A stretch of 64,000 nucleotides of DNA from Paraphysomonas bandaiensis. Lineage: Eukaryota > Protista > Chrysophyceae. The notes under the pieces are model-generated. The model worked only from the letters and a program-made list of their open reading frames with translations. It was not told where the DNA came from and did not search any database. The DNA is taken from positions 62,001 to 126,000 of the forward strand of contig CBFFRP010000138.1 in NCBI GenBank assembly GCA_965644295.1. Direction: 5' to 3'. How positions within the stretch are numbered: position 1 is the stretch's first letter; every line of letters begins with the position of its first letter. Position numbers and translations under genes: made by a program. This document shows positions 1-64,000 of this stretch, piece after piece.

Positions 1-383
1 TAAGCAAAACAGAAAAAGATTTCTTAGTGAACATATAATACATGACGACAATATGTTAAGGAAAACAGAGGTGATATATATGAATATGGTGTGATATGTT
101 GAGATTAATAATTATATCCCTTTCTTGAAAGTACGTTGTGAGCAACAAGCAAATGTATGGGTTACGTGGCTGTAGTTCAAGGTTAGCTTCAATCCTCAAT
201 GTACAGTGTAACATATTACGCTATTTACTATTTCCAACCCGTTTCCAATAACTGCAAGTTGGTAAATATGAGTAAATATATTCACAAATACGTGATATCA
301 GCAAAAAAAAATCTTAAGAGTGAATTTAATAACATTTATTGTTTACCGAAGCATTTCCGGCACGACGACGGTGCTATATCAAC

Positions 384-2583
384 TCAGCGGTTTTGGGAGG
401 CAACCCATTTCTCAACTTTTTCGTGTAACGTGTCAAGAGGTAAGGGTCCTGAATCAAGAAGACAGGTATGGAAAGCTCGAATATCGAAGGAATCTCCAAG
501 AACACTCTCTGCATGTCTGCGCATTCTCCATATAGCCACTTCTCCAACTTTGTAAGCACCTGTCCACATACATACGTAAGAAACATATATAACAACACTA
601 CAGGTCCAAATCTACACGGACTATAGAAAACTGGAATGGGTACGTGCACTATAGTGAGTATGTAACGTATAATATGCACGAGAGAAAGCAGTTATCAGAG
701 GCATCGACGTACATGCTTGTCCAGGCCATGCCTCGTATCGGTAGCACTCTGCCTCCACTTCATGCCGGTGCATGCCTAGAAAACACATCAAAACATAATA
801 ATACAACCTCTGTAGCTGAATGCATTTGCAACAAAAATCAGGTATGTATTGAAATCTCACAATCACAGAAAAGTAACACGGAGAGAGATACTAAACATTA
901 CGAGTGACGAAACTAATCGGTGCATTGCATGCTCGCGATAACTATACTATCACCAGCGTACCTGTCTTCTCCATCATGTACTGTATGGCCTCTTCTACAG
1001 TCCATCCTTTAGCATGAATACCAGTGTCTACAACCAATCGAACTGCTCGCATCATTTCCATCGACAAACGACCGAAGAGAGCCATTGGGGTTTTGTAAAG
1101 ACCCATCTCTTCCCCAAGTGCTTCACAGTACAGAGCCCAACCCTCTAGATAAGCGCAGTAGAGATTTCGACGTGCAGGGCAAAACTCATAACGTCTGTCC
1201 TCAATATACCTCAAGAATGGAGGAATCGAAGGGTTTTCTATGGCAAGGGAGCCTTGAAGATGATGTCCTGGCACAGCTTCATGTAGAGCAAGGGCCGGCA
1301 TATTATAGATAGGACGTTTGGTGAGGTTGCTTGTATTTACGAAAAATTTTCCAGGCCGTTTCCCATCAGACGTTCCTGTTGAAATAAAAAATTACTCTAT
1401 ATACATGTCAAACATAAACATTCTCACACTAGGTGGTACTAATTACGATATATATTATCTTTCCCTACCACACTGCGATACTACAGTGTACCTTGCATAT
1501 AATACGCCCCTGGAGCAGTTTCAGCGTCCATACTCACTATCTCCATCTCGCACTTAGGTAATGTCTCAAAATACTTGGGCAGTAATAATTTAATGTGCTT
1601 ATAAAGTATATCGTATCCGTCCAATAAGCTCTGCTTGTGAGAGTAGTATTGGGTTGCACTTTGTACTGGATCTTGACACTTCACAATAAACTCCTGAAGC
1701 GTGCCAGTAAACCCGAGTGGAGCCAAGACTTCTTCTGCATATCTGCGCTCAATCCGGGCGACTTCAGATTGACCAATACTGTGTACCTCCTCAGCTGTCA
1801 TACCTGTCATATATCATTGCATGAACAAGTCGTAAATATCTTACTCACTCACTATACAAACCTACCTGTAGTTGTATGGAACCTCAGACACTGGCGATAC
1901 ACATCTTGACCATTGGGAAGGTTGCCTGCGCCAGTTCCTGACCTAACGGAAGGCAGGTACTCATTCCGGAAGAACTCCAACAAACGGCCGATCACCTCTT
2001 TAAATATCACTACGTCCTCACCGGCTTTCTCGCACAAGTCCAATAAACTTTTAGGAGGTTCGGAGATGAGGGCTTGCAACTGATCTTCAATTTTGCGAGT
2101 CATGGCTGCACTGGCGACTTTACCCTCCGCAACACCCAATCGGAGCAGACTCATATACTGCTCGCATTGAGTGGGAAATGCCTTAAGTCTACAAGAAAAA
2201 TTGGATAGTTTGTTTTCCTCTCCAAGCCAATCAAGTGACTCAATGAAATTATTATGCACGCCTCCATATCCGATGCTGTTAACCGGATAGAGATGACAGC
2301 CCATATCGAGTGCAGATATCTCATCTGAGAGGTTCTTAATGAACAACTCCGCATGCATCTTATCTTTCTCATATGCTTCATTAAATTCCATTGACTTACA
2401 TCGTATAATCATCTCTTGATTGTGTTGTTTACGGAGATTAAAGGCTTCAGGCGAGAGATCCTGTAAACGATCATCATATTCATAAAAACCCGCCTGAGAG
2501 GCGTATTCAGGATTATCAGACAATAGCCAGGTGAAATCCTCTTCAATAAGAGACTGGAAAGCGGATTTTTCGAATCCACTCAT
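384..2583 (-). CDS. DUF885 family protein (putative metallopeptidase-like), multi-exon
   Basis: ORF pieces 1852-2637, 1481-1810, 942-1301, 621-866 and 384-569 join via short GT-AG introns. Motifs ALHEAVPGHHLQ, YLEGWALYCE, RAVRLVVDTGIH, WPGQA..YKVG and FDIRAFH..L..GPLPL are characteristic of DUF885. Likely ATG at 2583 (MSGFEKS). Confidence 0.9.
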
Positions 2584-2968
2584 GTTGTGTTGTGGGAAGA
2601 TATGTATGTATATGTAGCCACTGTGTTGATCCTTCAATGTGACTGTCTGTATCTACATAGTGATACATGCATAGTATGATAGTACACATGATAGTACAGT
2701 ACACAGTATACCACATTGGACATAGAGAGTGTGGAAGTACGAAATGTACCCAAGGATATAAATCTCGTAGTACTTTTCCATTACTACGGCAATCTAAAAA
2801 CCTCAATTTTCTTAAAAGTCAGTTAAATACCTGCTACAATTCGTACCAAGATAAACCACAGAAGTTATAGTTTCCACATAAAATTCGAGTATTTCAATAA
2901 AAAATTGAATATTTTGGAAAGTGCTTCTAGAACCAACCAGAAGCGTACAGATACCTCTTGAGGAAATT

Positions 2969-4044
2969 ATGGACTATAGTTATGAGGTTCTCTTTCCATC
3001 ATTAAATATATAAACTCTTACAGCCCACTAGCAGTGATCCTGCCAAGTATTCGTCAAGGTCATTAGTTGAAGATGTCAGAACTCGATGAAGTGCGTCATT
3101 TAATTACTCAAGCAACGTATCCCAAAGTACGAAAGTTGCTATCAGATTATGAAAAAACTCTCATACAAACAGAGGCTAGTGTCCCTCCTGAGGTTCCTCA
3201 AACAAATGGTCAGACCGAAAATGCCTCTTCTGTTCCTTCAAAGGTACCGGATGTGCCTCCAGTGAGCTCTCGTCCTGTGCCTGTGCCTGTGCCGACATCC
3301 TCCTCAGGTGTTGTCTACACTCCAATTGCGGACTTTGCTTGGGATCAAGGAGGGTATAACTCGCCCACAGTTACAGTATATGTGGAGCTAGAAGGTGTCG
3401 GGGAAGTTAAAGATAGTGTAGACTGCAAATTTACGAAATCATCTTTTGATTTGACGGTGAGTTTCGTGGACTCATTACAATCATTTGATATAACCATGTG
3501 TAGGTTCATGGATTAAACGGAAAGCACTATCGCCTCATTAAAGATAACTTGGATAAGGATATTGTGCCAGAGAAGAGTAAGATTCTTGTCAAGAAGAACA
3601 AGATTGTGGTGAAGCTTCAGAAGGTGATAGACTCATCCGTGTCATTGATGCCACAGTGGTTTTATGCCGTGTATACGTGACTACTGTAATTATGTTCATT
3701 TATCTCACGTGTAATACCTTTGTACCATAGGTCAAGGGAGAGTACTCGTATGAACATTGGGCTCATTTGACGGCGAAGAAGCCTCGGGAACAGAGGGATA
3801 GCAAGAAAGACCCGTCAGCCTCAATCATGGACATGATGAAGGACATGTGAGTAATTTGGACTCGGAGTATATATATTTTACGTTATGTAACAGTGTTTAG
3901 ATTTTTATTTTGATCTTGTTTTCACACGAGATTTGCATATTCAGGTATGACGAAGGAGATGACAACATGAAGAAAATAATTGGTGAAGCCATGCTTAAAT
4001 CCCGCAATGGAGAGAAAATGGATCCCATGACTCCTGATCTGTAA
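2969..4044 (+). CDS. CACYBP: Calcyclin-binding protein / Siah-interacting protein (CS + SGS domains)
   Basis: N-terminal helical segment (ELDEVRHLITQATYPKVRKLL), CS domain (FAWDQ..VTVYVELEGV..FTKSSFDLTV..GKHYRL) and SGS-type tail (DPSASIMDMMKDMYDEGDDNMKKIIGEAMLKSR). Four short introns. Confidence 0.88.
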
Positions 4045-5437
4045 CATACTGTATTCCATACGTAGAGTAGGGTGGTGCAGTATATAAATATCTCTTAATC
4101 GTGTGCGCTTTGGAGTAAGAATTACTGGAATGTTTGAGGAGTCTTTTTCATTATTGTTTAACTCGTATAACGACACCGAAATACTGCCCATAATAAGCAT
4201 CATATTTGTTAATTTACGTATGAGTACTAGGTGGCTGTTCTTGCTCAACAATATAGTAACCTTCAATATATAATATATCTTAGTAGACACGGAGGTCAAC
4301 CACTGATGAGTAAGCAGTTTAAAGTATAGAGGGAAGGATAGGGTTCCAAGAATGATAGAGTGAGACAAGGTTGTTCAGCATAGTGTGTCATCGTGTAGTA
4401 TTCGGTATCGTTGTTGAATAATTCGCCGATTTAATTTCAAATGGTGTGAGCTTTGCCAAGTGCTCTGTGCTTGTGATTACTGACTGATCCATGTATTAGA
4501 GTATTTATGTATTTATTCTACAACCAACTCCTAAATCTTCCTTCGGTAGCGCACGAAGACTTTACGAATGAACTACTGGTACCCTTCTTCAAGAAACTAG
4601 TATTAAAATATTAGTTCTTCTCCCCATTTCTTGGAACTAAAATTAAGGGATTTGATTGATGGTAGTTTTTAGTTTATATAGTAGGTCGGTGTTCTATGTT
4701 CCAGCAATATATGTAAATTAGTATCGTACACTCTGTATTATCTATAATAATATTCCATACTAGTAACAAACAAATGTTGTACACGCAAATCAGGTGAAAT
4801 ATGCAATGTATTAATATTTTGACTACTTTCCTACGATTGCATCATCCCTTGTGCCAATTTGGACGATTGCTTATAGCAACGAATAGACGACTATGGATGC
4901 TAGCACAAGCTGTTCTAGCATGTTAATGGATATGTATTATAGTAGTAAGTATATTTACCCCTGCATTGACGTTGACTTTTTCAAATTCAACTTAGTCCCA
5001 GTGTCTTCATATGACGCAGGTCAGCATGACGCACATATTTATCAGTCAGAAAACTGAGACCCTCACTTGTAAAGCATGTTGCAATAACAGATCAGAGTCA
5101 TTTGCATTAATGTCTCTTGATATATATGTATTCTTTCCCTTGATTTATATCAATGACATACTCGCTCTATCTCAGTGACCGTTCTGTGTACACAGCACTG
5201 CTGTGTGGGCAATCTTAAAAACAAAGCAAGATACAAACTGAAAAGTATGCACCAGCAGCAGTGTGTGAGTCCCGTAGTGGATATCGACACCCGGGCCGAT
5301 GCGGTATTTTTCCTCTCTGTAGGACCTTCCTACCGTCTAGGGCCATAGCAAACTTCTGTACAGCAGAGTACGAGCGAAGTATACTGTAGAGCATACCATA
5401 CAGCAGTGTACAGCAGTGTACAGCAGTGTGGTAATCT

Positions 5438-6488
5438 ATGTGGACAAGATGCGCTTTAAAAACAAAGCATCCCACTGATACCATACAAACTCTTCCTATC
5501 CCTGTATCAGTAATGTCGATTCGTAAGTCCTTATCTTCAATGATCCCTTTAAAGAGATCCAATAAGAAGGTTAAGTTAGCTAGAATGGTCTCTCGATCAC
5601 ATCAGTGTCGTCAGGAGAATCATCTTATATTCTTAGAGGGTCACCGTCTCGTTATTGATGCTATTAATTTTGGATATTCCCCTCATCAGATTTTACTCTC
5701 TTCACGTGCCTTTGATGCACCATTAGGGGATAATCTTGAGAAATGTTTAGCTGGATATGAGGCCCTGGTGTCACTAGTTGATCACGATGCATTAGAAAAA
5801 ATATCACCTGCTGTTACAAGTCAGGGTATATGTGCTTTGGTTGAATATAATAAATATGAAAAAATATACAAAGGCTTTAGAGATGAACTGTCGAAAAGGG
5901 ACCCGTTGTTGGTGATATGTGACAGAATACAAGACCCTGGCAACCTTGGTGCTATTATACGAAATAGCTATGCTCTTGGTGCCAATTGTTTGGCTGTAGT
6001 TGAAAGTTGTGATGCATGGGTATGTGTGCCTGTAGTGGTTTTTATTCTTATGTTTTCCGTACAGTCTCCCAAAGTTCTTAGGTCTTCCATGGGATACGGG
6101 ATGCGCTTTCCGGTAATCACTACACGGTGGAGCGAGATTCCCACCGTGCTGAGCGGTGTTGATATATCTGTGCATTTGGCAGAGGCAGCAGACACTGGGG
6201 TACCTTCATGCTTCAACACTGATTTTACTGGTGCTACAGCACTAGTGATAGGTTCTGAGGCTAGGGGTATTAGCGATGAGGTGGGCTTATGTGTACGTAT
6301 GACGTAATATTTTCAACGTGACTAACATGTTGTAGGCGAGAGCTCTGGTAGGTGCGAGCCCGGTGCATATCCCCATGACTGGGCCTCAGAGCGAGTCTAT
6401 AAACGCTGCTTGTGCATCTGCTGTACTTCTCGGCGAGACACTGAGACAGAGAACTCTCGCTGCAGCTAGAGAATTTGCCACCGTATAA
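5438..6488 (+). CDS. SpoU/TrmH-family (SPOUT) RNA 2'-O-methyltransferase, MRM3-like
   Basis: Motifs IFLEGHRLV, DRIQDPGNLGAIIR, SPKVLRSSMG, ALVIGSEARG and, in the last exon, HIPMTGPQSESINAA. Introns at about 6019-6064 and 6281-6335. Confidence 0.9.
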
Positions 6489-8469
6489 ACGAATTGTCTA
6501 ATGCAGTTTCGGTGTAAGCTAGTATTGATGTATTACTGTATATTACAACGACATATTTGTGCCTATTTAATTTGCTGTGTTTTCACTATTTCTATCCGAT
6601 TAATATCGAAGAGCTGTTTTTACGATAATGTGAATGTGGAGAGTTTTGTTCACATTGTAGAATGTGTTGTTTGCTACTCTAAAATAAGTAGAAATTCTGT
6701 TCTTCATGAATACTAGTGAGGTGCTAACATTCTTATTACTTGATCACAGAAATATCTAATATCTGTGCCGAATAGATCTGAGTCAGATATTGATTACTTT
6801 ACCCTCTGCCTAATCCAAGATTTGTTCGGACCTTCATATTAGTTGTGGCTGACAAGAGAACAATATATAGCAATAAATTGTTGGACCGGTTAGAAACGCA
6901 TCAAAATATTATTGAAGTATATGTGTATATTATTGTAATATATTGCTCCTCAGGCCAAGTGAATAGTGAATAGATCTCTTTACTGACGAGACTCTTTCTA
7001 AAAGAAGTCGTTTTCATCCGTACAGCAGTTTGCCAGAACGACTTAGTCCAAGCCGGTTTCCATCTTCCTGTATACACATATACACATACATAATCCTTAA
7101 ATCCATATATTCTTCCATATATCCTGAAATATACAATGTCTAACTTTATATTTTATATGACTTTTTAATCTTTGTAACGTACTCTCACAAGGAGTTGCAT
7201 CAATTTGGTTTCTTTCTCATATTATTGGTTCTTTCGAAACAGTTGAAAGACAGAAGCAATAAGACCCATTCGAATGATCCCCGAATAACCATGCAAGACA
7301 AATCTAGAGCTTGCTTTGGCTTGCTGAAAATCCTGACTCAGAGTGGTCGAAATTGAAAGAATAGTTTTAGTCAATATTGATGGTCACAATGTTGATCTAA
7401 ATACTTCGGATGACGTGATTCTAGAGCTATTTCAAAAGTGATTCCATAGATATTATAAATTATAGACGGAGGATTCTTTGATGTATATGCTAATTCTGCT
7501 AGACTACTAGGTATTGTTCGGGCTTGTTCAGACAGAAGATGGTGCAATTGCATGTCACGGGTATCTCCCTATAGTTAGCACTGGATTGAAGGTCAGTACA
7601 AGCCTACAGATTACCACGCTTGGCCATACAGACTTTGCCAAGCAGTCGACATTTAGTACAAAACGTACAATATACATACTTCAGTAGTGAGGTATATATT
7701 AGTAGGCTATCTAGGATAATTAGCTGCTATTGTACCACACTTCCTACTCATCGATATGCTTCCATGAATCGTTAAGAAAAGTGATATCGGATTCATTTGC
7801 AGGTGATAAGAGAGATCGTTTCTCAGTTACCACCAAAAACAATACAAAGACCTCGCTCATGTGCAAGATGGACTCCCAACAATAGTCTCATAAGCGAATT
7901 CTTTATACTCTTTTCGGTGTTTTGTTAGCAAATGTGCCAATGCTCCCAGCAGTGCCATAATTCACTTCCCATCTGCTGGCTGCTGGCCCTAGCATTACTA
8001 TCGCAGCAGCGATATCACTAGAAGTTTGTGAATTCATTGACAAGCAAGTTGAGCTGATGATAATGCATGAAGTCACATGCATATCTGTGTCCAGGACGAA
8101 CATATTTGGCCGGCACGTACCTCCATACCTACCTGTACCTACAGCAGTACATACATACAGCAGTGCATACATACAGCAGTACATATACATATACAGTAAA
8201 TAATACAGCAGTGGATTACTTACAAGTCCGTTTTTGATGGAGTCATTTTTTAGCCTATATGAATAATCCTGAAAACCCATTCAAGATACTCCGGGTGTTT
8301 GGCTCTTCGTATAGGAGTGTGTGTGGTGTGTGGTATATGTATTTACCTGTATATATATATGGCATATCACGGTCCTGTGTTGTTATATACGTAATATAGT
8401 GATCAAAGGATCATACTACACCAAAGCCGCAAGACTAGCTATACAGTCAAAACAGTTTATATCTGAAAC

Positions 8470-8877
8470 ATGCAAAACGCTGCTGGAGAGGTTGTTGACC
8501 TATACATTCCCCGCAAGTGGTCAGTTATCTCTTCTATATATTGAATAGTCAGTTCTCATCTATATTATCAGCTCCTGGACAAACAGGATCCTTGCTGCCA
8601 ATGATTTTGGTGCCGTGCAGGTATACATGTATTTCTTTCACTCATATGGTGCTTATGTCTATGAGTAGATCAATGTCGCTAATGTCGACCCTGAGACTGG
8701 TATCTCCACTAAGACCAACACAACTTTTGCCCTTTGTGGATTCGTGAGACAGCATGTACGTTCATTGTAATGATAGTTTTTATTAGTGACATTGATTTTT
8801 TTAAGGCTGAGGGTGACGAGGCTCTAACTGCTTTAGTCTCGAAGAATGATGCAGCGATGAAGCTTCAGTACGAATAG
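8470..8877 (+). CDS. RPS21: 40S ribosomal protein S21 (4 exons; not in the ORF track)
   Basis: Manual splicing gives MQNAAGEVVDLYIPRKC|SWTNRILAANDFGAVQ|INVANVDPETGISTKTNTTFALCGFVRQH|AEGDEALTALVSKNDAAMKLQYE*, which matches the eS21 signature. Confidence 0.95.
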
Positions 8878-9947
8878 TTTCTTCACGTGATTATACCCTG
8901 TAACTAAGTCTTGCGCATATGAATATACCCTCAATTATGTGCTTTGTTGGTGTTGCCTTGGTGTATGGTGTGTTGCGTTTTAGGAAGACTCTGATTTTGC
9001 AAGCAACTTGGGAACAGTAGTGAATGATTGTACTCCCAGTGGTTTTCATCATATCCATTGCATCCCACAAGCAACAGTAGTTTATGGAATTACACTAGAA
9101 AGATATTGATGAACTAAACACATTTTTACCAAGTTGTCGTAAGCATCGACAGGATACGTGACATAAAAAGCTACAGATAGTATTATGTGAAATAAAACGC
9201 ATAGTATGTCGTCCAATCGATCATCGACCAAAACATATAGTGTTGTGTGCTAAATGTAGAAATAAGTAAAATGCTAAGCAAAGGTAGATTTGTCTTTTAC
9301 GTACTGCACAAGGGATTTCATTCAATCAGGGCTAGGGAACAATGGACTGCAATACTATTGATGGAGGTTTAAGCAACACCGGACCAACAAGGATACTATA
9401 GCACTATTGCAAAATATCTTATCATTAAACAGTAATCAAACAATAAACACATCCATATATTCCATTTTTAGTACTAGTCATTAAGATCATTCTCTGTGCC
9501 ATCATCGGTGACGCTAGTATTACGATATTAATTCAAAATTATTAGAAGTATGCAACAACTGTCGATTCATATTAAGATATTCAGTGTTGCGCAACAGTGA
9601 TAATATAATAAGTTCTGATGGTATCATAAATGCTCCGGAAATCTTAAGACTTCACTTGACCATATATCTATACTCGCTACCTTTTTCGTCTTCGACATAG
9701 AAGATGTACTCTTTATTTAAAGCACAAATGACACGACGTGGCATTTCAAATTACATCTAACATTAGAGCTGAAAACGACGATATCTTCTCAGGCAGTATC
9801 AGCACAGAATATAAGTGAAATAATGTATACTTATATGTTACTGGATATGATAAACCTATGACTAGGGCGAAACTGCAATACTAATAGGACCATAAAAAGT
9901 CCTTCACCTATATTCTATGAATGAGCCATTACACTCGTGAAGGTAAC

Positions 9948-11831
9948 TCATAAAGGCAAGGTGGTGCTACCAAGAAATCCGCATCGCTGTTCTATTGCAA
10001 GTGCCACTCTGAGTAGTTCTCCTTCTTGCAGCCGTCCGCCGATCAACTGCATACCTACAGGTACACGACCATCTTTTCCCCTATCACAGTTGACAACGCC
10101 CGCGGGAACACTACAATGGTACACCACAAGTGAGCATTAGTGTCAAAGGTGGGAAATAGGCAGCTCACCTTACGGCAGGTAAACCGGCAAGATTGGCGGG
10201 GACAGTCATAAAATCATTTGCAAGAGTATCCGCAAAAGAAGGGGGATTAGAAATCGAATACGGCAGCACAGGAGATGTGGGTCCTATTATGCATGCCACA
10301 CCTCCAGCTAAACATCTCCTGAGCTCTTCGGAGACTCTACTTCGTAGTGCAGAAGCTCTTTCAAAATAATCATGATAGGCACTCTCCGACAGCACGTAAG
10401 TTCCTGCCAGTATCCTACGTATTACCATAGCTCCGAATCCTCTACCCCTGCTCTTAGCCACCTGCGACAGCAGCTCCTCTGCGGCCCCGAGTTCCCCTGC
10501 CTCGCCTCCAGTCCAGCCGCCACCTTCACACCGCATTCCATAACGCACGCCATCATAGCGGCTCAGATTAGAGCTAGCCTCCGCACAGGCTAACATATAG
10601 TACGCTGGGAGTGCCACTTTGAGAGATGGTAGCGATATAGTGCGCACTTCAGCTCCGGCGTCTACAAGCATCCTGAGTGTCTCCTCCCATACTCCGCGCA
10701 CCAGAGGATCTACTTCCGCTGTGCTGAACTCGATAGGGACTCCAATCACTGTACCTTTAAGACTGACGTTGCTGTCCTCTGATATCTTTAAACTCTCTAA
10801 CACTGCTCCTGTATCACTAGTTCGCACTGTACTGTTACTCAGTGATGAGAGAATTCTCTCTGGACATCCGCCTGTAGAAGTTGGGTCCATGGGATCAGGG
10901 TTGTCTGCCATAGCGGCACAGAGAAGCAAAGCAGAGTCTATAACAGACCGAGCCATTACACCTGGAGTATCCAAAGAGGATGCATATGCCACAAGACCAT
11001 ATCTCGAGAGTACACCATATGATGGTTTGAGGCCCACCACACCACAGAAAGAAGCAGGCTGTCTGACGGATCCACCAGTATCAGATCCTATTGCACCATG
11101 GCATAGATAAGATGCAACCGCAGCAGCTCCCCCTCCCGAGCTCCCACCAGGGGATAGATCTCCAGGATCTAGTACGCCATCTCTCCCAAATCGAGCACCC
11201 CAAGGATTTAGAGAGCATCCATACGCACTCTCAGTAGTAGACGAACCCATACCGAACTCATCCATGTTAGTCTGTAGACCCCAACATCTCAACACTTTCC
11301 ATAACATTATACAACAACATACCTTCCCGAATATAATTGCCTGATGAGCCTTCAGTCTTTGAACAACAGATGCATCATAAGGAGATATAAACCTCTCTAA
11401 CATATGAGATCCTGCTGAACTTCGACTGTTCATAGCCATAAAGTTATCTTTGACTGATATTACAGTCCCACCTATTAGACTATCACTATCTCTTCTTCCT
11501 GTATCGATCTTATAGTAATATGTGTGAGATGTGTTATGATTCATATGAAACAGTGGTGTGACCTGTGCAGCATCTTTATAGGCTTGTATTCCATTAATCT
11601 CTACAAAAGCATTGAGTTTTGATAGAGATTTAACTGAATGACAAGCAGATGATATGAGTTCACTTGAGGAGAGTTCTCCGTTTCTTATCAACAGGGCGCT
11701 CTGTATATATACATATATATTACACATGAGAGTGTATGTGTGTGTATATGTATACGTGCTATTCTATACATACATACATATATAATACATTCATATACAG
11801 ACTATCTTACATCTAGAAGAGACTTTCGCAT
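9948..11831 (-). CDS. gatA: Glutamyl-tRNA(Gln) amidotransferase subunit A (amidase family, organellar)
   Basis: Motifs ISVKDNF, NMDEFGMGS, PGGSSGG, GSDTGGSVRQPASFCGVVGLKPSYG, AEASSNLSRYDGVRYG and RRILAGTYVLS. The last exon ends PVGMQLIG..L* at 9948. Probable first exon MRKSLLD at 11831. Confidence 0.92.
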
Positions 11832-13383
11832 ACTGGAATCAATCTGACCACATGAAAGTTAGTATGTGCTGATATGAAGATAGTTATGTAGAGCTGGTGC
11901 AGTCACTCCATACTTTAATAGGCAGGAGTAGATGTATGTATGTGACATGATTGTTTATACGGGCTACTTATACGGTGGTGTACATCCGGTACGGATATTC
12001 TCTATTGTCCAGACGGGCTACTCCAACGGCAGAGTGTTATGTCCCATCTAAAGATAGGGACATGCTTCACTCGTACTTGTTTGCCATTACACGTCTTTCA
12101 ACGTCATCGTTACCCTCCGTCACTGTGGCCCCAGCTGCTCTATTGAAGTTATGTTTCGTACAACTTCAGCTCTCTCTAACGTTGTAAACGTACACGAAGG
12201 TGTGACCTTGACTCCCATTTAGATCTTGAGTATCAGCTCTTCATCTGTATTTCTGCTACAAAGAGATGTACATAACACTTAAATTCGGTCAGAAGCAATA
12301 AATAATCACTTAAACATACTCGGGCATATTGATATATGTGACTAATGTAGAGGGAGCTATGTCAATACTCAGAGTCCGAAGAATAGTATATGCATGTGGT
12401 TAGTAAAATTTGTAATTATGTACGCCTTACGTACTAAGCCTACTTGACATTTGTATTGATTAGTGATGAGTTAGAGCGATATTGATTTATCTTTGCACTG
12501 CACTGCCATTACGTGTTAGACATGCTTAACCCCAGGTTGTGGATCAAAGAATCAATGACCATCCTATTTGAGGAACCTTAATATTGCAAACAATGTATAG
12601 TTTTTAGTGTAGTGTGATTAACATTATGCCCACTATATCTACAGATTTGCAAAGATTTACCATCAAAATATTGAGCTGTATCAATTGCGGATGATGAATA
12701 TTAGGACCTATTTTACGACGAATTACTAGATTATAATCGATGAACAAAGAAAGCGCTGTTGTTATACACAACGAAATAACGATAATTTCAATTGTCGCAT
12801 TGAGAACTCGACTAAAACCTTCTTAATATAGCTACTCGTACTGCAAGGACATATTAATTGAGATATGTATTAGTATTATTTATCGTCACATGGCCATCAT
12901 GAGTTCAGCACAATTATTTTTGCTTCTTTCGTCGTCGTTATGGATGTGTCGTAATGATTGTTGAATAAATATGACGCGTGATTCATCCAATAAGCACTGA
13001 TTCTTCTTTAAGCTGTTTGTAGCAAACTATATAGAGTATTTTACAGTATTTGTTTAACATTGCTTCAATTTCTAATACTTTTGAACTATCCAACTAGCTC
13101 GTGCGTTTCAAGGTTTGCTACTTGGATTGTCAGATTCAGTATTAATTTCCAAAGAGTTGGCATATATATGTATATATCAGTACTATTCCATTGGAAAAAT
13201 ATCCTTATCGGCATTAGTACCACTTAATAAACTCATGTATCCACTGTAAGAGTAGCCTAAATTTATGTGTTCGTCGATCCCCATTAAACAGAATACGGCG
13301 GTACATAACTACTAAATATCTACTCAACTTCTAGTTATCACTAGATATTTCTGCCTGCTTCATCTACGCACTGTACCAGATAA

Positions 13384-14940
13384 CTATAACTCCCTCTCGT
13401 GCGATGGGTGCTGATGGTTCTTCTCTGCCTCAGGAACAGATTCGGCGTCTCTGAAATGGTCAGGTCTGTCTTCTGGAGCTGCTCGATGGAATTGCTTTCG
13501 ATGTTTCGTTACTTTTTCATTAGCTATGTCCGCAAGGCTCAAGTCATCTTCTTTCGGTGGCTCAGGAATGTCTGCGCCGAACTTTCTGAGAAGACCTGGC
13601 AAATTCTTTTCCATCTCTTCTTCATCGGTTTGTCTAAAGTGTTCTCTGTAGTCCTTGGTGTGCATACTTTTAAGGTCAGCCCGTGCGGTCTTCTTCAGTT
13701 CCTCCAAAACTCGTTCATCCATACCATCCGGTGCAAAAGCATCAAAGCCTAGTCTTTCCACCGTGGCTTTATAACCATAAAAAGAGACCATATCTAGTAG
13801 TTTGACGACTGACCCTTTAAGGTTCAGCACTTCCGCCAGATGGTCACAAGCTCGTCGTCCTGTGAACTGACCTCTAGTCTGTTTCTGCGACATGCGGAAC
13901 CTTTTCAATAAACCCTTGAACCAAAAGCAAACGTGCGCCTTGGGTATATTCGCAGCCGCAATTCCTGTGTGCTTTTCGGAAGATCCGTGGCTCGCCCCAG
14001 CCAAAGCTAGGGCCTTGGCAGCCTCTCTATGGTTATTTACAAACGTATGATGAAGGGCAGTCAGTCCTGATGCATCAACGACTTCCATATCAGCACCTGC
14101 TGCGAGTAGTTGAGACACGCTATCCATATGGTTGCTCTTCGCCGATATAGATAGAGGAGTGTTATTGAACTTATCCGTGACGTCCACCTTCGCACCTCCC
14201 TTGATTAGCTCCCGTATCACCTTCGGAAAATTTCCTCTGGCAGCAAGAAGCATGGCACAGGTACCATCATCATTGACAGTATTGGGGTCGTCTCCATTCT
14301 GGATTAGCACTCTCACTGCCCTGGCGTGCCCTTTAAAGGCTGCAGCAATCAACGCAGTGTTTCCTTGCATGTTCCTAATTTTCATGTCCGCACCCCGTGC
14401 AAGTAGTACCTCCACTACCTTATCATGACCGTATAACGCTGCCATTATTAGTGGTGTATTCTTTTCGTCAGACTGATGGTTTATATCTGCCCCATTATCC
14501 AAGAAGTACTCCACAAGATCTACGTGTCCGTTGGATGCGGCGGTTTCTAGAAGATAATACTTGACATCATCAACATCATCTTCAGCAAATATATCAGACC
14601 CATGTTCTACAAGAACCTTCACTGCATCAGTTTGTCCGTTAACAACTGCAAGAGTTATAGCCCTGTATCCATAATAGTCTTTTACGTCCGGATTGACACC
14701 TTTGGACAGCAGACGAGACACAAACTCATGTCTTCCATTCGATGCAGCGACATGAAGAGGAACTACTTCCTTCCACTTCATCTCAAGGTCACTATGTGTA
14801 GCTCCATTGGCAATAAGGGTATCCAGCGTATGTATATCTCCTATCTCAGCCGCTGATAAGAGCTCTTGCTCCCTTGTGCCTGCGACACCCATATAAGGGT
14901 GAAGGAGAGCCGTTATAACGGTTAATACTATAATAGACAT
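13384..14940 (-). CDS. Ankyrin-repeat protein with N-terminal signal peptide and C-terminal EREL
   Basis: Single 518-aa ORF with a hydrophobic N-terminus, about 8 canonical ankyrin repeats (PLHVAASNG, TPLIMAALYG, TALIAAAFKG) and a charged tail ending HEREL. Confidence 0.88.
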   Translation of the reverse strand: MSIIVLTVITALLHPYMGVAGTREQELLSAAEIGDIHTLDTLIANGATHSDLEMKWKEVVPLHVAASNGRHEFVSRLLSKGVNPDVKDYYGYRAITLAVVNGQTDAVKVLVEHGSDIFAEDDVDDVKYYLLETAASNGHVDLVEYFLDNGADINHQSDEKNTPLIMAALYGHDKVVEVLLARGADMKIRNMQGNTALIAAAFKGHARAVRVLIQNGDDPNTVNDDGTCAMLLAARGNFPKVIRELIKGGAKVDVTDKFNNTPLSISAKSNHMDSVSQLLAAGADMEVVDASGLTALHHTFVNNHREAAKALALAGASHGSSEKHTGIAAANIPKAHVCFWFKGLLKRFRMSQKQTRGQFTGRRACDHLAEVLNLKGSVVKLLDMVSFYGYKATVERLGFDAFAPDGMDERVLEELKKTARADLKSMHTKDYREHFRQTDEEEMEKNLPGLLRKFGADIPEPPKEDDLSLADIANEKVTKHRKQFHRAAPEDRPDHFRDAESVPEAEKNHQHPSHEREL

Positions 14941-15845
14941 GACTTCAGATTCAGATATGTTGATAATCTACTGAACAATGAAACAGAGGTGTTATACTAC
15001 ACTAATAACAGTGATATAATACAATATAGTGGAGTGATGGCATATCACTATGTCTTTGTCCATATATACAGTACACATCTATACTACATAGACATCTGCC
15101 TATACACTCCCCACAACACTACATATACTGTACATAGGAATTCCTACGCATATACTGAATAAACTGTACTGTAAAAAAATGGAAATTTTGTATGAAAGGT
15201 ACTCTACCACATACAAAAATTTCACTCCAAAAATTTGAGAAAAACGATAATTTTTGTGCTAATAAAACCCAATCTTTTTGGTGTAAATGGTAATACCGAC
15301 GATACTAATTTTATGTCCGATATACAAAATAAAAAATGCCGCATTTTATTGTACCATTGTAATATCGTCTCGTACCTTTAAGTTCGACCTCTGGCGTATA
15401 GGTAAAGTAATTTCTAATCCACAATTGCATACATGCACGATTTCGAACAGCTTCTTTTCTAATTGCATTTTCCAACTTACTTGTGTTTCTCAAAAGTAAT
15501 ATTACTATACAAAAATTCGTAGAATAGTATCCAATAAATAAACGATTTTCATGTCACATATTCATAAAAACCTAGCTTTTTCATAATATTTGCATCCAAT
15601 CTATTACACAAGATTTTTCAGTAAATCAGATATTTTGTCTCTACAAGATATGATATATACATATTATCCAATGAAGTTGAGTGTTCTGGATTGTGGGTGG
15701 TGTTTTTATGTATGTGTGTGTTATAGTAGTTTGATTTTATTGTTGGGAGGGTTAGTTATACATACATATCGTGCTGCGATTGAGGCATAGAGAGAGAGTT
15801 GCTTTATAATTATTTGTTAGATTTTCTTATAGAAGTGATTAGAAA

Positions 15846-16584
15846 ATGGCATCAAGAAAGAAAGTCCTTTTGAAGATAATTATCTTGGGCGATAGCGGGT
15901 AGTATCATATGTATGATATATGTGTGTTATATCATATATATCTGTATAATAGAGTCGGGAAGACATCTCTTATGAATCAATATGTGAATAAGAGATTTTC
16001 AAGTCAATACAAAGCAACAATTGGAGCTGATTTTTTGACTAAAGAGGTTATGATTGACGATAAGTTAGTTACACTGCAGGTAACGTAGAGCTACATGATA
16101 TCATGTATTGTAATTCATTTACATTTGGTTATTTATGTAGATATGGGATACTGCTGGTCAAGAAAGATTTCAGAGCTTAGGTGTGGCTTTTTATAGGGGA
16201 GCTGATGCCTGCATTCTTGTGTATGATATCACTGCGGAGAAGTCGTTTGAGCAACTTAACAGTTGGAGAGATGAATTCCTTAGTCAAGCAAGTCCGCGTG
16301 ACCCTGATAACTTTTCATTTGTGGTTATTGGCAACAAAGTTGATCGTGAGAGTGAGAGAAGGGTTCCCAAATCAAAGGCCACGCAGTGGTGCAAGTCCAA
16401 AGGCCCGAAGCCTATCCCCTACTTTGAGACTAGTGCCAAAGAGGCAATCAAGGTGGAGGTGGCTTTTCTAGAGGCCGCACAGATGGCCCTTCACCAGGAG
16501 ACCTCTGAGAATGAAGTTTTCATTCCTGACACCATCACATTCACCAACAAGCCTGCCCCTCAGTCCAGTGGGGGCTGCTGTTAA
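15846..16584 (+). CDS. RAB7: Rab7 small GTPase (3 exons)
   Basis: [18 protein letters not shown]|[32 protein letters not shown]..|[32 protein letters not shown], with a C-terminal CC prenylation motif. Confidence 0.97.
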
Positions 16585-17179
16585 TGTGACACTGATCCTT
16601 AGTCTACACTGGTCTTCTGCCCACTGTGGTCGTATTATACTTCGTGTAGTGTGTAGGTTAGCTCGAAAGGAATGATGTTATTATGTTATGTTGCATATGA
16701 ATAAGCATTGCAATTCTGCCGTTCCTACGATCTGTTTTCAGTCGTCAGTACCATTCGAGTGTGTGTTCTGGATCAGTTGGTGTTCCAATGATGATGATGA
16801 ATATCGTAATAATGGTAGTACACTACGGAACCTTAAAGTGCTATCCCTATTCTGTCTCTAAAAAACTTTTCTTTGGCATGAATTGGGCTCCACTAAACGC
16901 TCATATTAACACGGGGCAAATATAGACATTCAACTTAAATATTCGGTTCAACAGGAATACTCTTCTATCTAAATTATGGTACTGATTAGCACAATTTTAA
17001 AATCGCAGGATCTCAAATGGGCGCACCTTATAGGGGGGAGGTGGAGCAACACCACATAATACATCATACTATACCAAAAAAACATTTATATGTGATAAAT
17101 ATGGTATAATATATTTCCAGCAAGAAGACGCTGGGTGATATATGCTTAGGCTGTAGACTATTGGATTTTGTTAAATCCA

Positions 17180-17343
17180 TATATTGAAAGTCTTGTTATT
17201 TAGCAATAGGCGTTAAAAATCTGCACCAATATATTGGCTCGTTGAATGCTAGACATTCTAGTTAGACCACTACCCATAAATTCCATTATCCTACTATTTA
17301 GCGCTACAGAAGCTATTTGTGCGTCGCCGCAAGCACCAAGGTG
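17180..17343 (-). repeat. Dispersed ~170-bp repeat (putative retroelement 3' end), copy 1
   Basis: Reverse-complement match to 17832-18010 and direct match to 29540-29718. Confidence 0.75.
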
Positions 17344-17799
17344 TTTGAAATTTTGCGCATGTTTGAAATTTTGTTCTAGTTATATTCATATGGTGTATAC
17401 AGATAATTCTCAGTAGTAGAACACAGTAAAATTCATTATTATTAAATTAACTATTATCCAGCAGTAGTTGTCATCATCGTCTCTTAACATTTTCAGGATT
17501 GATACAACATTGCACATTAATTCGATACAGTGTTTACATACAACATCATGTCTCTGCCTGTAGATGCCATAATAATGAGCTAGGTGGTAATCTCACAATA
17601 GATAGAGAACATATGATAGCCATTAACGGTTATCAGGCCTCTATACAGCATCAGATATAGCACTTAAACTCTCCTGTAATATTCTTGATGTTCTGGTTAT
17701 GAAGATAGATCGCTTGTACGACTTCAATATGATCTTCAATATGATAACGAAGGATGTAATACAACTTGAGTGTTTGATGTTCTGTTTTGATAATGGCGA

Positions 17800-18010
17800 A
17801 ACTCGCAATCAACATCAAGAACGGAAGTGGTCGCACCTTGGTGCTTGCGGCGACGCACAAGCAGCTTCTGTAGCGTTAAATAGTAAGATAATGGAATTTG
17901 TGCTGATTAGTTATGGGTAGAGGTCTAACTAGTATGTCTAGCATTCAACTAGCCACTATATTGGCACAGGTTTTTAACGCCTATTGCTAAATAAAAAGAC
18001 TTTCAATATA
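17800..18010 (+). repeat. Dispersed repeat copy 2 (inverted relative to copy 1)
   Basis: Sequence GCACCTTGGTGCTTGCGGCGACGCACAAGCAGCTTCTGTAGCG...GACTTTCAATATA is shared with 17180-17343 and 29540-29750. Confidence 0.75.
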
Positions 18011-18574
18011 TGATAGCCATGACGGAATCAACATTCACAAGGGGCAATATCACTCATGGTCTCAGAAGTCACGGGAGTGGTTGCAGTGGGAATGACACCA
18101 GATGTTTCAGAAGGAGCAGCATCAGAACTGTCAGGGACAATATCACTCATGGTCTCAGAAGACACGGGAGCCATCGTTACCTACCGGCCATAAGTCACTG
18201 TGCGTCGAGTTCACATATGACAGAATTGTATTTGTATGGGTTGCACGCTGAAGATGCTGCACTTATGACCAGGAATGCTCCCGGGTATACACGTATACAC
18301 TGAGTTTTAAGTTGGGATATTACCAAACCCTGGCAAAGTGATGTTGTAGTTTCATGTAACAACTTGAACGATCATTGTGGTAAAATGGGCAGAAGTAAAT
18401 ATCAACTACTTGCACTTTAATCTTTAATTTGATACTGAATTTACTGATCAGAAGTGTAAGAGTCAACAAGTGCTGAGATGTTATTAACAGCTACAGATTT
18501 TTCAGTTGATACAACAAAATCCCATACATATCCTCTACGAGAGAAAAGAGGAAACAAAAAAAAACTGAAAAATG

Positions 18575-21500
18575 CACTTCTGTTAGCCTTAATTATCACT
18601 TTTTGAAGAAAGGCTCAGAAAATGTGCTTCGCATGTTTGACAAATTATATAACCTATGTGCTGCATTCAAGGCAATCGTTATGAGATCGTACAACATCCA
18701 CCTCTAAACAATTACATATACTGGATCAATTATTTCTTTAATACTGAAAAATAGCGTGTTAATATAACCGGATCAAACAATTACTGAGTAAACTTGAAAA
18801 CACACCAACTGTTCGAAGCATCAATATATACTCCAAAAATGACAAGTTAGTAACAAATAGGCAAACTAACAAAGCGTCAGATTAATATCTCCCATTGTCT
18901 CCAGTTGACTACAGTGAGTACACTCCTTACAGTTTCAGATTTCCGTATCAGCAGCAGAAACATCATCAAAGTTGACTATGTTTTGAATGAGATCCCGCGA
19001 GACGTACTGCACCAATGTGAAGGTTTTCCTAAACGTATATATACAGTTATTACAACATTTATTACAGACACATTAACTAACCTGGTGAGCAATTCAAATT
19101 TACCATATCTGGCAGTGTCTCCCATAAGGTTATTGTGCATCAAAATTAGCTTCTTGGATATACTCAAGAATCTCTCTTTCAAAAATTGCTTCACAATTGG
19201 TGGCAGGGTAGCAACGTGACCAGGGTTAACAAGACAATGAAAAACGGTGGAATCCAATGGCTGCCCTGGGGGCACTTCTAGCTTCATCCACTCTTTTTTG
19301 CATGCGCCAGTTTCATCAATAATCTGTTGTACCTCAGCGAGCCGATCATTCCATACCCCCAGACGCTCTTGCAGGTCTCGTCTCACAACAAAGGGGTGGT
19401 CCATCAGCGCGAACTCATAATATCCTTCTCCAAGGTCTCCTCTGTATGGGACGCGATCCACGGTATTCAATAGAAAGAGCAGGAAGCAGTTCTGCACTTC
19501 TACCGTGTCTCCAGTTCTGTCTGCCCTACGCTGATTAATGAACTCTTCATACAATTCTGGTAACATGCAACCAAGGGCAATGCTGTCCGCCATATTTTCT
19601 CTCAACTCCCACATCAACCATAGCAAAGCACAGTTGGACCGTGGTGTGGATGGACGGTAACCAGAAGGAGTGGCATCTGCCATGAAGTCAATATTGTCCT
19701 CGTCTCTGGCCTGAGTCAACTCCTCCTCCGAGAGGCGACCGCACTCTTCCACTAGACCCAGAGCCACCAATGTTTCGATAGATACTTCACGGAAGTTGGG
19801 CATATTTGTCCTTCCCGTGATGTAGTCATTCAGGGTCAATCCACCCAGTTGGTTCATTTGATCCTCGAAAAATCTCTTCGGGTTACTGTGTTTCGAAAGC
19901 ATCTCCTGCAAGAATTGAGTATGGTAACGAGGTTCCCGTCCTGTGATAGCAGGAATACGTGCAAGCACCAGCTCTCTGATGAAGGAAGCACGGGATCCAG
20001 CGTACACAAGATGACCCTGAGTATCAAGTCCACGACGACCTGAGCGCCCAGCCATCTGCTGCGCCATGAGAGTGTCTAACTTTCCACCCATCTCGCCACA
20101 GAATAGACATGTGCGGAATGGCATATTAACTCCGTAGGCGAGAGAAGAGTCGGACAGTACCACACCGAGTTTACCCTGCATAGCCAGGCGCATGACGGCC
20201 ACACGATACGCAGTGAAGTGATGATCGTTAATATACAAGCCAATACCGCGACGGAGAGCTCGCATCAAAGCATGTTTCGAAACATCGCCTTCGAATTTGT
20301 CACCCTTCTTAACATCATTGCAAATATCCTGGAACTCCCTTGATGAGATTGGGCCAGAGGGAGTCATCGCAAAGTCGGGGTGTGGTGCAGTGTAATCAAC
20401 GACCTCTATGGTGTCCTGAATAGTACCATCCCGCTCTGCTTCCTCCCTGTCCTGCCTGGTTTGAACCTCAGCCAGAACACGATTCTGCTCAGAACGCCTA
20501 GCAGCCGCCCTTCGTTCGAGGGATGAATAGTAGTTCGGGTGTGCTACCTTTTGCCTTTCCTCAATACCACCCAGTAAAGAATTAAATAACCCTATTAATT
20601 CGAATGCATTCAAGTGAAAAATGAGGCATGGAAGCATGCTCTGTCTCTTTAGATGCATAACGATATCTGTCACATTGAACTCAGGGGGCATATCCTCAAC
20701 AGTGTGAGCATCTAGCAACTCTTGTGTCTCAGTCTCATGCGAGACTGCGAGCTTCTCCAAGCGCCGCTTGAGCTCGTACTCGTACTCCTTCGACTGGATT
20801 AAAGTGATGCGGGTAGACGCGTCGTTGGAAAAATACTTATGCGGATCCAGGTCAGCAATGACCTCGGCAGGATAGTGCTACAACAAGTAAAGGGGTCATT
20901 AGTACCATTCAGGATATTATAGTCTTAAGCAGCACATGCACTCACATTTTTCATATCCAACCACATATTATAACTATCCAGGGGGGTCATCGGCAGACTA
21001 GACGATTTGAACCCATCATTCTTCAGGAAGTCTACGGTAATTGCAGACAATGGATGCAGCAGCTTTAGATGAAACTCGTCACTGTCCTTCTTTCGAGTCC
21101 ATGTGTGTCTCTGAATATTGAGGAATCTCCCTTCATGGCCCTGATATTTCACTAGTCTGTTAGCATCTTCAAGCTCCGCCCGCATTACTGCTTCTTTCGG
21201 GGTTTCCTGCCCAGCATTAACGTTGTTCATGTTAACTACAACATCACTTGTAGAGCGAGGGGCGTTCACTACTTCCACTTTCAGCTGCTCGCCGCGCACT
21301 CGCTCCATCCAGGATCTGAGTTCTTCTGCATTACCCACAGTTGCAGAGAGGGCAAGGAAGTTACAATTCATCAAACGAATCAACCGTTGTAACGCCTCCC
21401 CGTCGTCACCATCGAGCACGTGGATCTCATCGTAAACAACCCACCCATAATGGTCGAACCCGCCTCCCAGCTGTGCCTTGTCTACCTTATAGTCGCGTTC

Positions 21501-23133
21501 GAGGTAACTGCTACGGCCCCTTATCTTGGTCATCGCCGACTCCAGCGCTTTAGGGGTGCCGACTACGACGGCAGGGGGCTCATCAATCCTACTGTGGGGA
21601 CTGTAAATCATCTGATCAGTGACCAGCGCCACATTGCCAGAGAGAATGTGTCTAGCAAAATGCGCTGCCACCTGCCATACCAAAGGCTCCGTAGGCACAA
21701 CAAAGAGAACTCTGTTCTTGACCTCAGCAGTATCCACCACCTCCTCATCTCCCTCGATCTCTTCGTATTGCATACGCCCCAGAGTCGCAACGTAGGTGGA
21801 TATAATGGTCTTACCGGAGGAGGTCGGGGCACTGATCACTACACTCTTGCCGGCATCTATGAGGCGGAGAACGCGTTTCTGCCATTCATCTAAGCGGAAG
21901 TCTGACGTAAATGGAGACAACGGAGGTAGTCGGTCAGACATGACAGTAAGCTGGGTGACAATCATATCCTCCTCAGAACGCCAGCGATCCACCTATGCAC
22001 GTCGTTATTTCCACATTCAAAACAATGTATATAATATAGTGGACAGTACCGTTCTGAGTACGGTTCTATGCCTAAATACCAATTCCGCTTCCGGACTCCT
22101 TCTCGGTAGCCTCTCATTGTTTCTCCTCGCCTACACGCAGATTATCTCACAAAAAGTGGAAAAAGTGCTAACTAACATTGTGGTAGAGTGAATTGGCTTC
22201 GATAGCCCAGAAGACATCAAAGGCCAAGGCTTTCTCTCTCCTTTGAACAGCCGTGTCGAGGATCTCCAGCAAGAGTTCCAGCTTGCCAACGGGGGTCTTG
22301 ATCTGCTTTCTGATCTCTATTAGCGCACTGCGATGGGAAATTTACGTTACGGGATAAATAAATCAACACCGCAATACTTACGCTGCACCGTCAGACTTCT
22401 TATTAGATATACGCTCCCTGTCGTACATCAGATCTCTCTGTGTAAAACAGTTTAACAATTCTTCATGCGGATATAAATCGTACTCACCGCTTGTCGAGCC
22501 CTCTCCTGCTCAGCACGGATGGCTTCTCTCCGGGTTAAATGATTTCCATTACCTTCAGCGACGGGTGTAGTCACACGTTCCTCTTCCTCCTCCAACTTTT
22601 GCTCACGCTCCCACATCTCTTGAGGATCGAAGCCAGAGCGGGGCGCAAGATCACGCAGAATAACTGGGAGCGTGGATGCCCATTCCAATCTTCTTAGTCT
22701 TCGATTCCACACCTTTCTTCCGGGTTGTCTTGCCAGAGACAAATCCACTGCAATGAAATCACATCATGCACACAGCACACAGCAGCATGAGGGCTCACCA
22801 TTCTCTACTCTCTGTTGACTCATTTTCAATGAACTGATGCAATCTTGTTCTTCTGGTTAGTAATCTTCGTATGTCTATGCAATGGATTGACGATCTAGTG
22901 CTTCTTCTTGATAGTCGTATAATCACAGTCGCATATATGCATATGCATATGTACACTACATCTTGAAGAGCGAAGTGAAGTGAGATGACCACGACGAAGA
23001 AATGTCCTGAATGTCGTAGTACTTGAGAGCTTTTGTGACTTGAAAATCCAAAAAATCTAGTTTTTTATGTTGTATGGTGTTTTTTTATGATCAATATATT
23101 GTATTCTTTGCCTGATCCACAAATTCCGACACA
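18575..23133 (-). repeat. Left arm of ~4.6 kb inverted segmental duplication
   Basis: Near-identical reverse complement of 23751-28463, including introns and UTRs. Confidence 0.95.
18935..22823 (-). CDS. DDX60-like Ski2-family DExD/H RNA helicase, copy A
   Basis: Motifs LDEWQ..SVVISAPTSSGKT (I), VVPTEPLVWQV (Ia), VYDEIH (II), LALSAT (III), LRRGIG, LAYGVNMPFRT (V) and QMAGRSGRRGLD (VI). Multi-exon, MSQQRVEN start, ..AADTEI* end. Confidence 0.85.
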
Positions 23134-23750
23134 GTATCCCCAGATTTTAGGAAAAAATAGTTCCCAAATTCCCAAAAAAGTGGAGGCCCAGTTTTGATTT
23201 CCATTAAAAAAAACATATTTATATGGGTGAGATTATGTGTACTGCTGTACATGATATGAGTGTGTGTACTGCTGCATGTAATATAGCAGTACTCAACAGA
23301 GTGTGATGTAGTGAGCATATCTATCTATTAATAGTATCGTTGTTTGCGTTGTTTCGGTTAGCATTCACTGATAAAAATGAGAAACCAAACTTCGAACAGA
23401 TAGCGGTTGTTCTCATCTTTGAGATGAATGTCTGGAGCTGTGTGTATGTTGTTGTATGGTTATATAGTGGAGGGTATAGTAGATCACACCTTCCTCACAG
23501 CCCCTCATACTGCATCAGATATTGAAGATACTTTGAGCTCTTATGAAGCCAGACGTATTCATATTTGACTCGATACATGCATACATCCCATTTGAGGTGA
23601 GCATTGAATGTCTATGTACAGCATATACATACATACATGGAGATTGTACGCAGTGCAGTATAAGATCGAACAACGCGCTCGCGATATAACGCGATCTCAA
23701 TTTCAAGAAATTTAGTACGAAACTAAAATAATACAAAGATTTAGGAATAA

Positions 23751-26700
23751 TGTGTCGGAATTTGTGGATCAGGCAAAGAATACGGGATTTTTCGTTATTT
23801 ATACAATATATTGATCATCAAAAACACCATACAACATAAAAAACTAGATTTTTTGAATTTCTGCAAAAGATTTTCAACCTCTCACAAAAGTTCTCAAGTA
23901 CGTTTGTTTCTCTGCACACATTCAGGACATTTCTTCGTCGTGGTCATCTCACTTCACTTCGCTCTTCAAGATGTAGTGTACATATGCATATATGCGACTG
24001 TGATTATACGACTATCAAGAAGAAGCACTAGATCGTCAATCCATTGCATAGACATACGAAGATTACTAACCAGAAGAACAAGATTGCATCAGTTCATTGA
24101 AAATGAGTCAACAGAGAGTAGAGAATGGTGAGCCCTCATGCTGCTGTGTGCATGATGTGATTTCATTGCAGTGGATTTGTCTCTGGCAAGACAACCCGGA
24201 AGAACGGTGTGGAATCGAAGACAAAACAGACGGGAATGGGCATCCACGCTCCCAGTTATTCTGCGTGATCTTGCGCCCCGCTCTGGCTTCGATCCTCAAA
24301 AGATGTGGGAGCGTGAGCAAAAGTTGGAGGAGGAAGAGGAACGTGTGACTACACCCGTCGCTGAAGGTAATGGAAATCATTTAAACGGGGCAGAAGCCAT
24401 CCGTGCTGAGCAGGAGAGGGCTCGACAAGCGGTGAGTACGATTTATATCCGCATGAAGAATTGTTAAACTGTTTTACACAGAGAGATCTGATGTACGACA
24501 GGGAGCGTATATCTAATAAGAAGTCTGAGGGTGCAGCGTAAGTATTGCGGTGTATTTATTTATCCCGTAACGTAAATTTCCCATCGCAGTGCGCTAATAG
24601 AGATCAGAAAGCTGATCAAGACCCCCGTTGGCAAGCTGGAACTCTTGCTGGAGATCCTCGACACGGCTGTTAAAAAGAGGGAGAAAGCCTTGGCCTTTGA
24701 TGTCTTCTGGGCTATCGAAGCCAATTCACTCTACCACAATGTTAGTTAGCACTTTTTCCACTTTTTGTGAGATAATCTGCGTGTAGGCGAAGCAGGAGCT
24801 TGCAAATCGCAGGTTGGCGAGGATAAACAATGAGAGGCTACCGAAAAAGAGTCGGGAAGCGGAATTGCTGTCCAAGCATAAGACCGTACTCAGAACGGTA
24901 CTGTCCACTATATTATATACATTGTTTTGAATGTGGAAATAACGACGTGCATAGGTGGATCGCTGGCGTTCTGAGGAGGATATGATTGTCACCCAGCTTA
25001 CTGTCATGTCTGACCGACTACCTCCGTTGTCTCCATTTACGTCAGACTTCCGCTTAGATGAATGGCAGAAACGCGTTCTCCGCCTCATAGATGCCGGCAA
25101 GAGTGTAGTGATCAGTGCCCCGACCTCCTCCGGTAAGACCATTATATCTACCTACGTTGCGACTCTGGGACGTATGCTTGGCTGTGCCCCAGCTGCTCCT
25201 GCTGGTGACCGCAGGCCCGAGACCAATCCCACACCTGTTAGAGTGGTTGACGGACATGAATATGAAGAGATCGAGGGAGATGAGGAGGTGGTGGATACTG
25301 CTGAGGTCAAGAACAGAGTTCTCTTTGTTGTGCCTACGGAGCCTTTGGTATGGCAGGTGGCAGCGCATTTTGCTAGACACATTCTCTCTGGCAATGTGGC
25401 GCTGGTCACTGATCAGATGATTTACAGTCCCCACAGTAAGGTTGATGAGCCCCCTGCCGTCGTAGTCGGCACCCCTAAAGCGCTGGAGTCGGCGATGACC
25501 AAGATAAGGGGCCGTAGCAGTTACCTCGAACGCGACTATAGGGTAGACAAGGCACAGCTGGTAGGCGGGTTCGACCATTATGGGTGGGTTGTTTACGATG
25601 AGATCCACGTGCTCGATGGTGACGACGGGGAGGCGTTACAACGGTTGATTCGTTTGATGAATTGTAACTTCCTTGCCCTCTCTGCAACTGTGGGTAATGC
25701 AGAAGAACTCAGATCCTGGATGGAGCGAGTGCGCGGCGAGCAGCTGAAAGTGGAAGTAGTGAACGCCCCTCGCTCTACAAGTGATGTTGTAGTTAACATG
25801 AACAACGTTAATGCTGGGCAGGAAACCCCGAAAGAAGCAGTAATGCGGGCGGAGCTTGAAGATGCTAACAGACTAGTGAAATATCAGGGCCATGAAGGGA
25901 GATTCCTCAATATTCAGAGACACACATGGACTCGAAAGAAGGACAGTGACGAGTTTCATCTAAAGCTGTTGCATCCATTGTCTGCAATTACCGTAGACTT
26001 CCTGAAGAATGATGGGTTCAAATCGTCTAGTCTGCCGATGACCCCCCTGGATAGTTATAATATGTGGTTGGATATGAAAAATGTGAGTGCATGTGCTGCT
26101 TAAGACTATAATATCCTGAATGGTACTAATGACCCCTTTACTTGTTGTAGCACTATCCTGCCGATGTCATTGCTGACCTGGATCCGCATAAGTATTTTTC
26201 CAACGACGCGTCTACCCGCATCACTTTAATCCAGTCGAAGGAGTACGAGTACGAGCTCAAGCGGCGCTTGGAGAAGCTCGCAGTCTCGCATGAGACTGAG
26301 ACACAAGAGTTGCTAGATGCTCACACTGTTGAGGATATGCCCCCTGAGTTCAATGTGACAGATATCGTTATGCATCTAAAGAGACAGAGCATGCTTCCAT
26401 GCCTCATTTTTCACTTGAATGCATTCGAATTAATAGGGTTATTTAATTCTTTACTGGGTGGTATTGAGGAAAGGCAAAAGGTAGCACACCCGAACTACTA
26501 TTCATCCCTCGAACGAAGGGTGGCCGCTAGGCGTTCTGAGCAGAATCGTGTTCTGGCTGAGGTTCAAACCAGGCAGGACAGGGAGGAAGCAGAGCGGGAT
26601 GGTACTATTCAGGACACCATAGAGGTCGTTGATTACACTACACCACACCCCGACTTTGCGATGACTCCCTCTGGCCCAATCTCATCAAGGGAGTTCCAGG

Positions 26701-28463
26701 ATATTTGCAATGATGTTAAGAAGGGTGACAAATTCGAAGGCGATGTTTCGAAACATGCTTTGATGCGAGCTCTCCGTCGCGGTATTGGCTTGTATATTAA
26801 CGATCATCACTTCACTGCGTATCGTGTGGCCGTCATGCGCCTGGCTATGCAGGGTAAACTCGGTGTGGTACTGTCCGACTCTTCTCTCGCCTACGGAGTT
26901 AATATGCCATTCCGCACATGTGTATTCTGTGGCGAGATGGGTGGAAAGTTAGACACTCTCATGGCGCAGCAGATGGCTGGGCGCTCAGGTCGTCGTGGAC
27001 TTGATACTCAGGGTCATCTTGTGTACGCTGGATCCCGTGCTTCCTTCATCAGAGAGCTGGTGCTTGCACGTATTCCTGCTATCACAGGACGGGAACCTCG
27101 TTACCATACTCAATTCTTGCAGGAGATGCTTTCGAAGCACAGTAACCCGAAGAGATTTTTCGAGGATCAAATGAACCAACTGGGTGGTTTGACCCTGAAT
27201 GACTACATCACGGGAAGGACAAATATGCCCAACTTCCGTGAAGTATCTATCGAAACATTGGTGGCTCTGGGTCTAGTGGAAGAATGCGGTCGCCTCTCGG
27301 AGGAGGAGTTGACCCAGGCCAGAGACGAGGACAATATTGACTTCATGGCAGATGCCACTCCTTCTGGTTACCGTCCATCCACACCACGGTTCAACTGTGC
27401 TTTGCTATGGTTGATGTGGGAGTTGAGAGAAAATATGGCGGACAGCATTGCCCTTGGCTGCATGTTACCAGAATTGTATGAAGAGTTCATTAATCAGCGT
27501 AGGGCAGACAGAACTGGAGACACGGAAGAAGTGCAGCACTGTTTCCTGCTCTTTCTATTGAATACCGTGGATCGCGTCCCATACAGAGGAGACCTTGGAG
27601 AAGGATATTATGAGGTCGCGCTGATGGACCACCCCTTTGTTGTGAGACGAGACCTGCAAGAGCGTCTGGGGGTATGGAATGATCGGCTCGCTGAGGTACA
27701 ACAGATTATTGATGAAACTGGCGCATGCAAAAAAGAGTGGATGAAGCTAGAAGTGCCCCCAGGGCAGCCATTGGATTCCACCGTTTTTCATTGTCTTGTT
27801 AACCCTGGTCACGTTGCTACCCTGCCACCAATTGTGAAGCAATTTTTGAAAGAGAGATTCTTGAGTATATCCAAGAAGCTAATTTTGATGCACAATAACC
27901 TTATGGGAGACACTGCCAGATATGGTAAATTTGAATTGCTCACCAGGTTAGTTAATGTGTCTGTAATAAATGTTGTAATAAATGTTGTAATAACTGTATA
28001 TATACGTTTAGGAAAACCTTCAAATTGGTGCAGTACGTGTCGCGGAATCTCATTCAAAACATAGTCAACTTTGATGATGTTTCTGCTGCTGATACGGAAA
28101 TCTGAAACTGTAAGGAGTGTACTCACTGTAGTCAACTGGAGACAATGGGAAATATTAATCTGACGCTTTGTTAGTTTGCCTATTTGTTACTAACTTGTCA
28201 TTTTTGGAGTATATATTGATGCTTCGAACAGTTGGTGTGTTTTCAAGTTTACTCAGTAATTGTTTCATCCGGTTATATTAACACGCTATTTAAGTATTAA
28301 AGAAATAATTGATCCAGTATATGTAATTGTTTAGAGGTGGATGTTGTACGATATCATAATGACTGCCTTGAATTCAGCACATAGGTTATATAATTTGTCA
28401 AACATGCGAAGCACATTTTCTGAGCCTTTCTTCAAAGTGATAATCAAGACTAACCAGAAGTGT
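23751..28463 (+). repeat. Right arm of ~4.7 kb inverted segmental duplication
   Basis: Reverse complement of 18575-23133, with ~620 bp of unique spacer between the arms. Confidence 0.95.
24103..28105 (+). CDS. DDX60-like Ski2-family DExD/H RNA helicase, copy B
   Basis: Same motifs and exon structure as copy A (ORFs 24171-24467, 24955-26103, 26268-28064). It has an extra 27 aa after motif I and an extra 10 aa in an upstream exon. Confidence 0.87.
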
Positions 28464-28984
28464 ATTTCGCTGATGGAGCCGGTGAAGTCATTAATTAAGA
28501 GTTTAAATGCTATATATTACACACAGCGTGTGTTGTCACAAACACACAATATGGTCAAGTACGGATTGCCCAGTAAATGCCGTGGAGGAGCGCAACAGAA
28601 CTGTCTCAAAAACGACGCTTGTAATGTTGCTTCAGTCGGGTTTTCAGCACAATTCTGGCTTGAAGCGTCTTACCCCGCACGTTATACCCAGGCTTATTCG
28701 ACTCCCGACCAGGACAGTCAGAAGTTTTATGTCACCATCATATTTTTATTATGAGTATATTACAGGGCAATCGCCTAGCCTCACTTCTCTAAGCAGTTTG
28801 GAGTTTACTATAGCTTGACAGAGATAGACAGGACAAATTGAACATGAATAGTGTTATTCGCTGCAGGTAGTCATTCATCATAAAATTCGTCATTCATTCG
28901 GTGTTATAATAGCAGTTGCGTAATGTGATTATGAAGAGTCGTTTATGATTAATCACGTATATTTTCTAAGACACACTAGCATGA

Positions 28985-29130
28985 TGAGCAATATAATATA
29001 TCAATATTGCAATATATTGCGAGGCCAAAATTTAATATAAAATAATTATCAATATATTATAATATATTGTAGCAAGCAAGAATAAATAATTACAATATAT
29101 TGCAATCCAATATATTTTTGACTGGCCCTG
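28985..29130. mobile_element. Degenerate hAT-like end / MITE remnant
   Basis: Clustered CAATATATTG motifs ending in ..GGCCCTG, resembling the ends of the hAT element at 41836-42804. No TSD found. Confidence 0.4.
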
Positions 29131-29539
29131 TTTACTATAGGGCACGCTCTCGGAATGGGGCATATATAGTGGGACTAACCCCTCTTCCACAGAACATTGG
29201 TTTTAATTATCATCGTAATAATATACTATACATTAATATATATTATGAATAAATTATAATTATATAAAATGTCATTGAGCTAAGTAGATGTGTATACTAT
29301 ATATGCATTATTTGTTTTGTTTGAATGATTTTTAAAATGGTTTATTTTAAACTAAAATTGATTAGGCGGATTCACTTATTATTTTGACTATTTAAAAGTT
29401 ATCATGGCTACTAGAGGAAATTTGCAAATTTGACTAAGTTGAATAATTTTTCCTAATGTCCGTCTCTAGTGTGGAAAGCACCAAATAAGGGAGACAATAC
29501 CCACTACGATAATTTATTGTTTAGAAACCGAATTTATTT

Positions 29540-30000
29540 ATATTGAAAGTCTTTTTATTTAGCAATAGGCGTTAAAAACTCATTCCAATACAGTGGCTAG
29601 TTGAATGCTAGATCTACTAGTTAGACCTCTACCCATAACTAACCAGCACAAATTCTATTATCCTACTATTTAGCGCTACAGAAGCTGCTTGTGCGTCGCC
29701 GCAAGCACCAAGGTGCAACCACTTCCGTTCTTGATGTTGTGTGTGAGTTCGCCCTGCTCGTGTGTCTGAGGACTCACTGGCGCGTGTTGTCCGGGGGTCT
29801 CCCCTTGGGATAAGGTTCCGCCTGGCTCTGAGGTACCGGGTTCTGTATTAAAGTCCTGAGCGTACCGAGCACTAGATGTGTGCACTGAGAGGTTGATGGT
29901 GTGGTGGAATGTGGCGGTGTCGCCATGCACCGTCTGGGCGTTGGGCATAGGTGGAGTTGCCGCGAATTTATTTACTGGAAGAAATGCGTGAACATACACA
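29540..30000 (-). repeat. Dispersed repeat copy 3 with longer GC-rich extension (retroelement relic)
   Basis: 29540-29750 matches 17800-18010 in reverse. The sequence continues as a GC-richer stretch to about 30000. Confidence 0.6.
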
Positions 30001-30171
30001 GGAGTTCTGCCATTTTATATTGGTTACGACTTTTTAGAGTGTTTATTGTATTATATAATCAAAACATTACCTTTACTCATGTAACATCTTTTTAAAATAT
30101 CAGTCAATCCCATCGACAAAATTCACACATATATATATCAACAATTAAATATACTTCCGTTATAATTACAC

Positions 30172-30268
30172 CATTCGACGCTCCTCAATCGCACAATGTC
30201 TAACATAACTTACTACAGCATTCGACGCTCCTCAATCGCACAATGTCTAACATAACTTACTACAGCAG
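30172..30268. repeat. Tandem duplication of ~47 bp
   Basis: CATTCGACGCTCCTCAATCGCACAATGTCTAACATAACTTACTACAG occurs twice in tandem. Confidence 0.9.
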
Positions 30269-30721
30269 CACTCAACGCTTTCCAAACAAACTGTGCTATT
30301 GAGTATGTTGTACCCCCTATTCCTTATCCATGCTACACACTACACACAATAAAAGAAACTTAGTGTTATAATTTTCTTATTATGCAGGCTTAGTAACCAT
30401 GAACGTGTAGCCATTTCCCGGAAAATACCTTCCTTTCTGCATGCTTGCCATGTTCAGCTTATTACACTGTAAAGCTGGCGCTATAAGATATAAGTACACA
30501 ATTCAATCCATTCATTCCAGATTTCATATAAATATACCTAATGGGGAATGAATTTAGTACTATTACTAGACAATTGGTCACATTTTCGGTACCTAACTAA
30601 GACTGCAGCATCAAGGATAACATAACTCTCCGCGTTGTTTCAGAACACTCCAATACCCACTAAACAAGCATTTTTCTACCAGAGAATACTAGTTACAGGC
30701 GAGAGTCGAGAGCCTCCAGCT

Positions 30722-32448
30722 TTACATGTTGTAGGGGCGGAATATTCTGTCCAGATCAGTCGCGAACTCAGCATTTTTACGTATGCCCGAAAGGAAGAAT
30801 CTCTCTGTGGATGAAGGTCCGGATTCTTTGGCGTGGTCTATGATGAGGTAACCATCCTGGATGCGGAATGATACATCGGACACTGGGGATGGGGCTGAGC
30901 TCGTTCCAACTGCAGGGGCAGAGGAGTCAAGGGAAAGCTGTCCCCCACAACCCCGCACCTGTCGGTTCTTATGGGATGAGGACAATAGCAATGCAACTAG
31001 CTCCTCCTCAGATACGTCATTAAATCTAGCCAGCTTTGACAATTCTATAGAGGAGTAGAGACGTAAGTATGATCGCAGGTGAAGAAGGGACATCTGCTGT
31101 TTAGCTTCAGTCATAAAGATGTGAACTTGAGCCCGTATGGCATCGTGGATGGTACTTCCACCTGCTGAGTCTGGCACAGTGGGTGAAATGAATTTGGGAC
31201 AGGCACTTTCGAACATATCCTCGAAAGCCGCGATATCTCCAACTCTCAGACGGCGAAGTTTGTCGGAGCACTTGCTACTGATAGTGTCGGCAACCTGGTC
31301 ATCTACCCTGTGACCCGGACAGAGACACATTGCAATGGCGGCAAGAGACACCATTTTGTCAAGCATTTTCTGATGCTGGCCCTGTACTCCAGCCTTGAGC
31401 ACAGATGCCCCTGGCTTGAGAACACGAGATATGTGGAGTATGATATGACTGAATGTATCAATGGCATCCGCGTAGCGGCGAAGCATGATCATGCTTACAC
31501 CTGCGTGATAGAAGATATTAACGTGACAGGTGGGGACCTGCGAGAACATCTCTCCCTGGTCAGAGAGGCGAATTCCAGATATAGCATCTAGAGATGCAGT
31601 ATAGTCAGCAAGAAGGCACTCCAAACGGCCCAGTTCAATGGTGCAGAAGTATCCCACGAGAGAGTGTACAGAGTCATGAGCGGTGCCAGAGGCCATACGG
31701 ATCATGCTACTGAGAAGGTTAGATACAATTGGCATTGACCAGGCGTCCTTATTCGCCTCCATGGTGTGCAAGTCCTCTTCCGAGCGAGCACCAACCTTAT
31801 AATAAGGAGCACGGTCAGAGCATAACAGGTCATGATAGATTGGCATGAAGCAGTACCTGTGCGCGAAACTGACAGAAGGATTGAAACTGGTAGACAAACT
31901 CCTGCACTATGTCATACGCCCACTGTGTCGTCAGCTTTATAAAGTAGGGATCTTGAGTGCTCAAAAGAATATTAAATAACTATAAACATATGTTATAAAC
32001 TACAAATATATTTATACGTCTATTAACTTACTCTGTTATAGTTCGACCAGGACTCCAAATACAGATTAAGAGGGATTTGTTTCAATTTAGAGAAGTATTG
32101 ACGCATTGTGAGTTCTCTATACATTAAATCACCATACAGTATAATATATACACATATATCTACCTGTAAAAGAGAAGGAATACATAGTCATCACCGCACT
32201 CAGATGCAACAGTCTGAGCACTTGGCCAGCTACCTTGTGAGAAATATTTCTCAGTTATTTCCTATGAAACACATCATCTGATATCATCCTCATATACATC
32301 TCTATTGTACCTTAAACTTGCTGTCGTATAGCGTCTGTACATCCTCTACACGTAAGCTACGTCTAGTAGCATCATGCATATCAAATATAAAGTCTTTAAT
32401 TGCATCTGGTAATGCAAAATCAATATGTTTATTATCATCATATGACAT
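30722..32448 (-). CDS. EIF3L: Eukaryotic translation initiation factor 3 subunit L
   Basis: Exons give ..EITEKYFSQGSWP..FLLFY|RELTMR..ESWSNY..QWAYDIVQEFVYQFQSF..AWS..VGYF..L.RLECLLADY..MLRRYADAI..FESACPKFISP..LRSYLRLYSSI. Confidence 0.92.
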
Positions 32449-32992
32449 GTTGAATAAGGTTATGTTAATCTCTGTGATTGGGTTATTAAACAGATGAAAT
32501 ATATATGATGAGGTGGTTTATATTCCACTCCAGAGGCATGTATGTATGTATATGGGCGGGCATGTGTAGGTAGAAGCATGTGTATGTATGTATATGTATG
32601 TATGTATGTATGGTGGTGGGGTGGATATATCAACACTGCAATATTCCCAGCACCACACATTCGTTCCATAGTACTATACACGATATTCCAAGTTGCTGCT
32701 GCTGCTGACTACGAATATAGACCGGTATACAGTATACAACAATATGTATAGATATGGTGTACGTACTATATATAATATATACCCATTCACCACACCTCTG
32801 CTCTGAGAAAAATCCAGTTTTTAGGTCACAAAAAGGGATAGTTTTTTAGCCTAATCAAGATATTCCCATATCCCCCCCCTGATCGTCATACTACGCATAG
32901 ACGCACACAGCTTACCAGTTCACGCACTCTGTATAGGCGTTCTCTGCTATAGTATCCAGTTCATAATTCTATTTCTCTAACTACCATCACAA

Positions 32993-33790
32993 ATGCCCAC
33001 TCCAATCTTAAAATACTTCTCCCTAAGAGGTCGTGGTGATGTTATTCGTATTGCCTTATCACTAACAGGCGAAGAATGGGATGAACAGCCTGTAGACTAT
33101 GCATTAATGAAACAAGCTGGTCCTGACTATCCATATGGTCAAGCACCTGCATTTGAACACAATGGAAATAAGCTTGTTCAAACAGATGCTATCTTACGAT
33201 ACATTGGTCGTGAGTGGAACATGTATGGGTCATCTAATGCAGAGTCCAGTCATATAGATATGATATTAGGGGGAGTTGAGTCCATCAGAGCGGAATATCT
33301 CAAACTCTGTTATGGTAATTCATTTTCTGATGAGGCAATGGAAGAATATAGAAACTCAAGGATGGATCCTTCGACTATTAATCAGAGGAATGGAGGAGCA
33401 CACTTCCAGTACCTGGAAAATATTTTGGGTGAGTATCAGTAGGTCAAGTTATGTTACTGTGTGCGTACTATTCTTTTATTATCGCAAGACGACATGTAAT
33501 AGATTATAATAGTGTTTCAGCGGCATATATGTTATACTTATTTGTTTTTTTCAGAGTGGAGTGAGAGCTTCAAGTCATCAGGCTTCGCTGTGGGGGGCCG
33601 ATTAAGTATCGCCGACATCCAGCTATTCGATATCGTCGATTTACACTTACGTCCCGTCTTCCCGGGTGTTATGCAGGCCTTCCCGAATCTTTTGGCTCTG
33701 CATAAGACTGTGTCGGAGATACCTGCCGTGAAAGGCTTCCTCAATAGCACCCGACGACCTGAAAAAGTCAACGGTAACGGCCTTGGCTAA
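32993..33790 (+). CDS. Glutathione S-transferase (sigma/pi-like), 2 exons
   Basis: N-domain LKYFSLRGRGDVIR..PYGQAP..LVQTDAILRYIGR. C-domain FAVGGRLSIADIQLFD..P.L..IP.VK.FL..RP..VNGNG. Confidence 0.93.
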
Positions 33791-34149
33791 TCATCCTTGT
33801 ATGGTCTCTTAAAATGTCACATAATTAAGTGATACAGTCGGGTAACAATGCAGTAGAATTCTATGTACTGATTCATATCAACTAATAAGAATTGCTACTA
33901 TTTACTCTAAGTTCCAATTATTGCAATTAGTGTGCTGTTAACCGAAACCTAAGTACTAGTTGAAGCGCTCTTCGAGTCTTAACGAATCTTTATCATGATC
34001 CACATCAGCTAGGAATACCTCAGTATTTAAGAGCTGGTGTCATAGTTACGCAGCACTGATAGATATTACGAAAGGCAATGAACAATAATAGATGTTGATC
34101 GATTATTGCATCCTAGTTACGAAAGACATTTTTGGATACAAATGGAGAT

Positions 34150-34355
34150 TTAAGCTTAGTAGTAGTAAGAAGAATGTTGTGATTATTAGAGTGTAAAAGT
34201 GATGAACGCAGTACACAGTTATGTTATAAAAGTGAATAATAACGCTAAATATAACTATCACACACAAATGGAATTGTTAGAAGTATAACTGATAATGACG
34301 ATCGTTATGATGACGATCACGTATCTTCAACAGATACTCTCTCTAGTTCAGTTCA
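34150..34355 (+). repeat. Dispersed ~200-bp repeat (also at 43368-43575)
   Basis: TTTAAGCTTAGTAGTAGTAAGAAGAATGTTGTGATTATTAGA...GTATCTTCAACAGATACTCT is present at both positions. Confidence 0.8.
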
Positions 34356-34721
34356 CGATTGTATTATACAGGGTAAACAAATGTTGCTATTCGTATTAAC
34401 ATGAATTATAGGCGTCTAGACATAAGTTAAATATTACTGTTTACTATATCCTATATCCAGTTTCTGCTGTAGGTGGTCTTTCGTATGGTGTACGCGAGAG
34501 ATATGAGAGTTGGTGGTGAACTATCAGCCGCTACGTTATTGGCACTCAAAACATCGTCATAAATAACAAGATTTTCATGACTAAGACAGTGAATTATAAT
34601 TCCTAAGCATGACTTTAAGTACGCGATGAAACGTTTTGCAGCGCCAACGATTATATCTACAAAAAATGCTGCAACATAAACAAACCCAACATTATCATAT
34701 ATTCAAAGACGTATCAGGTGC

Positions 34722-36110
34722 CTATATCTCTCCTGCGAGTTCCTTGGCTATTTGTGCCTCCAGCTCGGCGTCATCTTCATCATCTGCATGGATTGGCGTA
34801 TTACCAAGATATCGGTCTACTTCCGAGAGTGATGCTTACCTAGGTCTCCTAGATCCTCAAAATCATCATCCGCAAGAAGGTCAAGATCCTCTTCTTCCTC
34901 AACTCCCGCTGTAGGGCCGCTGCCAGAGTCATCCCCTAGCTCCGCCTCCACCTATGGAATCGAATGGCAGTGAATATTTCAGCAACGTGACATCTCCACC
35001 ACCTACTAACCTCTGCCGCCAGAGCAGCCGCCTCTTCAGCCCTACGTCTGTCAAGCTCCAGTTCCTTCTCCTTCCCTCGTCCCCGCCCTACCCATCCACT
35101 ACTAGTGCTGCTGTACACGTCCTCCCCACTAGCATCCCACTCTGCACTGGCGACATTTTCCTGTTGTTGGTTAAGAGGACTGCTTCGGGTCTCAGCACCA
35201 ACTGTTCGGGCGGGTGGGTCTGGTCGCTCGGGAGAGGAGGAGCAGTAAATGACATCCGCTTTGTCGAGAGAGTCCAAGTATGCGTTAGGCTCAGGGGAGT
35301 CAATACCGCTTTTGTAACGAAGGAAATATATCCGGGCATAATAGTTGCGCCAGAAAATTTCTTCGTCCATTTTCGGTGATACTCTGGCGTGTAATCTCGC
35401 TAAATTCTTGTCAAGATTCAAAAGAGACATAACTTGAGGTATAACTTCCTTGAAATTGAAATCGAGTAACCGCAACAGTTCGGTGTCGGGCGTTATTGTG
35501 AAATTTAACTCCGAAAGAGACAATTGAAGAATGTTGTCCATGAGATCTTGGGATAGAATAGAAGTCGACTCATCGGACGACTCCCAAGGAAGGGAAGACG
35601 GTCTACCTTTCGCAATTGAGTTTTCTATACAATAAATTATAAAGCTATGTACATATATTGTAAGGTATATATACATGTAAACGTACGTATATCTATGGAA
35701 TGTTTATCGATACTGTGACGTATATACGCACAGGTATGTTTATATGTTTTAAGGTATAGAGTGAGGTATATATATGTAAAAGAGTGCGTATATTACAAGG
35801 TAGATATATAGAGAGGTATGTATATATGTATGTAAAGGAGTGTGTGTGTATTATAAGGATTAGAGAGAGAGGTATGTATATATGTATACAGATGTCATTA
35901 TGGGGTTCAATCTGGTGTCCCACCTTGAATAACACGCTCTCTCTCTGTAGCTAATTGACTTTCCGCTGCACTAGCATGAGCAGATATCGTATCTGCTACT
36001 TGCTATACATATACATACATATATATTACATTATATAGATGTTAGTGGAAGAGACTTACGTCAGCGAGTTGTTGGGCACTTGAAGCCAATGAATTCCACC
36101 ATTCAGACAT
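34722..36110 (-). CDS. BSD domain-containing protein (SYAP1/BSDC1-like)
   Basis: LPWE..ILQLSLSELNF..LLNLDKNLARLHARVSPKMDEEIFWRNYY (BSD FW..YF-type motif). Start MSEWWNSLA, acidic tail ending AELEAQIAKELAGEI*. Confidence 0.82.
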
Positions 36111-36685
36111 GTGATAGATATAGCTAGAAGATTATTTAATAACTTATATATGAAGGTCTTCTTAATACATCTGTGTATAGGAGTTCTCTCACACTGTTAT
36201 TAGACTAACATATGAGTCTATAGGTACACGGTACATACAGCAGGCGAAGTTATGGTTATGAGTCCTACGTAGAGAACTATACCATATATATGTGTATGTA
36301 TATGTATACAGCTGAAGAAGTGGTCGAAGTTTTCAAAAAAAAACGTTCTGTAATTTTACAAAAACTGTCCTCTTGTTTTAGTATATATAATACTGTAGAA
36401 AAAATGTAAGAAAAAAAAATCCTAGAAAAAAAATTGTAAATAATGGGACCAATAAAAGGTACTCAAGTAATAAGGAAGAGTATTGATTGGTTTAGATAGA
36501 ATAAATGGTTCAGAAACCATAATAAGGGATATATACGCTTGATAATCCAGTATACAGTTGTGTATAAGAAATTATGTGGCGTATATATACAGACTCAGCT
36601 AGTTGTTAACTCAGTGCTCCTTTAATTATCAAACAGATAGTTAATACCGTGCTGTGATTAATTGTATTTGCAATTGTTTGTTCAC

Positions 36686-37821
36686 ATGGCATCATTTACA
36701 CACTACAGCGTCACTAATCAGGAGCAAATTCCAATATTAAAAGGCACAAGTGAAGTTCCTGTTGGCAATGATTTTTTACAGCATTTGTCTATAAAAATTA
36801 TGCATTTGGATGAAGATACAATCGTATTCGACTTAATTGGCGTTGATGTATCCATTGCCAATGCATTACGGCGTATTCTTCTCGCAGAAGTTCCAACAGT
36901 TGCAATTGAAACTGTTTATATTCAGGACAATACATCAATTTTACAGGATGAAGTATTATCTCATCGACTTGGATTGGTTCCGATTAAAGCAGACCCTCGA
37001 CTCTTCGACGACTATTCTGCAGAAGATGACCCAACTGATCTTAATACCGTTGTCTTCAAGTTAGATGTCACCTGTGAATCTGGTGATGGAGACTTCACCA
37101 GAAGTGCTTATTCTGGTGATTTAGAGTGGCAACCTCAGGGTGATCAAGCTGAAAAGTTTCCGGAAGGAATTAGACCTGTACATGGTGATATACCTCTTGT
37201 CGTAATGAAGCCAGGGCAGAGTGTCAGGCTGGAGGCACACTGTCATAAAGGAGTCGGCAAAGACCACACAAAGTATAGCCCGTGCGCCACCGCGTCATAT
37301 AGATTAATGCCGGGTAAGTGTTACGCATCGTGCCTCGGTATTTAGGTGCTGATATTATGCAGACATAACTGTTGGGGAGGAGGTGCGTGGTCAACTTGCC
37401 ACAGAGTTGGTGGTAAGTGCATTGCGGTAATAGTGCTCTAATTGTGCTGATGCTGATCAATCAGGACATGTGTCCCATGCAAGTGTTCGACATTGAGGAT
37501 ATTGGTAAGGGTGGTCCTCGGGCGAGGGTAGCGAGGCCTAGAGACTGTACAATGTGTCGTGAATGCATTCGTAGAGACGGATGGGACAAGAGAGTCAGCC
37601 TCAAACGTGTAGCACAACATTTTATATTTACTGTCGAGTCTACTGGGTGCCTTCCACCCCAGGATCTCGTCAAGATGGTACGTGTTGAAGGTCTGTATAA
37701 TTGTGTTGTGTTTACGAGAACTATTGTAATGTAGGCCATCGGAGTATTGCGAAATAAAACGTTGGTTATGCAAGATCTTGTCAACCAACATCAGGGGATA
37801 AACGGAGAGGCAGCTGACTAG
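36686..37821 (+). CDS. POLR1C: RNA polymerase I/III subunit AC40
   Basis: FDLIGVDVSIANALRRILLAEVPTVAIE, DEVLSHRLGLVPI, GVGKDHTKYSP.ATASYRLMP, CPMQVFDIED..PRDCTMCREC and HFIFTVESTG. Confidence 0.95.
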
Positions 37822-39120
37822 AGCTGCGAAATAGTAGTAGCGAATATGTAATATCAGAGGACTGAATAGATTATTTTGTGCTATTAAATTTGAAGTATAT
37901 ATTGATAATAAAAAGTTGACGACGTCATGTGTGTACTAGGCATAAATAATGATGATCAGTGATCACATGGTATTTTAGATTTGTTTGCAAGGAAAATATT
38001 GAAATTAGTTGTTAGCTGTAGTGCTGTAGTTGTCGAAGAGACGTAATAAACTTGTAAATCTTGAAGAGGTGGAAATCTGGTTCTGAAAGTAAGAAAATAC
38101 ACGTAACGTAGTTTTCATGATAAAGGAGCAAACTCGTGTTTGCGATGAAACAAAATGTATTTGTTTGTTTGGCTTATATACATAGATCGTTTTAGTTCAG
38201 ACACTATAAATGCTTTGGAAAACTACTGGTTTGAGTTTGAATAACACACTATTAGTGTAAATGTGGATTCTAAATTTACTTTTGAGACTAAACAAGGGGA
38301 GTAAACCGACTGTTACAGTTGCCCCTCAGATAGGGCGTCAAATACCACTAAATTAGTCACAATGGTATTGACCAACGCCCACCTCATCCTCTTCGGAATT
38401 TCTCAAAGAGTTTAATGACAGTGTCACTATTAACAACTAAATAATTTCTTCTGTAGCACTAAATGATAAAGGTTGTGATTCGGATATAAAATGCTGTCAT
38501 AATTCGTGTATGAAATCAACACGGTAACATCGCGTCTGGAAACAGTCTGGATGCAATCAAATGTGATAAATAGCTATAGTAAAACTGAAACCCGAATTGC
38601 AGTTGTCAGGTATGCTACACTATATTGAACTAACATCCACACCACCTGACCCTTCATCGGAAGATGATTATAATAATCTCTCTGACATGTGACAAGTTTA
38701 ACGGAAATATACGTACAAGCTTAGTTTATTTAAAAGAATATGAACTGGGTTTATGGAATTCTACAACAGAAAATAATAGAGACACAAAATGTACTCCTCA
38801 TCTACTGTTGGATATATTTACTGGAACACAATGTATTCTAAACCTTTCATTGTGTAGTGTACCATTGATACAAGACATTTTTTCTCGATGGCGTACATCT
38901 ATTTCGACGCGATGGAGTTTAACCATCCTCTTGCGGAATGAAATGTACGAAATGTGACTACAATGACGTCTATTTTTGCGAACGCAAAGGCGTCCATCCA
39001 ACCGCTTGGAAAGTAGAAGGTGGGTATGTGAGTTGTATGATAGTTATGTCATATATATATGTTCTCTGGGGCTTCTGCTTTCTCTCAACCCCTCCAAAAG
39101 AAATATGTGTACATGTACTC

Positions 39121-39322
39121 ACTGGAGGTGGAATGTAGCGCCAATGGCTTTTTCTGCTACGATATCAGATCGATTGCGGAAAACAAATGCCCCGGGAAAC
39201 AGATTCTAATGCTTGTCGCATGCTATTGTTAGCAATTATATTGGATCGACCAGTGTTTTCCACAATCAATCTGATATCGTAGCCGAAAAACCATTGACAC
39301 TACATTACATTCCACCGCCAGT
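39121..39322. repeat. ~200-bp hairpin / MITE-like element with ~65-bp imperfect inverted arms
   Basis: ACTGGAGGTGGAATGTAGCGCCAATGGCTTTTTCTGCTACGATATCAGAT.. pairs with ..ATCTGATATCGTAGCCGAAAAACCATTGACACTAC..ATTCCACCGCCAGT. No TSD identified. Confidence 0.7.
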
Positions 39323-39970
39323 CAAGCACCCGGGCTAGTTCACCTATAAAGGACAGAGAGCAAAAGTGGTTGCACCTTGGTGCTTGTGGTGACACACAAG
39401 CAGCTTTCGTAGCACCAAATAGTAAGATATCAGAGTCAAGCACTAGGTAGTTAAATTATGCTACATAGTTCTGACTCTTACCCGCCTATTTCTAATAATC
39501 AGACCTTCATTACTACTCGATATAATATACATGGAATCTGTTTTCCAACAACGGTATTACTTGTAGCAAAGTTGCAATGTTTTGAATTTGTTCTTCTGTA
39601 TTTTCATGGAAATCACATAAAATGTAGCTGCAACACTTGTAAATGGCGATATGATGGGTACATTGTAGTTCATATATTGAGGTCGAAATTACAATCACAA
39701 TGGTTATCATTGTGTATTTCATTGTACATTGGGGGTCGTGTTGTAAAATGTACAGGCGTATACTCTTCAATTATAATTGTTTGTTGATATAACATTGGAT
39801 AATTATTATTCTCTATCTTCCAAAACAAACTTCTTCCTATGTGTATGTACCAAATGTCACGGATATACATAGTATGCTTACCTATTGCGCACGTTTCAAT
39901 AAACCCTTAGAATGGGATACGTCAAAAGTAAACCGAGGGATTTCATGTTTCACATACACACATACATACA

Positions 39971-40420
39971 TCATTCATTCATACATCGAGAAGATGTAAA
40001 TAGTGGATGCTCGCTAGTCAATTTATCTCTCAGCCAAGTTTCGTGATCAACTAAAAAAGGACATACAAACAAAAACGGACAGCGCGCTTTAAATCCGTCT
40101 GGAAAGAGTAAGTATCCAGGCAGAATTTCTTCCCAGTATTCATCAGTTAATATTTCCAATACTTCAAGTGAGAAGTGTGGTGGCAAAGCAGCAAAACTTT
40201 CATCGTCAAAGTATAAATCATTAATCATCCTTCCACAAAGCTGATCAGCTCCATCATCATACATGACTTTGATTTTACCAAGACTATGTCCCATTCTGAG
40301 GGGAACAGTGGTTGGAAAAGGACCAGAGACTTGACCAAGACAACACCAACCAGATCCTTTTGTACTACTGTGAGCTCCGATGTCACCAATTGGGTAATCC
40401 ATAAGCTCTAAAGGACTCAA
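39971..40420 (-). mobile_element. Crypton (CryptonS-like) tyrosine-recombinase relic
   Basis: DIGAHSSTKG..GP...V.LRMGHSLGKI..Y..GADQLCGR......FAALPPHF resembles the C-terminal HSxRKG..R.GW.LG....Y...GDQF.GR...LPPHF region of stramenopile Crypton recombinases. The catalytic R appears to be substituted, suggesting decay. Confidence 0.7.
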
Positions 40421-41072
40421 AACATCGATCTTTGCTATATGTGCCCTTGAAATAATTGATTGTTACTGCAGTCAGATGCAACTTCAGTGTTGGAGTCAAC
40501 AGACACAACCGGCTGTTGTTGTTTACGGCTACTTCCTTTTACCATTTGAGGGAACTTTTCTTCCATGTCTGAATCTGTCTCATTCATGGTTGCAGTAGCT
40601 ATGGTCGAATGCTGTCATGTCGCAGATATAGTAGAGCTTCGTATAGCTATGCAGTCCATACATTGGCTACATCCATGCATACACATGGTTTCAGCTCTCG
40701 TTTTATGGTGACCGTATATTAAGCTAGATACAGGCTTTTTTGCATGAAAACCCTAATTTGTGCATAAAATCCATAATTTATGTATAAACCTATAGTTTTA
40801 AGTATAAAATCTACATATTTTGGGTACGTTTTGTGAAAGTGATAATAAAAGCTGGCCATCTTATTTTGAGTATCGTACCAGCATCCTTTGTATATTTTTG
40901 TTCTAGATATTGAGTCAATAATTATCTGTATTCCGGCCGTAGTTGTATTGTAGTTCTATAGAGAATATTTGCTTCAATTTATTCCCGAAAAATGAGATGC
41001 TGACTGCCTATACGACATGCAGGGAGCTTCACTAGACATACTTCCATTACTTTATCTGCTGTGTATATAACA

Positions 41073-41705
41073 ATGTCCGATGAATGCAGCATCGGTAACA
41101 AGCGCAAGTTAACATTGAGAAGTTTCTCGGATATACAGAAATATCATTTCGTGAAAGAATATAAAGAGGGTCATTTCAAATCACTCAATCAATTCGTAGC
41201 CTACAAGAAGAACATATTCTGCCGTTCAGCATTATGCAAATGGATTAAAGACTGGGATAATGGGACATTGAAGATTGAAACTTGTACAGGTCGCAAGAAG
41301 CAAAGGAAGGGTTCATTTCCTGAGGTGGAGGAAAGAATTATTGAGTATATTAATTTGCACCAGAAAAAATACAAGACAGATAAATGCGGTTTGAGCTGGT
41401 TGCACCTACAGCAGAAGGCTAAGGACTATGCAAAGGTTTACAATATTAAGAAGCAAGTAATTCACATGTTTAACATAGTGCTGTGTAGATAGTCTATGCG
41501 GATGATGAAGAAACCCTCACTTCATTTCAAGCTTCATCTGGCTGGTTAAGCAATGTGTTGAAGAGTCGGAACAATTATGTTCTTGTGAATCAGCACCGAG
41601 AAGCTTCTGAGTTAACTGAAAGTTTCTTAGAGGAGCGCACAGAATCTTCGTCACAACCAACGATGCAGCAATTTTTCCCGGTGCAAAAATCTTCTACATT
41701 ATAAC
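41073..41705 (+). pseudogene. Truncated pogo-type transposase (HTH CENP-B/Tc5 DNA-binding domain only)
   Basis: RKKQRKGSFPEVEERIIEYI...GLSWLHLQQKA|..FQASSGWL..V. No DDE domain follows. Confidence 0.72.
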
Positions 41706-41835
41706 AGCGTCATGTAGTAATTTTATGTCACACAGCGTTATGTAATACCAGGCTTTTCACACAATTATTTATCTGTAATGTGATAATAGAAATTTTTTTC
41801 AGTCATAAGCTAGTATGCCAGGTTGGACTATAGAC

Positions 41836-42804
41836 CAGGGATAGGGAACAATATATTGTATTGCAATATATTGTACAATATATTGCAATATATTGTAAAA
41901 TATATTGATTGGTGGACTGGTCAAATATTCCATCAATAGTGTTTCTGTTAATAGAGCTCACAATACTATTGCAATATATTGCAATCAATATTATGATAGT
42001 CATATAAGAGAAGATCCTCAACTGTATGGTGCAAAATATACGCCTCTGTATACAAATATCCGGAAAATAAGAAAAAAAGCCTATTTTTGATGTTATTTTC
42101 TATTTTTTATGTATCGCCAGCTCAAACAGCACTCTACACCTCTCCACATGTATGTACAGTACTTCTCTTAATATAGTATATATATCCTATAGTGACAAGA
42201 AGAGACAACTGAATGATGAGTGCATACAAGAGTAGGGACATTTACCGCTGTTTTTGGAGTCCGGTCGAAGGTGTCCCGAACAAACACGAGTGTAAAATCT
42301 GCGGACGTAAACGACAACAGAATATTCGGAATGGATACAACAATCTAAAGGATCACACTTTCTCTCATGATGTGTGGGAGGAGACATTGAAGAGGTATTT
42401 ACGGGCTGTCTGCACCAATGGTCCCATGGATGCTTTTGTTCTGCAGCCTTCAGACAAGGCGAAAACAATTTATGAGTGGGTGGAGTGGATTGTCGAGGAA
42501 AATCTTCCATTAAATTTCTCAGATGATGTCTCAGAGGATGAGTATGAGGAAACTTTTAATTAGTTAAGAGTAGTTGGTTTGATTATCAAGTGACCTTAGA
42601 CCTTATAAAATATGGCAAGTACTAAAAATGAAAACTACGGATGTGTTTACTTACTGATTAGTCATACTAATATATTGCAATATATTGTACAATATATTGC
42701 AATATATTGCAATAGTATTGTAGGGCCGGTTTAAAAAATCCATCAATACTATTGATGGAACGCTACCTAACAATAGTATTGCAATATATTGTTCCCTATC
42801 CCTG
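41836..42804 (+). mobile_element. Non-autonomous hAT transposon (internal deletion derivative)
   Basis: TIR CAGGGATAGGGAACAATATATTG at both ends, a perfect 8-bp TSD CTATAGAC (41828-41835 and 42805-42812), and subterminal CAATATATTG repeats. Confidence 0.92.
42213..42563 (+). pseudogene. BED zinc-finger fragment of hAT transposase joined to an acidic tail
   Basis: FW...HECKICGRKRQQNIRNGYNNLKDH..SH (BED-like), then IYEWVEWIVEENLPLNFS, abruptly followed by DDVSEDEYEETFN*. Confidence 0.75.
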
Positions 42805-43779
42805 CTATAGACTATAGTATACGATATACGACATTTTAATCAAAGACTTAAGGTTTCACACAATTATTTATCTGTAATGTGATAATAGAAAATTTTCCGA
42901 TCCTAAGCTAGTACGCCATGTTGGACTGTAGTATACGACATCTTAATTAAAGACTTAAGAGTTTTGAGTATAAAACCATGGTTTTACTATCTAAAAACTA
43001 GGGTTTTAAAAAGAATAGTAGGATTTTCTATGGTGACCCCTCTCGTTATGGTGGTCAGTTTTGCCACAGTACATGTGGTCACCATAACGCGAATGTACTG
43101 TACATACATAATATTGTTTCGCATCGTGATACTACTGTTTAAGTCAGTATTGATATTCCTCGATTTCTCCTTCCTTAGGTTCGATTGGATGATCGTTGTG
43201 TAGAGTATAAATGATCTTAGGCTTTCTGTGAAACCATGCAAGACACTTCTTCTGCCACCTGGAGAAATTCTTCGTGTCGATCTTCGGCGTTGAGTCTCGC
43301 CGTTGTTGAATCCAAGTCGGTTGAGTCGTAACTTGCTACTTTAACTGACATCTCGCTACCAAATAAAAATTTAAGCTTAGTAGTAGTAAGAAGAATGTTG
43401 TGATTATTAGAATGTAAGTGATGAACACAGTATTGTGATAAAAGTGAATAATAATATAGAGCATATCTATCATGCACAATGGAATAGTTAGAAGTGTAAC
43501 TGCTAAGGACGATGATCGTCGTTATGATGACAATCATGTATCTTCAACAGATACTCTCATTAATTCTGTTCATGATATATTTCTTTGAACATTGTGACTC
43601 ACATATATTATCTTATATGAATTCGAATCATAATATATAACTGGTAAAAGTGTTCATATGAAATTATTGAATGAATAATGAGAGATGTTTATTAATTGAT
43701 TACTAAGGTCAAAAATTAGTACTTCAAACAAACTACAAATTTCAACTTTGATCATCTACTAACAGCACCATATTATCAA

Positions 43780-44065
43780 GTCGATCCATCACATGGATAT
43801 GTATAGTCCTGTGAACGAACAAGCCACTGCAGAACATCCAAGTGTCCACCTCTACCAGCAGCATTGCAGTGTCTGCATTCCAGAGACATTTAGGGTCCTA
43901 CGAACAAAGCCACTGTAAAACATCCAAGTATCCACTCCTGCAGCCTCGATGCATGTCTGTTCATTCCAGGGCATGGAAGGCCTTGTGAACGAAGCCACTG
44001 CATAACATCCACGTGCCCACCCATAGCAGCCATTATACAAGCTCCTGTCTCTTACAAGTCATCGG
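43780..44065 (-). pseudogene. Highly degenerate F-box/ankyrin-like repeat gene relic (copy E)
   Basis: F-box fragment (GATGACTTGTAAGAGAC) joined to decayed repeats (PWNEQTCIEAAG, GGHLDVLQWL) with frameshifts. Confidence 0.65.
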
Positions 44066-45294
44066 CACAAAACAGACTTGTGGGTTTTCTCCCAATATAA
44101 ACACTTATTATTACTGCTCAAGCACCTAACATGGTCAACAATATCCGCTAGATAACGAAGTACAGTATTGACTTTGATTGGAAAGTGGTCAAAAAAGCCA
44201 CTTTTAATGATCTAAATCCCTAAGAAATTGGAAATATGGGGTATTTAGGCCAACAGAATGATGTGTGCAGGTCAGGCTGAGGTGGATATGAGCCAGACTG
44301 CTTCGAGTTTTGATGCCTGTCCAGAATCTTTCAATCTGAGGGAGGGGTGAGTCCCACGCTTTTACTGGAGAGAGTATTTAGTACTGGGGTGATCCAAGGC
44401 AGTAGTGTCTCGCCCCGTGAGGCTTGAAGCCTTTCTTGTGCAATAGAATCGTGAGTACAGTCAAGTACCATATATATGTGTGAGAGAATCTAGCTGGTAG
44501 CCGCAATCGATGCAAGTGGTTTGTTTGTGTCAAGCCCACGACATGACCCTAACTCTGAGAGGACTGGGTACCACAGCTTCAAATCATATTCAGTATCAGA
44601 TGTGGCATATTCTTGAACGGTAGTGTATTTGTCCCTACTAAATTTAACCGACATTCCTACTAAACTAAAATGTAACCATTTGTTTCTACTAAATTTTGCT
44701 GACGTCCATATTAAAGTTAGAATATGACATAACTACATAACTGAACAAGATTATCACTCTATGCTGAGATTATAAGTTAGATAGTATATATAGTAACATT
44801 GGTGCTAGCGATCTGGTTGTATACGCGGTACTTCTTGGCGAGAATTATAAACTGAGAATCAGGTTGATGCTTTAAGGCTAAACAATAATACTAATAATAT
44901 ATTGTTTCTACACTTGTGTGTTGTGTGCTATTCGTGATACAACCTGTTGATGCATAGCGAGCCGTTACCAAGGTTATCAAACCGGGGCTCGCCATAATTT
45001 GGTGTTAACAATCGTCAGTCTTTGTTACTATACAGTATTTGTATCTATCGTACTTCTAAGAGAAACTATGAGGTATATTGTGATACTAAAACGTAAATCA
45101 TTTTTTTAATTTCATGAAATAATCTTAGAGTATACCTAAGTATATTATAAATACTATAGTATAAATAGGAGTGCAGACAGTAGATGCGACCTGTTTAAAC
45201 TACCAGTGTATAAAAAATACTACAAGGTATAATAGGGGTGCAGCCAGTGGATGTGAACGAAGCCACTTCAGAACACCCAAGAGTCCACCCATAG

Positions 45295-45790
45295 CATCCC
45301 ATGGACATGGAGGGTCCTGTACAAGAAGCAAGTTCAGCACATACAAGTGTCCACTACAAGCAGCCATAATCATAAGTCTGTGTATCCCATGGACATGGAG
45401 GGTCCTGGGCACGAAGCCACTTCAGAACATCCCAGTGTCCACCCATAGCAGTCATATCACAGTCCGCGCATCCCATGGACATGGAGGGTCCTGTACAAGA
45501 AGCAAGTTCAGCACATACAAGTGTCCACTACAAGCAGCCATAATCATAAGTCTGTGTATCCCATGGACATGGAGGGTTCTGGGCACGAAGCCACTTCAGA
45601 ACATCCCAGTGTCCACCCATAGCAGTCATATCACAGTCCGCGCATCCCATGGACATGGAGGGTCCTGTACAAGAAACAAGTTCAGCACATACAAGTGTCC
45701 ACTACAAGCAGCCATAATCATAAATCTGTGTATCCCATGGACATGGAGGGTTCTGGGCACGAAGCCACTTCAGAACATCCAAGTGTCCAC
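45295..45790 (-). repeat. 174-bp tandem unit (2 x 87 bp) present about 3 times at the gene 3' end
   Basis: Units start at 45295, 45469 and 45643. Each has one +1 and one -1 frameshifted repeat module. Confidence 0.88.
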
Positions 45791-47054
45791 CCATAGCAGC
45801 CATATCACAAATCCGTTCACCCCATGGACATGGAGGTTCCTGTGACCGAAGCCATTTCAAAACATCCAGGTGTCCTCCCATAGCAGCCATATTACAAGTT
45901 CCTGCATTCCATGGACATGGAGGGTCCTGTGCACGAAGCCACTTCAGAACATCCAAGTGTCCACCCATAGCAGCTTCGCGGCAAGTGTCTGCATCCCATG
46001 TACATGGAGGGTTCTGTGAACGAAGCCACTTCAGCACATCCAAATGTCCTCCCATAGCAGCCATATTACAAGTTCCTGCATTCCATGGACATGGAGGGTC
46101 CTGTACACGAAGCCACTTCAGAATATCAAAATGTCCTCCCATAGCTGCCATAGTACAAGTCTGTGCATCCCATGGACATGGAGGGTCCTGTGAACGAAGC
46201 CACTTCAGAACATCCAAGTGTCCACCCCTAGCAGCTTCGCGGCATGTGTCTGCATTCCATGGACAAGGAGGGTCCTGTGCACGAAGCCACTTCAGAACAT
46301 CCAGGTGCCCACCGAAAGCAGCCTTATCACAAGTTTCTTCATCCCATGGACATGGAGGGTCCTGTGAACGAAGCCACTTCAGAACATCCAAGTCACCACC
46401 CCTAGCAGCCATATTACAAGTCCGTTTACGCCATGGACATGGAGGGTCCTGTGAACGAAGCCACTTCAGAATATCCAGGTGCCCACCGAAAGCAGCCATA
46501 TCACAAGTTCTTGCATCCCATGGACATGGAGGGTCCTGTGAACGAAGCCACTTCAGAACATCCAAGTGTCCTCCCCAAGCAGCATTCCAGCAAGTGTCTG
46601 CACCCCATGTACAAGGAGGGTTCTGTGAACGAAGCCACTTCAGCACATCCAAGTGTCCACCCCTTGCAGCCATATTGTATGTCTTTGTATCCCATATGTG
46701 TGTTGGGTCCTCTGTATGTGTACGATGCCTTATGAGGAATTCCATCTGCTGTATTCTGCCGTATAGTGCGCATCTATTCATTATAAGCATGTGTGGGCAG
46801 CCCATAGACAGAGCCCATGAGACCATTGAGTTGGTCATACAGTAGTGAGATGCACGTGACTCAAGTCTCTCTCTGCTCTTGTCTCTCGTGCTATCAGCCA
46901 TATCGTGAAGTCTCTTACAAGTCATCATCACAGGAAGGAGAGCTGAGGGTGGGATCATAGAGATGACCAGACGAAGAACATCATCATTAAGATCAGCTAT
47001 ACTCGACATGTCAACACTGATAATACGCTGAGGGTGTGTGAGGCTCATATACAT
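45702..47054 (-). CDS. F-box + 29-aa ankyrin-like repeat protein, copy A (11 full repeats)
   Basis: N-terminal F-box-like IADLNDDVLRLVISMIPPSALLPVMMTCKRLH, then xxxTCxxAAxGGHLDVLKWLRSQDPPCPW repeats. Intronless. The real start may be the ATG at 47009. Confidence 0.85.
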   Translation of the reverse strand: MYMSLTHPQRIISVDMSSIADLNDDVLRLVISMIPPSALLPVMMTCKRLHDMADSTRDKSRERLESRASHYCMTNSMVSWALSMGCPHMLIMNRCALYGRIQQMEFLIRHRTHTEDPTHIWDTKTYNMAARGGHLDVLKWLRSQNPPCTWGADTCWNAAWGGHLDVLKWLRSQDPPCPWDARTCDMAAFGGHLDILKWLRSQDPPCPWRKRTCNMAARGGDLDVLKWLRSQDPPCPWDEETCDKAAFGGHLDVLKWLRAQDPPCPWNADTCREAARGGHLDVLKWLRSQDPPCPWDAQTCTMAAMGGHFDILKWLRVQDPPCPWNAGTCNMAAMGGHLDVLKWLRSQNPPCTWDADTCREAAMGGHLDVLKWLRAQDPPCPWNAGTCNMAAMGGHLDVLKWLRSQEPPCPWGERICDMAAMGGHLDVLKWLRAQNPPCPWDTQIYDYGCL

Positions 47055-47084
47055 GCACTACCAGATTGACATACATACACTCTG

Positions 47085-47239
47085 GGGGTGGTTGTGCATA
47101 TCGATTTCATCGATTTGTTGAAAAATCATCGTTTTCTCAGTGAAAAGTGAAAAAAAGTGACTTTTTAATGAAAAAACGATGATTTTTCGATGAAATAAAC
47201 GATGAACAAATCGATGAAATCGATATGCACAACCACCCC
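47085..47239. mobile_element. 155-bp MITE, PIF/Harbinger (Tourist)-like
   Basis: 35-bp perfect TIR GGGGTGGTTGTGCATATCGATTTCATCGATTTGTT and a 3-bp TSD CTG. The empty site CACTCTGACTAGAAC is seen in the paralogous upstream region at about 63885-63900. Confidence 0.9.
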
Positions 47240-47277
47240 CTGACTAGAACTATACTACGAATCGTATATGAGGATAC

Positions 47278-50200
47278 CAGTGCCCACCAAAACCCTGTAA
47301 TTCGCCAAAACCATGTAATTTTTTTTCATTTCAGTTTTCATAGTTTACATATGATTATGAATATTTTAAACTTTGTCACTCCGTATCTCTACTAATACGA
47401 AACCAACCACACATATCAACATATCCTCGTGTTCATCTTGCTCTGATCTTCCAACTTATCCAAATTGTTGTGGGGTTTGAGCTAAATACTTCTCCGTTCT
47501 GCCCCTCACATTTCACCTCTCCCGCAACTGAGATTCCACGATCCCAACCAACAGACACAGACTTTAAGTGATGGGAAATGGTGTGAATGGTGGGTGTTGT
47601 GAAAGTGGCGACATCTTACATCTGCTTGTCACCTCCCGTATGCTTCATCGTTGTGAATGTCACACTTATAGATCTCTCTGTCATATGCGTACTGCACATA
47701 TACACGTCTTAATACATATACATTGCTCAAACGTATATATATATGTGTTATATATGTACTGCGTACACATATATGTACGAATTATATGTATATGTCACAT
47801 ATATAAGTCTCTGTTACATACATGCTGCCCATATATATATGTGTGTGTCTCTGTCACAAATGTACTGCATATATATATATGTGCCATATGAATACTTCAC
47901 ACAAAAACACGTTTGTGACACATATATACTTCAAACATCTATGTATGTATGTCATATATAAACTGCAAGCTTATATATGTCTCTGTTACATATGTTGTGC
48001 GATATGTAGATATGTCATGTCTATGTTATATGTACACTGCACACATAAAGTGTATATCAGGGCTAGGGAACAATATATTGCAATACTATTGTGACGTATC
48101 GTCCCCCCAATACCTAGTTCAATTGTTTTTTAAGAGTCTATTGATACTATTACAATGTATTGCAATATACATATTACAATATATTGCAATAGTATTAATA
48201 TATATATACGTAGTCCGTAGCTAATTACTTACGTTCACTTCATTTCTAGTACTGTTTTTTAAGAGTGTATGAGCATATCACAAACTGTAATGCCTAACAC
48301 CATTCAAATACTCGCATTAACGCCATATTCACAATCTATGCCTTCAATTCACTACTATTTGAGAGATGTGTACATCAGGCCACAAGTGGCGATTAGCTCT
48401 CGAAAATAGAATCACATCAAGTGTATAGGGATGAGTACTTTTGCGCAGGACGGAGATGATAAGTGTAGCTACGCTGACTAATCTTTCACGTGTATTTGTC
48501 GTGCAGACAACATGACTAGTGTACCTGTACCTTGATTTTTAACTTTTTGCTTCTTCACTTTCTGGGAGGACTGTCCAACTCAGAATTTTTTATATTTAAT
48601 ATTGTTCTAACTTGCGATAATTAATATATTATGCATGTTGGGCAGTTACGGTTATTCATGGAGGGTAGGCTGCAGAATATGGTACGCAATAGTTGAGTCT
48701 GTACGTCTGAACTGTTCAATAGTAATTCGTAATTCCTACTTTCTACTTTCTATCGTCTCTTGACATATTTGGATGGTAAAACACCTTAATTAACTATACT
48801 TGAAGTCACACAGTATTAAAATTATAATCAACATCTCTCATTATTCATTGATATTCGTTACAATTACATTCTCTCAACTACCAAAAAATATTATCTTATC
48901 TTTATAGCCACGATCTTATACAGCCAAAGTGTTTCAGGTTCACTGCTTTAATTATCATTCTATCTTTAGTTCAACTAATACTGTATTCACGTATTCACTA
49001 CTACATTCTTCACGTAACAGCCATAATTCAGATACCTTTGAAATACAGGTTCTAAATGCTTACGAACAGCAAAACTCATCTCTTTCATCCGATGAGTAGT
49101 ATTAATAATATCGTCAACATCAATGATATTACATTACAAAAATGTAGCCTTAATTATATCTATGGTCTTTTTAATTAATAGCATGCATATAATTCTCGTG
49201 AGTTAGAATAATATTAAATATGAAAAATTCTGAGTTGGACACAGAAAGGTTGATATACAGTCCTTCCAGAAACTGAAGAATCGAAAAGTTGAGACATCAA
49301 GGTATCTATGAGCAATGAGCAAGGCTCTTCCATTTTTCTCTCTGGAAGATTTCATCAAGCTACGAGAGAATAGTGATGCAAAAGCTCTAAATTCGGTATG
49401 AGAGTTATGCATTTTTCGTGTACACTTCGGCCAAGTAATATAAGTTTTGCAGAATACATACAAGCTCAGTACACTACAAACAATATTCGTCACCTTTGAA
49501 GATCCGTCATCTTGGTAGAGATGTTTTGCTGTTTCTAGTACAGAGGTTCAAGAATTTATGCACCACCTACATGTTTTCAATCCAAAAGTGATCAACTTTA
49601 TGTCACTGTGGAATATCGCCTAGTTGATCGCTACATAGAACCCTATACCTTTAACTATGCTCACAAACTGCCTCCAAATCAATATAACAACGCATTACAG
49701 ATGATGTAAAGACACTATACTAGGCACGTCAAATACACGTGAAAGATTAGTCAGCGTAGCTACACTTATCATCTCCGTCCTGCGCAAAAGTACTCATCCC
49801 GATACACTTGATGTGATTCTATTTTCGAGAGCTAATCGCCACTTGTGGCCTGATGTACACATCTCTCAAATAGTAGTGAATTGAAGGCATAGATTGTGAA
49901 TATGGCGTTAATGCGAGTATTTGAATGGTGTTAGGCATTACAGTTTGTGATATGCTCATACACTCTTAAAAAACAGTACTAGAAATGAAGTGAACGTAAG
50001 TAATTAGCTACGGACTACGTATATATATATTAATACTATTGCAATATATTGTAATATGTATATTGCAATACATTGTAATAGTATCAATAGACTCTTAAAA
50101 AACAATTGAACTAGGTATTGGGGGGACGATACGTCACAATAGTATTGCAATATATTGTTCCCTAGCCCTGATATACACTTTATGTGTGCAGTGTACATAT

Positions 50201-50948
50201 AACATAGACATGACATATCTACATATCGCACAACATATGTAACAGAGACATATATAAGCTTGCAGTTTATATATGACATACATACATAGATGTTTGAAGT
50301 ATATATGTGTCACAAACGTGTTTTTGTGTGAAGTATTCATATGGCACATATATATATGCAGTACATTTGTGACAGAGACACACACATATATATATGGGCA
50401 GCATGTATGTAACAGAGACTTATATATGTGACATATACATATAATTCGTACATATATGTGTACGCAGTACATATATAACACATATATATATACGTTTGAG
50501 CAATGTATATGTATTAAGACGTGTATATGTGCAGTACGCATATGACAGAGAGATCTATAAGTGTGACATTCACAACGATGAAGCATACGGGAGGTGACAA
50601 GCAGATGTAAGATGTCGCCACTTTCACAACACCCACCATTCACACCATTTCCCATCACTTAAAGTCTGTGTCTGTTGGTTGGGATCGTGGAATCTCAGTT
50701 GCGGGAGAGGTGAAATGTGAGGGGCAGAACGGAGAAGTATTTAGCTCAAACCCCACAACAATTTGGATAAGTTGGAAGATCAGAGCAAGATGAACACGAG
50801 GATATGTTGATATGTGTGGTTGGTTTCGTATTAGTAGAGATACGGAGTGACAAAGTTTAAAATATTCATAATCATATGTAAACTATGAAAACTGAAATGA
50901 AAAAAAATTACATGGTTTTGGCGAATTACAGGGTTTTGGTGGGCACTG
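47278..50948. mobile_element. 3.67 kb foldback element with ~1.23 kb TIRs and 6-bp TSD
   Basis: Arms 47278-48504 and 49724-50948 are near-perfect inverted copies. Termini are CAGTG...CACTG, flanked by GGATAC on both sides. The empty site GAGGATACATCAACAC is present (reverse strand) at about 58540, 60385 and 63850. Confidence 0.9.
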
Positions 50949-51009
50949 GGATACATCAACACATATACGGTCTATGCGTATGTATGTACCTACAAAAAAT
51001 ACACGACAG

Positions 51010-51405
51010 CATACATATACATACATACATACATACATACATACATACATACATACATACATACATACATACATACATACATACATACATACATACATAC
51101 ATACATACATACATACATACATACGTACATACATACATACATACATACATACATACATACATACATACATACATACATACATACATACATACATACATAC
51201 ATACATACATACATACATACATACATACATACATACATACATACATACATACATACATACATACATACATACATACATACATACATACATACATACATAC
51301 ATACATACATACATACATACATACATACATACATACATACATACATACATACATACATACCTACATACATACATACATACATACATACATACATACATAC
51401 ATACA

Positions 51406-51435
<30 letters not shown>
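51010..51435. repeat. (ATAC)n microsatellite, ~425 bp
   Basis: About 105 nearly perfect tetranucleotide units. Confidence 0.98.
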
Positions 51436-51437
<2 letters not shown>

Positions 51438-51547
51438 AAGAGTGGATCGTAGAATGGTTCTATATCTCGTTCCCATTCTATCATATAACTCGATCTCATG
51501 ATAATCCACGTAGCCAGATAACACTCCCAAGATCCATTTATCTTCCA

Positions 51548-54500
51548 ATGGATAACGACAGTGAATCATCACTGTTTAACACTCATATAGAGATAATTAC
51601 ACATCAATTGAATGTATTAAGGAGTATGCGGTCATCTATGGAATGTACACACTGTAATAATGTTCCTGTATTACTTACACGTAGACTTGAAAACCGTATT
51701 GATAAATCACGTTTAATTGATGATTTTGAGATGGTATTATTGGGGATACTGGATGGGAGTGGTCAGATACAAGAGATGCATCGCTTGTCATTGTTTCTAT
51801 TACTTATGCATCGTGCGGTATGTATATATTGATATAAATATATGTGAATGATATATTATTGAATAGACTACAAATACGCATCGATTGTTATGTTTGCATG
51901 TTCTCAGACATCACACGACTGCAGAATGTCATACGGCTTTTATAAACAGTGGGGGTTTACTTGTCATTGCTGATTGGTTAAGTGTCGCTAACGCTAGCTC
52001 TAGCCGTTGTGGTTCTGTATTTATAGCAATATGCCGCACTCTAAGGATCTGCTGTGCGGACTATGTGCCCCCAAAGTTTCATATCATCATGAAGCAATTG
52101 ATCCGTTTGTATAAGTTTTACCAGAAGCAGGCCTGCGATGCAGAAGTGGATACTTCTGAAATTGCAGCAGGATTCAACGAGTTGACTACTCATTGGCAAT
52201 CTATTAAAGCCCCTGTTCGAGATACTGGGAAGTCTGACCAATCAGTCCAGATGAATGTAAATAATTCCGAGGTGGCAGACATCAAACCTGGTTACTCTGA
52301 TGTCAACCAATCGACAGAAACTGTACATCATCAGAGGTCGGAGAGTGTGGAGGTTGTGGAGGAGAATATTAAAGAGCCTGTTCGACCGACTAGTTCAATA
52401 ACCACGAAACTGACTATTGTGGAGAGTGAGCCCGCGCACTCGACTGAGGAACCGGTGCAGTCGACTGATGAGCCGGTGCAGTCGACTGATGAGTCCGCGC
52501 AGTTGACTGATGAGCCCACGCAGTCGACTGATGAGCCCATACAGCCGACTGCTGTAGAGTCCAGTCGTATAGTTGGGGATGAAAAGGATGAAGATCAGGT
52601 GAAGGGCGACAAATCTGTCTCGGATGAATTGACTCGAAAGGGCAATAATAGTATCTGCGTGCCTGCTCGAGTATTATCCACTCCCTCTGTCTACATGCGC
52701 AAAGTAGTGGAAAACACTTCTATTGAATCGCTAATTGCATTAAACAGCCCCAGAGGCACAAGGACTAGCACCCTTGGTATCATACCCATGCCCCAACGCC
52801 AACGGCCCCCTCCTGCCCGATCTGTCACTCCACCACCTGTTCGAAGTATCTTGAAACGCCCTTCAGCTGACGATTCCAGGAAAACCTCTGGACATAGAGT
52901 TGTTTTCGAGGAGGATGCCAATGGTAATGTCGTAGCAAAAACGTTGGTGTTCCAAGTGGACCACTGGATGGCAATGCGCAAGACATCCGACATAAAGAAA
53001 GAGGTTCATGAAAAGGTCTACAGAAATGTCGTTTGCAATTTTTATAAAACTTGACCCTATGTCGTGGTATAGACTTCTTTAAAAGCGCCAGCATTATCCC
53101 CGAGATGTGTTTGGTCTAGGTGTGTATGATGAAGCATTATCTTACGCCTGACGAAAGTATATGTATTGGGCAGGCCGGCATTGTTGAAGGAATCTGAAGA
53201 GCTCACGTGTAGTCATACCTCTGAGACTATTGCACAGCGTCGACGGATAATGCGTGTGGGGTGCGAGGCATTGTGAGTACCAGTATAGATTGTATTTTTG
53301 TGATAATAGGTTGGTAGATACGAGAGTGATGACAATATCCCCAGTGACCCCGAATACTCCTTTGATTCAGACGACGAACAGCATGCGAGTCCTACTATTG
53401 CTGTTGCACACATTGAGTGGCTTGTGGATAGCACTTGCGAAAGCAACATGAAGAAGGATGGTGCTGAAAGCGTAGGTGGCGCTCGTTGCCAAGGCAATCG
53501 AGAGTCTCCTCGCATTGATGTATTGGACCGTGCTACGAATGACTGTGAGTATTTTGAAACCTTCATGTTGGTTCAGCTGTAATAGTTGCAATATCAGCTA
53601 TTGTACTGGAGTCGCCAACCTCGCCAACCTCCCTTGGTATCAGTGAAGATAATGACAAGATCAGACCTAAAGTAAAATGTCGATACTTCAGTACGGCAAA
53701 GGGCTGCAGTGATGGGGACAAATGTAAGTTCCTCCATGAGAGCCCTCCGACAGAAGAATCTGAAAACCAACTGAGAGTGAAAGAAGTTCGCATGCGACTG
53801 GCCAATATCTTGAGAGATGCAGGACCCAATGGCTTGAAGTCTTCTGAGATTAGATCTAGGTAGTCCCTCTTCTCCATCTGTACTGTGATGTTGTTTAGTG
53901 ATTACTGAGTAGGTATTTTGAGCTCTATGGTGAAAATGTAGACACTAGAGACGCTAAAGGGTGTCGTGTTCCGCTCCGCGAACTCTTGATTAGCCATCCT
54001 GATATTAGCGGAGCTCGTGCTGAATCTGGCAGCAGCGTTCCCGCTGCTTTCACGCATAGTGCTACTTCTATCCAACCTACGGAAAGAATTGCTGCATCAG
54101 ATGAAAGAGGCCCTGCAGATAGCTATAATGTGTGCTATCGTTGTGTTGTGTGTGACATTGTCTTTAATATTAATGTTAGGCTAAATTGAAATCTCTCCGG
54201 GTCCAACTGGTGGGTATACTTAGAGAATCTGGGCGTCTAGGTATAAAAGGAAGTTTAATTCCAAAAAGGTACACTGTGTTTTTTTCTTGGAGTACTGTAA
54301 TAAATGCACCAGGTATCAAGATCTGTACGGCACGAAGTTGGACATTGTTGACAAGCATGGAAAAAAGCGTCAACTCAAAGACTTTCTTCTTTCGATAGAT
54401 GGAGTTGAGGTTGATGCTTCGTCGGGTGGAGATGTGACATTCAAACTCACTGACTGCCGCCCCCCCATAGCACCTCTAACAAGTAAGCGTCACGTTCAGA

Positions 54501-54859
54501 GTGTTGCCAAGGACGTGTCCAATACGCCGTGTATCGACCACTCACGACGAGAGTCTGGCTGCCGTAGAGGAAGCTTGTGTGGATTTCGCCATGATGATTC
54601 CCAGAGAGAGAACATGTTGCGTAGATCGGAGCGTGATCGTAGTAGCGATAGACAACGAACAGAGAGAGATAGCAGTGGAGTTCTTCACAACGATAGACGG
54701 AAGCGCAGTCGGAACAGAAGCCACAGCCCGAGTGACAGTCGCTCAGTGAGGCGAAAAGAGGATCGAAGCTCCGCGCGTGTCCTTTGCAAGTACTTTAATC
54801 CAAGAACGGGCTCTGGATGTAAATACGGGGATTCCTGTCGATATCTTCATCCGATATAG
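51548..54859 (+). CDS. PNUTS/PPP1R10-like PP1-interacting protein with CCCH zinc fingers and putative LOTUS (OST-HTH) domains, multi-exon
   Basis: TFIIS-N-like GGLLVIADWL segment. RSILKR..GHRVVF..TLVF (SILK, RVxF and phi-phi PP1 docking motifs). CCCH fingers CRYFSTAKGCSDGDKCKFLH, CRRGSLCGFRH and CKYFNPRTGSGCKYGDSCRYLH. Two Y..LYG..L...LR/K.LL segments and an RS-rich region. Confidence 0.7.
52426..52550 (+). repeat. 21-bp coding tandem repeat (STDEPVQ-like, about 6 copies)
   Basis: GTCGACTGATGAGCCGGTGCA-type units inside the large exon. Confidence 0.85.
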
Positions 54860-56059
54860 CTGACATGATATCCGTAATGTATTTAAGGTTTATATTTTAG
54901 TGCAGGTTTTAGGTCGTTGTTATTCGAAACCTTTGTATTTTTCGTAACTCAAACGTTGTGTGAGATTTTGTTGTTCCTCACTGCCAAATAAAATCCTCTA
55001 TATATATGTAGCTGCATGAAGTACTACATCGTACACTGTTGAGTTTTGCTCAATATTGAACCATTAAAGGCTATATTTAGTAAGCAGTAGGCAATCTTTG
55101 TTTTGTAGCGCTGTGATTTTCGTGATCATGTGATCTTAATAAACATAAGCATATTAACTGATCAATACATACATGAATATATAAAAGAAAAAACACAGCA
55201 AGAATAATGTTAACCTTAAATGCTATTTCTTTTTTACTGAAAGTATTGTCTTCAATTCGATGTGAGTACCATACATTGGAAAAATATAATAATATTAAAC
55301 ATTATATAGAAAAGTGTAATATAAGTGCATATTTGAAAACAACATTGAGTCATGGTAGTCGATGTGTTTTTAAGTATTTAAAAATCATTAAATTGAGAGT
55401 AGAGCAATCAAAATTTTATATGTATGTAGAGTAGACAACTGATGTGTGAACTAGAGAAGCAATCGAACTTAATTATATATATCTTATATTTATAAATAAT
55501 AATTAATGCGAGACACAGAAAGACCATCTACACACACACAAGTACGGTGATCGTATGCATATGCACGCGCAGAGTACGTATACACGCAACATCGTACCTA
55601 TATACAGTGTAATCGTACGTATGCTCGGTATACAGTATACAGTGGAATGAGAAGGATCTCATACTCTAACTTTAAGAAACAATGATTAAATATTAGACAC
55701 AATTCACGAAGTTTTTAAAACAGCTGCAGAAAGAGTTGAACACTATCCGGATAGTATTATGTATTTAACACATTTTCATAATTTTTATATGATCACATTG
55801 CAAAACGTTATAATATAATATATATTAATATTATTTATTTATTAAGTACTAACTATATAGAATTACCTCGACAACAGTGTAAAATGGTATCCTCCCAAAT
55901 GATATAGAATTGTAGAAATCCTTAGGATAAAGGTACGGTAGTATATTGGTAGTGGCAGTAGTACAAGATTACACCTAATTGTCCATTCTAACACCTAACA
56001 CAATAATAGTGGTCTGTGTTAAGTGTTAAGATTTGCACTGCACACTGAAGTAGCCGTTA

Positions 56060-56680
56060 AGATTCAAATTTAGTAATCCTACTGCCACATATCCAGCTCA
56101 CTGCCCGAACATCAGTTCCACGTCCTCGAAAAATCCGTAACCTCTATCCTCCTTCCCCTATATGATGGAGGGCTCCGCATGCTTAGAAACAGAGGTCTCA
56201 GACATCACAATACCGACACGGCACCAGTAAAGCCGATAACGACCCCCCCACACTCACAGCAACGCCAGGCACAGGATATTCACCCGACACCAAAAATACT
56301 CCAACTACTCCAAGCGACATCCACCCCAAGAACTCTATCCTCTGCAAGAGTCCGAACCCGACAGAGACAAGCGCAACCACTCCGGAAACAACTCCTCCTT
56401 ACCTGTGGCGGAAATCCCACCTCGACAACCAGCACCATCTCCACCACCGACTTACACTCTCACATACACCTATAGCCCCAACCATCCCCCGTAAAACCCA
56501 TGCCAGACACATTGCCCAAAGGCAGACCCCCCGACTAACCTCACTACAAGGGACGCTTGCACCATGGTGCTCGCAGCGATGCACAAGCAGTCCCGAGACG
56601 GTTGCCCGCCACTAGTCGTATATAGCAAGTCCAGTTATTAGTTAGTTTATATTAGTTAGTTAATCTAGTTTCTGTACACA
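56060..56680 (+). mobile_element. Putative non-LTR retroelement 3' relic
   Basis: C/A-rich, GC-elevated island ending in a variant of the shared GCACC(A/T)TGGTGCT..GCACAAGCAG motif, followed by a TTAG-like tail. No recognisable protein domain. Confidence 0.35.
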
Positions 56681-57203
56681 ACCGTTCTCATGTAATAATC
56701 AGATATTCTCAAAGTAATCCTACTTGCAGTACGTAATACTCACAACACGTACATATACCGTAGTTAGACCAAATATTGAGTAAAGCAAACTGAAAGTAAT
56801 TATAATCGTGAGTTTAAGTCTAATCAATATGTCAAAATCTAAATGTTCTTGTTCAACAGACAATAACTTTCTTAATTGATATGAAACCATTGCACTAGGA
56901 CATAATTCTCTGCTTACTTCTCAGATACGGCCACACCGGGTAGTGCACGACACAAGTGAACAGGGAACTATTGACTATACCAACAATACAAGGAGAAAAG
57001 TTCACAATAGCAATGTTGTCATTATTAATTGTGTATCAAAACTGCAATAAAAGATCACACACTAGTGACTACCATCTGAAACATCGTATCAGAATTTTCG
57101 ATGCTTGAAGTGCTTAATCATATCATGTCATTATCGGGCACTACATTATACCTGTTAACTACATTAGACTAGGCACCGAGATAGATAGCAGGATAACAGT
57201 GTA

Positions 57204-57983
57204 TTAATCTTGCTTGACATTGGAGTTGGCGTTGCCTGCAACAAACACACATACGAAAAATTAAAGCAGGAGGAGTATTACATATTTGCTTCTAAGTTGA
57301 CTACACCAAATTGACACATTTTGACACTAATCCAACACAGGACTGTGGAGAGCATGACATCATTGTAGAGTCAGGTCTTACCGTTGATTCCAAGGGCGGG
57401 AACAACATGTTCTTTAATGATAGCATCATACAAGACAGTCGCGCCCTACAAAACAGATGCAATACACGTCACATACCGCATTTAAATTTGCTGCAATATA
57501 CTTACATTAAAAGACGGGTGGTAGCACCAAATAAGGAAAGCAATCTTCAAGAGGAAGTAGAATGGGACATTCCGAATAATGATATCAGCCACAGACTCCA
57601 CAATCTAAACGAAACAACGTTGAGAAACATTAAATATTGACCAGATAGTTGCGAATGTGTACCTTGAATTGAGTGAAAATGATCCAGTAAGTCAGCCACT
57701 GTTTGTCATCATTAGCATCTGGGCTCTCAATAGCCTTAAGAGAGGCATAAAGAGGATACACGAAACCAACAATATCTCTATAAAACATCACATAATGACT
57801 CATGTATATGAATATACTCATCTACTCACATTATCAGACTGACTCCGACTGCTAAAAATACGAGTAACCTACATACATATATATAACTCTAGGTAATCAA
57901 ATGACACTATGTATGTACCCTATGATCGCAAGAGCACCAACGAATATATATTCCTTATCAATTTTCGTCTTCTCAGATGCCAT
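57204..57983 (-). CDS. REEP/Yop1/HVA22 (TB2/DP1) family ER-shaping protein, multi-exon
   Basis: DIVGFVYPLYASLKAIESPDANDDKQWLTYWIIF..ECPILLPLED/PFYFLLKIAFLIWCYHP..GATVLYDAIIKEHV. Start MASEKTK, end NVKQD*. Confidence 0.9.
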
Positions 57984-58590
57984 TTCAAGGTATTTATTAA
58001 ATGGATACTTCTCAATAAAGACTGTTAATTTTTTCTATAATAATGAATATATTTCTATAAATTTTAATGATATTCATGTAAAGTATTACCTTGTACACTT
58101 CAATATCAAATCCCATGGTTGAAATATATCTGGATGATGTAATCTATTTGATTGTTATGGTTAAGTGATTCTATATGGAATTTTACATAGAGATCATAGT
58201 CGAATATATTCGAGATCCTCTTATCATATAGAAAAACACGTTAAGAAATAATCATGTAAGGTCATCTTACTATAGACATCTATCCACACATATGGTTAGA
58301 TGGTTAGTCTACACATTTTTCCTATAGGAAAAAACTAAGAAAATCAGAAGAAGCCTTCTTCACCTCAAGTTGTGTTCTTCAGATCTTTAAAGGTCACACC
58401 TTTTTCAGTGATGGTTTGGTCACCAATACTACGAATAATATCTTGATATCACATTTTTTTAGGGGTTTAGTTCATTAATAGTGGCTTTTTTGACCAGATT
58501 GATGAAAGTCAGTATAACGCAGTATTTGGGAGGGCAGGTGTGTTGATGTATCCTCATATACGATTCGTAGTATAGTTCTACTCAGAGTGT

Positions 58591-59838
58591 ATGGATGTCA
58601 ATCTGTATATGAGCCTCACACACCCTCAGCGTATTATCAGTGTTGACATGTCGAGTGTATCTGATCTTAATGATGATGTTCTTCGTCTGATCATCTCTAT
58701 GATCCCACCCTCAGCTCTCCTTCCTGTGATGATGACTTGTAAGAGACTTCACGATATGGCTGATAGCACGAGAGACAAGAGCAGAGAGAGACTTGAGTCA
58801 CGTGCATCTCACTACTGTATGACCAACTCAATGGTCTCATGGGCTCTGTCTATGGGCTGCCCACACCTCAAACTAATGAATACATGTGCACTATACGGCA
58901 GAATACAGCAGATGGAATTCCTCATAAGGCATCGTACACATACAGAGGACCCAACACACATATGGGATACAAAGGCATACAATATGGCTGCAAGGGTTAG
59001 ACACTTGGATGTGCTGAGGTGGCTTCGTTCACAGCACCGTCCATGTCCATGGGGTGCAGACACTTGCTGGAATGCTGCTAGGGGCGGACACTTGGATGTG
59101 CTGAAGTGGCTTCGTTCACAGGACCCTCCTTGTCCATGGGATGCACGGACTTGTGATATGGCTGCTTTCGGTGGGCACCTGGATATTCTGAAGTGGCTTC
59201 GTTCACAGGACCCTCCTTGTCCATGGGATTCACGGACTTGCTGCGAAGCTGCTAGGGGTGGACACTTGGATATTCTGAAGTGGCTTCGTTCACAGGACCC
59301 TCCTTGTCTATGGGATGCACAGACTCGTGGTGTGGCAGCTATCGGAGGACATTCTGATATTCTTAAGTGGCTTCGTGTACAGGACCCTCCATGTCCATGG
59401 AATACATTAACTTGTTGTATGGCTGCTATGGGAGGACACTTGGATGTGCTGAAGTGGCTTCGTTCACAGGACCCTCCATGTCCATGGGATGCAGACGCTT
59501 GCCGCGAAGCTGCCTTGGCTGGTCACTTGGATGTTCTGAAGTGGCTTCGTGCACAGGACCCTCCATGTCCATGGGATGAAGAAACTTGTGATATGGCTAC
59601 TTTGGGTGGACACTTGGATGTTCTGAAGTGGCTTCGTGCACAGGACCCTCCATGTCCATGGGATACACGGATTTGTGATATGGCTGCTTGGGGAGGACAC
59701 TTGGAGGTTTTAAAATGGCTTCGTTCACAGGACCCTCCATGTCCATGGGATGAAGAGACTTGTAATATGGCTGCTATGGGTGGACACTGGGATGTTCTGA
59801 AGTGGCTTCGTTCACAGGACCCTCAATGTCGAATGTAG
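58591..59838 (+). CDS. F-box + 29-aa ankyrin-like repeat protein, copy B (10 repeats)
   Basis: N-terminus nearly identical to copy A, with a different order and content of repeats. Intact ORF. The real start may be the ATG at 58648. Confidence 0.85.
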   Translation: MDVNLYMSLTHPQRIISVDMSSVSDLNDDVLRLIISMIPPSALLPVMMTCKRLHDMADSTRDKSRERLESRASHYCMTNSMVSWALSMGCPHLKLMNTCALYGRIQQMEFLIRHRTHTEDPTHIWDTKAYNMAARVRHLDVLRWLRSQHRPCPWGADTCWNAARGGHLDVLKWLRSQDPPCPWDARTCDMAAFGGHLDILKWLRSQDPPCPWDSRTCCEAARGGHLDILKWLRSQDPPCLWDAQTRGVAAIGGHSDILKWLRVQDPPCPWNTLTCCMAAMGGHLDVLKWLRSQDPPCPWDADACREAALAGHLDVLKWLRAQDPPCPWDEETCDMATLGGHLDVLKWLRAQDPPCPWDTRICDMAAWGGHLEVLKWLRSQDPPCPWDEETCNMAAMGGHWDVLKWLRSQDPQCRM

Positions 59839-60438
59839 AAGCTTGTAATATGGTTACTAGGGGAGGTACATTCGCAACAGTAAGAAGGGTTAGGGTCATG
59901 TCGTGGGCTTGACACAAACAAAACCACTTGCATCGATTGCGGCTACCAGCTAGATTCTCTCACACATATATATGGTACTTGACTGTACTCACGATTCTAT
60001 TGCACAAGAAAGGCTTCAAGCCTTACGGGGCGAGACACTACTGCCTTGGATCACCCCAGTACTAAATACTCTCTCCAGTAAAAGCGTGGGACTCACCCCT
60101 CCCTCAGATTGAAAGATTCTGGACAAGCATCAAAACTCGAAGCAGTCTGGCTCATATCCACCTCAGCCTGACCTGCACACATCATTCTGTTGGTCTAAAT
60201 ACCCCATATTTCCAATTTCTTAGAGATTTAGATCACTAAAAGCGGCTTTTTTGACCACTTTCTAATCAAAGTCAATACTGCACTTCTGTGCGTGTATTTT
60301 TTGTCCCCACCTGCCATCAAGTACACATAGACCGTATATGATGACATGCATCATACTGCTGTAGTATGTCCAGGGAGGGCAGTGTGTTGATGTATCCTCA
60401 TATACGATTCGTAGTATAGTTCTACTCAGAGTGTATGT

Positions 60439-61520
60439 ATGTCAATCTTGTATATGAGCCTCACACACCCTCAGCGTATTATCAGTGTTGACATGTCGAG
60501 TGTATCTGATCTTAATGATGATGTTCTTCGTCTGATCATCTCTATGATCCCACCCTCAGCTCTCCTTCCTGTGATGATGACTTGTAAGAGACTTCACGAT
60601 ATGGCTGATAGCACGAGAGACAAGAGCAGAGAGAGACTTGAGTCACGTGCATCTCACTACTGTATGACCAACTCAATGGTCTCATGGGCTCTGTCTATGG
60701 GCTGCCCACACATGCTTATAATGAATGGATGCGCACTATATGGCAGAATACAGCAGATAGAATTCCTCATAAGGCATCGTGCACATATACAGAGGACCCA
60801 ACACACATATGGGATACAAAGACATACAATATGGCTGCTCTGGGTGGACACTTGGATGTGTTGAAGTGGCTTCGTTCACATGACCCTCCATGTCCATGGG
60901 ATGCACGGACTTGTGATATGGCTGCTTGGGGAGGACACTTGGGTGTGCTCAGGTGGCTTCGTTCACAGGACCCTCCATGTCCATGGGATTCTTAACTTGC
61001 CGCGAAGCTGCTATGGGCGGACACTTTGATGTTCTGAAGTGGCTTCGTTTACAGGACCCTCTATGTCCATGGGATGCACGGATTTGCGATATGGCTGCTC
61101 TGGGTGGGCATCTGGATGTTCTGTAGTGGCTTCGTTCACAGGACCCTCCATGTCCATGGGGTGAACGGATTTGTGATATGGCTGCTATGGGTGGACACTT
61201 GGATTTTCTGAAGTGGCTTCGTTCACAGGACCCTCCATGTCCATGGGATGCATGGACTATGGCTGCTATGGGTGGACACTTGGATATTCTGAAGTGGCTT
61301 CGTTCACAGGACCCTCCATGTCCATGGGATACATGGACTTATGATTATGGCTGGTAGTAGTGGACACTTGTATGTGCTGAACTTGCTTCATTCACAGGAC
61401 CCTCGTTGTTCATGGAATACAGAAACTTGCCGCGAAGCTGCTATGGGTGGACACTTTGGTGTTCGTTTGGATGTTCTAAAGTGGCTTCGTTCACAAGATC
61501 CTCAATGTCGAATATAGAAA
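60439..61520 (+). pseudogene. F-box + ankyrin-like repeat gene, copy C (frameshifted)
   Basis: +2 frameshift near 60790, -1 frameshift near 60992, in-frame TAG at 61124 and further indels. Confidence 0.85.
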
Positions 61521-61979
61521 ATTCAAACATGGTTGCTAGGGGAGGTTTATTCACAACGGGAGGAGGGAGATTCTTCGAATCTGTAGTGGTACACACTGGT
61601 AGTATAAGCTGGTCACATCTACTGGCTGCACCCCTATTATACCTTGTAGTATTTTTTATACATTGGTAGTTTAAACAGGTCGCATCTACTGTCTGCACTC
61701 CTATTTATACTATAGTGTTTATAATATACTTAGGTATACTCTAAGATTTAGTTTTACGTTTTAGTATCACAATATACCTCATTCTTTCCCTTAGAAGTAC
61801 GATAGATACAAATACTGTATAGTAACAAAGACTGGCGATTGTTAACACCAAATTATGGCGAACCCCGGTATGATAACCTTGGTAACGGCTCGCTATGCAT
61901 CAACAGGTTGTATCACGAATAGCACACAACACACAAGTTAGAGACAGTGTATTATTAGTATTATTGTTTAGTCTAAAAG

Positions 61980-62979
61980 ATAAGGTTTTATTGCGGCCCG
62001 CAAGGGCCCTCGGCCCTCTAAAATTAATTTTTTTTCAGTTTTAGCCTCCTGAAGATTTTGATTTGTTATATTATTTCAGTTATTGTCTAAAGATTTCGAG
62101 TTTTGAAAAAAGAAATGTGATTGGTTTTTAATTTTGACTTTTTGAAAACTTAGTACAAATTCATTAATAATTTTGTCATCAAGCAGGCGATTAATAATGC
62201 ATGATTCTAATTCAGAAGAATCAGGGAGAAAAGATAGTTGTAATAGCGATGATCTCCCTACAACTTTTCAGCGGGAAGGTTTCAGATACACTATCAAGCA
62301 GAGGAAGAGGCTTCAAGATGGTTCGGTATAATACATTCTCTATCAGTAAGCCACTGATCCTTATATTTAGGAAATTTGAAGGGTTATTATCGGTGCTCAA
62401 AGCACCGGAAAGGAAGAACATGTGGCTGTCCAGCTAAATTGACAATTCTTGTTAACGAGCAAGCAGAAGAATCTGATGAAAAACTGATAATTTCAAAGAG
62501 GAAAGAGGAGCACAAATGTGGTGCCGCCACCTTTATATTGCCTTCAGATTCACCAACATCTGATGATAATTCCAAGGAGAGGTCGTCGTTTTGTAAAGAT
62601 GTATATGACACAAGTGGTGAAATGAAACAACTAATCGAATAGTTGTGAAGCAATGGCGTTGAAAGATGTTTCGAAGTCCTCCATTGCGATTGCAAATGAA
62701 GTTGCGGAAACAACGCGAGCGAAATATAAGCAGCTCGGTGAGAAAATTGATATCTTTATTTTTGCTGTTTTCACTTCATTTTCTTTTGCTTATTTCGGTA
62801 GGAATGCCATATAGATATCTCGAAACGTCAAAACACAAAGCTTTGGTGCATCAGTGTAGACGTTTAGAGTTCAATGCTTGTAGTTGTAGTGTGTGTTGTG
62901 CGTGTTTTTAATTAAGAATTATTGTTATTATTGTTAGTTGTAGTAGAGGGCCAAATGCGGGCCAAAATTAAATTTTTCC
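61980..62979 (+). mobile_element. Non-autonomous Mutator-like element (MULE) with transposase zinc-finger remnant
   Basis: 9-bp TSD GTCTAAAAG (61971-61979 and 62980-62988). Empty site in the paralogous segment at about 44870. Imperfect TIRs with GGCCCGCA..GGCCCTCTA. ORF GYYRCSKH...CGCPAKL...EEHKC is a WRKY/FLYWCH/FAR1-type finger. Confidence 0.88.
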
Positions 62980-63921
62980 GTCTAAAAGCATCAACCTGAT
63001 TCTCAGTTTATAATTCTCGCCAAGAAGTACCGCGTATACAACCAGATCGCTAGCACCGATGTTACTATATATAATATATCTAACTTATAATCTCAGCATA
63101 GAGTGATAATCTTGTTCAGTTATGTAGTTATGTCATATTCTAACATAGTTGGCTCAGCTTCCATTTTTAATGCAATATAGACGTCAGCAAAATATAGTAG
63201 AAACAAATGGTTACATTTTAGTTTAGTAGGAATGTCGGTTAAATTTAGTAGGGACAAATACACTACCGTTCAAGAATATGCCACAGCCATCTGATACTGA
63301 ATATGATTTGAAGCTGTGGTACCCAGTCCTCTCACAGTTAGGGTCATGTCGTGGGCTTGACACAAACAAAACCACTTGCATCGATTGCGGCTACCAGCTA
63401 GATTCTCTCACACATATATATGGTACTTGACTGTACTCACGATTCTATTGCACAAGAAAGGCTTCAAGCCTTACGGGGCGAGACACTACTGCCTTGGATC
63501 ACCCCAGTACTAAAGACTCCCTCCAGTAAAAGCGTGGGACTCACCCCTCCCTCAGATTGAAAGATTCTGGACAGGCATCAAAACTCGAAGCAGTCTGGCT
63601 CATATCCACCTCAGCCTGACCTGCACACATCATTCTGTTGGTCTAAATACCCCATATTTCCAATTTCTTAGAGATTTAGACCATTAAAAGCGGCTTTTTT
63701 GACCACTTTCCAACCAAAGTCAATACTGTGTACTTCTGTCGTGTATTTTTTGTACCCACCTGCCATCAAGTACACTGTAGGTACATACATACGCATAGAC
63801 CGTATATGGTGACATGCAATCATACTGCTGTATGTTCAGGAGGGCAGTGTGTTGATGTATCCTCATATACGATTCGTAGTGTAGTTCTAGTCAGAGTGTA
63901 TGTATGTCAATCTGGTAGTGC

Positions 63922-64000
63922 ATGTATATGAGCCTCACACACCCTCAGCGTATTATCAGTGTTGACATGTCGAGTATAGCTGATCTTAATGATGATGTTC
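63922..64000 (+). CDS. F-box + ankyrin-like repeat gene, copy D (5' end only; runs off the window)
   Basis: MYMSLTHPQRIISVDMSSIADLNDDV is identical to the start of copy A. Confidence 0.75.
   Translation, partial: MYMSLTHPQRIISVDMSSIADLNDDV

Follow-up and report, generated by a model that had tools for sequence, protein, structure and literature searches.

Proteins that begin with an F-box-like motif and continue into short ankyrin-like repeats of the CPW type have been described in giant viruses (Pandoraviridae, MAGs and Bodo saltans virus), and the family that we describe here has the same layout (10.1101/230904; PMC5871332). The viral families also share with it tandem duplication and strain-specific copies (10.1101/230904; PMC5871332), and the viral repeats vary at positions 2, 3, 6, 7 and 10, as do those of this family. 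However, the repeats of the giant viruses mostly have a 27-residue period (86 adjacent motif pairs, against 4 at 29), and in our family the N-terminal module is almost without detectable relatives and the genes stand in a cellular genome, that is, in a host context.

Short repeats of the CPW type related to these are present in small algae as well as in giant viruses, as the initial annotation of this locus had stated. The HOM000035 family of Bathycoccus prasinos (149 copies) has, like the present one, expanded in a single lineage of marine protists, and its members carry ankyrin repeats at the C-terminus and include tandem duplicates; its N-terminus is without a database match and it has no assigned function (PMC3491373). 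The organism is a green alga, and the likeness is drawn from the published description, in which no F-box or variable-face analysis is reported (PMC3491373).

In the poxvirus ANK/PRANC proteins and in Legionella AnkB, ankyrin repeats are joined to an F-box through which the SCF of the host is recruited via Skp1 (PMC9414399; Sonnberg 2008 in PMC5871332). These proteins are effectors of pathogens and not host genes, and in the poxvirus proteins the F-box is C-terminal and the ankyrins are canonical, with 33 residues. Nematodes and plants have F-box superfamilies with hundreds of lineage-specific SCF adaptors, in which selection is focused on the substrate-binding domain and for which an anti-pathogen role has been proposed (PMC8120010). 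In contrast to our family, these adaptors bind through FTH, FBA, Kelch or LRR domains and not through a repeat solenoid with fixed variable positions in each repeat.

Two systems from outside the F-box world are similar in principle. As in DARPins, each repeat has a few variable positions on an otherwise constant scaffold, and these would stack into one binding surface, and as in the lamprey VLRs, recognition would come from the diversity of repeat modules. However, VLRs are assembled somatically from LRR cassettes, whereas here each copy is a complete germline gene.

We consider it reasonably probable (roughly 0.6) that the multigene family of about 70 loci to which our genes belong is lineage-specific and that its proteins are substrate receptors of SCF ubiquitin ligases in a heterotrophic chrysophyte, which is probably similar to Paraphysomonas.

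Genes and spacers of the cluster

The window, i.e. the whole stretch of 64,000 nucleotides that was analysed, contains the following genes, remnants and spacers of the cluster on contig C138.

43815-44011, minus strand: copy C, a relic in which about 2.3 degenerate repeats are left, without F-box or open frame
44157-44522, minus strand: spacer specific to the cluster, in inverted orientation relative to its copies at 59921-60286 and 63369-63729
45294-45701, minus strand: untranslated tail of A, three 174-bp units (TRF array reaching 45294; three-frame translation)
45702-47054, minus strand: gene A, an intact single-exon ORF of 450 aa
about 46884-46997, minus strand: F-box of gene A, aa 20-57 (Pfam)
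58591-59838, plus strand: gene B, an intact single-exon ORF of 415 aa with 10 repeats
about 58660-58773, plus strand: F-box of gene B, aa 24-61 (Pfam, 21.9 bits)
59889-60188, plus strand: spacer of the tandem duplication unit (direct repeat D4; own-genome DNA search)
60439 to about 61518, plus strand: pseudogene E (translations; motif scan by frame)
63337-63729, plus strand: spacer upstream of D (direct repeat D4; own-genome DNA search)
63922-64000, plus strand: start of gene D, MYMSLTHPQR... (motif scan; ORF)

The initial annotation had placed A and B exactly and had rightly seen E as a pseudogene and D as partial in the window; C is a relic. By repeat parse, gene A consists of the F-box, a degenerate two-unit cap, 11 repeats of 29 aa and the C-cap WDTQIYDYGCL. 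In its tail each 174-bp unit holds one in-frame repeat with C-cap and stop plus one out-of-frame repeat; the tail is a tandem duplication of a stop-containing unit. B is 95% identical to A over its first 637 nt (inverted repeat I3) and mosaic further on, and module signatures show that the two have their first three modules in common and diverge after them. Pseudogene E keeps an intact N-terminal frame for 141 aa, after which its repeats pass from frame 2 to frame 1, where a stop interrupts them near 61118, and again to frame 2, with at least three frame switches. Copy C is found by TRF with a period of 85 (2.3 copies, 76% matches), and its translation holds broken repeats, e.g. VMQWLRSQGLPC. 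Gene D extends past the window as far as about C138:127619. It has 15 repeats; among them is a three-repeat block present in duplicate, by which its module signature is distinguished from that of copy G. Four further family copies lie downstream of the window on the same contig.

The 87-bp arrays found by TRF are at 45294-46675, 58982-59830 and 60829-61464, in addition to the 85-bp relic, which is degenerate, at 43815-44011. Within the local cluster, pseudogenes and ragged 3' ends are frequent. A foldback transposon adjoins A.

The spacers of the cluster are 98-99% identical overall: 59889-60188 is 99% identical to 63337-63636, and the inverted repeats of the spacer at 44157-44522 are 98% complementary. 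In the own-genome DNA search no copy of the spacer was found outside the C138 cluster, all matches (93-100% identity) being inside it. By these comparisons, the local duplication unit is an ordinary segmental tandem repeat, whose spacer is not a dispersed element. The spacers that flank the intronless genes of the local cluster were duplicated together with them, and for these genes we therefore reject an origin by retrocopying. All local copies share the final 60-85 nt ahead of the ATG, which may be a promoter or 5' UTR.

The N-termini had been described as nearly invariant. Locally this is so, with 89-98% identity, but at synonymous sites, too, the copies hardly differ (pS 0-0.036), and the similarity therefore reflects young copies and not a special constraint. 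Birth-and-death evolution, which had also been proposed, is borne out by the tandem duplication, the gain and loss of modules and the pseudogenes. In contrast, the likeness to VLRs is not supported as regards somatic assembly: each of the copies A, B, D, F, G and H is encoded in the germline by a complete ORF, and nothing in the reads, which come as contigs only, suggests somatic rearrangement.

The N-terminal module and the family genome-wide

The N-terminal module is present at about 70 loci of the genome, and at 63 of the 69 best N-terminal matches (about 90%) the open frame is at least 357 aa long without an internal stop. From 66 loci examined we obtained 70 repeat-bearing ORFs, in which 8 to more than 60 repeats follow C-terminal to the F-box. 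The copies are dispersed singly across more than 60 contigs. The period of the repeats is strict: 322 successive motif pairs are spaced by 29 aa, and most others are at or near multiples of 29.

The architecture of F-box plus ankyrin-like repeats, as first annotated, is recovered by Pfam. The F-box (PF00646) scores 19.7 bits in A, 21.9 in B and 23.6 in the N-terminus of E, which with a cut-off of 20.5 leaves A just below it, and the repeats match Ank_4 (4.6e-38) and Ank_2 (1.7e-20), above the cut-off.

Skp1 is encoded in the same genome, and in silico the F-box region is predicted to dock on it: residues 1-135 of B together with the C-terminal exon of this Skp1 give a complex with an ipSAE of 0.72, the best of three controls giving 0.00. 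Of 78 solved complexes 51 attain this value, and of 108 mismatched pairs 2 do. The runs share at least 89% of the contacts, the pLDDT of the partner is at least 76, and the interface is formed by F-box residues 22-54. It should be kept in mind that this prediction is for the last Skp1 exon only and may reflect memory of solved Skp1/F-box complexes.

Residues 1-125 of the N-terminus gave no match in a word-based search, and an exhaustive profile search among 1.84 billion other proteins gave 27 mostly weak matches. These numbers bear on the idea that the genes are endogenised F-box/ankyrin genes of giant viruses, or hitch-hikers with mobile DNA, and have no function in the host. Such an origin would suit the lack of introns in the family, when the Skp1 gene has two, the presence of an N-terminal F-box with CPW repeats of 27 or 29 aa in pandoraviruses and giant-virus MAGs (169 related stretches) and the transposon next to A. 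However, the N-terminal module that is nearly absent elsewhere is conserved within the genome (omega 0.53-0.61), the copies are scattered one by one over the contigs, and the local unit is a segmental repeat whose spacer is not dispersed. Further, the NCLDV capsid domain PF04451 has no match in the genome, in a search that was also without a match in every control genome. Taken together, we regard a viral or selfish origin as very unlikely, and prefer the reading as SCF substrate receptors.

The searches of the genome gave no match to rbcL or LHC, which fits a colourless chrysophyte. The evidence for expression of the family is weak: one read run (X1) is RNA-like, as its depth is zero across 58134-58535 and coverage begins at 58536, and a polyA metatranscriptome (X6) contains pieces with at least 95% identity. 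The reads are collapsed Logan contigs, and 1396 of 1764 pieces fit two places; they can neither rank the copies nor prove transcription.

Variable positions, fold and selection

Variation in the repeat had been assigned to positions 1-3, 6-7 and 10. In 840 ungapped repeats from the whole genome the entropy is highest at position 6 (3.68 bits), followed by positions 3 (3.56), 10 (3.42), 7 (2.86), 2 (2.41), 11 (2.21), 18 (1.90) and 1 (1.88). At the remaining positions it is at most 1.35 bits and mostly below 0.7; within the scaffold it is below 1 bit with the exception of positions 4, 15 and 18. The assignment thus holds genome-wide, and the variation is concentrated at positions 3, 6, 10, 7, 2 and 11 instead of being spread evenly, but positions 11 and 18 vary too, and position 1 takes only D, N, G or S, which are N-cap residues of a helix. 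The hypervariable positions are enriched in R, D/E, W and Y.

The AlphaFold2 model of A has a pLDDT of 88.3 (94-98 in the repeats) and a pTM of 0.80. In this model helix 1 takes up repeat positions 2-10 and helix 2 positions 14-22, followed by an 8-residue loop without any strand. The variable positions 2, 3, 6, 7 and 10 would therefore lie on one face of helix 1, as the initial annotation had expected, and the conserved positions 4, 5, 8, 9 and 12 on the opposite face. From the phase of the helix, the variable face is probably exposed at the surface.

Canonical ankyrin features are absent, as the unit has 29 and not 33 residues, TC replaces TPLH and there is no beta-hairpin finger. A fold search of the PDB with the model returned generic alpha-solenoids (ankyrins, DARPins and designed PPR proteins) at a TM of only 0.2-0.56, which confirms the class of fold but points to no specific relative. 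The best match in PDB by sequence is a DARPin (6mol_A, 3.9e-13), and the analogy with DARPins that had been drawn is correct in part: positions 2, 10 and 11 align with the randomised DARPin positions 5, 13 and 14, but positions 3, 6 and 7 fall on the DARPin framework, in the TPLH that these repeats lack. The differences in unit length, TPLH and hairpin, together with the loose superposition, separate our repeat from the DARPin.

The scaffold is under purifying selection, with an omega of about 0.3 (0.25-0.38 by every method). For the variable class the estimates depend on the model. Counting by Nei-Gojobori (NG86) in 481 nearest-neighbour repeat pairs gives 1.37-1.43 (bootstrap CI 1.24-1.69). 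The better-fitting codon models, GY+F1X4 or MGK, give 1.3-2.3 with a 2dlnL of 26-29 against omega = 1; GY+F3X4 and GY+F give 0.93-1.25, and the local cluster alone gives 1.0. The codon models were run in IQ-TREE class by class with scaled branch lengths, and their assumption of a tree is violated by recombination among the repeats. The variable face evolves at or above the neutral rate (omega 0.93-2.3 by model), and positive selection is therefore not secure.

If the values near one are taken at face value, the proteins may be real SCF adaptors or generic ankyrin scaffolds whose variable sites are just unconstrained residues at the surface, drifting neutrally without an arms race or non-self targets. 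The common pseudogenes and ragged 3' ends of the cluster would agree with this, and plants do have large F-box families that drift in size (PMC7829749). Against drift stand the excess over one by counting and by the best-fitting models, the long open frames kept at most loci together with a constrained scaffold, and viral relatives that vary at the same positions. We judge drift as the whole explanation to be unlikely.

Still less can be said for a decaying coding satellite free of selection. The 87-bp arrays are satellite-like, and stop-containing units have been duplicated downstream of A. However, the position-specific pattern and the synonymous excess in the scaffold codons contradict this reading, and long frames stay open at most loci; it is extremely improbable.

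A model of the family and its meaning

In the model that we propose, the N-terminal F-box would dock on Skp1 and be followed by a degenerate two-repeat cap and a solenoid of 29-residue, two-helix ankyrin-like repeats. Positions 4, 5, 8, 9 and 12-29 would form the conserved scaffold, and positions 2, 3, 6, 7, 10 and 11, on the exposed face of helix 1 in each repeat, would stack into a continuous variable stripe that serves as the surface for binding a target. New specificities would arise in the germline in several ways: by tandem duplication of the 3.4-kb unit of gene and spacer, by gain and loss of repeat blocks within genes through unequal crossing-over, by mosaic recombination between paralogs, and by substitutions that occur on the variable face free of constraint or under positive selection. 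Part of the copies decay.

The architecture, the census, the position-specific variability, the purifying selection on the scaffold and the mode of duplication are observations. That F-box, cap and variable-face solenoid together make up SCF substrate receptors that are diversified in the germline is, as a whole, somewhat favoured by them. A library of target-recognition proteins is a plausible description of the family. The bound proteins would presumably be ubiquitinated, and the targets may be fast-evolving non-self proteins of giant viruses, intracellular bacteria or prey. Work by Thomas in 2006 reportedly found positive selection in the substrate-binding domain of F-box superfamilies and proposed a role against pathogens.

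To our knowledge, little has been established about the defence of free-living protists against giant viruses and intracellular bacteria, and the large ankyrin families seen in picoalgae and in giant viruses have been recorded without being assigned a function. A tentative idea, which we consider unlikely as it stands, is that the family is a germline innate-immune repertoire of a phagotrophic protist, in which the variable face of each member captures a giant-virus protein, or one from an intracellular bacterium, and passes it via the SCF to the proteasome. The F-box/CPW-repeat families of giant viruses would then be captured copies turned on the host, as Skp1 competitors or counter-receptors, and this, if true, would account for the agreement between host and virus in the positions that vary.

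The family now has a concrete and testable model, with a predicted Skp1-docking F-box, a scaffold of 29-residue mini-ankyrins and six variable positions on one helix face. As a natural minimal repeat scaffold it may interest protein engineers. Even if the variable face is merely unconstrained, the family would still be a clear case of birth-and-death evolution of SCF adaptors in stramenopiles.

Gene copies in the window and across the genome

The family encodes an F-box followed by ankyrin-like repeats of 29 residues. For the intact genes A and B, the ORF list matches the coordinates of the initial annotation exactly.

Family copies, repeat arrays and neighbouring elements in the window
43815-44011: degenerate 85-bp relic (Tandem Repeats Finder)
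45294-46675, 58982-59830 and 60829-61464: 87-bp arrays (Tandem Repeats Finder)
45702-47054, minus: A, ORF of 450 aa
47274-50952: foldback element that separates A from the remainder of the cluster; two nested, 100% complementary arm pairs (47274-47881/50345-50952 and 47871-48504/49724-50357)
51017-51435: near-perfect (ATAC)n microsatellite, ~105 units, 99% matches
51885-53054, plus: low-complexity ORF of 389 aa, unrelated to the F-box family, with six units of a 21-bp coding repeat (TDEP.QS-like) at 52427-52551
58591-59838, plus: B, ORF of 415 aa
start 60439: E, N-terminal frame intact, 141 aa
start 63922: D, runs out of the window

E is a pseudogene, because its repeats start in frame 2, move to frame 1, where they meet an in-frame stop, and return to frame 2. 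The long spurious ORFs on both strands at 51017-51435 are due to the microsatellite. The window corresponds to C138:62001-126000 in an assembly of 62.5 Mb, and past the window the cluster continues with copies D, F, G and H to about position 140172 of the contig (C138).

Three 174-bp units lie 3' of the stop of A, each with a C-terminal cap including a stop codon and one out-of-frame repeat; thus a stop-containing unit has been tandemly duplicated there. A 150-aa ORF with more repeats follows copy H in a different frame and overlaps the end of H (C138:140300-140752; 4300-4752 of fetched stretch L061). H, like A, bears an untranslated or frameshifted repeat tail. Contigs of sequencing runs X18, X1 and X4 link 59884 straight to 61569, with TAGTG between, and skip all of E; this junction may represent a haplotype or strain without E or a paralog sharing the 3' flank, the short unitigs being ambiguous.

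The proteins match Ank_4 of Pfam (4.6e-38). The F-box (PF00646, cut-off 20.5 bits) scores 19.7 bits in A, 21.9 in B and 23.6 in the N-terminus of E. It is followed by a short charged linker and the block SHYCMTNSMVSWAL.MGCPH...CALYGRLQQM, which reads as two degenerate repeats that would serve as N-terminal cap, while the C-terminus is a conserved half-repeat, WD..YDYG.

Genome-wide, a full-length query gives at least 159 matches and the 105-aa N-terminus 94, 69 of them with an E-value <= 3.5e-25. An open frame of at least 357 aa without internal stop is found in 63 of these 69 best N-terminal matches, and both conserved N-terminal blocks in 59 of the 70 repeat-bearing ORFs from 66 fetched loci. 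Given the long open frames, the family consists mostly of intact genes, which are spread over more than 60 contigs, and is not a decaying satellite. Two giant members, at C2:186006-192329 (2280 aa, the longest open frame) and C218:58139-62809 (1563 aa), must by their length contain dozens of repeats. All F-box/ankyrin genes examined are intronless; so are four cytosolic HSP70 genes (contigs C426, C264 twice, and C290).

How the copies arise can be read from their flanks and modules. The spacers 59889-60188 and 63337-63636 are 99% identical, an inverted copy lies at 44157-44522, and in a search of the genome the spacer is found at 93-100% identity only inside this cluster. All local copies share the final 60-85 nt 5' of the ATG. 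By its module signatures, D is G plus a duplicated three-repeat block. A and B have their first three modules in common (95% identity over 637 nt) and diverge beyond them, and it is mainly the variable positions that distinguish homologous modules. Spacers and signatures thus show tandem segmental duplication, unequal crossing-over and mosaic recombination. Retroposition is ruled out for this cluster, as the spacers are duplicated with the genes. VLR-like somatic diversification finds no support.

Variable positions and their predicted placement

Successive repeat motifs are 29 aa apart in 322 cases, and most other gaps are at or near multiples of 29. In 840 full-length ungapped repeats, taken by profile search, entropy is highest at positions 6 (3.68 bits), 3 (3.56) and 10 (3.42), where R, D/E, W and Y are abundant, followed by 7 (2.86), 2 (2.41), 11 (2.21), 18 (1.90; K/Q/R) and 1 (1.88; D/N/G/S). 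D/N/G/S are classical helix N-cap residues. The remaining positions have at most 1.35 bits, most below 0.7. The variable set first proposed (1-3, 6-7 and 10) is borne out, except that it lacked 11 and 18 and that 1 varies only conservatively.

An AlphaFold2 model of A, built on an alignment of 52 paralogs and relatives, has a mean pLDDT of 88.3 (94-98 in the repeats) and a pTM of 0.80. Each repeat forms helix 2-10, a turn, helix 14-22 and an eight-residue loop, with no strand. Variable positions 2, 3, 6, 7 and 10 fall within ~140 degrees of arc on helix 1, opposite conserved 4, 5, 8, 9 and 12. Stacked repeats would therefore show one continuous variable stripe, probably solvent-exposed; going by helix phase in the predicted model, the variable sites would form one surface.

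By sequence, the PDB entry that matches best is a DARPin (6mol_A, 3.9e-13). The DARPin comparison holds for positions 2, 10 and 11, which align with randomised DARPin positions 5, 13 and 14, but not for 3, 6 and 7, which align with the TPLH framework that the family repeats lack. By structure, the matches in the PDB are to ankyrins, DARPins and designed PPR solenoids, at TM values of only 0.2-0.56.

Skp1 is present in the genome as a three-exon gene, split by very short introns in contrast to the intronless HSP70 and F-box/ankyrin genes (C421:88094-91237, minus; stretch L067). When residues 1-135 of B are co-folded with the 83 aa of the final Skp1 exon (helices H5-H8), the score is 0.72, against 0.00 for the best of three controls; 51 of 78 solved complexes attain this mark, as do 2 of 108 mismatched pairs. 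Runs share at least 89% of contacts, partner pLDDT is at least 76, and the interface is residues 22-54, the F-box. The result supports a likeness to known Skp1/F-box complexes; the docking is a prediction.

Selection on scaffold and variable face

Scaffold dN/dS (omega) is 0.28 (bootstrap CI 0.25-0.31) when 481 nearest-neighbour repeat pairs are counted by the Nei-Gojobori method, and 0.25-0.38 with every codon model. The scaffold is clearly constrained.

Omega of variable codons
Seven variable codons, counting: 1.37-1.43 (CI 1.24-1.69)
Positions 3, 6 and 10, counting: 1.71 (CI 1.53-1.93)
Seven, GY+F1X4: 1.76-2.35 (2dlnL 26-29 vs omega = 1)
Seven, MGK+F3X4: 1.29-1.46
Seven, GY+F3X4 and GY+F (poorer fit): 0.93-1.25
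Seven, local cluster alone: 1.0

The estimate varies with method, and the tree model is violated because repeats recombine. We read this as a variable face that changes at the neutral rate or somewhat faster, with positive selection not securely established. A face at this rate on a constrained scaffold refutes a neutral satellite.

The N-terminal module has an omega of 0.53-0.61 genome-wide. It is near-invariant among local copies, as claimed, yet this reflects recent duplication (synonymous divergence 0-0.036).

Relatives, host and overall reading

The repeat matches more than 3700 proteins, none above 66% identity, from Chloropicon, Seminavis, Tribonema, Balamuthia, Raphidocelis, chrysophyte transcriptomes and many metagenomes. 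Relatives are also encoded by 169 stretches in IMG/VR, of which many lie on pandoravirus genomes and giant-virus MAGs. Like the family, these viral ORFs open with F-box-like motifs followed by CPW repeats, again variable at 2, 3, 6, 7 and 10, but their repeat is mostly 27 aa (GGHLEVLQWAREHGCPW...) instead of 29. A few viral ORFs (L069, L132) mix both units, so repeat lengths interconvert inside single genes. Searched as a profile against 1.84 billion representatives, the N-terminal module gave only 27 matches, one strong; those looked up are all unnamed metagenome proteins, several with F-box/repeat architecture.

The literature has several precedents. Bathycoccus has 149 copies of an ankyrin family with an unidentified N-terminus and no assigned function (PMC3491373), and Bodo saltans virus a 148-copy ankyrin "accordion" (PMC5871332). 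In Pandoraviridae, ankyrin, MORN and F-box genes are expanded (10.1101/230904), poxviruses have ankyrin/F-box proteins that act as SCF adaptors (PMC9414399), and nematodes have F-box families under positive selection (PMC8120010). Our literature search found no paper on the present family or on the variable face of its repeats.

One HSP70 gene, free of introns, shares 97% identity with a Paraphysomonas transcript (MMETSP1103) and 86% with Mallomonas, and no rbcL or light-harvesting genes were found in the genome, which fits a colourless phagotrophic chrysophyte. A search of the genome, run without positive control, did not find an NCLDV capsid gene. Expression was viewed through collapsed contigs, most matching several places: one run is RNA-like, with zero depth at intergenic 58134-58535 and presence from 58536, and a polyA marine metatranscriptome holds pieces at 95% identity or more. 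This is no more than suggestive of expression of the family.

The analysis confirms the observation and extends it to the whole genome. An immune-like role is possible, and its strong version has a probability of about one in five. The family is best read as SCF substrate receptors in rapid turnover, in which 29-residue mini-ankyrin repeats form the scaffold and one helix face varies.
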